Source: Acidobacteriota bacterium (lineage in GTDB: Bacteria > Acidobacteriota > Terriglobia > Versatilivoradales > Versatilivoraceae). From it: a DNA stretch of 24,000 nucleotides. A program made the translations under genes and the position numbers. Within the stretch, counting starts at the first letter, position 1; every line of letters starts with the position of its first letter. Where the stretch lies: NCBI GenBank assembly GCA_003224715.1, contig QHZP01000117.1, positions 5,834 to 29,833 of the forward strand, read 5' to 3'. The notes beneath the pieces were generated by a model that did not search any database, was not told where the DNA came from, and worked only from the letters and a program-made list of their open reading frames with translations. Positions 1 to 24,000 of this stretch are shown piece by piece.

Positions 1-1
1 T

Positions 2-832
2 CGTATCGGAGGTCCGGCAAAATTCCTGGTGTGTCCAAGAGATACGGAGGATTTGGGCCAGCTCAATGATTTTATCCACAGACGAGGATTGCCCAAGTTC
101 GTTTTGGGAGGAGGCGCTAATATATTGATTAGCGACCAGGGCTTCAATGGAATCGTCGTTCACTTGAAGAATTTCGACCAGTTGATCTTTGACGGGTCTC
201 GCGTGGTTGCCGGAGCGGGGCTGATTCTCGATCAATTCGTGGTTGCTTGCTTGAGGCGCGGACTAGCCGGCTTGGAACGATTGTCCGGCATCCCCGGTAC
301 TTTGGGTGGCGCTTTGAGAATGAATGCGGGAGCCTTCGATGCAGAAATATCGGATCATTTGGTATCCGTGGAGCTGATGGATTATGAGGGTCGCTATCTG
401 GTTCTGGAAAAGAGTAAGGTAGGTTTCGGATATCGCAAAGCACCGGTCATTAAAGATACCTACATTCTAGGCGGCACCTTCGATTTTCCCGCGAGTTTCA
501 GCGAGGAGCTGTTCACGATTCGGGAAGATATACTGGCTCGCCGCTACGAGAGACAACCTTGGCAATACCCATCGGCCGGCAGCGTCTTTAAGCGGCCGCC
601 AGGGTATTACGCAGGGAAGCTCATCGAAGATGCAGGGCTTAAAGGAAGAGTTTTTGGGCGAGCGCAGATCTCACCCAAGCATGCGGGGATCATCATCAAT
701 TTGGGGGGAGCCAAGGCCTCTGATGTTATGGAGTTGATCCGGTTGGCAAAACGGGAAGTTCATAACAAATTCAGTGTCGAACTCGAACTAGAGCAGGAGC
801 TGATCGGATTCGACGGATGCCTGAGTCTCTAG
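2..832 (+). CDS. murB: UDP-N-acetylenolpyruvoylglucosamine reductase MurB (5' end outside window)
   Basis: The frame stays open to the window edge (RIGGPAKFLVCPRD...). MurB-like motifs are present: GGGANILISDQGFNGIVV, YPSAGSVFKRP, ISPKHAGIIIN. Stop TAG is at 830-832. Confidence 0.9.
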   Translation, partial: RIGGPAKFLVCPRDTEDLGQLNDFIHRRGLPKFVLGGGANILISDQGFNGIVVHLKNFDQLIFDGSRVVAGAGLILDQFVVACLRRGLAGLERLSGIPGTLGGALRMNAGAFDAEISDHLVSVELMDYEGRYLVLEKSKVGFGYRKAPVIKDTYILGGTFDFPASFSEELFTIREDILARRYERQPWQYPSAGSVFKRPPGYYAGKLIEDAGLKGRVFGRAQISPKHAGIIINLGGAKASDVMELIRLAKREVHNKFSVELELEQELIGFDGCLSL

Positions 833-1203
833 AGCGGCTGGCGTCCGGCGAAGCCGGCATCCACGTCATGCCACCATGAAACTTCGTCCTCATCCAGCTT
901 CCAGCATAGATAGACCACTCGTCCGTCTCGCTTATGAGGAAAATCGCACAAACCTACATCCAAATCCTTGACGAGAACCCCCAAGCCTTCAATCTCCTTC
1001 ACGACTTGTTGAAAGGCGTCCAAAATTTCAATGTACTCTGCACCTCGCGGTGTTCCCCAGTCATTGGAGTGAGCTTTTTGAGCCTTTTCTAACTCAGGCT
1101 TCATCTCCAGCATGCGTTCTCTTTCAGCCCGAACTCTAGCCAACAGGCCTCTTAATTGCGGGATCAAAGCATTGGCTTCATTGAGTGAAAATAGCTTATT
1201 CAT
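829..1203 (-). CDS. DUF2203 family protein
   Basis: MNKLFSLNEANALIPQLRGLL... and C-terminal GVLVKDLDVGLCDFPHKRDGRVVYLCWKLDEDEVSWWH..GFAGRQPL match the DUF2203 pattern. I chose the ATG at 1203 because the longer ORF (to 1311) runs into a repeat element. Confidence 0.6.
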   Translation of the reverse strand: MNKLFSLNEANALIPQLRGLLARVRAERERMLEMKPELEKAQKAHSNDWGTPRGAEYIEILDAFQQVVKEIEGLGVLVKDLDVGLCDFPHKRDGRVVYLCWKLDEDEVSWWHDVDAGFAGRQPL

Positions 1204-1297
1204 GCGCCCAACCAGATCAATTTGAGCAGCTAAAAGTTGAACCGTCCACAGGATGACAAATAACATAGCATTCTGTTTGCTGTCAAAAGGATTCTCC

Positions 1298-1430
1298 CAG
1301 GGTCCCGTCAAAGTCCGGTAAGTGATTGCGTTGAGGCACAGCCCTTGCTGACGCGTGGGCTACTGAGTTGACCCTGAGCCCGTTCAGTAGCCCGACCGTG
1401 AGGGAGGGTCAGGGACTTTGACGGAACCCT
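1298..1430. mobile_element. MITE-like palindromic element, family A, copy 1, flanked by an 11-bp direct duplication
   Basis: Terminal inverted repeats are cagggtcccgtcaaagtcc / gggactttgacggaaccct. An identical 11-mer aaggattctcc lies on both sides (1287-1297 and 1431-1441). By eye it is about 80 percent identical to 4008-4138. Confidence 0.7.
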
Positions 1431-1455
1431 AAGGATTCTCCTCTTCCATGTAATG

Positions 1456-1665
1456 CCTCAGAAGGCGTGAAAAAATCGGGGCTGACTGATGTTGCGGTAT
1501 TCCCCCTCACCCCTTTCCCCGTTGGGGCGAGGGGAGAGTACATATCAGACTTAACTCCCTCGCCCCATCAGGGGAGAGGGGTGAACGTTTGATATGATAA
1601 GCGTTCACAAGGCCGGGTGAGGGGGCAACTACCCCGCGCTCGGAATTTTTTCACACCTTCTCAGG
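1456..1665. repeat. Family B GC-rich palindromic repeat, copy B1, bounded by ~22-bp inverted termini
   Basis: The left end cctcagaaggcgtgaaaaaatc (1456-1477) is the near reverse complement of the right end gaattttttcacaccttctcagg (1643-1665). The interior has nested ccctcaccc / gggtgaggg and ggggcgagggag / ctccctcgcccc arms. Confidence 0.6.
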
Positions 1666-1898
1666 TACGGCCGCCGAAGGCCCAAAAGGTGGAGCGGGCG
1701 CTCTGCGCACGCTGAGTGAACGCGCGACGGAGCTCGTTCCACCCCCAGTAACTGACCCACTACGCCACACACCAAAAATCCTAGACAAACACTGGGGATC
1801 TGCTAGACTTTGAAGTGTTTGCTTTGAAGTATGGATTTTCCCACGACAAACGAAGTGCCCAGTTTCTGGCACTCTACAGCAATAGAGGAGGGAACCCC

Positions 1899-2879
1899 AT
1901 GAAAGACCCCATAAGTCGGAGAGAGTTCTTGCAGAAAACAACGGCGAGTGTCGCCACGGTCACAGTGGCAGGTTCGCTGAAGACAGGAGTGCTTTTTTCG
2001 GATGCCAAAGATCTAAAGAATTCAATTCCGAAACGAATGTTGGGCAAAACCGGCGTGCAAGTTTCCCAACTGGCCTTTGGCGGCGGAAGCCGCTTTATGA
2101 TGTACAAAAGCGATGAGGAAGCGATCCAGGTTCTGAATTGGGTTATCGATAACGGCATTAATTACCTCGATACCGCCCATGTTTACGGTGACGGCGAAAG
2201 TGAACGTCGCTATGGGATGGTGATGAAAGACCGCCGTCAGGAAGTTTTTCTCGTGACCAAATTGCCTGCTCGAGACGCTGAGAATTTCATGCGCCAGTTC
2301 GAATTGAGTCTGAAGCGGTTGCAAACCGATCATCTGGACCTGCTGCACATCCATAGTCTGGGTAAAATGGACGATGTGGACAAGATCGGAGAGCGCGGCG
2401 GTGTTTACGAAATGTTGACCAAACTAAAGAATGAAAAGGCCACTCGCTTCATTGGTTTCACCAGTCACACCGATGGTGCTGCAGCCAAGGCAGCTATAGA
2501 GCGCTATGACTTTGATTGCTGCATGATGCAATTGAATGCCTCAAAGGCCGGCAACTTTGAGGACCTGGCGGTCCCCGCGGCGCGGAAGAAGAATATGGGA
2601 GTGGTAGCGATGAAAGCCACCGCTCAAGAAAAGCTGTTGGGGAGTGGCGCGGGCAAAGCCACGATCGAGGAACTCCTAAGATATTCCATGAGTTTGCCTG
2701 TAGCGGCAGTTAATATCGGCATGCCTAGTTTCGAAATGGTCAAGCAAAATGTGGAACTGGCCAGAAATTTCAAGCCTCTTTCCCCCCAGGAAATAAGAAC
2801 GATTCAGGATAAGACAACAGTCGCCAGAGCCGGTTTGGAAAGTTTCTTCGTCCGTCACAGTGACACGCGCACTGGGTAG
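1899..2879 (+). CDS. Aldo/keto reductase with twin-arginine (Tat) signal peptide
   Basis: ATG 1899 is preceded by aggaggg (1886-1892). The N-terminus MKDPISRREFLQKTTASVATVTVAGS has an SRREFL Tat motif. The AKR core includes GINYLDTAHVYGDGESE and LDLLHIHS. Confidence 0.85.
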   Translation: MKDPISRREFLQKTTASVATVTVAGSLKTGVLFSDAKDLKNSIPKRMLGKTGVQVSQLAFGGGSRFMMYKSDEEAIQVLNWVIDNGINYLDTAHVYGDGESERRYGMVMKDRRQEVFLVTKLPARDAENFMRQFELSLKRLQTDHLDLLHIHSLGKMDDVDKIGERGGVYEMLTKLKNEKATRFIGFTSHTDGAAAKAAIERYDFDCCMMQLNASKAGNFEDLAVPAARKKNMGVVAMKATAQEKLLGSGAGKATIEELLRYSMSLPVAAVNIGMPSFEMVKQNVELARNFKPLSPQEIRTIQDKTTVARAGLESFFVRHSDTRTG

Positions 2880-2969
2880 GATCGATTCCTGTCAGTTACC
2901 CACCCCTGGTCTCGCCAGTGCTCATGACCATAAGGAAGTGGTTGCAATCTTGCAAAGAGAGCCGCACAA

Positions 2970-3968
2970 ATGAAAACAGTTCGTCCCGTCCAGATTAGCG
3001 GCGTTGGGTGTTACGTCCCAGACAAAATTCTAACCAACCACGAACTTGAAAAAATGGTGGATACCAGCGATGAGTGGATCCTCCAACGCACGGGCATCTC
3101 CAAGCGTCACATCGTTGATCGAGGAAAAGCCACTTCCGACATGGCGGAGCGGGCGGTAAGGAAGCTATGCGACTCGATCCAGCTTAACTGCAGTGAAATT
3201 GAACTGCTCATTGTAGCCACTGTCACTCCAGACATGTTTTTTCCAGCGACAGCATGCCTGTTGCAGGACAAACTGGGTATTTCGAGAACGTGGGGCTTTG
3301 ATTTGTCCGCCGCCTGCTGTGGGTTCGTCTATTCGCTTTCCGTCGGGGCGGCATTCGTGGCTGCCGGATTACATTCGAAAGTCGTGGTGGTGGGATCCGA
3401 TACCATGTCGAGTATCGTGGACTATCAGGACCGCGCCACCTGCGTGCTTTTTGGAGACGGAGCCGGCGCCGTCTTGCTGGAACCGGCCATGGATGAGAAG
3501 AATTGCTTGATTGATTTTTATCATGAGGTCGATGGTTCGGGTGGCCCCGATTTGCAAATGCCCGCTGGGGGAAGTCTCTTACCCGCCAGTTGCGAAACGG
3601 TGAAAAATCGACTCCACTATATAAAGCAGGCAGGGCCGGCGGTATTTAGATTTGCCATCAGAAAAATGGAAGAGGCGAGCCGTACCATACTTGAACGGAA
3701 CCAATTGTACCCAGAGGATATCCAGCTTCTGATTCCCCACCAAGCCAATGCTCGCATCATTCGGGGCACTGCAGACCGACTGGGCTTACGGGAGGATCAG
3801 ATTATTCTCAATCTACACAAATATGGGAACACCACTGCGGCCACAATTCCCCTCGCTATGCAGGATGCGCTTAACTTAGGCAGACTAAGAAAAGGTGACT
3901 TGGTACTACTGGCTTCGGTGGGCGCAGGATTTACGGTGGGGACAGCCCTGTTGCGCTGGGCCTTTTGA
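2970..3968 (+). CDS. fabH: Beta-ketoacyl-ACP synthase III (FabH)
   Basis: N-terminal GVGCYVPDKILTNHELEKMVDTSDEWILQRTGI. The catalytic triad contexts AACCGFVYSL (Cys), HQANARI (His) and GNTTAATIP (Asn) are present. Confidence 0.9.
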   Translation: MKTVRPVQISGVGCYVPDKILTNHELEKMVDTSDEWILQRTGISKRHIVDRGKATSDMAERAVRKLCDSIQLNCSEIELLIVATVTPDMFFPATACLLQDKLGISRTWGFDLSAACCGFVYSLSVGAAFVAAGLHSKVVVVGSDTMSSIVDYQDRATCVLFGDGAGAVLLEPAMDEKNCLIDFYHEVDGSGGPDLQMPAGGSLLPASCETVKNRLHYIKQAGPAVFRFAIRKMEEASRTILERNQLYPEDIQLLIPHQANARIIRGTADRLGLREDQIILNLHKYGNTTAATIPLAMQDALNLGRLRKGDLVLLASVGAGFTVGTALLRWAF

Positions 3969-4007
3969 ACGGAAATGCCATGGTCTTTCTGGCCAAGGCC
4001 TGAAAGT

Positions 4008-4138
4008 CAGGGCCCGTCAAAGTCGCCTAAGTCGTTGGGTTGAGGCACAGCCCTTGCTGACGCGCGCGCTACGGACTTGACTCTTGGCCTATTCAGCAGA
4101 CCGACCGTGAGGGAGGGCCGGGGGCTTTGACAGGGCCC
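4008..4138. mobile_element. MITE-like palindromic element, family A, copy 2, flanked by an 11-bp direct duplication
   Basis: Termini are cagggcccgtcaaagtc / gctttgacagggccc. The 11-mer ggcctgaaagt lies on both sides (3997-4007 and 4139-4149). It shares the core ttgaggcacagcccttgctgacgcg...ccgaccgtgagggaggg with copy 1. Confidence 0.7.
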
Positions 4139-4148
4139 GGCCTGAAAG

Positions 4149-4177
4149 TTGACTAGCATAGATTATGACTTTATCAT
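4149..4177 (+). promoter_or_regulatory. Putative sigma70-type promoter upstream of the superoxide dismutase gene
   Basis: TTGACT (4149-4154), 17-nt spacer, TATCAT (4172-4177), about 115 nt upstream of ATG 4293. Sequence pattern only. Confidence 0.35.
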
Positions 4178-4292
4178 TAATGGAGAAGTCGACGAATATC
4201 CGTTATTACCGACGGAAGCGGAGGCTATATCAGCTCTGCACGGGGACCCTTTCTTCAACTCAACTGCTAACCATTGAAAGGAGGAATATACT

Positions 4293-4922
4293 ATGGCATA
4301 CGAATGGAAATTCAACCCACGGCCTTATTCGGATGCAGAGGCAAAGGAATTACTAAGAGACGTTATCTCTCCTGAGACCTCGGACTGGCACTATAATACC
4401 CATCATAAAGGGTATGTTACTTTCCTAAACAATATTGAAAAAGAGTTGGAGACGGCCGATAGGTCCAAAGCCAACGGGAACTATAGTCAAATTGGCGAAC
4501 TTAAGCGCCGCTTCACTTGGAACCACGCCGGAGCTTTACTCCATGATGTCTATTGGCAGGTCATGGGCGGGGACGGTGATCCCAGCAAAGCCCCTCAATT
4601 GTCAAAGGCCCTCGCGGCAGACTTTGGATCTCTCGATCAGTGGAAAGCTGATTTCAAAGCAGCCGCCGTGGCTGCCAAATTGAGCGGTTGGGGATTGTTG
4701 GTTTATGATGCCCTATATTCTCAGAGACTATTAAATGTATTGGTGGACGAGCATCAATATGGGGCCATCTGGGGCGGGATTCCCTTGATCTCCTGTGATG
4801 TTTTCGAGCATGCTTATTATCACAAAGATGGCCCCGGACGAGCCAAATACATTGATAACTTTCTGGCCAGGCTGCACTGGGGGCGGATCGAGGAGCGTTA
4901 CAAAAAGTACGTAAGAAAATAA
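4293..4922 (+). CDS. Fe/Mn-family superoxide dismutase
   Basis: An RBS ggagg lies just upstream. Motifs are HYNTHHKGYV, WNHAGALLHDVYW and DVFEHAYYHKDG (D-x-[WF]-E-H-A-Y-Y signature). Metal specificity cannot be called from sequence. Confidence 0.9.
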   Translation: MAYEWKFNPRPYSDAEAKELLRDVISPETSDWHYNTHHKGYVTFLNNIEKELETADRSKANGNYSQIGELKRRFTWNHAGALLHDVYWQVMGGDGDPSKAPQLSKALAADFGSLDQWKADFKAAAVAAKLSGWGLLVYDALYSQRLLNVLVDEHQYGAIWGGIPLISCDVFEHAYYHKDGPGRAKYIDNFLARLHWGRIEERYKKYVRK

Positions 4923-4963
4923 ATAAGGAATTGCCCGCCTCAAAGCTTATATCGTACGCTCTC

Positions 4964-4997
4964 GGAGCAATCTCCTTCGACCAAGGGAGATTGCTTC
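4964..4997 (+). terminator. Hairpin downstream of the sod gene (possible terminator, weak U-tract)
   Basis: ggagcaatctcc (4964-4975) pairs with ggagattgcttc (4986-4997, one G-U), with a 10-nt loop. No strong T-run follows. Confidence 0.3.
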
Positions 4998-5090
4998 TAC
5001 CTCTCGCAAGTCCCAGGTTTTAAGTTAAGCATCTTGGGAGCCGGAATATGCCCACGGCGGAATTCGAAAACAGTTAGGCTTGTTCACCAG

Positions 5091-5283
5091 TGATACTTGG
5101 TGGCGAAGAGGTTCAAACTTTGGTCAAGTTTGTTAACCTGCCGTCCCCTCACCCAGGGAGCTTTCTCAAAGCTCCCATGCCTCTCCCCTGGGGAGAGGGT
5201 GGTCCGCCGTACGGCGGACCGGGTGAGGGGTCAGCTGCTTCGGGAGGCCCCGATCCTTGGCGGTCTCAGATTGCTCACTAGCC
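5091..5283 (+). repeat. Family B GC-rich palindromic repeat, copy B2
   Basis: Contains ccctcaccc...cctctcccctggggagagggtggtccgccgtacggcggaccgggtgagggg. It is a near-identical reverse-complement copy of 16459-16646. Boundaries are approximate. Confidence 0.65.
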
Positions 5284-5364
5284 GTAACTAGGAGGTCCAT
5301 AGATGGGGTGAAATGACAGAGCGCCTACGCATCTCTGCAGCGCTGAAAAAATTGAAACTTACCA

Positions 5365-5394
5365 TTGACAGATCACCCAGACCCTGATAAAAAT
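5365..5394 (+). promoter_or_regulatory. Putative sigma70-type promoter for the SnoaL-like gene
   Basis: Consensus TTGACA (5365-5370), 17-nt spacer, TAAAAAT (5388-5394). This argues that the TTG at 5365 is not the translation start. Confidence 0.4.
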
Positions 5395-5463
5395 CGGCTG
5401 GTCCCAAAACAGGATTTCCAGGACAAATTCATTTTCTGCTATCCTCCGATGAGGAGAGCTTTA

Positions 5464-5907
5464 ATGCGCCAGAGCCCGAGGATGAGTGTGAAAACCAAAC
5501 CAGTTTCTTTTGATTCGAAGGTTCGAATCGTGGAGCAGATTGTGGAAGCTGTCAATCGTCACGACGCCCGCAGTATGTCAAAATATTTTGCTGAAGATGG
5601 TGTTTATGAGAATGTCACGCTCAAAGTGTTGGGAAATCGTGAAAGTCAACGGAAATTTCACGAAGATTGGTTCAAATCGTTTCCTGATTTGAATTACAAA
5701 TTGACTAACGTTGTGGCTAAAGATGACCAGGTCGTTGCTGAGTGCCTGGTCAGGGGAACAAACCAGGCTATGTTCTTAGGAAGGCCTCCCACCGGGATGT
5801 CCATTAAATTACCCGTTGCTTTTGTTATCAAGTTTGCCCGGGGAAAGATCAAGTACTGGAAGTCCTATTATGATTCAGGAACATTGCTCAGACAGTTAGG
5901 TGCCTGA
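5464..5907 (+). CDS. SnoaL-like / NTF2-fold (ester cyclase-like) protein
   Basis: VEAVNRHDARSMSKYFAEDGVYENV..., FPDLNYKL and GKIKYWKSYYD are typical of SnoaL-like cyclase-fold proteins. Start 5464 was chosen because GAGGAG (5451-5456) lies 7 nt upstream. Starts 5449 and 5482 remain possible. Confidence 0.7.
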   Translation: MRQSPRMSVKTKPVSFDSKVRIVEQIVEAVNRHDARSMSKYFAEDGVYENVTLKVLGNRESQRKFHEDWFKSFPDLNYKLTNVVAKDDQVVAECLVRGTNQAMFLGRPPTGMSIKLPVAFVIKFARGKIKYWKSYYDSGTLLRQLGA

Positions 5908-6081
5908 GCTATTCTCTTGATTTGTCTCACCTGTAGATATTCTGGATCCGTTACTCCTTCCTTTCTTGAAACCCAACCTCAGCTCGATAATGTACCACAA
6001 CTGAGACTTGTGCAATTCCTGCTGGAAATTGGTGTGGATCTGCTATAATTGAACTTACTCTAAATGGTGGGAGCCAGCTTA

Positions 6082-7551
6082 ATGGAAGATAAGAAAACGT
6101 CGAACAACGCGATCGAAATTAATGACGAGGAAGATTTTGCAAGTTTACTCGCGCAATACGAGCGATCCCATGACTTATTGAAGTCGGGGCAGGTCGTTCA
6201 AGGGAAAATTGTAAGCGTCTTTGATACTGAAGTGCTTGTGGACGCAGGGGGGCGGTCTGAGGCGATTCTCAAAAGAGACGAAATTACCGGTCCCGATGGA
6301 TCGTTACTGTATGGAGTCGGCGACTCCATCCCGGTGATGGTGGACAGTGGGGCTGCTTTGGACCACCAGCTTCGGGTTTCTTTTATCAAAGCCAATCGCG
6401 CCAGGGCGCAAGCTGCTTTGGCGGAAGCCATTACGTCCGGAAAAAGCCTGGAAGGCAAAATCGTGGAAATTGTCAAGGGTGGCCTGCTGGCAGACGTGGG
6501 CATGCGAGGATTTGTCCCGGCCTCCCAGATTGACGAGCAGTATGTGGAAGATTTGCGACCCTACCTGGGGCAGACATTCACCTTTCGGGTCATGCAGCAC
6601 GATCTGCCCAATGGGAAGCTGATTCTCTCTCGCAAAGCTATTTTGAAAGAGGCTGCTGCTGAGAAGCGCAAGGAAACCTTGGCCAACTTGGCCGAAGGAC
6701 AACAAATGCGGGGTGTTGTCAAACGCATCCTGGATTACGGTGTTTTTGTGGATATTGGTGGGATTGAAGGGCTGTTGCACATTTCAGAGATGTCCTGGAA
6801 ACGAATTAAGCATCCCTCCGAGCTTTTTCACCTGGGGGATCACATCGAGGTGGAGATCCTCAAGTATGACCGCGAGAAAAACAGGATTTCACTGGGATAT
6901 CGAAAAGCCGTAGACGATCCCTGGTTGAAAGCCGCTCAACTTCATAGCGAAGGGACCTTGGTCCAGGGAACTGTCAAGAAACTCGAGCATTTCGGGGCTT
7001 TTGTGGAACTCGCTTCGGGTATCCAAGGGTTGATTCCAATTTCTGAGATGTCTTGGACCAAACGGCTCAGTCATCCCGATCAGTTGCTGAGAGTCGGTAA
7101 CCTGGTTGAAGCTGTCGTGACCAGGCTTGACGTCATGAATAGGAAGTTGTCGCTGAGTCTGAAGCAAGTGACTGAACATCCTTGGGAACTTTTTGCTCGG
7201 GAGCATCCGCCCGGCGAGATTCTGCAGGGGAAAGTGACTCGAGCCGCTGATTTTGGACTCTTCGTTGAACTAGCTGAAGGAGTGGAGGGGTTGATTCACA
7301 TTTCTGAACTCGCCGATGTGCCCACCAAGGCTCTGTTGGGAAGCTTTAAACCCGGCCAGGAAATCTTGGTTAAACTCTTGGCGGTTGATCTGGAAAATAA
7401 GAAAATATCTCTTAGCCTCAAAGCCGTTACTGACGCTGAGGCTCAGGATTCTGTGAAAGAGTACCAGGAAAGTGCTGCCAGCAACGGGAGTCATAGCTTG
7501 GGAGAAAGTTTTCCTCGAGAGCTCCGACGTAAGACTCAAAAGGCCGAATAA
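6082..7551 (+). CDS. rpsA: 30S ribosomal protein S1
   Basis: Five to six tandem S1 domains (GQVVQGKIVSVFDTEVLVDAGG, GVVKRILDYGVFVDIGGIEGLLHISEMSW, GTVKKLEHFGAFVEL, GKVTRAADFGLFVELAEGVEGLIHISEL). ATG 6082 has ggtgggag 8 nt upstream. Confidence 0.9.
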   Translation: MEDKKTSNNAIEINDEEDFASLLAQYERSHDLLKSGQVVQGKIVSVFDTEVLVDAGGRSEAILKRDEITGPDGSLLYGVGDSIPVMVDSGAALDHQLRVSFIKANRARAQAALAEAITSGKSLEGKIVEIVKGGLLADVGMRGFVPASQIDEQYVEDLRPYLGQTFTFRVMQHDLPNGKLILSRKAILKEAAAEKRKETLANLAEGQQMRGVVKRILDYGVFVDIGGIEGLLHISEMSWKRIKHPSELFHLGDHIEVEILKYDREKNRISLGYRKAVDDPWLKAAQLHSEGTLVQGTVKKLEHFGAFVELASGIQGLIPISEMSWTKRLSHPDQLLRVGNLVEAVVTRLDVMNRKLSLSLKQVTEHPWELFAREHPPGEILQGKVTRAADFGLFVELAEGVEGLIHISELADVPTKALLGSFKPGQEILVKLLAVDLENKKISLSLKAVTDAEAQDSVKEYQESAASNGSHSLGESFPRELRRKTQKAE

Positions 7552-7607
7552 ATTGCAAAAGGTAGAGTGTCCCCAATAGCTTCGTGTCCACCACTGGGAC
7601 TCGACTC

Positions 7608-8573
7608 ATGCTGAGGCGTGGTCTAGCGTGCTCGGGTTGGGTCCTGATTCTGTTAACCCTATTTCCCGTAGCTTCCATGTCGGCAGAGAAACGGACTATA
7701 AAAATCGGCGACCCGGCCCCAGATTTTACCTTACAAAGTCTGGATGGCCGTGAAATTCGTCTCAGCGATTATCGTGGCAAGCGAGTCCTGCTCTTTATCT
7801 GGGCCTCCTGGTGAACCTGCAGGGAACAGCTGCCAGGTTGGCAGGCGTTCTATCAGAAGCACCAGAGCGAGAGCTTTGAACTGATTGCGGTGGCGATGGA
7901 TGCGCAGGGGCCCGAAGCGGTGCGCCGCTTTGTGGCAAAGGCCAATGCCACCTTTGTCAATGTCGTGGACTCTGCCGATGGACTTTGGGACCTCTATGGT
8001 TTTGAGGTTATTCCCAATGGTTACTACGTTGACGAACGCGGCTATGTCCGTTATCTCAAAGTGGGTGGCTTTGAAATTCGGGAGCCCACCACAGCAAAAA
8101 TTCTCGACGATTTGTTAGCCGAAAAATGGCCCAAGAAGCCCGTTAAGGTTCCCGACAAGCCCAAGCTATCCGCCAAAAAAGAGATTGTTCAGTTAACCAA
8201 ACAACTCAAGGTGAGTTCTCGTGGGGTTGAAAAACGTTTACACCTGGCTGAACTTTTAGTGGAAACAGGACAATACAGAAAGGCCGGCAAGGAGTATGAC
8301 GTCATTCTGGCTCATCACCCGAAGCAAGTAAAAGCGCTTTTTGGTCGAGGAGTGGTTTACCGTCGTGAGAAGAAAACTGACAAAGCTCTGGCATGCTGGC
8401 GTAAGGCTTATACTCTGGATCCCGGCAATTGGGTCATACGCAAGCAAATCTGGGCCCTCGAACACCCTGAACAGTTTTATCCCGCCATCAACTACAATTG
8501 GCAGCAGGAGCAGATTCGGAGAGAAGAGATGCAGGCGGACGCGGGAGAAAAGGCCAAGGCTCAAAGGAAGTAG
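7608..8573 (+). CDS. Secreted TlpA/redoxin-like thioredoxin-fold protein fused to TPR repeats; candidate selenoprotein with in-frame TGA (Sec) at 7812-7814
   Basis: ORFs 7584..7814 and 7890..8573 share one frame and are separated only by TGA 7812-7814. The TGA sits in ...LLFIWASW-U-TC-REQLP at the redox Cys position. A SECIS-like hairpin follows. There is a signal peptide at the N-terminus and TPR repeats at the C-terminus. Start is ATG 7608 or GTG 7584. Confidence 0.6.
7824..7850 (+). promoter_or_regulatory. SECIS-like stem-loop 9 nt downstream of the in-frame UGA
   Basis: Lower stem GAAC (7824-7827) / GUUC (7847-7850), then a 2x2 internal loop, then upper stem CUGCCA (7830-7835) / UGGCAG (7839-7844) with apical loop GGU. 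An alternative 8-bp hairpin at 7815-7838 overlaps it. Confidence 0.45.
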
Positions 8574-8613
8574 CCAAGACGGTGAAATCGGTCGAGACAG
8601 GCTAAGATCCGGG

Positions 8614-9312
8614 CTAGCGCGCTCTTCGCTCAATGCCGATATGAGTCAGCCCTTTCTGGAAGACTTTTCCCCCTCGGATTTCTGATCGACTAAGCAGAAT
8701 CTTTAACTCCTCCAGAGTATAGGCAGCCTTCACCGAATCCCTATATAGCTTCTTCATCAGACCTCGGTAGTATCTGCCAAACCAGGCCACATGAAGAGGG
8801 AAAGTCACTGCAGATGGCCTTCTGAGGTCCCTAAGCAGAATGGCGCCCGCCAGCTTGGTTACTCGCGCGATTTCATTGAGCGTAACCAGGGGATCGGCGG
8901 AATGGTGAAGCAAAGAGTTGCAGGTCACCAGGTCAAAATGGGCCGGAGGAAAGTGAATAGACTGGGCATCGTCTTTTTGAAACCTGACCCGGTCTTGAAC
9001 TCCGCTCAATTCCGCATTTTTCCTGGCCTCTTCGAGCATGGCTTCGGACAGATCAAGCCCGACGATTTGGAAGCGAGGATTCTTCAATGCGAGCTTAATG
9101 GGAATCTGTCCGGGGCCTGTCCCTACATCCAGCACCCATCCCTGCTCTACGCCCAGACCTAGAGCATGTTCCACAAAGCTATTGTCGATTTCGTCGAGAT
9201 AGGCCTGGGAGGAGGCGGAGCTGTAAGCCGCTGCTTCTTCACCACCCCCCATAATCTCCGGCTCAGGAACGCGAGGCAAGAAAAACAGTTCCTGCCGCCA
9301 CTTATTGGGCAT
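8614..9312 (-). CDS. Class I SAM-dependent methyltransferase
   Basis: SAM-binding motif VLDVGTGPGQIPIKLA, then GLDLSEAMLEEARKNA and DLVTCNSLLHH. Confidence 0.85.
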   Translation of the reverse strand: MPNKWRQELFFLPRVPEPEIMGGGEEAAAYSSASSQAYLDEIDNSFVEHALGLGVEQGWVLDVGTGPGQIPIKLALKNPRFQIVGLDLSEAMLEEARKNAELSGVQDRVRFQKDDAQSIHFPPAHFDLVTCNSLLHHSADPLVTLNEIARVTKLAGAILLRDLRRPSAVTFPLHVAWFGRYYRGLMKKLYRDSVKAAYTLEELKILLSRSEIRGGKVFQKGLTHIGIERRAR

Positions 9313-9316
9313 GGGT

Positions 9317-9667
9317 TCAATAGCCGCGCCTCCTCAACTCGCGCTCAGAAAGCCCAAAATAATGTCCGATCTCATGTTTCAATGTCTTTTCGATTTGCCT
9401 AACGATCTCTCTATCACTTCTGCAAATGGCTTCGATATTTTTCTGATAGAGAAAAATCTGTCCAGGCATGCCCGCCCAGAATACCGACTGGCGCGTTCTG
9501 GGAATTCCTCGAAACAGGCCTAGAAGCATTCCGGAATATTCGTCTTGCAATTCCTTTTCAGGATAATCCTCCACAATGATAGCGACATTTTCGATCTTAT
9601 CTTTAAAGGCTCGAGGCAATCGATCTAAAGCGTCGTCGACGAGTTGTGAAAACTGAATTCGGTCCAT
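9317..9667 (-). CDS. Zincin-like metallopeptidase family protein (DUF1025/Zincin_1 type)
   Basis: 116 aa with HEIGHYFGLSE (HExxH) near the C-terminus and the NVAIIVEDYP motif. It is packed 1 nt after lpxD and 4 nt before the methyltransferase. Confidence 0.75.
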   Translation of the reverse strand: MDRIQFSQLVDDALDRLPRAFKDKIENVAIIVEDYPEKELQDEYSGMLLGLFRGIPRTRQSVFWAGMPGQIFLYQKNIEAICRSDREIVRQIEKTLKHEIGHYFGLSERELRRRGY

Positions 9668-9668
9668 G

Positions 9669-10736
9669 TCAAGGCGACCCGGAATTTCGATGGCGAAGAT
9701 TCCGAAACGCTTCTTCCAAACGCTTCAACGCTTCCTTTAAAGTATCGATCTCATCTTTCATTTCCGGCAGCCGTCCGAACAAGGCATTCAGACGCTTATA
9801 TTCGCGCAGAGGACGGACAGGCACTCCCCAGTATACCTCCCCGCCCCGGACGATCTTTCCGGGCAGAATCCCTGCCTTGGAACCAATGATGGCACCACTT
9901 TCAACCCGGGCATGATCTCCGAATCCGACTTGGCCACCGATGATTGCGTGATCTTCTATGACTGTGCTGCCAGAAATTCCGGTCTGCGCCGCTATAATCA
10001 CGCCCCGGCCGATCTGGACGTTATGAGCAATTTGAACGAGGTTATCAATCTTGGCCCCAGCCCCGATCCGCGTGGTACCCAGAGAGCCCCGGTCAATCGT
10101 CGTATGGCATCCAATCTCAACATCCTCTTCAATCACAACGCGTCCGACCTGTGGGAATTTTTCTTGCCTCTTACCATCCGAAACATAGCCGAATCCATCC
10201 CCGCCCAGGACCGCCCCCGCGTGCAAGGTGACTCGGTGTCCCAGTTCGACTCGGTCATAAAGGACGACGGCGGGGTGGAGAATGCACTGCTCCCCAAGCC
10301 TGCAGTTCTCCCCCACAACCACACCAGCATGGAGTATACATCCGTCCCCAATAAAGGTGCCGGCCGCAACAGTGACGTACGGGCCGATATCAACGTTCCG
10401 TCCGATCACCGCTTGTGGGGAAACGACCGCGGTAGCGTGGCAGAAGCCTTTCCCCTGAGGACGCGGCCGCAGAAGCTGAGCGGCTCGAGCAAAGTGTAGT
10501 TTGGGCGTATCAGAGAGGATGGCATTCCAGCCGGATAGAACCAGGGCCGGGGATGCGATAATACAGGCAGCCGGCAGCCGTTCCGGAAGGGTTGTCCGCT
10601 TGCCACGGACTTCCTGGAAAATTAAGGAGGAACTGTCGGCCTCCTCCCAGTTGGATACCCTGGTTAGCAGTTGACTGCCGTCCCCCTGGTAAGGAAGGCC
10701 TAAGATTTTGGCCAGGTCGGAAATGGAATAACTCAT
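9669..10736 (-). CDS. lpxD: UDP-3-O-acylglucosamine N-acyltransferase (LpxD)
   Basis: MSYSISDLAKILGLPYQGDG aligns with LpxD N-termini, followed by a long run of hexapeptide repeats. ATG 10736 was chosen because the upstream extension to 10781 is encoded by a terminator hairpin. Confidence 0.9.
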   Translation of the reverse strand: MSYSISDLAKILGLPYQGDGSQLLTRVSNWEEADSSSLIFQEVRGKRTTLPERLPAACIIASPALVLSGWNAILSDTPKLHFARAAQLLRPRPQGKGFCHATAVVSPQAVIGRNVDIGPYVTVAAGTFIGDGCILHAGVVVGENCRLGEQCILHPAVVLYDRVELGHRVTLHAGAVLGGDGFGYVSDGKRQEKFPQVGRVVIEEDVEIGCHTTIDRGSLGTTRIGAGAKIDNLVQIAHNVQIGRGVIIAAQTGISGSTVIEDHAIIGGQVGFGDHARVESGAIIGSKAGILPGKIVRGGEVYWGVPVRPLREYKRLNALFGRLPEMKDEIDTLKEALKRLEEAFRNLRHRNSGSP

Positions 10737-10742
10737 TGCCAA

Positions 10743-10776
10743 ACAAAAAACGCAGGCCACGAGGGCCTGCGTCTTT
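10743..10776. terminator. Bidirectional rho-independent terminator-like hairpin
   Basis: A perfect 9-bp stem acgcaggcc (10749-10757) / ggcctgcgt (10763-10771) with a 5-nt loop. It has an A-run on the 5' side and tctttt on the 3' side, so a U-tract is present on either strand. It lies downstream of the radical SAM gene ending at 10870. Confidence 0.55.
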
Positions 10777-10869
10777 TCCATGTCAGCAGACTAGATTCAA
10801 CAATCCCTCGCCCCAATCCTTCTCCCATTGTGACAGGTTTGACCGAGTGAGGGGCGTGCAGCCATTCTC

Positions 10870-11439
10870 CTACGGCTTTCTAACAGCCTCCAGGATCTCT
10901 TTGTCCTTTTCTAAAAGCGCAGGATTATCACTACAGCAACCACTTCCGGAAGTGGTTTGAATTACTGGGAGGCTCAGATGATGCTGCGTCGTCTTAAGCT
11001 GAACTCTCTTACCCTTGGCAAAAATCTCGTGCCGGCCCTGGGTTTTATGCCATTCGGCCAGGGTTGCAGTCTGGTGCATGTTTTCAATAATCTGCCGCCA
11101 CCCCACTCCGGTGTTGTAAGCACAGAAGGAAATCTCCCCCTCCTGGGTGCCATAGGGTATCACACACATCTCAGTGCGGCGGAAGTCGTAAGTCCACAAA
11201 TCCTGAAACCACATACCCTCCACGCATAGGACGCGCCAATCATCGTTGTCCGTGCGCGTTTTCATGCGATCGTTACGATCGCTGTCTGAACGCTCGGAAC
11301 TAGGTTTGAACAGATTCACGATCTGTGAAATCGGAAAGCCCTTGGGAGCTTTATCAGCCTTGAAGTTGCGCATGATGGAAAGAGCCAACTGAGCCGCTGT
11401 GAGAGTCCTTCCGCGAGCGGTATCGGTAATTACGGCCAC
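10870..11439 (-). CDS. C-terminal fragment of a Tes/GDGT-MAS-like (COG1964-type) radical SAM protein, separated from the N-terminal part by a frame change
   Basis: CVEGMWFQDLWTYDFRRTEMCVIPYGTQEGEISFCAYNTGVGWR matches the conserved C-terminal block that is part of the same polypeptide in MJ0619-type enzymes. It is in the -1 frame relative to 11430..12803 and overlaps it by 10 nt. Confidence 0.65.
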   Translation of the reverse strand: MAVITDTARGRTLTAAQLALSIMRNFKADKAPKGFPISQIVNLFKPSSERSDSDRNDRMKTRTDNDDWRVLCVEGMWFQDLWTYDFRRTEMCVIPYGTQEGEISFCAYNTGVGWRQIIENMHQTATLAEWHKTQGRHEIFAKGKRVQLKTTQHHLSLPVIQTTSGSGCCSDNPALLEKDKEILEAVRKP

Positions 11440-12803
11440 ATCGCGAGCGGAGCGAACTCGTGGGTTCGACGATTGACCACCAGCAACGTAAAAATGCCGC
11501 AGTTAGGATGACAGTTGCAGGCGCTCCAGCCCCAGGGCGCATCGTCTCCTTGCAGCAGGTCCATCACACTGGTGAAGGCACTGTAGGAAGAAAGAGGGAA
11601 CCAATCCCGCAGGGGTTCCCAGTCGGCATTTAACTGGGTCTTCAAGTCTTCCACCATTTGCGAGAGCGTATAACGATGGGCATAACGGGTCTGATCATCA
11701 ATATCTTCATCTCGGCCGGTGAAGGAGACAGGTTGAAAAGCAATGGTCTGGATTTTGTCGATATTGCGGATTGCGAACTCCACAATGGAACCAATACCAT
11801 CGTTGTTCACTCCGTTTACAATGGTCGTCACTAAAGTGGTTTTCATTCCCGCTTTGGCCATGTTCTCGACAGCCTGAAGCTTGACATCAAACAAATTTCC
11901 TACGCCGCGATGCCGGTTCTTCTCCTCCGAGGTGCCGTCAAACTGCAGGTAGGCTCCGTGCAGACCCGCCTCGTGAGCCTGGCGCGTAAACTCTTCGCTC
12001 TGCGCAAAACGAATCCCATTAGTAGCCGCCATCACTCGATAGAAGCCAATCTTCTTAGCATACGCCACGGCCTCGATGAAATGAGGAGAGATGGTCGGTT
12101 CGCCTCCGGAAAAGAGAACGATCACCTGGCGGCGCGGCTTGAAGGAAACGGCGCGGTCAAGGATGGCTTTGATGTCTTCAAAGCTTGGCTGATGCACGTA
12201 GCCGACCTGGTTGGCATCCATAAAACAGGGATTGCACATCATGTTGCATCGGTTGGTGAGGTCCACCGTGAGGACAGCGCCCCGGCCAAATTTGATTGTC
12301 GACGTGCCGTGCCGATGAACGTCCTTGTCTTCGGCACATTTGAAATCCCTGCCTAAGAACAGACTTTCAATACGCCGGGTGAAATGCGAGTTGGTGGATA
12401 ATACATCTTCGAAAGGACCGTGTTTGTCGCAAACCTTTCGCATGAGAACCCGGCCATTCTCCTCCACGATGTGCGCCTTGATTTCGCCAGGCTGGCCTGA
12501 GATCAGTGCCGAAATATCCATCTCCCCCTTGATAATCGCATTGCGAACTTCAGGAACACAGCGAGGACAAAGCGAGTCGGTTACTCTGGGGAATCCCAGT
12601 GTGGGAGCCGAGCGCTCATAGCTCTTGAGCATTTTTCCTGGGGCCCATTTGGGGCTGGGCAGTTCCCCTTCGGGAAGGCGCCGGTTAACCGCCTGGAGCA
12701 TCTTCCAAGCCAGATTGGCTATTCCAGAAATACAAGACGATCCGGACCAGTTCCGCAAGAAACTCTTCTCGCCTTCATTCCGGAACATATGATCAGTGTA
12801 CAT
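11430..12803 (-). CDS. N-terminal and radical SAM core fragment of a Tes/GDGT-MAS-like (COG1964-type) radical SAM protein
   Basis: RBS ggagg lies 6 nt before ATG 12803. There is a zinc-ribbon/rubredoxin-like CPRC...KVCDKHGPF, a CxxxCxxC motif CNMMCNPC (12225-12248), GGEPT, and a later Cys cluster ACNCHPNCG. It ends prematurely at 11430 relative to family members. Confidence 0.7.
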   Translation of the reverse strand: MYTDHMFRNEGEKSFLRNWSGSSCISGIANLAWKMLQAVNRRLPEGELPSPKWAPGKMLKSYERSAPTLGFPRVTDSLCPRCVPEVRNAIIKGEMDISALISGQPGEIKAHIVEENGRVLMRKVCDKHGPFEDVLSTNSHFTRRIESLFLGRDFKCAEDKDVHRHGTSTIKFGRGAVLTVDLTNRCNMMCNPCFMDANQVGYVHQPSFEDIKAILDRAVSFKPRRQVIVLFSGGEPTISPHFIEAVAYAKKIGFYRVMAATNGIRFAQSEEFTRQAHEAGLHGAYLQFDGTSEEKNRHRGVGNLFDVKLQAVENMAKAGMKTTLVTTIVNGVNNDGIGSIVEFAIRNIDKIQTIAFQPVSFTGRDEDIDDQTRYAHRYTLSQMVEDLKTQLNADWEPLRDWFPLSSYSAFTSVMDLLQGDDAPWGWSACNCHPNCGIFTLLVVNRRTHEFAPLAMWP

Positions 12804-13113
12804 GCAGATCCTCCAAATCAGCTAACTTGCTTAGTATTCATTACTATAATCGGTTTGAGTGGCTTCGACTTTAGGCTGACACTCTGCGACAGACCGAGTT
12901 ATCGACAAGCCCTTGCTAAACTAGCAGTTTTTATCCCACCTGTCCAGCAAATTTTGCAGAATCTTATACTTCGGGGCAGATGAGATTTGTCACCGCAGCT
13001 TAGCCTTGTCTTTCTTAATCACACTAACGTATTTGCAAATTCCCATTTCTCCGGATGATTTGAGGTCATGCTCGCCTTTCATTTGCTGGCCCACAAGGTT
13101 CCTCCCCTACCAT

Positions 13114-13257
13114 GGGAGCCCGAAGCGCCAGCGAGGGCCCAAACGCCCGGGGAAACCCGGGACCGACCTCCACAGCCCGTGCATCGCCAGCCCTGACACT
13201 CGATTCCAGCGGACTTCTCCGATGCCTCCTTATCCCTCGCTGGCGCTTCGGGCTCCC
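13114..13257. repeat. Perfect 24-bp inverted repeat with a 96-nt spacer (structured element, possible MITE or ncRNA)
   Basis: gggagcccgaagcgccagcgaggg (13114-13137) is the exact reverse complement of ccctcgctggcgcttcgggctccc (13234-13257). The spacer contains cccggg-gaaa-cccggg, a 6-bp stem with a GNRA loop. Confidence 0.7.
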
Positions 13258-13300
13258 AATGTCACCAGGTGCTCAAACCGCCCTTTGTTAGGGCAGCTCG

Positions 13301-13531
13301 CTACGCGAAGAGCCGCTCGAACAACTCCTGGGCACGTGCACGCCCAGCCTCGGTCAAAGCGACCGACTTATACTTGTTCTTCGGATCGGAGATATAGCCC
13401 TTTTGGTGGAGCCGGTCGAGTGCCTCCCAGTCATGTCCCTTCCAGGCTCGTGTGAGGCCATGATCGGTAAAGGATGTGAGGTGCAACAATGCCAGCACTG
13501 CATCGTCAATTTTATCCAGGTTCGCCTTCAT
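13301..13531 (-). CDS. DUF6429 family small protein
   Basis: MKANLDKIDDAVLALLHLTSF...RAWKGHDWEALDRLHQKGYISDP..KSVALTEAGRARAQELFERLF matches the DUF6429 pattern as I remember it. ATG 13531 is preferred over the upstream alternative start. Confidence 0.6.
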   Translation of the reverse strand: MKANLDKIDDAVLALLHLTSFTDHGLTRAWKGHDWEALDRLHQKGYISDPKNKYKSVALTEAGRARAQELFERLFA

Positions 13532-13681
13532 CGTTTGACTTGCCTCCTTTTGCCTGATGTACGCCAGGCTCTTTGTACTGACCACCGGCTCCGATTCTTC
13601 GTTCGGCTAGCAACCGTTGCAGCGGGAACGACGACCGGTCCCGGCGCAAGCCCTAACCCCCGCCAGGCCGACGATGGGCCG

Positions 13682-13819
13682 TCAGTATGACGAGCAGTCC
13701 ATTTCGGAGATGGACGAGGGGCGCGCGCCGTAGATGCCCGCAGCGACGTGGCACAGGGTGTTGAGGATTGTGTCGGCCATGACCACGCCGCACTCGGTGA
13801 AGGCGCTTGGCAATTTCAT
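13682..13819 (-). pseudogene. Possible remnant of an ORF6N-domain gene
   Basis: A 45-aa minus-strand ORF MKLPSAFTECGVVMADTILNTL... resembles the LPYAFTEQGVAMLSSVLNS core of ORF6N domains. The upstream in-frame sequence (..SLKIWFSVE-stop) looks like a degraded continuation. Confidence 0.3.
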
Positions 13820-13912
13820 TTACTCCACGGAAAACCAGATTTTCAAAGATGATCCAAGAACAACTTCTATCACCGCACGCAACATGGCTCGTTCACGGTT
13901 TCGCGGTGACCA

Positions 13913-14587
13913 TCAGACAGCCTTTAACTTCCATGCCACCACTTCCAACCGCCGAGAAAAGTGGAGCAAAGGATTTGTCTTGGGTAACTTCAACCCGAAA
14001 GGTTCTGTCATCGTATTAATTTCAATCTCTGCCTCGGCGGGCTGTAAGGGCCAATGATCATGATAAATATCGCCATAATAGACTCGACCGAGGCGGTCCG
14101 CGGCATACAGGCAGTATCTTTCTGTTAACCAGTGATCGATGGTTCCTTGAGCCGGGTGGCAGACATGTCCAACAGGCCGGTATGTTGCGGCAAAATTAAC
14201 GGAGGGAGCCCCAGTATGTATCCGTTTACTGTTGTAACGAATGCCGTTAGTTTCTTCCGAGACGCTGATGCTGGCGTCATAGTACGGCAGGTGGAAAGCC
14301 CATCGGGCACCGCGAACAGCCAGGCGGCTGGAGGCATCCAGACTAAAAAACCAAACGCCAGGTTTTTCACCATGGCTGACATAGGTTCGAACGTTGAGCT
14401 CTGAGAAATTGGAAACCCAGGGCAGCCAGGGAATATACCTGAGCCGGAAACCGGTCATTCGGAATGGAACGACACCAATCCAAGCCTCGCCGTCAAACGT
14501 ATCAATGTGGAGTGAAGGTGGAATGAGCGGGCGGAGCAAATCGACATGAATCGGCCAATGGATGAACAGCAGATCATGCCAGGTCAT
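13913..14587 (-). CDS. DUF2071 (YqjF-like) family protein
   Basis: MTWHDLLFIHWPIHVDLLRPLIPPSLHIDTFDGEAWIGVVPFRMTG is the typical DUF2071 N-terminus. ATG 14587 was chosen because the longer ORF to 14719 would overlap the ubiD-like gene by 65 nt. Confidence 0.7.
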   Translation of the reverse strand: MTWHDLLFIHWPIHVDLLRPLIPPSLHIDTFDGEAWIGVVPFRMTGFRLRYIPWLPWVSNFSELNVRTYVSHGEKPGVWFFSLDASSRLAVRGARWAFHLPYYDASISVSEETNGIRYNSKRIHTGAPSVNFAATYRPVGHVCHPAQGTIDHWLTERYCLYAADRLGRVYYGDIYHDHWPLQPAEAEIEINTMTEPFGLKLPKTNPLLHFSRRLEVVAWKLKAV

Positions 14588-14654
14588 GGCGATTGCCCAT
14601 CCACCACGGGACAATCTGCTTAAGTCCCGATCCGGCTCAGTCAACCTAGGGTCA

Positions 14655-16415
14655 TCAGAGTCCCGCAGGAAAGTATTGTCCCCACCGCGAATCGACCTTC
14701 TTTGCGACTGCGGGATCACAGAATAGCTCCTTTGGGTAGGCAGGCTTCATCCGGGCGTCAATGATCACGGGGCCCCGATAGCACAGGTGATGGCGCCAAA
14801 CTTCGAGGTTGGCCGCGTAAATATCCGCCGCGGGCTCAAAGCGGGTAAAGACGGACCACAGAAACAAGGACGGCGTCCTGGCGATACTGGCATCATCGCT
14901 CAGGACCAGCAAGGGCCAACCTTGAAATCCTTTCCACTGGGAGAGCCTCTCGGCTTGCTTTGGATCGTCCGAATATTTCAGTCCACCCAGCACCAGACAG
15001 CCTGGACAAAAGACTTGCACTTCGCTGACGTCACCAGGAGTCTCTCCCTGGAAGACATGCGGAAGCTGTCTGACAGGCTGACCTAGGCCCAGCAGAATTG
15101 CCTTGCTTCCCTTGTTGACCTCCGGACCACTGTAGTCCAAGGTATCCATGGAAAGATTAGAAATGACGAAAAGGTCTGTTTCCCAACGAACGCGCTGGAG
15201 AACGTGTTCGAGCAACTTGGGGAAATTTCTCAGGTCAATCGCGACGTCGGTTACCATCAGGAATTTGGTCAGCGAAAGTTGACCCTCTCCCAGGATCCTG
15301 AAGGCCGAGGCCATGGCCTCGCGCTCATACCGCTCTCGTACTACGGCGGCGGCAAGGGAATGAAAGCCTGTCTCACCATAGCTCCACAGATCTCGTACCC
15401 CGGGCATGACCAGCGGAAAAAGCGGACTGAGCAATGCCTGCAGGTAATCCCCAATGAAGAAATCTTCTTGCCGAGGTTTACCCACCACCGTGGCCGGATA
15501 AATAGCGTCACGACGATGATAGATCTTTTGCACATGAAAGACCGGATACTCGTGTTGCAGGGAATAGTAACCGTAATGATCGCCGAAGGGCCCTTCCAAA
15601 CGACGTTCCTGCGGTGGAACAAAGCCCTGCAAGACAAACTCTGATTCGGCCGGCAAGGGATGAGGGCCAAAGGAATCTCGAATCATAGGTATCCGCTCAC
15701 CGGCCAACAGGGATGCAATGACCAACTCTCCCACGTTTTCGGGCAGCGGGGATACCGCAGCTAAGAGAAGGGCAGGAGGCCCTCCCAGGAAAACAGTCAC
15801 CGGCAGCGGCTCATTGAGCTGCTCGGCCACCGAATAATGAAATCCACCTCCCTTTTGGATTTGCCAATGCATCCCCGTTGACATGGCGTCATAGCGTTGC
15901 AGCCGATAAATTCCCAGGTTATGTCTCTTGTCCCTGGGATGTTCTGTGTATACCAGAGGAAGCGTGATAAAAGGGCCTCCATCTTCCTGCCATGTGGTCA
16001 GGACGGGAAGAGCATTCAGATTAGCCGGATATTGTAAGACGTCTACGACCGGTCCATGCTTAACATGACGTGTTCCCAACTTCAGGGCCTCTAAAGCCAG
16101 ATTCCGATTTTGCCAAAACTTGGAAAACCCTGGTGGCAGAAGGGTCTCGACAAACTTGACCACCTGCTGCAGGAGTTGCAGCGGGCGAGATCCAAACGCC
16201 AGTTCAATTCTCTTGGCCGTTCCAAAAAGATTGGTAACCACCGGAAAGGCGCTCCCTTTGATATGCTTGAAGAGCAAAGCGGGTCCACTCTGATCAATCA
16301 CCCTCCGGTGAATTTCGGCTGCTTCCAAATAGGGATCCACCTCTACTTCAATCGTGGCAAGATCCTGCTCGTGGCGCAGCAGATCCAGAAATTGTCGGAG
16401 ACTATGAAGTCGCAT
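14655..16415 (-). CDS. UbiD-family (prFMN-dependent) decarboxylase, long form resembling menaquinone-biosynthesis decarboxylases
   Basis: UbiD N-terminus LRQFLDLLRHEQDLATIEVEVDPYLEAAEIHRRV..GPALLF, then GIYRLQ and FGDHYGYYS. At 586 aa it is about 100 aa longer than classical UbiD, like the SCO4490/epsilonproteobacterial type (from memory). Confidence 0.8.
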   Translation of the reverse strand: MRLHSLRQFLDLLRHEQDLATIEVEVDPYLEAAEIHRRVIDQSGPALLFKHIKGSAFPVVTNLFGTAKRIELAFGSRPLQLLQQVVKFVETLLPPGFSKFWQNRNLALEALKLGTRHVKHGPVVDVLQYPANLNALPVLTTWQEDGGPFITLPLVYTEHPRDKRHNLGIYRLQRYDAMSTGMHWQIQKGGGFHYSVAEQLNEPLPVTVFLGGPPALLLAAVSPLPENVGELVIASLLAGERIPMIRDSFGPHPLPAESEFVLQGFVPPQERRLEGPFGDHYGYYSLQHEYPVFHVQKIYHRRDAIYPATVVGKPRQEDFFIGDYLQALLSPLFPLVMPGVRDLWSYGETGFHSLAAAVVRERYEREAMASAFRILGEGQLSLTKFLMVTDVAIDLRNFPKLLEHVLQRVRWETDLFVISNLSMDTLDYSGPEVNKGSKAILLGLGQPVRQLPHVFQGETPGDVSEVQVFCPGCLVLGGLKYSDDPKQAERLSQWKGFQGWPLLVLSDDASIARTPSLFLWSVFTRFEPAADIYAANLEVWRHHLCYRGPVIIDARMKPAYPKELFCDPAVAKKVDSRWGQYFPAGL

Positions 16416-16458
16416 GAATTGACTTAGTGACGAGGGATCTTCGGTTCACTGAAGCTAT

Positions 16459-16646
16459 CTAGTAGCGAGCCATCTCAGATCTCCCAGCATTACGGCTCCA
16501 TCGGCCACTGACCCCTCACCCGATCCGCCGTCCGGCGGACCACCCTCTCCCAACCGGAGAGGCATGGGGGCTTTGAGAAAGCTCCCGACAACAGGTTAAC
16601 AAACTTGACCAAAGTTTGAACTTTTTCGCCCGCCAGTAACCATCAT
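16459..16646 (-). repeat. Family B GC-rich palindromic repeat, copy B3 (inverted relative to B2)
   Basis: The reverse complement aligns with 5091-5283 (ttcaaactttggtcaagtttgttaacctg...gggagctttctcaaagc...gggagagggtggtccgcc..cggcgga.cgggtgaggggtcag). It lacks the left ccctcaccc arm. Boundaries are approximate and touch the PiT stop codon. Confidence 0.65.
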
Positions 16647-17776
16647 GATAGGAAAGCATCGAGGATGAACCAACTGGTACCGGCGAGCAACCCTGCGGCA
16701 GGCAGAGTAATGACCCAGGCTTGGACCATTGAGATAACGGTTTTCCATTGCAGACTGTGACCCGAACGACAGAGACCAAGTCCGATGATGGCACCTGAAG
16801 AAACGTGGGTGGTGGAAACTGGAATCCCCCAGCGGGAAGCGAACGCAACCATAAAACTGGTAATCAGATTGGCAGAAAGCCCTTCAACAGGGCTCATGAT
16901 GGTAATTTTCTCCGCCAGGGTTTTTGTTACGCGCGAACCCCCCAGGAGACTACCCACTCCCATGGCCAGCGCGACAACAACAAACAGCAAGGAGGAATCC
17001 TGATTGAGAAAAAGTGTCAAAGTCGTGCCTAAAGCGACGATCTTCGGTGCATCGTTCAGGCCGCGAGCAAAACTGGTGAGCCCGCTGGAAAACCAATGCA
17101 GAGCGTCATCAAGCCGGAATCCTACGACGGTTGCAGAACTGGCTTGGCAATGGTCAAAGTGATCAACCACCAGGCGCATCGAAGGCATTGGCTCGTCCGT
17201 GACCGGACTGCCGGCAATCCCAACTGCTGCAGCGAGCTGCACACGCCGCGCCTCGGCACAGGCGCACCCTTTGCTCAACGGTGTGAGTGCTCGGCGGAGC
17301 GCAGGGAAGAGGATCCATAAAGTCATTAAGGCTATCAAAGGGCTGAACAGAAGCGGAACCAAGATCGTCTTCGATACTGAAGCCCACAAGATTCCATGCC
17401 ATCCGAAGGCCATCACACCAGCGCCGCATAGAGCCCCGATGATGGCGTGAGTGGTGGAAACAGGCAAGCCTGTTTTTGTCGCAAATAGCACCCATCCGAT
17501 GGCGCCCATCAGGACTGCGTTTAAAAAGAGGCTGGAAATCTGAAATCGCGAGTCGACTACTCCCCGGCTGAAAGCTGCCACCAGGCCTTGCGAAAAATAC
17601 GCAGAAACCAGCGAGCCCCCCGTTGTCCAGGCAGTACCCCAGAGAATAGCCCGTTGATAATTAGTCACGCCGCTGCCTACTAAGGTGGCGACACCCTTGG
17701 AGATGTCGTTAGAGCCATTGGCGTAAGCGAGGGCAAACACGCCAAAGAACAAACATAAGTTCAAAAGGGGAAGCAT
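16643..17776 (-). CDS. Inorganic phosphate transporter, PiT (PHO4) family
   Basis: The two PHO4 signature halves are NGSNDISKGVATLVGSG and GIPVSTTHVSSGAIIGLG / GLPVSTTHAIIGAL, and the protein is polytopic. The start is uncertain (17776, 17836 or 17878). Confidence 0.85.
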   Translation of the reverse strand: MLPLLNLCLFFGVFALAYANGSNDISKGVATLVGSGVTNYQRAILWGTAWTTGGSLVSAYFSQGLVAAFSRGVVDSRFQISSLFLNAVLMGAIGWVLFATKTGLPVSTTHAIIGALCGAGVMAFGWHGILWASVSKTILVPLLFSPLIALMTLWILFPALRRALTPLSKGCACAEARRVQLAAAVGIAGSPVTDEPMPSMRLVVDHFDHCQASSATVVGFRLDDALHWFSSGLTSFARGLNDAPKIVALGTTLTLFLNQDSSLLFVVVALAMGVGSLLGGSRVTKTLAEKITIMSPVEGLSANLITSFMVAFASRWGIPVSTTHVSSGAIIGLGLCRSGHSLQWKTVISMVQAWVITLPAAGLLAGTSWFILDAFLS

Positions 17777-17987
17777 CCTTGTCTTCTCCACAACGGTCAG
17801 AAGGGGGAAGCCTTGTCCAGTTTCTGACCTATTCATCCTCGTGCTGTTACTCTCGTTCGGTTGGCAACTTTGAATCAACTAAGAGCAGAAGCATGAGCAC
17901 GAGTACGATTCTTCATCGATTCAATTGAGAAGCCCATATATTGCAGGTTTGAGGGACAGCCTGGTACCCAAATTAGGCACCACTGAT

Positions 17988-18113
17988 CTCCCCTCACCCC
18001 CGTCCCTCCTTGGTCCCCGCTGCCCTGATGAGGGCTAGGGGGGAGTATTTCCTTTTTTGGATAACCGCCCTCTCCCACGGGGAGAGGGTGCCCGAAGGGC
18101 GGGTGAGGGGGCC
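17988..18113. repeat. Family B GC-rich palindromic repeat, copy B4
   Basis: ctcccctcaccccc...ccctctcccacggggagagggtgcccgaagggcgggtgaggggg shares the ctctccc-N4-gggagaggg and gggtgaggg modules with B1-B3. Confidence 0.6.
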
Positions 18114-18186
18114 GTTGCTTGCAGAGCGTAGATTTGGTGACACCCACATCTTCCCCAGCTGCAGGACTTGGATGGCAAGCCCCTCT

Positions 18187-20730
18187 TCAGCAGCACGACG
18201 AACTCCCAGGAGCGCAGCATGAGTACTCAATATGACTCCCGTCGGCCCCAGGCTCCAAAATAACAAATGACCCTTGATAGGGGGGATTCATTAACTTTGA
18301 AGCGGTGTCGGTGCAGACTTCAATGGGCTCATTGCGCGGGAAAAGATGACCTTCTTCATCCATGACGGCCTTTTGCGGCCCCAGATAAATGGCCCGCTGG
18401 CCCTTGAACACGCACCCTGTCGTTTTTTCGAATTTGTAGCCACGCACCGTCACTGAGTAAAATTTATAGCCTTCCACTTCCTTCCAATAGGTTTTCTTCA
18501 GTACCTGCAATCCATAAAAACCGGCTCGTTCGAGGTAGACAAGAAATTCCTCCTCGGTAAGAGCGCCAGCAATACACGCGCCCCATAACATGCGGTTCAC
18601 CCGTAAGTGGCTGGGGACAGTCTCCTCACTCACGATGTCACTGACGACAATGCGACCATGGTCTTTCAACACTCGCCACATTTCGCGAAAAACGGCTTTC
18701 TTGTCGGGAGACAAATTGATCACACAGTTAGAAGTGATGAGGTCTGCCGTTCTGCTTTCGACGGGAATTTGTTCAAGGTAACCGCAGCGGAACTCCACCA
18801 CGTCATAGCCAAGGTTATCAGCCACGGGTTGTTTGTTACGATTTGCAAGCGTGAGCATCTGATCGGTCATATCGACACCGATCACCTTTCCCGCCGGGCC
18901 CACTTTCTTGGCTGCAATAAAACAATCGATTCCGCCTCCTGAGCCAAGATCGATGCTGGTCTCACCAGGCGCGAGGCTCGCCATTGTCACGGGAGAACCA
19001 CAGCCATAAAATCGATCAATGACCTCTTGGGGGATATGGCTGATGTCTGACTGGTCGTAGTGGGTCGGACAACACAGACTCGCTTGCGGCTCCTCAGCAG
19101 CCTTGCCATAAAATTCCTGGACAACCCGGCGCGATTTTTCAATGTCGAATGCCAGCACGCAATTAGAATGAAGGGTAGCCACGGCCGTATCGCTGCGAAC
19201 GTCGATCTGATCTGTGTCTGTGCCGCAGGCCACAGCGCCATCCCCCATGGCATGAAAGATAATTGGCGCACTGAAGCCGGAACGTCGATTGAACGCCCGC
19301 TTCTTCTCACTGGCCAGGTCCAGCATGACGTCGTGAGCGATGGCCGTATAAACGTCGTAGTAAGGATCCGGGGCCAGCAGGTTGCCGCCTTGGGATTTAT
19401 CCAGACTGAAAAAGTAGCTGTGTTCGATATCACCGCCGCCTGTGATGTATTTAAAGGGATCATCTACGGGGAGCTGCTTTGACACCACTGACGCCCGTCG
19501 AAATTCTTGGGCCAGTCCTGAGTTTTGCCAGATTTCGCGAAGATTACCGTTGCTGATCATACCAGCAGCTAGCGGTTTGAAATTGGCCGTGGCGGCGGAA
19601 GGATAAACCATGCCGTCCGAATACACGCACATCGAATCCCAGAATTGATTTCCGAGGTCGTATTTCACAAAGGGCCGGCCGTTCACCCTTAACTTCATGG
19701 ATTCGATGTTATCAATGGTCACGCCCAGCGATTGAGCGCGCTGCTTGGTGGCACGCACGATACGGGTCAAGTCCTCTGTGGAGGGGAATGACTTGGGCAT
19801 TGTTTCCAGTACCCGACCACGCCGATGCATCCACATCAAATGCTGAGACTGTGCGCCCCAGTCTTTGACCAATTGGGTGATCTCGGGAATCTCCTCCAGA
19901 TTTTCTGTCATGACCACCGTGGTGAGGGAGACCGGAAATCCGAGCCGGGTGGCGCTACGAGTTCCTTGGCAAATCTGCTCAAATGTGCCGGCACCGCGCA
20001 GACGATCATTGGTTTCGGGTCTGGCGCCGTCCAGCGACACCTGAAGGCGCAGCCGGTCGCGAGAGGCGGCCTCGAGTTTCTTGAGACGCGTGTCGTGAAG
20101 CAAGGTGGCGTTGGTCAAAATGATTAGTTCCGCCTCTTTCTTCTCGGTGATGTAGTGGATCAGTTGGAAGATATCCGGGCGTGCGAACGGCTCGCCGCCC
20201 GTGAAATAGAGGCGTTCTACACCGCAATCAACTGCCTGGTCGACGATATTGAGGAGCTTGACGGTAGACAGACCGCGGTCGGCGGCGGGTGATGAGCTCA
20301 CCAGGCAGTGCGTGCAAGTCAGATTGCAGGAATTGTTGGTGTGAATCCACAATTCTCGAAGTTTCTCAAGTTTCAGGTGGGCCGAGCGTCCGCCATAGGG
20401 GAATCGCTCGATGGGTGTCGTCGAAACCACTTGAGCGCGCAGGGCGTCCCGCAGAAAGGAATGCACATGCAACCAGGCAACAGCGCTTGTCACCTGAAAG
20501 GATTCCGTGTAGCGACGCACCAATTCTCCCAAGGTGACCTTCTGATCCAGCCATCTTAAGATCTGCCCTCCCCGGCTGTCAGTGGCGATCCAATTCGGAC
20601 CTTCAGGATCGATGGCAATATGAACATCGTTCTCTTCGAGATGCCGAACGTCAGGAAGATAAAATAGTTGATCTTCTTTAAGCTCCAACATGATGTATCT
20701 TTTCTCCTTTGGTTCCCAATGAGCATTCAT
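18187..20730 (-). CDS. Fusion protein: PqqD/RRE-like domain + radical SAM core (degenerate SPASM region) + ArsM-type As(III) S-adenosylmethionine methyltransferase
   Basis: CNLTCTHC (aa 135-142, nt 20305-20328) and FTGGEPF mark the radical SAM core. The PqqD-like stretch is aa ~40-105. The ArsM domain is aa ~535-847 with [32 protein letters not shown] and C-terminal SCC..SSCC. An alternative start is ATG 20691, with aaggag upstream. Confidence 0.85.
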
Positions 20731-20769
20731 ACCAAGGTACGAACAAAAGAATATATTGAGTCGGGTGTG

Positions 20770-20795
20770 GCTCGGAATTTCTTCACACCTTCAGG
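20770..20795. repeat. Solo copy of the B1 terminal repeat motif
   Basis: gctcggaatttcttcacaccttcagg matches gctcggaattttttcacaccttctcagg at 1639-1665. It lies in the 108-nt spacer between the DUF2064 gene and the rSAM-ArsM gene. Confidence 0.4.
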
Positions 20796-20839
20796 GACTG
20801 AATTCCTGATTGGAAAATGTTTTTACGAGGGGCAGTGAG

Positions 20840-21574
20840 CTAATGCAGAAAAAGCGGAGGAGGGGGAAGCTGATTGACCCTGCGGATGTGGTCGAACATC
20901 CGTAAAATACAGCCTAGAACCGCAGTCTGATCAGGCTGAGATAGGTTAGAGTTGCGCAGATCCAGCAATAAGGCGCGAAGAGGGCCGCCAAGCCGGCAGC
21001 GACGAAGAATCGTTTGCAGGTCAAAACGATCGTCCAGATCATAACAGGCTTCAAGAATTTCCAGGCGTTCGTTCTGGCTGTCGCACTCCTTGACAAGCTG
21101 CGCAAAATCGGTGTTGGCATTCCACTCAATGTTGGAGAGAACCTGAAAATTCTCTCGCGTGACACCAAGCAGATACACGCCGCCCTTCTGATCCGGGCCC
21201 AAAATGATTGTTCCGTTTTTGAATCGCTCCCTGGCTTGACTCAGGAGTTGAACATCTAATTGAGGGCAATCGTTCCCCAAAACCAGAACGCGCTCGTAAC
21301 CCAATGCAAATAACTGTTGAATACTGTGGCAAAGTCTTTCTCCGAAGCCTCTGCCTTCCTGCGGAATGAGGCAGGCCCCAATCTTTTCAAACTCAGAGTT
21401 CTCATCAGGCGGGATTGCAAGGTATACGTCATTCAAAAAAACCTTCTGAGAAGCCTTGACCACGCGACGGGTAAACGACGCGAAAACCCTCTTCGCACTC
21501 TTTGATTGCCTCGGGGGAAACTTATTAGAAGAGTGCCGCAGGCTGGCAAAAATGAGAACCGCCGTTGAGTCCAT
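20840..21574 (-). CDS. DUF2064 / TIGR04282-like (GT-A fold, glycosyltransferase-like) protein
   Basis: RVLVLGNDCPQLDVQLLSQA...ILGPDQKGGVYLLGV...IEWNANTDF...LEACYDLDDRFDLQTIL fits the DUF2064 pattern (GtDcPqL ... GPa.DGGYyLiG ... W.t..v ... DvD...DL). The N-terminal KTRL-type motif is not recognisable. Start is ATG 21574 or TTG 21592. Confidence 0.65.
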   Translation of the reverse strand: MDSTAVLIFASLRHSSNKFPPRQSKSAKRVFASFTRRVVKASQKVFLNDVYLAIPPDENSEFEKIGACLIPQEGRGFGERLCHSIQQLFALGYERVLVLGNDCPQLDVQLLSQARERFKNGTIILGPDQKGGVYLLGVTRENFQVLSNIEWNANTDFAQLVKECDSQNERLEILEACYDLDDRFDLQTILRRCRLGGPLRALLLDLRNSNLSQPDQTAVLGCILRMFDHIRRVNQLPPPPLFLH

Positions 21575-21659
21575 GAGTGGCAATAGGTCCAACAGATTTC
21601 AAAACGATGCTTTTCGGCTTTGACGCAGATCCTAGGACGCCGTAGAAATCGCGTCTGTG

Positions 21660-21688
21660 AATATACTATTCCAAGGGCTCGAGAGCAA
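21660..21688 (-). promoter_or_regulatory. Putative sigma70-type promoter upstream of the DUF2064 gene
   Basis: The minus strand reads TTGCTC (21683-21688), 17-nt spacer, TATATT (21660-21665). Sequence pattern only. Confidence 0.3.
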
Positions 21689-21721
21689 GCATTTCGACCT
21701 TTGTCGCCCGATCTCTTTGAC

Positions 21722-22903
21722 TTATTTTTTAAAAATCGCTTTCAGTTTGTGCACAATCTCTTCGGGTTCGTTGTCGCCGAGACACTGTGGGAAAAAGACA
21801 ATAGTTCCCTGTGAAGCCAGGTTTTCGTAGGTACAGATAATCGGCTCACCTTCCTGAAGCGCATTGATCAATGCGTGGGCATCCAGGCCCGCTCTGTTGG
21901 GATCCACTTGCACATGCGCCGAAGGGACTGGCTGTCCACTTGGCAAGGGAAAAATGCGATGAGCGCATAGCCCGGAAATTTTCTCGACGCCGGCAATGAG
22001 GGTATCGATTCGTTCGTGCCAGGCTTTCAATTCTGCCTCAAAGTCGCGGGTAGCATAAAGTTCTAAAGCGGCGATGAGGCCTGCTATCTCTTCCTTTCCG
22101 ACCTTGAGACCGCGTCCAACCCCGTGATGAGGCGGTCCCGAGAGTGTCCCGTCCACAATCAAGTGCCGCCATGGCCAGGTTTCCGGAAAAACATCCATAT
22201 CTTGATGTTGTAAGGCCACCGAGAGAATCAGATCACGCCTGCCGCATAGGATCCCGCTGGCTTGTGGGCCTCCAATATGTTTTCCTCCGCTAAAGGCTAC
22301 CAGGTCGGCGCCCTGGGCGATGAATTTTCGCAGATTCTCGGCTGGGGGCAGTTCAGCCGCTGCATCGATGATGACGGGAACGTGGTTTGAATGGGCAATC
22401 TGGACGATTTGCTCCAAAGAGAGGCTCCCTTCAACCGACCCGGCTAGAAAGAAGATGGCAGCTGTCTTGTCATTGATAGCTCGTTCCACTTCATAAGGGA
22501 AAGTTGCGTAATTGAAACCTACCTCTACCACTTTGGCCCCGGCGGCTCGTAAAGCGTGATCGTAGTCATTCCGATGGACGCGTTGAATGATGACTTCATT
22601 TTTCATGCCGCGAGCGTCAGGCAAACGGTTCATCTTCAGGGGGTCCAGGCCCGCGATACAAGCTGCCATGCCTAGCGTCAGTCCAGCGGCGGCGCCGGAG
22701 GTCACATATCCGGCTTCGGCTCCTGTGAGCCTGGCGATAATTTGGCCTGCGGCCTGTTGTAAGTCTTCCATTCTGACGAATGACTCGGCTGCTTCTCGCA
22801 TGGCTTGGATCACTTCCGGAGCCATGAGCGAGCCCCCTGCCTTAGTGCTGTAGCTGCGAGCATTGATCACTCGACGCAAACCTAATTTCTGATAAAAATT
22901 CAT
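21722..22903 (-). CDS. SelA-fold (COG1921, DgaE-like) PLP-dependent enzyme
   Basis: VINARSYSTKAGGSLMAPEV, TGAEAGYVTSGAAAGL and FSGGKHIGGPQASGILCG (compare the SelA PLP-lysine motif FSGDKLLGGPQAG). It lacks the ~80-aa N-terminal tRNA-binding domain of genuine SelA. ATG 22903 has aaggag 9 nt upstream. Confidence 0.8.
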   Translation of the reverse strand: MNFYQKLGLRRVINARSYSTKAGGSLMAPEVIQAMREAAESFVRMEDLQQAAGQIIARLTGAEAGYVTSGAAAGLTLGMAACIAGLDPLKMNRLPDARGMKNEVIIQRVHRNDYDHALRAAGAKVVEVGFNYATFPYEVERAINDKTAAIFFLAGSVEGSLSLEQIVQIAHSNHVPVIIDAAAELPPAENLRKFIAQGADLVAFSGGKHIGGPQASGILCGRRDLILSVALQHQDMDVFPETWPWRHLIVDGTLSGPPHHGVGRGLKVGKEEIAGLIAALELYATRDFEAELKAWHERIDTLIAGVEKISGLCAHRIFPLPSGQPVPSAHVQVDPNRAGLDAHALINALQEGEPIICTYENLASQGTIVFFPQCLGDNEPEEIVHKLKAIFKK

Positions 22904-22948
22904 CGGTCTCACTCCTTGCCCTTCACTCACGATTGCTTTCCCACAGGC

Positions 22949-24000
22949 TCAGCGGTCGCTCGGGCTACCGGCCCGTACACTCAACAGGTATTGCTTCTCC
23001 CGCTCAGACTCGTTTTTCAGTTTTTCGTACCACTCGAGGTGGGTTGTGGCCTCCGCCGCCCGGCCCAGCGATTTGTAAACCCGCGCGAGCAGGAAATGCA
23101 CCGACTGATTGGCCGGATCCAGCTTCATCGCCTTCTCGCAATACCCGAGCGCTTCCTGCGGCCGATTCTTCAACATCTGAATTTTCGCAAGTCCTAGAAG
23201 CGCGTCAGCGTAATTCGGGTCAAATTGAAGGGCCGTGCTGTAAAGCGTCCAGGCCTTATCGAGCTTCTGGTCCAGGAGCTCCAGCTCCCCGAGCTGAAAG
23301 TAGCTCTCCGCATGGGCCGGGTGAAGTCGTAGCTCCTCTTCGTACTCGTGGCTCGCCTCCTTTCGCTCGCCAAGAGCGCGCAGCATGTTCCCAATCTGGT
23401 AATGCAGACCTGTCGCCATAGGATTGTCCTTCAGCGCCAGCCGAAACTGCTCCGCCGCCAACGCAAAATGGTCCCCCTCCGACAAGAGGTGGCCAAGCAT
23501 TTCATGCGTCAGGTAAGCGTTTGGATATTTCTGCGTCAACCTCCTCATCATTTCCCGGGCCCGGGTCATGTGGAGCCAGAAGCTCTGATAGACCACTTGT
23601 GGATTGTCAGGCTCCATCTTGAGAAGCGCCAGGTAAACCGCCTCTGCTTCATTTAGTGAACCAGACTTGATATAGAACTTTCCCAAACGAAGCCCAACCA
23701 GCCGTTTCAATTCACCGTCCACCGCCGGATCCTGCGAGCGAAAAGATTTCTCGAGCAAGGGACGGCCGCGATCGGTGTGTCCGAGCGCAAATTCGCTGAG
23801 ACCCAGGAACGCTTCGGCAGCAGCCAGATTCGGCTTCATTTCCAGCGCGCGTTCCAAAGCCGTTGCGGCCGATCTGTAGTCGCCCTTTTGGTAGTGAGCC
23901 ACCCCCAAATGCAAAAAGAGCGGGGCGGACTCGCCGTGGCTGCGCAGCAACTTCTGGTAGATCTCAATAGCCCGATCATAATTGCTCTCGGCTAGAGATT
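22949..24000 (-). CDS. Tetratricopeptide repeat protein (5' end outside window)
   Basis: Serial TPR-like 34-mers are present (YQKGDYRSAATALERALEMKPN, AEAVYLALLKMEPDN, ALGYCEKAMKLDPAN). The frame remains open upstream of the listed start to the window edge (..SLAESNYDRAIEIYQKLL..). Confidence 0.8.
   Translation of the reverse strand, partial: SLAESNYDRAIEIYQKLLRSHGESAPLFLHLGVAHYQKGDYRSAATALERALEMKPNLAAAEAFLGLSEFALGHTDRGRPLLEKSFRSQDPAVDGELKRLVGLRLGKFYIKSGSLNEAEAVYLALLKMEPDNPQVVYQSFWLHMTRAREMMRRLTQKYPNAYLTHEMLGHLLSEGDHFALAAEQFRLALKDNPMATGLHYQIGNMLRALGERKEASHEYEEELRLHPAHAESYFQLGELELLDQKLDKAWTLYSTALQFDPNYADALLGLAKIQMLKNRPQEALGYCEKAMKLDPANQSVHFLLARVYKSLGRAAEATTHLEWYEKLKNESEREKQYLLSVRAGSPSDR

What the first reader, a model, noticed from the sequence alone, without database searches (positions are those of the whole stretch)
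7584..8573. In-frame TGA at the redox-cysteine position joins two ORFs into a secreted TlpA/redoxin-TPR selenoprotein candidate
ORFs 7584..7814 and 7890..8573 are in the same frame (offset 306 nt), and the only stop between them is TGA 7812-7814. The 75 nt after the TGA stay open and read T-C-R-E-Q-L-P-G-W-Q-A-F-Y-Q-K-H-Q-S-E-S-F-E-L-I-A-V-A. That is the normal continuation of a TlpA/ResA/redoxin fold (family pattern F-W-A-x-W-C-x-x-C-R-x-E-x-P). The TGA falls in LLFIWASW-[TGA]-T-C-REQLP, at the N-terminal redox Cys, giving Sec-x-Cys. This is one residue shorter than the canonical CxxC, which is itself unusual. Nine nt downstream, a hairpin (7824-7850) has a 4-bp lower stem, a 2x2 internal loop, a 6-bp upper stem CUGCCA/UGGCAG and a GGU apical loop. 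It sits at the distance expected of a bacterial SECIS and carries a G/U-containing apical loop. The N-terminus is a signal peptide (MLRRGLACSGWVLILLTLFPVASMSA) and the C-terminus carries TPR repeats. This would therefore be an exported selenoprotein fusion, which is uncommon in bacteria and would be missed by standard gene callers.
Basis: partly seen in the sequence, partly recalled or inferred. Interest (0 to 1): 0.8.

Follow-up and report, generated by a model that had tools for sequence, protein, structure and literature searches.

The report
Selenocysteine redoxin-TPR gene, split by callers
The two adjacent reading frames are one gene for a thioredoxin-fold enzyme whose active-site residue is selenocysteine, encoded by an in-frame UGA with a conserved hairpin after it; it is real, but it belongs to a class of predicted bacterial selenoproteins catalogued since 2008.

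Summary
TGA 7812-7814 is the only stop between two same-frame ORFs, and one AhpC-TSA/Redoxin domain spans it. The same in-frame TGA sits at the same column in 68 of 80 species-level genomes from at least six phyla and in seven metagenome contigs, always as W-U-x-C-R. Eleven relatives in the window's own clade carry Cys, Glu, Ser or Asp there.

Both halves are under strong purifying selection (dN/dS 0.04 upstream, 0.10-0.12 downstream). An independent assembly at 99.7% identity has the same TGA. TGA is a normal stop for other genes in the window.

A hairpin 15 nt after the TGA (CUGCC-NGKNU-GGCAG) is kept through synonymous-codon restriction and CUG/CAG to UUG/CAA covariation. It is lost in the non-Sec relatives.

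The "one residue short" U-x-C motif is the family norm. The nearest curated model is NCBIfam NF041054 "ResA-like WAxxUGC motif-containing protein", and the matching literature family is the GOS "Prx-like (UGC-containing)" selenoprotein. The window protein scores 145 bits against a 300-bit cut-off, so it belongs to an uncurated sister subfamily.

The signal peptide is plausible but unproven. The genome's Sec machinery could not be checked.

Verdict: a genuine selenoprotein gene and a new member of a known kind, of moderate interest.

The parts
7608..7676 (+). Candidate N-terminal signal-peptide-like extension, MLRRGLACSGWVLILLTLFPVAS, if translation starts at ATG 7608. Alternative starts are GTG 7584 and ATG 7677.
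   Evidence: It has two Arg, then an 11-residue hydrophobic core (Kyte-Doolittle up to 2.76), then ASMSA. The frame is open and a similar hydrophobic stretch is present in L001/L008 and L002. The gene caller on the near-identical contig L088 used the start equivalent to 7608. dN/dS here is 0.44, which is inconclusive. No Shine-Dalgarno sequence is evident before either ATG.
7677..7811 (+). First part of the redoxin domain (MSAEKRTIKIGDPAPDF...LLFIWASW), ending just before the Sec codon.
   Evidence: Pfam AhpC-TSA/Redoxin match. It aligns with the N-termini of full-length homologues that start at this Met. dN/dS is 0.04 against L008.
7812..7814 (+). UGA read as selenocysteine. It is the attacking residue at the N-cap of helix alpha-1.
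   Evidence: It is TGA in 77 of 88 loci at this column and Cys/Glu/Ser/Asp in the other 11. The independent assembly L088 has the same TGA. In the model of the Cys orthologue P0001, Cys46 lies at the end of the loop that precedes helix 47-61.
7818..7820 (+). Cys codon two residues after Sec, the presumed resolving Cys of the U-x-C motif.
   Evidence: It is TGC or TGT in all 77 Sec loci and in the 11 non-Sec loci. Two full-length homologues (P0008, P0045) have Ser here.
7830..7844 (+). Core SECIS-like stem-loop CUGCCA-GGU-UGGCAG, encoded by the L-P-G-W-Q codons.
   Evidence: RNAalifold on 69 distinct Sec loci predicts exactly this 5-bp stem. Pair 19:33 is CG 59, UA 8, UG 2, with no mispairs. 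Codon restriction is documented.
7824..7850 (+). Extended hairpin in this gene: GAAC/GUUC lower stem plus a 2x2 internal loop.
   Evidence: It is present in the window. Across the family the lower stem is only 73% paired.
7704..8096 (+). TlpA/ResA-like thioredoxin-fold (AhpC-TSA/Redoxin) domain.
   Evidence: Pfam matches. PDB sequence matches are 3kcm, ResA, TlpA and DsbE. Foldseek of the P0001 model gives target-normalised TM 0.84-0.89 to 3kcm, 3gl3 and ResA.
8235..8459 (+). TPR-like helical repeat region.
   Evidence: Pfam TPR_2, TPR_1 and TPR_16. The model shows helices 184-262 with pLDDT above 90.
8427..8483 (+). C-terminal signature NWVIRKQIWALEHPEQFYP, the most conserved stretch of the family outside the active site.
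   Evidence: It contains invariant or near-invariant columns N251, W252, K256, Q257, W259, E262, P264, F267, Y268 and P269. It was one of the two peptide patterns that recovered 171 relatives.
8571..8573 (+). True stop codon, TAG.

Best explanation
Positions 7608 (or 7677) to 8573 are a single gene for a roughly 300-aa selenoprotein. It has a TlpA/ResA-like thioredoxin-fold domain with active site W-A-S-W-Sec-Thr-Cys, followed by TPR repeats and a conserved C-terminal NW(I/V)IRKQIW...HPExFYP module.

Shown here: the UGA is a conserved, selected feature of the family. It occupies the position of the N-terminal nucleophilic Cys of the CxxC motif. A stem-loop beginning 15 nt downstream is conserved only when the UGA is present.

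Inferred for decoding: SelB with Sec-tRNA(Sec) binds this hairpin (5-6 bp CUGCC(A)/(U)GGCAG, with a small loop that begins with G and usually contains GU) while the ribosome sits on the UGA, and inserts selenocysteine.

Inferred for chemistry: the selenolate at the helix N-cap attacks an oxidised substrate (a disulfide, sulfenate or peroxide). Cys+2 resolves the adduct into a strained selenenylsulfide. A thiol reductant then recycles the enzyme.

Inferred for specificity: the TPR/C-terminal module supplies partner or substrate recognition. In this Acidobacteriota lineage the protein may be exported.
For: One Pfam domain spans the stop.

The TGA is at the identical column in 68 of 80 genome loci plus L001-L007. 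These come from Acidobacteriota, Chloroflexota, Poribacteria, Armatimonadia, Latescibacterota and Rubrobacteraceae. Cys occupies that column in homologues P0001, P0002, P0010, P0014, P0032 and P0042.

dN/dS against L008 is 0.04 upstream and 0.10-0.12 downstream of the TGA, with dS of 0.5-0.7. The independent contig L088, at 99.7% identity, carries the same TGA. TGA ends 10 of 21 other ORFs in the window, so the genetic code is standard.

For the hairpin, RNAalifold recovers the stem. The Leu codon in the stem is CTG or TTG in 76 of 77 loci, against 43% elsewhere in the same genes. Leu/Gln codon pairs are CTG-CAG 64, TTG-CAA 10, TTG-CAG 2, and never CTG-CAA. Pro is CCA or CCG in 72% of loci, against 37% elsewhere. 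The loop codon is GGN or GTN in 76 of 77. In the 11 non-Sec relatives the Pro, the codon bias and the pairing are all lost. In the Cys orthologue L089 the loop G has become A.

For the fold, the model of the Cys orthologue has pLDDT 90 and pTM 0.86. The Sec-equivalent Cys46 sits just before helix 47-61, and the nearest structures are ResA, DsbE and 3kcm.

Relatives already classed as selenoproteins are NF041054, the best NCBIfam hit, and the GOS 'Prx-like UGC-containing' reads with WASWUGCR..VPVWQ. Sec use is documented in Acidobacteriota and Dehalococcoidia (PMC12013277; PMC13326102).
Against: No selA, selB, selD or tRNA-Sec was seen in the window or in 60 flanking loci, and the rest of the genome could not be searched. 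The one SelA Pfam hit, at 21722-22930, is a DgaE-type lyase and not SelA.

No Rfam family matches the hairpin.

Most stem positions are also fixed by conserved amino acids (Trp, Pro). Formal covariation therefore rests on a single base pair, and shuffle controls are only modestly exceeded (covariation score reached by 13 of 500 shuffles).

The chemistry, the substrate and the role of the TPR module are inferred only. No gene partner is conserved across clades.
Confidence: 0.9

Rival explanations
1. The gene is a pseudogene or truncated in this genome. The TGA is a nonsense mutation, for example a 3-nt deletion turning TGC-CCA into TGA, in a former CxxC TlpA-like gene, and only the N-terminal fragment is made.
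For: The motif is one residue shorter than CxxC. Gene callers split the locus into two ORFs. Sec machinery was not seen.
Against: The same TGA and the same one-residue-short motif occur in 77 loci across at least six phyla, and Cys homologues are C-x-C as well. dN/dS downstream of the stop is 0.10-0.12 at dS of about 0.5-0.7. The hairpin is maintained by selection on synonymous sites.
Confidence: 0.03
2. The TGA is an assembly or sequencing error for TGC or TGT, and the gene is an ordinary Cys-containing redoxin.
For: Close Cys-containing relatives exist. P0001/L089 reads TGG TGC ACT TGT.
Against: The independent JGI assembly L088 differs at 27 positions over 9.4 kb yet has the same TGA. L001, L002-L004 and L008 from other samples also carry TGA. 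The SECIS codon pattern is present in the window (CTG CCA GGT TGG CAG) and is degraded in Cys forms.
Confidence: 0.01
3. The UGA is recoded by something other than SelB/SECIS-dependent Sec insertion. Possibilities are near-cognate read-through as Trp or Cys, or a genome-wide TGA reassignment.
For: One relative, P0086, has Trp at the column. Sec machinery is unverified.
Against: TGA terminates 10 of 21 other ORFs in the window. Cys is the recurrent alternative at the column. The hairpin has the position and G-containing small apical loop that PMC1088965 describes for bacterial SECIS, and it co-occurs strictly with the TGA. Related families are curated as selenoproteins.
Confidence: 0.04
4. There are two separate functional genes: a 68-76 aa N-terminal peptide and a TPR protein that starts at GTG 7890.
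For: This is how public annotation treats it. P0004 is the 225-aa product, and L088 is annotated with genes of 68 and 225 aa.
Against: The split cuts a thioredoxin fold at its active site. The 75 nt between the stop and GTG 7890 encode the conserved CREQLPGWQAFYQKH...ELIAVA helix-strand of that fold. Full-length uninterrupted homologues exist.
Confidence: 0.02

Closest known systems
[quoted passage not shown]
   Same: Sec is at the same position in a W-A-x-W-U-x-C-R context, followed by (L/V)P-x-W-Q. The fold is AhpC-TSA/TlpA-like. A helical C-terminal extension ends in a D-P-x-x-W motif. The window protein is 35% identical to a GOS read over the Trx domain (E 2e-35). NF041054 is the best NCBIfam hit for every clade tested.
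   Different: The window protein scores 144.9 bits and other clades 122-167 bits, against a 300-bit cut-off, whereas partial GOS reads reach 230. The middle residue is variable (T, M, V, A, G, S, R, I) rather than Gly. The C-terminal part has recognisable TPR repeats and the NWIIRKQIWAxEHPExFYP signature, in place of the ...DPxSWNxxRQ tail of the GOS reads.
TlpA / ResA / CcmG (DsbE) extracytoplasmic CxxC thiol-disulfide oxidoreductases
   Same: These are the best structural and sequence matches among solved proteins: 3kcm, 3gl3, ResA 1st9/1su9 and TlpA 1jfu, with target TM 0.84-0.89. The active site sits at the N-terminus of helix alpha-1.
   Different: The motif is U-x-C instead of C-x-x-C, with a one-residue deletion. 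Sec replaces Cys. A TPR domain is fused. Many members are cytoplasmic with no signal peptide. No link to cytochrome c or Sco maturation genes is seen in the neighbourhoods.
Escherichia coli fdhF-type bacterial SECIS (SelB-binding hairpin)
   Same: It is a hairpin immediately 3' of the UGA, inside the coding sequence, with a small apical loop containing G. This matches the general description in PMC1088965. From memory, the fdhF loop GGUC with essential G and U resembles the family's commonest loop, GGUCU.
   Different: The sequence is unrelated apart from the loop. The stem is built from the codons of a conserved L-P-x-W-Q peptide. No curated RNA model matches it. SelB binding was not tested.
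Engineered and natural C-x-C redox motifs, such as the CGC thioredoxin variant used as a PDI mimic (recalled from memory, not checked here)
   Same: Both have two redox residues separated by one residue at the thioredoxin-fold active site, which gives a strained and more oxidising closed form.
   Different: In this family the first residue is selenocysteine and the motif is natural and family-wide. Redox potential and activity are unknown.

Membership tests
Bacterial SelB/SECIS-dependent selenoprotein gene | An in-frame UGA aligned with Cys in homologues, with coding conservation on both sides | tested here: met
   Cys is at the column in P0001, P0002, P0010, P0014, P0032 and P0042. TGA is at the column in 77 of 88 loci. 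dN/dS is 0.04 upstream and 0.10-0.12 downstream.
Bacterial SelB/SECIS-dependent selenoprotein gene | A stem-loop immediately 3' of the UGA with a small apical loop containing G | tested here: met
   The stem is at 7830-7844 and the loop is GGU. It is conserved in 69 distinct loci. Synonymous-codon restriction and CUG/CAG to UUG/CAA covariation appear only in Sec members. The feature is as described in PMC1088965.
Bacterial SelB/SECIS-dependent selenoprotein gene | The genome encodes selA, selB, selC (tRNA-Sec) and selD | not testable with these tools
   None was found in the 24-kb window. The SelA-like ORF is DgaE-type. Sec use in Acidobacteriota in general is documented (PMC12013277).
Bacterial SelB/SECIS-dependent selenoprotein gene | Selenium is actually incorporated at the UGA | not testable with these tools
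   This needs 75Se labelling or mass spectrometry.
NCBIfam NF041054 WAxxUGC_long (equivalent to GOS Prx-like UGC-containing) | Score at or above the curated cut-off of 300 bits | tested here: not met
   The score is 144.9 bits, covering profile positions 84-324 of 354. Other clades of the same subfamily score 122-167 bits. Partial GOS reads score 230 bits.
NCBIfam NF041054 WAxxUGC_long (equivalent to GOS Prx-like UGC-containing) | The W-A-x-x-U-G-C motif | tested here: inconclusive
   The window has W-A-S-W-U-T-C, so Sec and the +2 Cys are in place but Thr replaces Gly. Within the subfamily the middle residue is G in Poribacteria and Armatimonadia and otherwise A, V, M, T, S, R or I.
TlpA/ResA/DsbE CxxC thiol-disulfide oxidoreductases | A C-x-x-C active-site motif | tested here: not met
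   The motif is U-x-C, or C-x-C in Cys homologues. There is a one-residue gap relative to 3kcm's CPPC.
TlpA/ResA/DsbE CxxC thiol-disulfide oxidoreductases | A thioredoxin fold with the TlpA-type insertions | tested here: met
   Foldseek of the Cys orthologue's model gives target TM 0.84-0.89 to 3kcm, 3gl3 and ResA.
TlpA/ResA/DsbE CxxC thiol-disulfide oxidoreductases | Extracytoplasmic location through a signal peptide or membrane anchor | tested here: inconclusive
   The window has a signal-like MLRRGLACSGWVLILLTLFPVAS if ATG 7608 is used. Signal peptides are clear in Acidobacteriota clade 2 and absent in Chloroflexota members and in the non-Sec relatives.
Peroxiredoxin (AhpC/TSA, PxxxTxxC) | Thr or Ser three residues before the peroxidatic Cys, within the PxxxT/SxxC motif | tested here: not met
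   The sequence before Sec is F-I-W-A-S-W, with Ala at position -3. The best structural matches are ResA and DsbE rather than Prx. NCBIfam peroxiredoxin models score 18-33 bits.

The most novel reading that the evidence does not exclude
The window gene represents a distinct subfamily that has not been curated and whose function is unknown. It is a U-x-C redoxin fused to TPR repeats, with the NWIIRKQIWAxEHPExFYP tail. Selenocysteine appears to be the default state rather than the exception: 68 of 80 species-level genomes across at least six phyla. Its SECIS is built from the codons of a conserved L-P-x-W-Q peptide. Public protein databases represent it almost entirely as split ORFs. Sister lineages that replaced Sec with Glu or Asp would then point to a chemistry or binding role beyond ordinary thiol-disulfide exchange.
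Probability: 0.3. Interest if true: 0.5.

Novelty: new member of a known kind. Interest (0 to 1): 0.4.

Why it matters
The locus is mis-annotated as two genes in the metagenome records examined here (the 225-aa product P0004, the 68- and 225-aa genes called on L088, and the many truncated database hits), so the enzyme is missing from functional inventories of soil Acidobacteriota and of marine or sponge Chloroflexota and Poribacteria.

Recognising it adds a Sec-dependent redox enzyme to an Acidobacteriota lineage, which implies a selenium requirement there. It also gives a clean natural example of a SECIS hairpin and a protein motif constraining each other.

The U-x-C spacing on a thioredoxin fold has not been characterised biochemically as far as the papers read here show. 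Expressing the Sec and Cys orthologue pair (the window/L002 type and the P0001 type) would allow a direct test of what Sec and the short spacing contribute.

Tried and rejected
- **Rfam.** Neither gathering thresholds on the whole window nor a permissive E-value search on 7760-7920 gave any SECIS or other meaningful hit.
- **tRNA-Sec.** ARAGORN found none in the window or in 60 related loci.
- **Window ORFs against Pfam and NCBIfam.** No selenium-utilisation genes turned up. The only SelA Pfam hit, at 21722-22930, scores 249 bits to DgaE/selA_rel and 66 bits to true SelA (cut-off 268), so it was rejected.
- **Other in-frame-TGA ORF pairs in the window.** The scan gave only coincidental same-frame neighbours. 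One example is the TPR ORF and the DgaE-like ORF, whose N-terminus is complete.
- **Structure prediction of the window protein with Cys for Sec.** The 76%-identical Cys orthologue P0001, which has the same C-T-C motif, was modelled instead.
- **Outer pairing in the single-sequence fold.** The pairing of CCUGGUG with CACCAG, which includes the UGA, is not conserved in the family alignment.
- **Tat signal.** The RR in MLRRG is not conserved in L001/L008, so this was rejected.
- **DNA for P0002.** It could not be fetched.
Full report
**1. The observation**

TGA at 7812-7814 is the only stop between 7584 and 8573 in that frame. The translation reads ...RGKRVLLFIWASW*TCREQLPGWQAFYQKHQSESFELIAVAMDAQG....

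With Cys substituted for the stop, Pfam AhpC-TSA (E 1.5e-21) and Redoxin (E 5.9e-20) each match as one uninterrupted stretch that spans the stop. TPR models match the C-terminal third. The stop therefore cuts a single domain.

The hairpin is at the stated coordinates. It has GAAC/GUUC, a 2x2 internal loop, CUGCCA/UGGCAG and a GGU loop at 7824-7850. The region folds better than all 200 dinucleotide shuffles, with z = -3.4.

**2. Is the stop real and selected?**

A protein search returned many 298-301-aa uninterrupted homologues at 56-76% identity. It also returned a large set of hits truncated exactly at the stop column, starting MCREQLP, LPGWQ or MPGWQ.

- DNA fetched for three of the truncated hits showed an in-frame stop at the same column, with the upstream half of the domain intact.
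- A scan of one genome per species returned 80 loci. Of these, 68 have TGA at this column, always in the context W-[AG]-S-W-TGA-x-Cys-Arg. They come from Acidobacteriota, Chloroflexota (Dehalococcoidia, Anaerolineae, Caldilineaceae), Poribacteria, Armatimonadia, Latescibacterota and a Rubrobacteraceae MAG.
- The eleven non-TGA loci (L009-L019; one further locus did not match the motif search) all belong to the window's own sub-clade. They carry Cys (4), Glu (5), Ser (1) or Asp (1).
- Against the syntenic relative L008 (Acidobacteria gp11 AA57, about 85% nucleotide identity), dN/dS is 0.04 upstream and 0.10-0.12 downstream of the TGA, at dS of 0.5-0.7.
- An independent JGI assembly, L088, differs from the window at 27 positions in 9.4 kb and has the same TGA.
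- TGA ends 10 of 21 other ORFs in the window, so the genetic code is standard.

Pseudogene, assembly error, two separate genes and code reassignment are therefore all rejected.

**3. The hairpin as a SECIS**

In 69 distinct Sec-type sequences aligned from the TGA, RNAalifold predicts one structure. It is a 5-bp stem CUGCC/GGCAG at columns 19-23 and 29-33, closing a loop N-G-K-N-U. A sixth pair forms in 49 of 69 sequences. The window's lower stem is only 73% paired across the family.

The stem is made of the codons for Leu-Pro and Trp-Gln, so amino-acid conservation explains part of it. The synonymous sites give the cleaner signal:

| Feature | In 77 TGA loci, at the stem or loop | Elsewhere in the same genes |
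|---|---|---|
| Leu codon | CTG 64, TTG 12, TTA 1 (CTG+TTG 99%) | CTG+TTG 43% |
| Pro codon | CCA or CCG 72% | CCA or CCG 37% |
| Leu/Gln codon pair | CTG-CAG 64, TTG-CAA 10, TTG-CAG 2, TTA-CAA 1, CTG-CAA 0 | not applicable |
| Loop codon | GGN or GTN in 76 of 77 | not applicable |

- The UUG/CAA double change occurs in Acidobacteriota, in several separate groups of Chloroflexota loci and in Poribacteria. I infer several independent events from this spread, but no tree was built.
- In the 11 non-Sec relatives the Pro is replaced by T, S, F, A or V, Leu codons are scattered and the pairing is lost.
- In the close Cys orthologue L089 (TGC), the first loop G has become A.
- The shuffle control is only moderately exceeded (13 of 500), because most stem columns never vary. 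The contrast between Sec and non-Sec members is the stronger argument.

The position and the small G-containing apical loop match the general description of bacterial SECIS in PMC1088965. The loop begins 21 nt after the UGA. No Rfam model matches.

**4. What the protein is**

The best solved relative, 3kcm_A, aligns FWATWCPpCREEIPS against IWASWCT.CREQLPG. Sec takes the place of the first Cys of CxxC, and one residue is missing between the two redox residues.

An AlphaFold model of the Cys orthologue P0001 (76% identical, same C-T-C motif) has pLDDT 90 and pTM 0.86. The Sec-equivalent Cys46 sits at the end of the loop preceding helix 47-61, which is the classical nucleophile position. About three TPR-like hairpins and a long C-terminal helix follow. 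Foldseek places the N-terminal domain with ResA, DsbE, TlpA and 3kcm, at target TM 0.84-0.89.

The family's second hallmark is the C-terminal NW(I/V)IRKQIWAxEHPExFYP...W motif.

**5. Mechanism**

Shown: a conserved UGA, a hairpin coupled to the UGA, and an active-site location.

Inferred:
- SelB with Sec-tRNA(Sec) binds the hairpin and inserts Sec.
- The selenolate attacks an oxidised substrate.
- Cys+2 resolves the adduct to a strained selenenylsulfide.
- A thiol reductant regenerates the enzyme.
- The TPR/C-terminal module provides partner recognition.

Neighbourhoods differ between clades, so no partner can be named. The window has rpsA, SOD and a methyltransferase nearby. The second Acidobacteriota clade has leuCD and a rhomboid protease. 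Dehalococcoidia have tRNA-Asp.

**6. Export**

- From ATG 7608 the protein begins MLRRGLACSGWVLILLTLFPVAS|MSAEKR, which has a signal-like profile. Related hydrophobic in-frame stretches precede the domain in L001/L008 and L002.
- A second Acidobacteriota clade has clear signal peptides, for example MRKLALFILGATLMAAMHSVGWA. Armatimonadia and Poribacteria copies have lipoprotein or transmembrane leaders plus an extra domain.
- Chloroflexota copies, and the Glu, Asp and Cys relatives in the window's clade, have stop codons a few codons upstream of the start and no leader.
- dN/dS of the extension is 0.44 over 23 codons, which is uninformative.

Export of the window protein is plausible but not shown.

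**7. Comparison with what is known**

- NCBIfam's best hit is NF041054, "ResA-like WAxxUGC motif-containing protein". It scores 144.9 bits against a 300-bit cut-off, and every clade tested scores 122-167 bits.
- The GOS study lists "Prx-like (UGC-containing)", pfam00578, motif UGC, with 46 Sec sequences (PMC2398784). The Sargasso study lists one Prx-like UXC sequence (PMC1088965).
- GOS supplement reads such as ...LLLTWASWUGCRLDVPVWQ... score 230 bits to NF041054 even though they are partial. They are 35% identical to the window protein over the Trx domain.

The window gene is therefore a divergent sister of a catalogued, computationally predicted selenoprotein family. It shares the Sec position, the U-x-C spacing and the (L/V)PxWQ segment. 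It falls below the curated model's threshold and has its own TPR and C-terminal signature.

**8. Limits**

The genome's Sec machinery could not be examined. No sel genes or tRNA-Sec lie in the window or in the flanks of 60 related loci. The apparent SelA hit at 21722-22930 is a DgaE-type PLP lyase. Sec use is documented in Acidobacteriota (PMC12013277) and is heavy in Dehalococcoidia (PMC13326102).

**9. Verdict**

The finding is a genuine selenoprotein gene that standard callers split. It is a new member of a known kind rather than a new kind, and the "unusual" U-x-C is the family norm. Interest is moderate at 0.4.

Noticed in passing
window 11430-12803 (-): A radical-SAM ORF of 457 aa. Its best NCBIfam hit is tetraether lipid synthase Tes (NF045702, 246 bits, below the 450-bit cut-off). 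It also scores 180 bits to the radical SAM (seleno)protein TrsS. This is a Tes-like enzyme on an Acidobacteriota contig.
   Followed up: no
window 18187-20730 (-): An 847-aa fusion of a radical SAM domain and a class I SAM methyltransferase domain. It is followed in the same frame, across its TGA stop, by a 90-aa ORF at 17875-18147, which is probably coincidence.
   Followed up: no
window 21722-22930 (-): This ORF hits Pfam SelA but is a DgaE/selA_rel-type PLP ammonia-lyase: 249 bits to TIGR01437 and only 66 bits to true SelA, whose cut-off is 268. It is not evidence of Sec machinery. It is in frame with the upstream TPR ORF (22949-23950) across TGA 22949-22951, but its N-terminus is complete.
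   Followed up: partly
L009-L019; P0003, P0005, P0007, P0008, P0013, P0025, P0086: Within the window's own clade, sister lineages have Glu, Asp, Ser or Trp instead of Sec or Cys at the active-site column, and most keep the +2 Cys. In the ones whose DNA was examined (L010, L011, L013, L014, L016, L018, L090), the Glu and Asp forms have stop codons just upstream of the start, which leaves no room for a leader peptide.
   Followed up: partly
L035, L036, L039, L041, L043-L047, L049-L051, L053, L058, L074, L078, L079 (about 50-200 nt after the gene's stop): In Dehalococcoidia genomes the selenoprotein gene is followed immediately by a tRNA-Asp(GTC) gene. This is a conserved arrangement.
   Followed up: no
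L062, L063, L068, L070, L072, L073, L075-L077, L080-L087 (upstream part of the ORF): Poribacteria and Armatimonadia copies carry a signal, lipoprotein or transmembrane leader. They also have an extra N-terminal domain of about 100-130 aa before the redoxin domain, with conserved ...W(F/L)VPLE(P)FA..LG(L)KVEYP...C.PL.. residues, and the motif is WGSWUGC or WASWUGC.
   Followed up: no
L089 (P0001) against L002-L004 (P0021): Closely related sequences from similar metagenomes differ in TGC against TGA at the active site. The Cys form has also lost the loop G of the hairpin (GGC to AGT). This suggests a recent Sec/Cys switch.
   Followed up: partly

What the first reader, a model, noticed from the sequence alone, without database searches (positions are those of the whole stretch)
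16643..24000. Co-directional cluster TPR / SelA-fold PLP enzyme / DUF2064 / rSAM-ArsM / PiT: candidate uncharacterised organo-metalloid pathway
Five minus-strand genes lie head-to-tail with short spacers (45, 129-147, 108 and about 410 nt; the last spacer is filled by a repeat). The DUF2064/TIGR04282 family is, from my memory of RefSeq naming, labelled 'arsenosugar biosynthesis glycosyltransferase' through co-occurrence with ArsM and the radical SAM ArsS. Here it sits directly upstream of an rSAM-ArsM fusion of a different rSAM type. PiT transporters are a classical arsenate entry route because arsenate is a phosphate analogue. A SelA-fold PLP enzyme could supply beta-elimination or replacement chemistry on an amino acid or sugar-amine. 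Together this looks like import, C-As bond formation, methylation and tailoring, but with a component set that differs from both the ArsS/ArsM and ArsL/ArsM paradigms. That the genes are functionally linked is inference from adjacency only.
Basis: inference. Interest (0 to 1): 0.75.

Follow-up and report, generated by a model that had tools for sequence, protein, structure and literature searches.

The report
Radical-SAM/arsenic-methyltransferase fusion gene module
Three of the five flagged genes (a DUF2064 transferase-like gene, a fused radical-SAM/arsenite-methyltransferase gene and a PiT-type anion transporter gene) form a module that recurs across many bacterial phyla, and it looks like an untested variant of the known arsenic-sugar pathway; the other two genes are just neighbours.

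Summary
The five minus-strand genes and their domain assignments are real. Comparative genomics supports only part of the proposed pathway.

**Conserved core.** The core is DUF2064 (20840-21574), an 834-aa fusion (18187-20691) and PiT (16643-17776). The fusion has an RRE-like domain, a radical SAM/SPASM half and a complete ArsM.

**Neighbourhood evidence.** Among about 45 full-length fusion loci from at least 8 phyla:
- 12 carry DUF2064 and 13-14 carry PiT.
- 8-11 each carry a TIGR04283 glycosyltransferase, a MerA-like FAD disulfide reductase, DedA or DUF547.

This is the accessory set found around canonical ArsS + ArsM loci. ArsS itself never accompanies the fusion.

**PiT.** Four of its roughly 50%-identical relatives were sampled. 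Two sit beside the fusion (one with ArsR, one with an ArsC-like phosphatase) and one sits between ArsM and ArsS.

**Not part of the module.** The SelA-like and TPR genes are linked to the fusion only in this strain. Their homologues lie in unrelated contexts.

**Reading.** This is a new variant of the ArsM/ArsS organoarsenical module, with a CteB-like radical SAM domain fused to ArsM. The chemistry is inferred, not shown. I found no paper describing the family.

The parts
16643..17776 (-). PiT-family anion transporter, 377 aa (longest ORF reaches 17878). Member of a clade linked to the rSAM-ArsM fusion and to ArsM/ArsS.
   Evidence: PF01384 scores 229 bits. PitA scores 75.6 bits (cutoff 800) and CysP 73.5 bits (cutoff 400), so the substrate cannot be assigned. 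Homologues of 377 aa cover the protein fully. PiT is adjacent to the fusion in 13 of 44 loci, plus L095.
17990..18110 (.). Palindromic GC-rich insertion (REP/MITE-like) inside the 410-nt fusion/PiT spacer. In other genomes this spacer is about 4-65 nt.
   Evidence: There is no Rfam match. No terminator-like site was found in the spacer.
18187..20691 (-). Fusion protein, 834 aa: RRE/PqqD-like domain + radical SAM/SPASM-like half + complete ArsM + C-terminal tri-cysteine tail. The stop codon is TGA at 18187-18189.
20392..20691 (-). Fusion residues 1-100: PqqD/RRE-like winged-helix domain.
   Evidence: PF05402 scores 22 bits, just below its cutoff of 23.4. Some homologues pass the cutoff. In the model, with pLDDT about 90, this region superposes with the RRE domain of CteB.
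19252..20376 (-). Fusion residues about 106-480: radical SAM core (C122-x3-C126-x2-C129, GGEP motif) plus a degenerate SPASM/twitch region.
   Evidence: The CX3CX2C motif is present in 120 of 120 homologues; only 10 of 120 keep the CxxCx5C SPASM motif. The best NCBIfam hit is the Rv1681 family at 141.7 bits (cutoff 380); ArsS scores 64.8 bits (cutoff 300). The best PDB folds are CteB, SuiB, SkfB and anSME.
18253..19161 (-). Fusion residues 511-813: full ArsM (all three domains) with the As(III)-binding cysteines (LCCP 540/541, YGCGSP 564, SNCV 656, LWGAC 706).
   Evidence: It aligns to CrArsM 5evj (E = 1e-37), human AS3MT 8xt7 and CmArsM 4fr0 through the C-terminal domain. The cysteines are invariant in alignment A1 and present in 113-120 of 120 homologues.
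18190..18234 (-). Fusion residues 820-834: C-terminal C-x-P-G-x(n)-C-C tail.
   Evidence: The tail is present in 108 of 120 homologues. It resembles the As(III)-binding C-terminal RCCLKC motif described for ArsL (PMC13598754). That resemblance is analogy only.
20840..21574 (-). Divergent DUF2064 (MobA/CofC-like transferase fold), 244 aa. It retains the GxDxP and GGxYLLG motifs but lacks the N-terminal P-x-x-G-x-x-K-T-R-L loop.
   Evidence: PF09837 scores 76 bits. TIGR04282 scores 95.8 bits, below its cutoff of 134. Alignments A2 and A3 show the same variant N- and C-termini in the 47%-identical L095 protein, which also sits directly upstream of a fusion gene.
21722..22903 (-). SelA-fold/DgaE-like PLP enzyme, 393 aa. 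Adjacent gene, judged not part of the module.
   Evidence: No homologue occurs within 10 kb of any other fusion locus.
22949..24000 (-). TPR protein, truncated by the window end (391 aa in the same strain). Adjacent gene, judged not part of the module.
   Evidence: It is absent from the other fusion loci.

Best explanation
The finding contains a three-gene organoarsenical module: DUF2064, an rSAM-ArsM fusion and PiT. It is flanked upstream by two unrelated genes (SelA-like PLP enzyme, TPR). The module is a variant of the ArsM/ArsS 'arsenosugar-type' system.

**Shown.**
- The fusion carries an intact radical SAM cluster motif and a complete ArsM with all As(III)-binding cysteines.
- Across phyla, fusion genes are surrounded by the accessory genes that surround canonical ArsS + ArsM, and never by ArsS.

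**Inferred mechanism.**
1. Arsenate enters through PiT, or an arsenical oxyanion leaves through it, and is reduced to As(III).
2. The ArsM domain binds As(III) on its cysteines and methylates it with SAM to methylated As(III).
3. The N-terminal radical SAM domain cleaves a second SAM reductively. The resulting carbon radical, most likely 5'-deoxyadenosyl as in ArsS, adds to the As(III) centre and forms a further C-As bond.
4. The cysteine-rich tail may hand arsenic between the two sites.
5. The DUF2064 transferase-like protein tailors or processes the product. In other genomes a TIGR04283 GT2, DUF547, DedA and a dedicated FAD disulfide reductase or thioredoxin system contribute, the last probably to keep the catalytic cysteines reduced.
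For: 1. **Domains and motifs.** CX3CX2C, YGCGSP and SNCV are present in 120 of 120 homologues, LWGxC in 113 of 120 and the tri-cysteine tail in 108 of 120. The ArsM half aligns to solved ArsM/AS3MT structures along their whole length.
2. **Synteny.** In 44 full-length fusion loci, DUF2064 occurs in 12, PiT in 13, DedA/VTT in 11, MerA-like FAD reductase in 9, DUF547 in 9 and GT2 in 8. ArsS occurs in none.
3. **Full operon elsewhere.** L016 (Nitrospirota) reads DedA, 147-aa ORF, FAD reductase, DUF547, GT2, fusion, DUF2064, PiT. Its GT2 passes TIGR04283 (232.7 bits, cutoff 182) and its DUF2064 passes TIGR04282 (189.6 bits, cutoff 134).
4. **Same accessories in canonical loci.** ArsS + stand-alone ArsM loci L052, L067 and L070 carry the same accessory genes (GT2, FAD reductase, DedA, DUF547, with DUF2064 or PiT); L080 carries GT2 and DUF2064, and L038 carries DUF2064 with ArsR and thioredoxin-like/DsbD genes.
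5. **Parallel architectures.** L038 reads ArsR, ArsM (63% identical to the fusion's ArsM half), ArsS, DUF2064, thioredoxin-like, DsbD. L090 reads ArsR, fusion, DUF2064, PiT, thioredoxin-like, DsbD.
6. **Arsenic markers beside the fusion.** ArsR occurs in L090 and an LMW-phosphatase of ArsC type in L093.
7. **PiT clade.** Six of the top 120 PiT hits share a contig length with a fusion hit. Three of four independently sampled PiT relatives sit beside the fusion or between ArsM and a bona fide ArsS (TIGR04167, 442 bits).
8. **Close relatives.** L095 (74% identity) has the same DUF2064, fusion, PiT trio. L081 (80%) has fusion then PiT. L094 (77%) has a DUF2064::GT2 fusion, FAD reductase, DedA and the fusion.
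9. **Rosetta-stone evidence.** The radical SAM half defines a small family: 152 representatives at E <= 1e-30 among 1.84 billion. Members occur as rSAM-MT, as rSAM-MT-DUF5714 and, in the opposite order, as MT-rSAM.
10. **Precedent chemistry.** ArsS adds 5'-deoxyadenosyl to DMAs(III). ArsL adds the ACP radical to As(III) (PMC13598754; PMC12159101).
Against: - There are no expression, transport or product data; the chemistry is inference.
- About 40% of fusion loci, including relatives of 70-73% identity (L001, L082, L084), have no accessory gene within 10 kb. The fusion may therefore act alone, or the partners may be optional.
- In this window the GT2, DUF547, FAD reductase, DedA, ArsR and ArsC genes are absent.
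- The window's DUF2064 falls below the TIGR04282 cutoff and lacks the putative nucleotide-binding K-T-R-L loop.
- The radical SAM half is not ArsS-like. It has the architecture of peptide-modifying maturases, so the radical chemistry could be different.
- The ArsM half is just under the NF008823 cutoff (248.9 against 263).
- A 410-nt spacer with an inserted palindromic element separates the fusion from PiT here, so co-transcription is uncertain.
- The ArsM half of the structure model has low confidence.
Confidence: 0.6

Rival explanations
1. All five genes (TPR, SelA-fold PLP enzyme, DUF2064, fusion, PiT) form one pathway. The PLP enzyme would supply elimination or replacement chemistry on an amino-acid or amino-sugar moiety of the arsenical.
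For: The genes are co-directional, with spacers of 45 and 147 nt. The same order is kept on three other contigs, but these come from the same strain at 100% protein identity.
Against: No SelA-like or TPR homologue lies within 10 kb of any other fusion locus. This includes relatives of 74-80% identity. SelA-like homologues of 78% and 63% identity sit in unrelated contexts: aldo-keto reductase and Tricorn-like genes in one, phosphotriesterase-family and GH20 genes in the other. The family has more than 6,800 close members, far more widespread than the fusion.
Confidence: 0.05
2. The fusion is a peptide (RiPP-type) maturase. The RRE-like domain binds a precursor peptide, the rSAM/SPASM half crosslinks it and the methyltransferase methylates it. 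Arsenic is not the substrate.
For: The N-terminal half superposes on the sactipeptide and streptide maturases CteB, SuiB and SkfB, including their RRE domain (TM-score 0.72-0.74 on the target). There is a weak PqqD hit.
Against: No conserved same-strand small ORF lies next to the fusions. The methyltransferase keeps every As(III)-binding cysteine of ArsM and ArsM's C-terminal domain. The neighbours are arsenic-linked (ArsR, ArsC-like, TIGR04282, TIGR04283). The SPASM cysteine motif is lost in 110 of 120 members.
Confidence: 0.08
3. The module acts on another metalloid or chalcogen (Sb, Se, Te), or is a general thiol-reactive metal stress system, rather than on arsenic specifically.
For: ArsM-family models in NCBIfam include several selenoprotein fusions of unknown substrate. 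One PiT relative sits in a mer operon next to a MerA-like reductase. The FAD reductase partner scores second-best to MerA.
Against: ArsR and an ArsC-type phosphatase flank the fusion in two loci. The four cysteines are those that bind As(III) in solved ArsM structures. PiT carriers transport tetrahedral oxyanions of the phosphate/arsenate type (established knowledge of PitA).
Confidence: 0.12
4. The fusion is a self-sufficient detoxifying arsenite methyltransferase. Its radical SAM half has an accessory role, for example reductive regeneration or SAM salvage. DUF2064 and PiT are incidental neighbours.
For: About 40% of fusion loci have no accessory genes nearby, including Terriglobia relatives.
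Against: DUF2064 and PiT adjacency recurs in Acidobacteriota, Nitrospirota, Gemmatimonadota, Wallbacteria and others. The radical SAM and methyltransferase halves are fused in both orders, which argues for coupled catalysis. The rSAM catalytic motifs are invariant.
Confidence: 0.12

Closest known systems
ArsM + ArsS arsenosugar system (Synechocystis type; NCBIfam TIGR04167 ArsS, NF038099 ArsM, TIGR04282, TIGR04283)
   Same: It pairs an ArsM with a radical SAM enzyme. Its accessory gene set was observed here in both kinds of locus: TIGR04282 DUF2064, TIGR04283 GT2, DUF547, MerA-like FAD reductase, DedA, PiT, ArsR and thioredoxin/DsbD. The ArsM carries a cysteine-rich C-terminus.
   Different: The radical SAM part is not ArsS: TIGR04167 scores 64.8 bits against a cutoff of 300, and there is no DUF3641 domain. 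It is an RRE + rSAM + SPASM-like module fused to the N-terminus of ArsM. ArsS is absent from all 44 fusion loci. The window's DUF2064 is below the family cutoff, and the window lacks GT2, DUF547, the reductase and DedA.
ArsL + ArsM arsinothricin system (arsQML, Burkholderia gladioli)
   Same: A radical SAM enzyme forms a C-As bond on As(III) and an ArsM methylates it. A C-terminal multi-cysteine motif binds As(III) in ArsL (PMC13598754).
   Different: No ArsL-type family appears among the best 25 radical SAM matches. There is no MFS ArsQ permease; a PiT carrier is present instead. The proteins are fused. The NF040538 ArsM model scores 211.7 bits against a cutoff of 500.
CteB / SuiB / SkfB RRE-containing rSAM-SPASM peptide maturases
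   Same: The overall fold of residues 1-480, including the N-terminal RRE-like domain.
   Different: There is no precursor peptide gene. The SPASM cysteines are mostly lost. Sequence identity is 14-17%. The module is fused to an arsenite methyltransferase.
Stand-alone detoxifying ArsM under ArsR control (the Chloroflexota and archaeal loci L044-L078)
   Same: The methyltransferase core and the As(III)-binding cysteines (41-52% identity over the core).
   Different: Those loci have ArsR and sometimes ArsC, but no radical SAM partner and no DUF2064, GT2 or PiT set.
PitA-type phosphate/arsenate carriers
   Same: The PF01384 fold, with both ND-containing signature segments present.
   Different: It is about 377 aa. 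It scores far below the PitA and CysP equivalog cutoffs. It belongs to a clade that is syntenic with ArsM-containing genes.

Membership tests
ArsM, As(III) SAM methyltransferase (NCBIfam NF008823; PDB 4FR0/5EVJ/8XT7) | HMM score at or above the curated cutoff | tested here: not met
   248.9 bits against a cutoff of 263. This is a narrow miss. L038's stand-alone ArsS-linked ArsM also misses, at 252.5 bits.
ArsM, As(III) SAM methyltransferase (NCBIfam NF008823; PDB 4FR0/5EVJ/8XT7) | Four conserved As(III)-binding or catalytic cysteines (CmArsM C44, C72, C174, C224 equivalents) and the SAM-binding DLGSGxG motif | tested here: met
   LCCP, YGCGSP, SNCV and LWGAC align with the ArsM cysteines. They are present in 113-120 of 120 homologues.
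ArsM, As(III) SAM methyltransferase (NCBIfam NF008823; PDB 4FR0/5EVJ/8XT7) | Presence of the ArsM C-terminal domain | tested here: met
   The alignment to 5evj and 8xt7 continues to query residues 803-813.
ArsM, As(III) SAM methyltransferase (NCBIfam NF008823; PDB 4FR0/5EVJ/8XT7) | Methylation of As(III) in vitro or in vivo | not testable with these tools
   This requires an enzyme assay.
ArsS, arsenosugar radical SAM enzyme (TIGR04167) | HMM score at or above 300 bits over the full model, including the DUF3641 C-terminal domain | tested here: not met
   64.8 bits, matching model positions 2-151 of 303 only. There is no PF12345 hit. The positive control, the L092 rSAM, scores 442 bits.
ArsS, arsenosugar radical SAM enzyme (TIGR04167) | Genomic association with ArsM, TIGR04282 and TIGR04283 | tested here: met
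   This holds for the fusion family as a whole. In this window only a sub-threshold DUF2064 is present.
ArsS, arsenosugar radical SAM enzyme (TIGR04167) | 5'-deoxyadenosylation of DMAs(III) | not testable with these tools
   This requires an assay, with 5'-dA versus MTA as the diagnostic co-product.
ArsL/ArsM arsinothricin cluster (arsQML) | ArsL-type radical SAM enzyme plus an adjacent MFS permease ArsQ | tested here: not met
   No ArsL family appears among the 25 best radical SAM matches. The neighbouring transporter is PiT, not MFS.
TIGR04282 (DUF2064, 'arsenosugar biosynthesis glycosyltransferase') | HMM score at or above 134 bits | tested here: not met
   The window protein scores 95.8 bits. 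The fusion-linked proteins of L016 and L004 score 189.6 and 200.3 bits. Pfam DUF2064 is met at 76 bits against a cutoff of 25.8.
TIGR04282 (DUF2064, 'arsenosugar biosynthesis glycosyltransferase') | N-terminal F-A-K-x-P-x-x-G-x-x-K-T-R-L loop of the MobA/CofC-like fold | tested here: not met
   It is replaced by ASLRHSSNKF. The same variant occurs in the 47%-identical L095 protein.
PiT / PHO4 transporter family (PF01384) | Pfam gathering score over the full-length model | tested here: met
   229 bits against a cutoff of 33.7, covering model positions 1-350 of 350.
PitA phosphate transporter or CysP sulfate permease equivalogs | NCBIfam equivalog cutoffs | tested here: not met
   PitA scores 75.6 bits (cutoff 800) and CysP 73.5 bits (cutoff 400).
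SelA (TIGR00474) / DgaE (TIGR01437, NF047797) | Curated HMM cutoffs | tested here: not met
   SelA scores 66.4 bits (cutoff 267.9). The DgaE family scores 249.1 bits (cutoff 385.3). DgaE itself scores 248.2 bits (cutoff 600). Only the Pfam SelA fold domain passes, at 54.8 bits against 22.8.
RRE-dependent rSAM/SPASM RiPP maturases (CteB, SuiB) | Fold similarity including the RRE domain | tested here: met
   TM-score 0.72-0.74 (target-normalised) to 5wgg/5why over about 480 columns. The N-terminal half of the model has pLDDT about 90.
RRE-dependent rSAM/SPASM RiPP maturases (CteB, SuiB) | Adjacent precursor peptide gene and the complete seven-cysteine SPASM motif | tested here: not met
   No conserved same-strand small ORF was found. 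The CxxCx5C motif is kept in only 10 of 120 family members and not in the window protein.

The most novel reading that the evidence does not exclude
The CteB-like RRE/rSAM half does not copy ArsS chemistry. It would then be a third class of C-As bond-forming radical SAM enzyme. One version is that it installs a carbon group other than 5'-deoxyadenosyl or 3-amino-3-carboxypropyl. Another is that it acts on arsenic held by a peptide, for instance the enzyme's own tri-cysteine tail docked on the RRE-like domain. Either would yield a previously unknown organoarsenical made by many uncultured soil and groundwater phyla.
Probability: 0.15. Interest if true: 0.9.

Novelty: new variant of a known kind. 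Interest (0 to 1): 0.62.

Why it matters
Only two radical SAM routes to carbon-arsenic bonds are known: ArsS for arsenosugars and ArsL for arsinothricin.

The fusion family has these properties:
- It is large: 1,340 hits at E <= 1e-10 among the candidates scored.
- Full-length members share 53-80% identity across Acidobacteriota, Nitrospirota, Omnitrophota, Elusimicrobiota, Gemmatimonadota, Planctomycetota and others.
- Databases name it only 'methyltransferase domain-containing protein'.
- It occupies the place of ArsS + ArsM in a conserved cassette.

If it makes an organoarsenical, three things follow:
- Complex arsenic biosynthesis would extend to abundant uncultured soil and groundwater bacteria.
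- A single polypeptide would be available for testing how methylation and radical alkylation of arsenic are coupled.
- The unexplained accessory genes (DUF2064, DUF547, DedA, MerA-like reductase, PiT) would gain a testable context.

Tried and rejected
- **Rfam scan of the whole window:** no match, so there is no riboswitch or known RNA in the spacers.
- **Tandem repeats:** none in the fusion/PiT spacer. The 'repeat' is a palindromic element.
- **Promoter and terminator scans:** counts were at or below shuffle expectation, which is uninformative.
- **The palindromic hairpin pattern:** not found in any fetched locus.
- **Literature searches:** queries for rSAM-ArsM fusions, TIGR04282/TIGR04283/DUF2064 and arsenosugar gene clusters found no description of this family. 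Subscription-only papers were not searchable.
- **L081's 202-aa ORF:** I first counted it as DUF2064 from a BLAST cluster. Pfam and NCBIfam show no DUF2064 domain, so I dropped it.
- **Conserved small ORFs near the fusions:** only antisense shadows of known genes were found.
- **Structure prediction of the ArsM half:** low confidence with a 20-sequence alignment. No inference was drawn about inter-domain geometry.
- **Selenocysteine read-through of the TGA stop after ...SSSCC:** rejected, because homologues end at the same position.

Full report
**Observation.** The region 16643-24000 carries five minus-strand ORFs.

- A PiT/PHO4 transporter: PF01384, 229 bits.
- A large protein with a weak PqqD-like N-terminus, a Radical_SAM domain, a marginal SPASM hit and an ArsM-type methyltransferase.
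- A DUF2064 protein: PF09837, 76 bits.
- A SelA-fold PLP enzyme.
- A TPR protein.

Homologue lengths and gene calls on same-strain contigs fix the likely starts:
- Fusion 18187-20691 (834 aa).
- PiT 16643-17776 (377 aa).
- DUF2064 20840-21574 (244 aa).
- SelA-like 21722-22903 (393 aa).

Three amendments are needed:
- The TPR gene runs off the window. It is 391 aa in the same strain, and the frame is open to base 23998.
- The minus-strand run begins at 8614, so co-directionality is not special to these five genes.
- The 410-nt spacer holds an imperfect palindromic GC-rich element (17990-18110, hairpin 18068-18088) rather than a tandem repeat. A similar hairpin lies at 5179-5199.

The organism is an uncultured Acidobacteria bacterium. 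This follows from the source name of the identical SelA-like protein, and the closest genomic relative of the fusion is a Terriglobia MAG at 70% identity.

**The fusion protein.** It is the informative gene.

*ArsM half.* Residues 511-813 align with solved arsenite methyltransferases along their entire length, including the C-terminal domain: Chlamydomonas ArsM 5evj (E = 1e-37), human AS3MT 8xt7 and Cyanidioschyzon ArsM 4fr0. The As(III)-binding cysteines are present as LCCP, YGCGSP, SNCV and LWGAC. They are invariant in a 20-sequence alignment and present in 113-120 of 120 homologues.

*Tail.* The protein ends in a C-x-P-G-x(n)-C-C tail, found in 108 of 120 homologues. This is reminiscent of the C-terminal cysteine motif that binds As(III) in ArsL (PMC13598754).

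*Radical SAM half.*
- It has an invariant CX3CX2C and GGEP motif.
- It is not ArsS. TIGR04167 scores 64.8 bits against a cutoff of 300, covers only half of the model, and there is no DUF3641 domain.
- No ArsL-type model appears among the best 25 radical SAM matches.
- Its best sequence match is the uncharacterised Rv1681 family, at 141.7 bits against a cutoff of 380.

*Structure.* An AlphaFold model is confident for residues 1-470 (pLDDT about 90). It superposes best on the RRE-containing peptide maturases CteB, SuiB and SkfB and on anSME (TM-score 0.72-0.74 to CteB). Most family members, including this one, have lost the CxxCx5C SPASM motif.

**The family is large and unnamed.** There were 1,340 hits at E <= 1e-10 among the candidates scored.
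- Full-length members of 53-80% identity occur in Acidobacteriota, Nitrospirota, Nitrospinota, Omnitrophota, Elusimicrobiota, Gemmatimonadota, Planctomycetota (Scalindua), Latescibacterota and Wallbacteria.
- Source names are generic.
- A search with the radical SAM half alone against 1.84 billion representatives found only 152 proteins at E <= 1e-30.
- These occur as rSAM-methyltransferase fusions, as rSAM-methyltransferase-DUF5714 fusions of about 1,000-1,080 aa, and as methyltransferase-rSAM fusions in the opposite order. Shorter rSAM-only sequences also occur; many of these are fragments, so true stand-alone forms cannot be counted.
- Fusion in both orders is classical evidence that the two activities work together.

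**Neighbourhoods.** I fetched 80 genomic loci with an alignment of the fusion, plus further contigs by exact protein look-up, and screened them with tblastn.

| Neighbour within 10 kb | Loci out of 44 full-length fusion loci |
|---|---|
| DUF2064 | 12 |
| PiT | 13 |
| DedA/VTT | 11 |
| MerA-like FAD disulfide reductase (NF004991) | 9 |
| DUF547 | 9 |
| Family-2 glycosyltransferase | 8 |
| ArsS | 0 |

- SelA-like, TPR, UbiD and DUF2071 appear only in the window's own strain.
- A Nitrospirota contig (L016) has the full operon: DedA, 147-aa ORF, FAD reductase, DUF547, GT2, fusion, DUF2064, PiT. Its GT2 and DUF2064 pass the curated cutoffs of TIGR04283 and TIGR04282, which NCBIfam names 'arsenosugar biosynthesis glycosyltransferases'.
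- Loci with a stand-alone ArsM next to a bona fide ArsS carry the same accessory genes: most of the set in L052, L067 and L070, and GT2 or DUF2064 in L080 and L038.
- L038 reads ArsR, ArsM, ArsS, DUF2064, thioredoxin-like, DsbD. L090 reads ArsR, fusion, DUF2064, PiT, thioredoxin-like, DsbD.
- The fusion therefore takes the place of ArsS + ArsM in a conserved cassette.

**The PiT gene.**
- Its NCBIfam scores are far below the PitA and CysP cutoffs.
- I sampled four further relatives of about 50% identity on long contigs, without knowing their context.
  - Two lie directly downstream of a fusion: one with ArsR upstream, one followed by an ArsC-type low-molecular-weight phosphatase.
  - One lies between an ArsM and a bona fide ArsS (442 bits).
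  - One lies in a mercury-resistance operon next to a MerA-like reductase.
- This PiT clade is therefore a dedicated metalloid-associated component. Whether it imports arsenate or exports a product is not resolved.

**The other two genes.**
- The SelA-like protein belongs to a very common Acidobacterial family, with more than 6,800 hits.
- Homologues of 78% and 63% identity sit in unrelated neighbourhoods.
- Relatives whose fusion is 74-80% identical lack it:
  - L095 has the DUF2064, fusion, PiT trio behind a divergently oriented TonB-dependent receptor.
  - L081 has Omp85, a 99-aa ORF, the fusion and PiT.
  - L094 has a DUF2064::GT2 fusion, FAD reductase, DedA and the fusion.
- In the window's strain the TPR gene is preceded by another TPR gene and an outer-membrane beta-barrel gene.
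- I conclude that the SelA-like and TPR genes are neighbours, not pathway members.

**Caveats for this window.**
- Its DUF2064 protein is below the TIGR04282 cutoff (95.8 bits against 134).
- It lacks the N-terminal P-x-x-G-x-x-K-T-R-L loop of the MobA/CofC-like fold.
- The same variant N- and C-termini occur in the 47%-identical L095 protein, also directly upstream of a fusion. This looks like a maintained subfamily rather than decay.
- GT2, DUF547, the reductase, DedA, ArsR and ArsC are not in the 24-kb window.
- About 40% of fusion loci, including Terriglobia relatives of 70-73% identity, have none of the accessory genes within 10 kb.
- No conserved precursor-peptide-like ORF accompanies the fusions. 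This weighs against a RiPP function despite the fold.

**Mechanism (inferred).**
1. As(III) is bound by the ArsM cysteines and methylated with SAM.
2. The radical SAM half reductively cleaves a second SAM. The carbon radical adds to the trivalent arsenic, as shown for ArsS (5'-deoxyadenosyl onto DMAs(III)) and ArsL (aminocarboxypropyl onto As(III)) (PMC13598754, PMC12159101).
3. The cysteine tail may shuttle arsenic between the sites.
4. DUF2064 tailors the product, helped elsewhere by GT2, DUF547 and DedA.
5. The disulfide reductase or thioredoxin partners would re-reduce the catalytic cysteines.
6. PiT moves arsenate or an arsenical oxyanion.

Only the domain content, the motif conservation and the gene linkage are shown. 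Every chemical step is inference.

**Comparison and novelty.** The closest known system is the ArsM/ArsS arsenosugar module.
- This system shares the ArsM and the accessory cassette.
- It fails ArsS membership, and it differs by the CteB-like radical SAM architecture and the fusion.
- I found no paper describing it in the searchable open-access library.
- I rate it a new variant of a known kind. It is of real interest to arsenic biochemistry and directly testable with one recombinant protein.

Noticed in passing
window 10870-12803 (-): Two ORFs, 11430-12803 (457 aa) and 10870-11439 (189 aa), overlap by 10 nt. Together they match the NCBIfam tetraether lipid synthase Tes model NF045702: positions 2-352 at 246 bits and positions 381-483 at 38 bits, against a cutoff of 450. 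This looks like a Tes-like radical SAM gene split by a frameshift, an assembly error or a genuine split. It is notable in an Acidobacterium, because Tes homologues are candidates for membrane-spanning (brGDGT-type) lipid synthesis. LpxD (9669-10781) follows it.
   Followed up: partly
window 17990-18110 and 5179-5199: A GC-rich palindromic element is inserted in the fusion/PiT spacer. It has perfect 10-nt arms, a central hairpin CCCTCTCCCCGTGGGAGAGGG and a fold z-score of -2.5. A related hairpin lies at 5179-5199. It is probably a REP/MITE-like repeat of this genome. It was not found in any fetched locus.
   Followed up: partly
window 14655-16415 (-) and 13913-14719 (-): The UbiD-family decarboxylase scores 495.4 bits against the 495.9-bit cutoff of the futalosine-pathway menaquinone decarboxylase model TIGR03701. 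It carries an extra 145 aa or so at the C-terminus. The next gene, DUF2071, overlaps it by 65 nt at its longest ORF.
   Followed up: no
proteins P0369, P0392, P0396, P0413: A sister architecture of about 1,000-1,080 aa adds a C-terminal DUF5714 domain to the rSAM-methyltransferase fusion. P0416 and P0422 (about 705-711 aa) have the reverse order, methyltransferase then rSAM/SPASM. Radical SAM modules that end the protein (stand-alone P0381, and MT-rSAM forms P0416, P0422, P0455) finish in an H/N-C motif. This resembles the invariant HSNCVL at the domain junction of the window protein.
   Followed up: partly
L091: A PiT relative of 53% identity sits in a mercury-resistance operon (MerR, MerT, MerC), directly after a MerA-like reductase and before a GT87/MptA-family membrane glycosyltransferase. 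This suggests the PiT clade is linked to metal(loid) stress more broadly than to arsenic alone.
   Followed up: no
L094:1104-2222: In a relative whose fusion is 77% identical, DUF2064 and the family-2 glycosyltransferase are themselves fused into one 372-aa protein. This supports the idea that these two accessory enzymes act together.
   Followed up: no
L029-L037, L042 (Desulfobacterota clade, 32-36% identity): The more distant fusion clade mostly lacks the accessory cassette. It has its own recurrent gene of about 231 aa, found 0.3-4.4 kb downstream in L030, L031 and L033. Its role may differ from that of the Acidobacteria/Nitrospirota clade.
   Followed up: no

What the first reader, a model, noticed from the sequence alone, without database searches (positions are those of the whole stretch)
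18187..20730. 847-aa fusion of a PqqD/RRE-like domain, a radical SAM core and a complete ArsM-type arsenite methyltransferase
This is a single uninterrupted ORF with four regions.
- aa ~40-105 resemble a PqqD-like peptide-recognition (RRE) domain ([37 protein letters not shown]...[11 protein letters not shown]).
- aa 135-142 carry the radical SAM CxxxCxxC motif (CNLTCTHC), followed by FTGGEPF.
- aa ~360-530, where SPASM/twitch auxiliary-cluster cysteines normally sit, keep a [11 protein letters not shown] remnant but have lost nearly all cysteines.
- aa ~535-847 are a full ArsM-type methyltransferase. It has the SAM motif [10 protein letters not shown] and the cysteines that bind As(III) in characterised ArsMs (LCC 553/554, YGCG 577, SNCVINL 669, GACIAGAL 719), plus two C-terminal vicinal Cys pairs.
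Known organoarsenical pathways use separate radical SAM and ArsM proteins: ArsS plus ArsM for arsenosugars, and ArsL plus ArsM for arsinothricin. I am not aware of a described RRE-rSAM-ArsM fusion. The rSAM core here looks like the peptide-maturase/MoaA type rather than ArsS. The enzyme could make a novel C-As bond product or modify a peptide.
Basis: partly seen in the sequence, partly recalled or inferred. Interest (0 to 1): 0.85.

Follow-up and report, generated by a model that had tools for sequence, protein, structure and literature searches.

The report
Radical SAM enzyme fused to arsenic methyltransferase
This gene fuses a radical-SAM enzyme of the peptide-maturase type to a complete arsenic methyltransferase; the family is widespread and uncharacterised in uncultured soil and groundwater bacteria, and its gene neighbours suggest it builds arsenic-containing sugars or lipids by an undescribed route.

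Summary
The ORF is real and intact. It lies on the minus strand, and the true start is probably M14 (ATG at 20691, 834 aa).

- an RRE/PqqD-like domain;
- a radical SAM (rSAM) core with an invariant CX3CX2C;
- a SPASM fold with every cluster-ligand cysteine replaced;
- a complete ArsM domain with the four As(III)-binding cysteine columns invariant.

It is not a chimera. More than 1300 homologues exist, and 43 loci from about ten phyla carry the same ~830-aa fusion.

Relatives of the rSAM module are fused to ArsM-type domains in at least four architectures. Unfused relatives sit between genuine TIGR04283 and TIGR04282 "arsenosugar biosynthesis glycosyltransferase" genes, the place usually held by ArsS. 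PiT or Pst phosphate (arsenate) transporters and ArsR regulators often flank the fusion. No conserved precursor-peptide ORF lies nearby.

Best reading (confidence ~0.5): a bifunctional organoarsenical synthase. The ArsM domain methylates As(III), and the rSAM domain, a non-homologous analogue of ArsS, forms a further As–C bond.

No curated NCBIfam model reaches its cut-off, and no paper in the searched library describes the fusion. Biochemistry is untested.

The parts
18187..20691 (-). Fusion gene: 834 aa from M14 (847 aa if started at 20730), stop codon included
   Evidence: ORF list and translation; homologue lengths; gene call on an identical contig; AAAGGAG RBS before the ATG at 20691
20431..20622 (-). 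PqqD-like / RRE domain (aa 37-100)
   Evidence: Pfam PqqD 22.0 bits against a gathering score of 23.4; AF2 three-strand/three-helix fold with pLDDT >90; Foldseek alignment to RRE-containing SuiB over 484 columns
19870..20337 (-). Radical SAM core (aa 132-287); the CNLTCTHC cluster motif is at 20305-20328
   Evidence: Pfam Radical_SAM 91 bits; C135/C139/C142 invariant in 156 sequences; TGGE invariant
19306..19668 (-). Degenerate SPASM/twitch domain (aa ~355-475). Every auxiliary-cluster Cys ligand is replaced, and a [10 protein letters not shown] motif is conserved in this clade
   Evidence: Pfam SPASM 21.6 bits; comparison with relatives that keep CxxCx5CxxxC; conserved columns
19144..19248 (-). 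C-terminal Cys motif of the rSAM module (C502 ... H-S-N-C524-V-L). It is shared with unfused relatives, where it reads H-C-x-C-V-L. Candidate substrate (arsenic) binding site; this role is inferred
   Evidence: C524 invariant and C502 present in 136/156; motif present at the C-terminus of stand-alone homologues
18271..19143 (-). ArsM-type As(III) SAM methyltransferase domain (aa 530-820), with C553/C554, C577, C669, C719 and the SAM motif [10 protein letters not shown]
   Evidence: NCBIfam PRK11873 248.9 bits; PDB ArsM/AS3MT hits and residue alignments; Foldseek E 1e-23; Cys conservation
18190..18225 (-). Flexible C-terminal tail with two vicinal Cys pairs (aa 836-847)
   Evidence: C839/C846/C847 conserved in at least 94 % of 156 sequences; low pLDDT over residues 824-834 of the model
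20840..21592 (-). Upstream DUF2064 gene, related to TIGR04282 'arsenosugar biosynthesis glycosyltransferase' but below its cut-off
   Evidence: TIGR04282 95.8 bits against a cut-off of 134; Pfam DUF2064 76 bits; same gene family next to the fusion in about half of the related loci
16643..17776 (-). Downstream PHO4/PiT-family phosphate (arsenate) transporter, 377 aa from M35
   Evidence: Pfam PHO4 229 bits; 377-aa gene call on the identical contig; PHO4 genes close to the fusion on the same strand in 11 related loci, in most within about 100 nt
17980..18186 (-). Structured GC-rich palindromic spacer 3' of the fusion gene. The 90-aa ORF 17875-18147 lies inside it and is probably not a gene
   Evidence: Sequence and translation; no family hit; inverted repeats; RNA fold -97 kcal/mol, z = -2.3

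Best explanation
The gene encodes a bifunctional enzyme of organoarsenical biosynthesis.

Shown: the C-terminal half is a complete ArsM-type As(III) S-adenosylmethionine methyltransferase with the full set of arsenic-binding cysteines. The N-terminal half is a radical SAM enzyme built on the RRE-rSAM-SPASM scaffold of peptide maturases. It has lost both auxiliary Fe-S clusters and carries its own conserved C-terminal cysteine motif.

Inferred: arsenate enters through the adjacent PiT (or, in relatives, Pst) phosphate-type transporter and is reduced. The ArsM domain methylates As(III) to methylated or dimethylated As(III). The rSAM domain then forms a further As-C bond on the same arsenic centre, most likely by adding the 5'-deoxyadenosyl radical to dimethylarsenite as ArsS does. 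The fusion would keep the toxic, easily oxidised trivalent intermediate on the enzyme. The product is passed to the TIGR04282/TIGR04283 glycosyltransferase-like enzymes and membrane proteins that accompany the family, giving an arsenosugar-type compound or lipid.

On this reading the rSAM module is a non-homologous functional analogue of ArsS.
For: - Domain identity; AF2 pLDDT 87.8 and pTM 0.87; Foldseek matches ArsM structures for the C-terminal half and SuiB/SkfB/anSME/PqqE/BlsE for the N-terminal half.
- Arsenic-site cysteines C554/C577/C669/C719 and the rSAM CX3CX2C are invariant in 156 members.
- The rSAM-ArsM link is recurrent. Of 68 cluster representatives matching at least 380 aa of the N-module, 38 carry an ArsM-like methyltransferase hit in several arrangements (C-terminal full or shortened ArsM, ArsM plus DUF5714/MbdU-like, N-terminal ArsM). 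At least three of these 38 (P0160, P0161, P0180) have only a weak hit (22-26 bits) and lack the arsenic-site motifs, so the count of true ArsM-type fusions is somewhat lower.
- Unfused relatives lie in overlapping operons TIGR04283 - rSAM - TIGR04282, both above curated cut-offs.
- Of 26 GT2/DUF2064 neighbours of the fusion, 15 match TIGR04283 and 9 match TIGR04282 at E<1e-30.
- No ArsS-like rSAM occurs in any of these neighbourhoods.
- PHO4/PiT is close by on the same strand in 11 related loci plus the window, and ArsR -> fusion -> PstS...PstB occurs in L010 and L019.
- ArsS adenosylation of DMAs(III) is redox-neutral and returns the electron to the radical-SAM cluster (PMC13598754). This fits an enzyme that has discarded its auxiliary clusters.
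- In ArsL, arsenic is bound by C-terminal cysteines (bioRxiv 10.64898/2026.04.29.721666). This parallels the conserved C502/HxxC524 motif here.
Against: - No biochemical data exist for any member.
- The rSAM domain is not homologous to ArsS at family level. Its best NCBIfam hits are Rv1681 family, NirJ2, AhbD and MftC, all below cut-off.
- The role of TIGR04282/TIGR04283 in arsenosugar synthesis is itself an annotation inferred from co-occurrence with ArsS, not an experiment known to me.
- The window's own DUF2064 neighbour scores below the TIGR04282 cut-off (95.8 against 134).
- A ~410-nt structured spacer separates the fusion from PHO4 here.
- The unfused relatives examined have no ArsM within 6 kb.
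- The retained RRE domain has no explained role in small-molecule chemistry.
- No nucleosidase to remove adenine was seen among recurrent neighbours.
- I could not read the model coordinates, so the proximity of C502/C524 to the cluster is untested.
Confidence: 0.5

Rival explanations
1. The rSAM domain abstracts hydrogen from a lipid or sugar, so the arsenical is joined to a carbon radical on a lipid or glycan rather than to 5'-deoxyadenosine. The ArsM domain supplies the methylated arsenic. The product would be an arsenolipid or another organoarsenical, not an ArsS-type adenosyl adduct.
For: - Membrane-related neighbours recur: VTT/TVP38, a GT87-like membrane glycosyltransferase, flippase-like LPG_synthase_TM, and polyprenyl-phosphate GT2-like genes.
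- A Tes-related lipid rSAM lies within 2-7 kb in ten related loci (nine Vicinamibacteria/Acidobacteria, one Dadabacteria) and in the window.
- The closest structural relatives all act by H-abstraction.
Against: - Most SPASM enzymes that oxidise substrates need the auxiliary clusters that this clade has lost.
- The Tes-like linkage is absent from most phyla that carry the fusion.
- No precedent is known to me for an As-C bond formed this way.
Confidence: 0.17
2. It is a RiPP or protein maturase. The RRE binds a peptide, the rSAM domain modifies it, and the ArsM-like domain methylates a Cys-rich peptide or an arsenic-peptide adduct.
For: - RRE fold and overall similarity to SuiB, SkfB and PqqE.
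- The RRE is strongly conserved in the family (PNW and RG columns invariant).
- One locus (L015) has an MbnB/TglH/ChrH RiPP enzyme about 3 kb away.
Against: - No conserved ORF of 20-90 aa lies within 2.5 kb of the fusion in 37 loci.
- The window's 90-aa ORF is a palindromic spacer.
- The auxiliary clusters typical of peptide-modifying SPASM enzymes are lost.
- Neighbours are glycosyltransferase-like enzymes and transporters, not peptidases or exporters.
Confidence: 0.08
3. The true substrate is another soft element (Se, Te, Sb) or a sulfur species. The cysteine site binds it, and the system makes, for example, seleno- or thio-sugars.
For: - Families recorded as having selenocysteine-containing members recur among the closest matches and neighbours: ArsM/AhpD, ArsM/DUF2284 and MbdU-like selenoprotein models, a C_GCAxxG_C_C (seleno)protein, a TsoB-like protein, and a TusA fusion.
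- ArsS is listed among families with selenoprotein members (PMC13188914).
Against: - The four-cysteine constellation is the one shown crystallographically to bind As(III) in CmArsM (PDB 4fsd and 6cx6).
- ArsR-type regulators and phosphate/arsenate-type transporters flank the gene.
Confidence: 0.1
4. It is plain arsenic detoxification. ArsM volatilises arsenic, and the fused rSAM domain has an accessory role such as electron supply, C-As bond cleavage, or no activity at all.
For: Stand-alone ArsM is a detoxification enzyme (established knowledge). ArsR lies next to the gene in some loci.
Against: - SAM-binding and cluster motifs are invariant across about ten phyla, so the rSAM domain is under selection as a catalyst.
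- Adjacent importers of phosphate/arsenate are the opposite of a detoxification logic.
- No arsB/acr3 efflux or arsC genes were noted among recurrent neighbours.
Confidence: 0.07

Closest known systems
ArsS + ArsM of the arsenosugar pathway (Synechocystis; ArsS = TIGR04167)
   Same: - A radical SAM enzyme is paired with an ArsM-type methyltransferase.
- Relatives share the gene context of TIGR04282 and TIGR04283 'arsenosugar biosynthesis glycosyltransferase' families.
- The proposed chemistry is the same: methylation to DMAs(III), then 5'-deoxyadenosyl addition.
   Different: - Here the two activities are one polypeptide.
- The rSAM part is an RRE-rSAM-SPASM scaffold, not the ArsS family with its own Cys/Sec-rich C-terminal domain.
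- No hit to TIGR04167 appears among the top matches.
- The ArsM domain scores only 164 bits against the arsenosugar-ArsM model, whose cut-off is 400.
ArsL + ArsM of arsinothricin biosynthesis
   Same: - A radical SAM enzyme forms an As-C bond together with an ArsM.
- Arsenic is bound by C-terminal cysteines of the rSAM protein, as proposed here for C502/C524.
- The ArsM domain hits the arsinothricin ArsM model at 212 bits.
   Different: - ArsL transfers the 3-amino-3-carboxypropyl group by non-canonical SAM cleavage and is a separate protein.
- No ArsQ permease context is seen here.
- The 212-bit score is far below that model's cut-off of 500.
RRE-containing radical SAM/SPASM peptide maturases (SuiB, PqqE, SkfB, MftC)
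   Same: The N-terminal RRE, TIM-barrel rSAM core and SPASM-like fold have the same order and structure.
   Different: - All auxiliary-cluster cysteines are replaced in the window's clade.
- There is no cognate precursor gene.
- The module is fused to a metalloid methyltransferase.
Stand-alone ArsM / AS3MT (CmArsM, CrArsM, human AS3MT)
   Same: - About 30-33 % identity.
- Same three-part fold, including the C-terminal domain.
- All four catalytic cysteine columns and the SAM motif are present.
   Different: - It is attached to a 520-aa rSAM module.
- It scores just below the NCBIfam subfamily cut-off (248.9 against 263).
- It carries extra conserved cysteines at C773 and C806 and a CC...CC tail.

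Membership tests
ArsM / AS3MT arsenite methyltransferase (NCBIfam NF008823) | Class I SAM-binding Rossmann fold with a DxGxGxG motif | tested here: met
   [10 protein letters not shown] is present; Methyltransf_31 E 2e-29; D581/G583/G585/G587 (834-aa numbering) invariant
ArsM / AS3MT arsenite methyltransferase (NCBIfam NF008823) | Four conserved cysteines equivalent to CmArsM C44, C72, C174 and C224 | tested here: met
   C577, C669 and C719 align with C72, C174 and C224 of 4fr0/4kw7. C553/554 align with the N-terminal Cys of CrArsM 5evj. C554/C577/C669/C719 are invariant in 156 sequences
ArsM / AS3MT arsenite methyltransferase (NCBIfam NF008823) | Score at or above the curated family cut-off | tested here: not met
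   248.9 bits against a cut-off of 263, a narrow miss; the match covers profile positions 40-235 of 272
ArsM / AS3MT arsenite methyltransferase (NCBIfam NF008823) | Three-dimensional fold of ArsM, including the C-terminal domain | tested here: met
   Foldseek 6cx6 E 1.1e-23, TM (target) 0.64, 304 columns; also 5evj and 8xt7
ArsM / AS3MT arsenite methyltransferase (NCBIfam NF008823) | Methylation of As(III) with SAM | not testable with these tools
   Needs an enzyme assay
Radical SAM superfamily | CX3CX2C cluster motif, a GGE SAM-binding motif, and Pfam PF04055 above its gathering score | tested here: met
   CNLTCTHC at aa 135-142, invariant; TGGE invariant; PF04055 91 bits against 29.5
RRE-dependent rSAM/SPASM peptide maturases | N-terminal PqqD-like RRE domain | tested here: inconclusive
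   PqqD 22.0 bits against a gathering score of 23.4. However, homologues carry PF05402 hits, and the AF2 three-strand/three-helix fold aligns with SuiB
RRE-dependent rSAM/SPASM peptide maturases | SPASM/twitch cysteines that ligate the auxiliary [4Fe-4S] cluster(s) | tested here: not met
   The window has G360, F363, S377, P421, D424, T430, D434 and Y468 where relatives have Cys. Only 32 of 156 family members keep the CxxCx5C triad
RRE-dependent rSAM/SPASM peptide maturases | Cognate precursor-peptide gene in the neighbourhood | tested here: not met
   No cluster of similar 20-90-aa ORFs across 37 loci; the 90-aa ORF in the window has no family hit and lies in a palindromic spacer
ArsS (TIGR04167, arsenosugar radical SAM protein) | Sequence membership in TIGR04167, with its Cys/Sec-rich C-terminal domain | tested here: not met
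   TIGR04167 is absent from the best 25 NCBIfam hits for the fusion, the weakest of which scores 65 bits. It is also absent at E<=1e-20 from the listed hits for eight relatives (the lists for three of them were cut at the best 25). The C-terminal motif here is C...HxxCVL
ArsS (TIGR04167, arsenosugar radical SAM protein) | Genomic association with TIGR04282 and TIGR04283 | tested here: met
   Met for the family: 15 of 26 neighbours match TIGR04283 and 9 of 26 match TIGR04282 at E<1e-30; cut-offs are exceeded in L015, L022, L059 and L060. In the window itself there is only a sub-threshold DUF2064 (95.8 against 134)
ArsS (TIGR04167, arsenosugar radical SAM protein) | 5'-deoxyadenosylation of dimethylarsenite | not testable with these tools
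   Needs an anaerobic enzyme assay with LC-ICP-MS/HRMS
ArsL (arsinothricin rSAM) | Sequence membership and arsQML context | tested here: not met
   No ArsL-named model appears among the best hits, and no permease of the ArsQ type is among recurrent neighbours. This was judged from names only, so it is a weak test

The most novel reading that the evidence does not exclude
This family is a third, independently evolved class of arsenic-directed radical SAM enzyme, after ArsS and ArsL. A peptide-maturase scaffold (RRE-rSAM-SPASM) shed its auxiliary clusters and gained a C-terminal cysteine site for arsenic. It became covalently coupled to ArsM, so that methylation and radical As-C bond formation happen on one protein. 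Together with dedicated arsenate importers and the TIGR04282/TIGR04283 enzymes, it would be the unrecognised genetic basis for deliberate synthesis of arsenosugars or arsenolipids. The organisms concerned are Acidobacteriota, Nitrospirota, Omnitrophota, Elusimicrobiota and other uncultured soil and groundwater phyla.
Probability: 0.45. Interest if true: 0.85.

Novelty: new variant of a known kind. Interest (0 to 1): 0.72.

Why it matters
Only two radical SAM routes to As-C bonds are known (ArsS and ArsL), and both use stand-alone proteins paired with ArsM.

This fusion acts as a "Rosetta stone". It ties a large, unannotated clade of SPASM-type radical SAM enzymes to arsenic chemistry, and it gives a single-gene target for biochemical work.

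If the prediction holds, several things follow:
- Complex organoarsenical biosynthesis would be far more widespread in soils, aquifers and sediments than cyanobacterial and algal biology suggests. This bears on arsenic speciation and mobility in groundwater.
- It would be a clear case of an RRE/SPASM peptide-maturase scaffold re-used for small-molecule metalloid chemistry after losing its auxiliary clusters.
- The TIGR04282/TIGR04283 system could be tested experimentally in a second, independent genetic setting.

Tried and rejected
- **Assembly chimera: rejected.** An identical protein occurs on an independent contig. Full-length homologues at 37-91 % identity occur in 43 genome loci and in more than 1300 proteins.
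- **Precursor peptide: not found.** The 90-aa ORF at 17875-18147 has no family hit and consists of GC-rich palindromes. All-against-all comparison of 118 small ORFs near the fusion in 37 loci gave no cross-locus cluster.
- **Regulatory RNA:** Rfam found nothing in the window. Promoter and terminator scans were at background level.
- **ArsS nearby:** a motif scan of all neighbourhood ORFs found only MoaA, one unclassified CxxxCxxC protein, and a fragment of the fusion itself.
- **Literature:** eight full-text searches gave no paper on the fusion. The library lacks most subscription journals, and Xue et al. 2019 (PMC6467767) was not held.
- **AFDB Foldseek:** not available.
- **Model coordinates:** I could not obtain them, so distances between the conserved cysteines, the cluster and the ArsM site were not measured.
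- **Hairpin search:** my IUPAC search for the hairpin used the wrong loop length and found nothing. It has no bearing on the conclusion.
Full report
**Observation.** Window 18187..20730 holds one uninterrupted ORF, but on the minus strand. It is 847 aa from the first ATG. Homologues are about 834 aa. The gene caller on a 100 %-identical metagenome contig starts at M14. An AAAGGAG ribosome-binding site lies just upstream of the ATG at 20691. I therefore take 18187..20691 (834 aa) as the gene.

**Domains.**
- Pfam finds Radical_SAM at aa 132-287 (91 bits), Methyltransf_31 at 588-737 (E 2e-29), PqqD at 37-100 (22.0 bits, gathering score 23.4) and SPASM at 363-411 (21.6 bits, gathering score 21.5).
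- The best NCBIfam hit is the arsenite methyltransferase subfamily PRK11873 (248.9 bits, cut-off 263). Next come the arsinothricin and arsenosugar ArsM models.
- The rSAM part hits the Rv1681 family, TIGR04053, NirJ2, AhbD, MftC, a sactipeptide maturase, PqqE and MoaA, all far below their cut-offs. No curated NCBIfam model claims the protein.
- Against the PDB, aa 524-816 match Chlamydomonas ArsM, human AS3MT and Cyanidioschyzon ArsM at E 1e-35 to 1e-38. The rSAM core matches BlsE, PqqE and SkfB.
- An AlphaFold2 model built on 61 homologues is confident (pLDDT 87.8, pTM 0.87). It has a three-strand, three-helix N-terminal domain.
- Foldseek matches the C-terminal half to ArsM structures (E 1e-23). 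It matches the N-terminal half to SuiB (up to 484 aligned columns, including its RRE), SkfB, anSME, BlsE and PqqE.

**Cysteines.**
- In the HMMER alignments, C577, C669 and C719 coincide with CmArsM C72, C174 and C224. C553/C554 coincide with the N-terminal cysteine of CrArsM.
- In an alignment of 156 family members, these are invariant: C135, C139 and C142 (rSAM cluster), C368, C524, C554, C577, C669 and C719.
- C502, C553, C773, C806, C839, C846 and C847 are conserved in 87-99 % of members.
- Where unfused and more distant relatives carry the SPASM ligands (CxxC, a further Cys, CxxCx5CxxxC and DPYC), the window has G360, F363, S377, P421, D424, T430, D434 and Y468. Only 32 of 156 sequences keep the CxxCx5C triad.
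- The replacing motif [10 protein letters not shown] is itself invariant or nearly so in this clade. The SPASM fold is therefore kept but both auxiliary clusters are gone.
- The rSAM module ends in a motif C...(Y/F/L)H-C-x-C-V-L. This motif is also the C-terminus of stand-alone relatives. In the window it reads C502...H-S-N-C524-V-L. It belongs to the rSAM module, not to ArsM.

**Not a chimera, and widespread.**
- A word-indexed search found 1348 proteins with E<=1e-5. The best 120 are all fusions of 790-884 aa (nearly all 820-880) at 53-100 % identity. Where named, they are called only "methyltransferase domain-containing protein" or similar.
- A scan of one genome per species returned 43 loci with the fusion (a few cut by contig ends). 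They come from Acidobacteriota (Vicinamibacterales, Thermoanaerobaculia), Nitrospirota, Omnitrophota, Elusimicrobiota, Dadabacteria, Zixibacteria, Latescibacterota, Thermodesulfobacteriota and a Spirochaetia MAG. All are MAGs.
- The closest relative is an Acidobacteria soil MAG at 91 % identity.

**Relatives of the rSAM module.**
- An exhaustive HMMER search with aa 14-530 found 152 cluster representatives at E<1e-30.
- Of the 68 that match at least 380 residues, 38 carry an ArsM-like methyltransferase hit: 36 C-terminal and 2 N-terminal. At least three of these (P0160, P0161, P0180) have only a weak, generic methyltransferase hit. Fifteen have an additional DUF5714/"MbdU metal-binding selenoprotein"-like domain and reach 948-1079 aa. 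Twenty-seven are stand-alone (405-543 aa), and three have other tails, one of them two TusA domains.
- The long forms keep the C72, C174 and C224 equivalents but lack the C44 equivalent.
- Repeated fusion in different orders and combinations argues that this rSAM clade and ArsM act in one pathway.

**Gene context.**
- In the window the fusion is preceded by a DUF2064 gene (TIGR04282-like, 95.8 bits against a cut-off of 134). It is followed, after a ~410-nt structured spacer, by a PHO4/PiT phosphate transporter.
- Across the related loci, a GT2/DUF2064 gene cluster occurs in 22 loci. Of 26 such neighbours, 15 match TIGR04283 and 9 match TIGR04282 at E<1e-30. Individual examples exceed the curated cut-offs.
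- PHO4 lies close by on the same strand in 11 related loci, in most within about 100 nt.
- In two loci (a Thermodesulfobacteriota and a Deltaproteobacteria MAG) the order is ArsR, fusion, PstS-family ... PstB-family.
- VTT/TVP38, a MerA-like flavoprotein, DUF547, DUF3047 and a GT87-like membrane protein also recur.
- Two stand-alone relatives (P0158, P0175) sit in overlapping operons with bona fide TIGR04283 (235 and 253 bits against 182) and TIGR04282 (195 and 200 against 134). In L060 the order is TIGR04283 - rSAM - TIGR04282; in L059 it is rSAM - TIGR04283 - TIGR04282. A flippase-like gene accompanies both, and L060 also has VTT and C_GCAxxG_C_C genes.
- To my knowledge (from the NCBIfam/TIGRFAMs family descriptions, recalled from memory), these two families were defined by their association with ArsS (TIGR04167). 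No ArsS-like protein occurs in any of the neighbourhoods examined.

**Mechanism.**
- Shown: both catalytic domains have intact cofactor and substrate motifs under strong conservation.
- Established elsewhere: ArsM methylates As(III). ArsS adds the 5'-deoxyadenosyl radical to DMAs(III), giving DDMAA in a redox-neutral reaction. ArsL binds arsenic through C-terminal cysteines. Arsenate enters cells through Pit and Pst systems (textbook knowledge).
- Inferred: the fusion imports or receives arsenic, methylates it on the ArsM domain, and hands the trivalent methylarsenical to the rSAM domain. The hand-over may run through the flexible CC...CC tail and/or the C502/C524 motif. The rSAM domain then forms a further As-C bond, most likely with 5'-deoxyadenosine.
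- Loss of the auxiliary clusters fits a reaction that needs no external electron sink.
- The RRE's role is unexplained. One speculation is that it docks the protein's own cysteine-rich tail or a partner protein. I give this overall reading a confidence of 0.5.

**Rivals.**
- H-abstraction chemistry on a lipid or sugar, leading to an arsenolipid (0.17). Supported by the membrane-related context and by a Tes-related rSAM within 2-7 kb in ten related loci and in the window.
- Peptide maturation (0.08). Disfavoured by the absence of any conserved small ORF.
- Another soft element such as Se, Te or Sb (0.10).
- Simple detoxification with an accessory rSAM domain (0.07).

**Comparison and novelty.**
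- The protein works like ArsS plus ArsM, but its rSAM half is not a member of the ArsS family. It is a member of the radical SAM superfamily and, by fold, of the RRE-SPASM maturase group. Within that group it fails two defining features: auxiliary-cluster cysteines and a precursor gene.
- The ArsM half meets every sequence and fold criterion except the curated bit-score, which it misses by 14 bits.
- No paper in the searchable library mentions such a fusion. That library lacks most subscription journals, so prior description cannot be excluded.
- I rate it a new variant of a known kind: rSAM plus ArsM organoarsenical biosynthesis, here fused and with a non-homologous rSAM. Interest is 0.72.

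Noticed in passing
window 10870-12803 (-): A Tes/TrsS-related radical SAM gene (tetraether lipid synthase-like, with an HMPTM zinc ribbon) is split into 457-aa and 189-aa ORFs by a single frameshift near 11430-11445. Homologues are single ORFs of 636-714 aa. This is either a pseudogene or an assembly error. A homologue lies within 2-7 kb of the fusion in ten related loci (nine Vicinamibacteria/Acidobacteria, one Dadabacteria), which hints at a functional link. The homologues score 313-350 bits, below the Tes cut-off of 450.
   Followed up: partly
window 17880-18186: The spacer between the fusion gene and PHO4 is GC-rich and full of palindromes, for example CCCTCTCCC-CGT-GGGAGAGGG, and CCCCTCACCC/GGGTGAGGGG 101 nt apart. 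It folds at -97 kcal/mol (z = -2.3). It looks like a REP-type element or terminator. The 90-aa ORF 17875-18147 inside it is probably spurious.
   Followed up: partly
window 21722-22930 (-): A SelA-related / DgaE-family PLP enzyme (249 bits, below its cut-off of 385) lies upstream of the DUF2064 gene. Synteny with the fusion is seen only in the closest relative, L002.
   Followed up: no
window 13913-16415 (-): A UbiD-family decarboxylase scores 495.4 bits against the futalosine-pathway menaquinone decarboxylase model, whose cut-off is 495.9. A DUF2071 gene follows it, downstream of PHO4. This pairing with the fusion is conserved only on the 100 %-identical contig L057.
   Followed up: no
window 8614-9312 (-): A separate 232-aa class I methyltransferase (UbiE/MenG-like). 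It shows weak similarity to ArsM-family models but lacks the ArsM-specific regions.
   Followed up: no
P0147, P0170, P0174 and 12 other representatives: Proteins of 948-1079 aa combine the same rSAM module, a three-cysteine ArsM domain (C44 equivalent lost) and a C-terminal DUF5714 domain. The DUF5714 domain resembles the 'metal-binding double selenoprotein MbdU'.
   Followed up: partly
P0167 (721 aa); P0194 and P0200 (705-711 aa); P0232, P0273, P0281: Further architectures of the module: rSAM plus two TusA sulfur-carrier domains; ArsM placed N-terminal to the rSAM module; and stand-alone members that have lost the CX3CX2C motif altogether (pseudo-radical-SAM).
   Followed up: no
L010 7573-14072 and L019 7555-14652: The gene order is ArsR - fusion - PstS-family ... 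PstB-family. PstS scores 192-202 bits against a cut-off of 206.6, and PstB 319-328 against 343, both just below. This suggests a divergent Pst system, possibly specialised for arsenate.
   Followed up: partly
L015 13697-14800: One Omnitrophica locus has an MbnB/TglH/ChrH RiPP-modification enzyme about 3 kb downstream of the fusion. This is the only RiPP-type neighbour seen.
   Followed up: no
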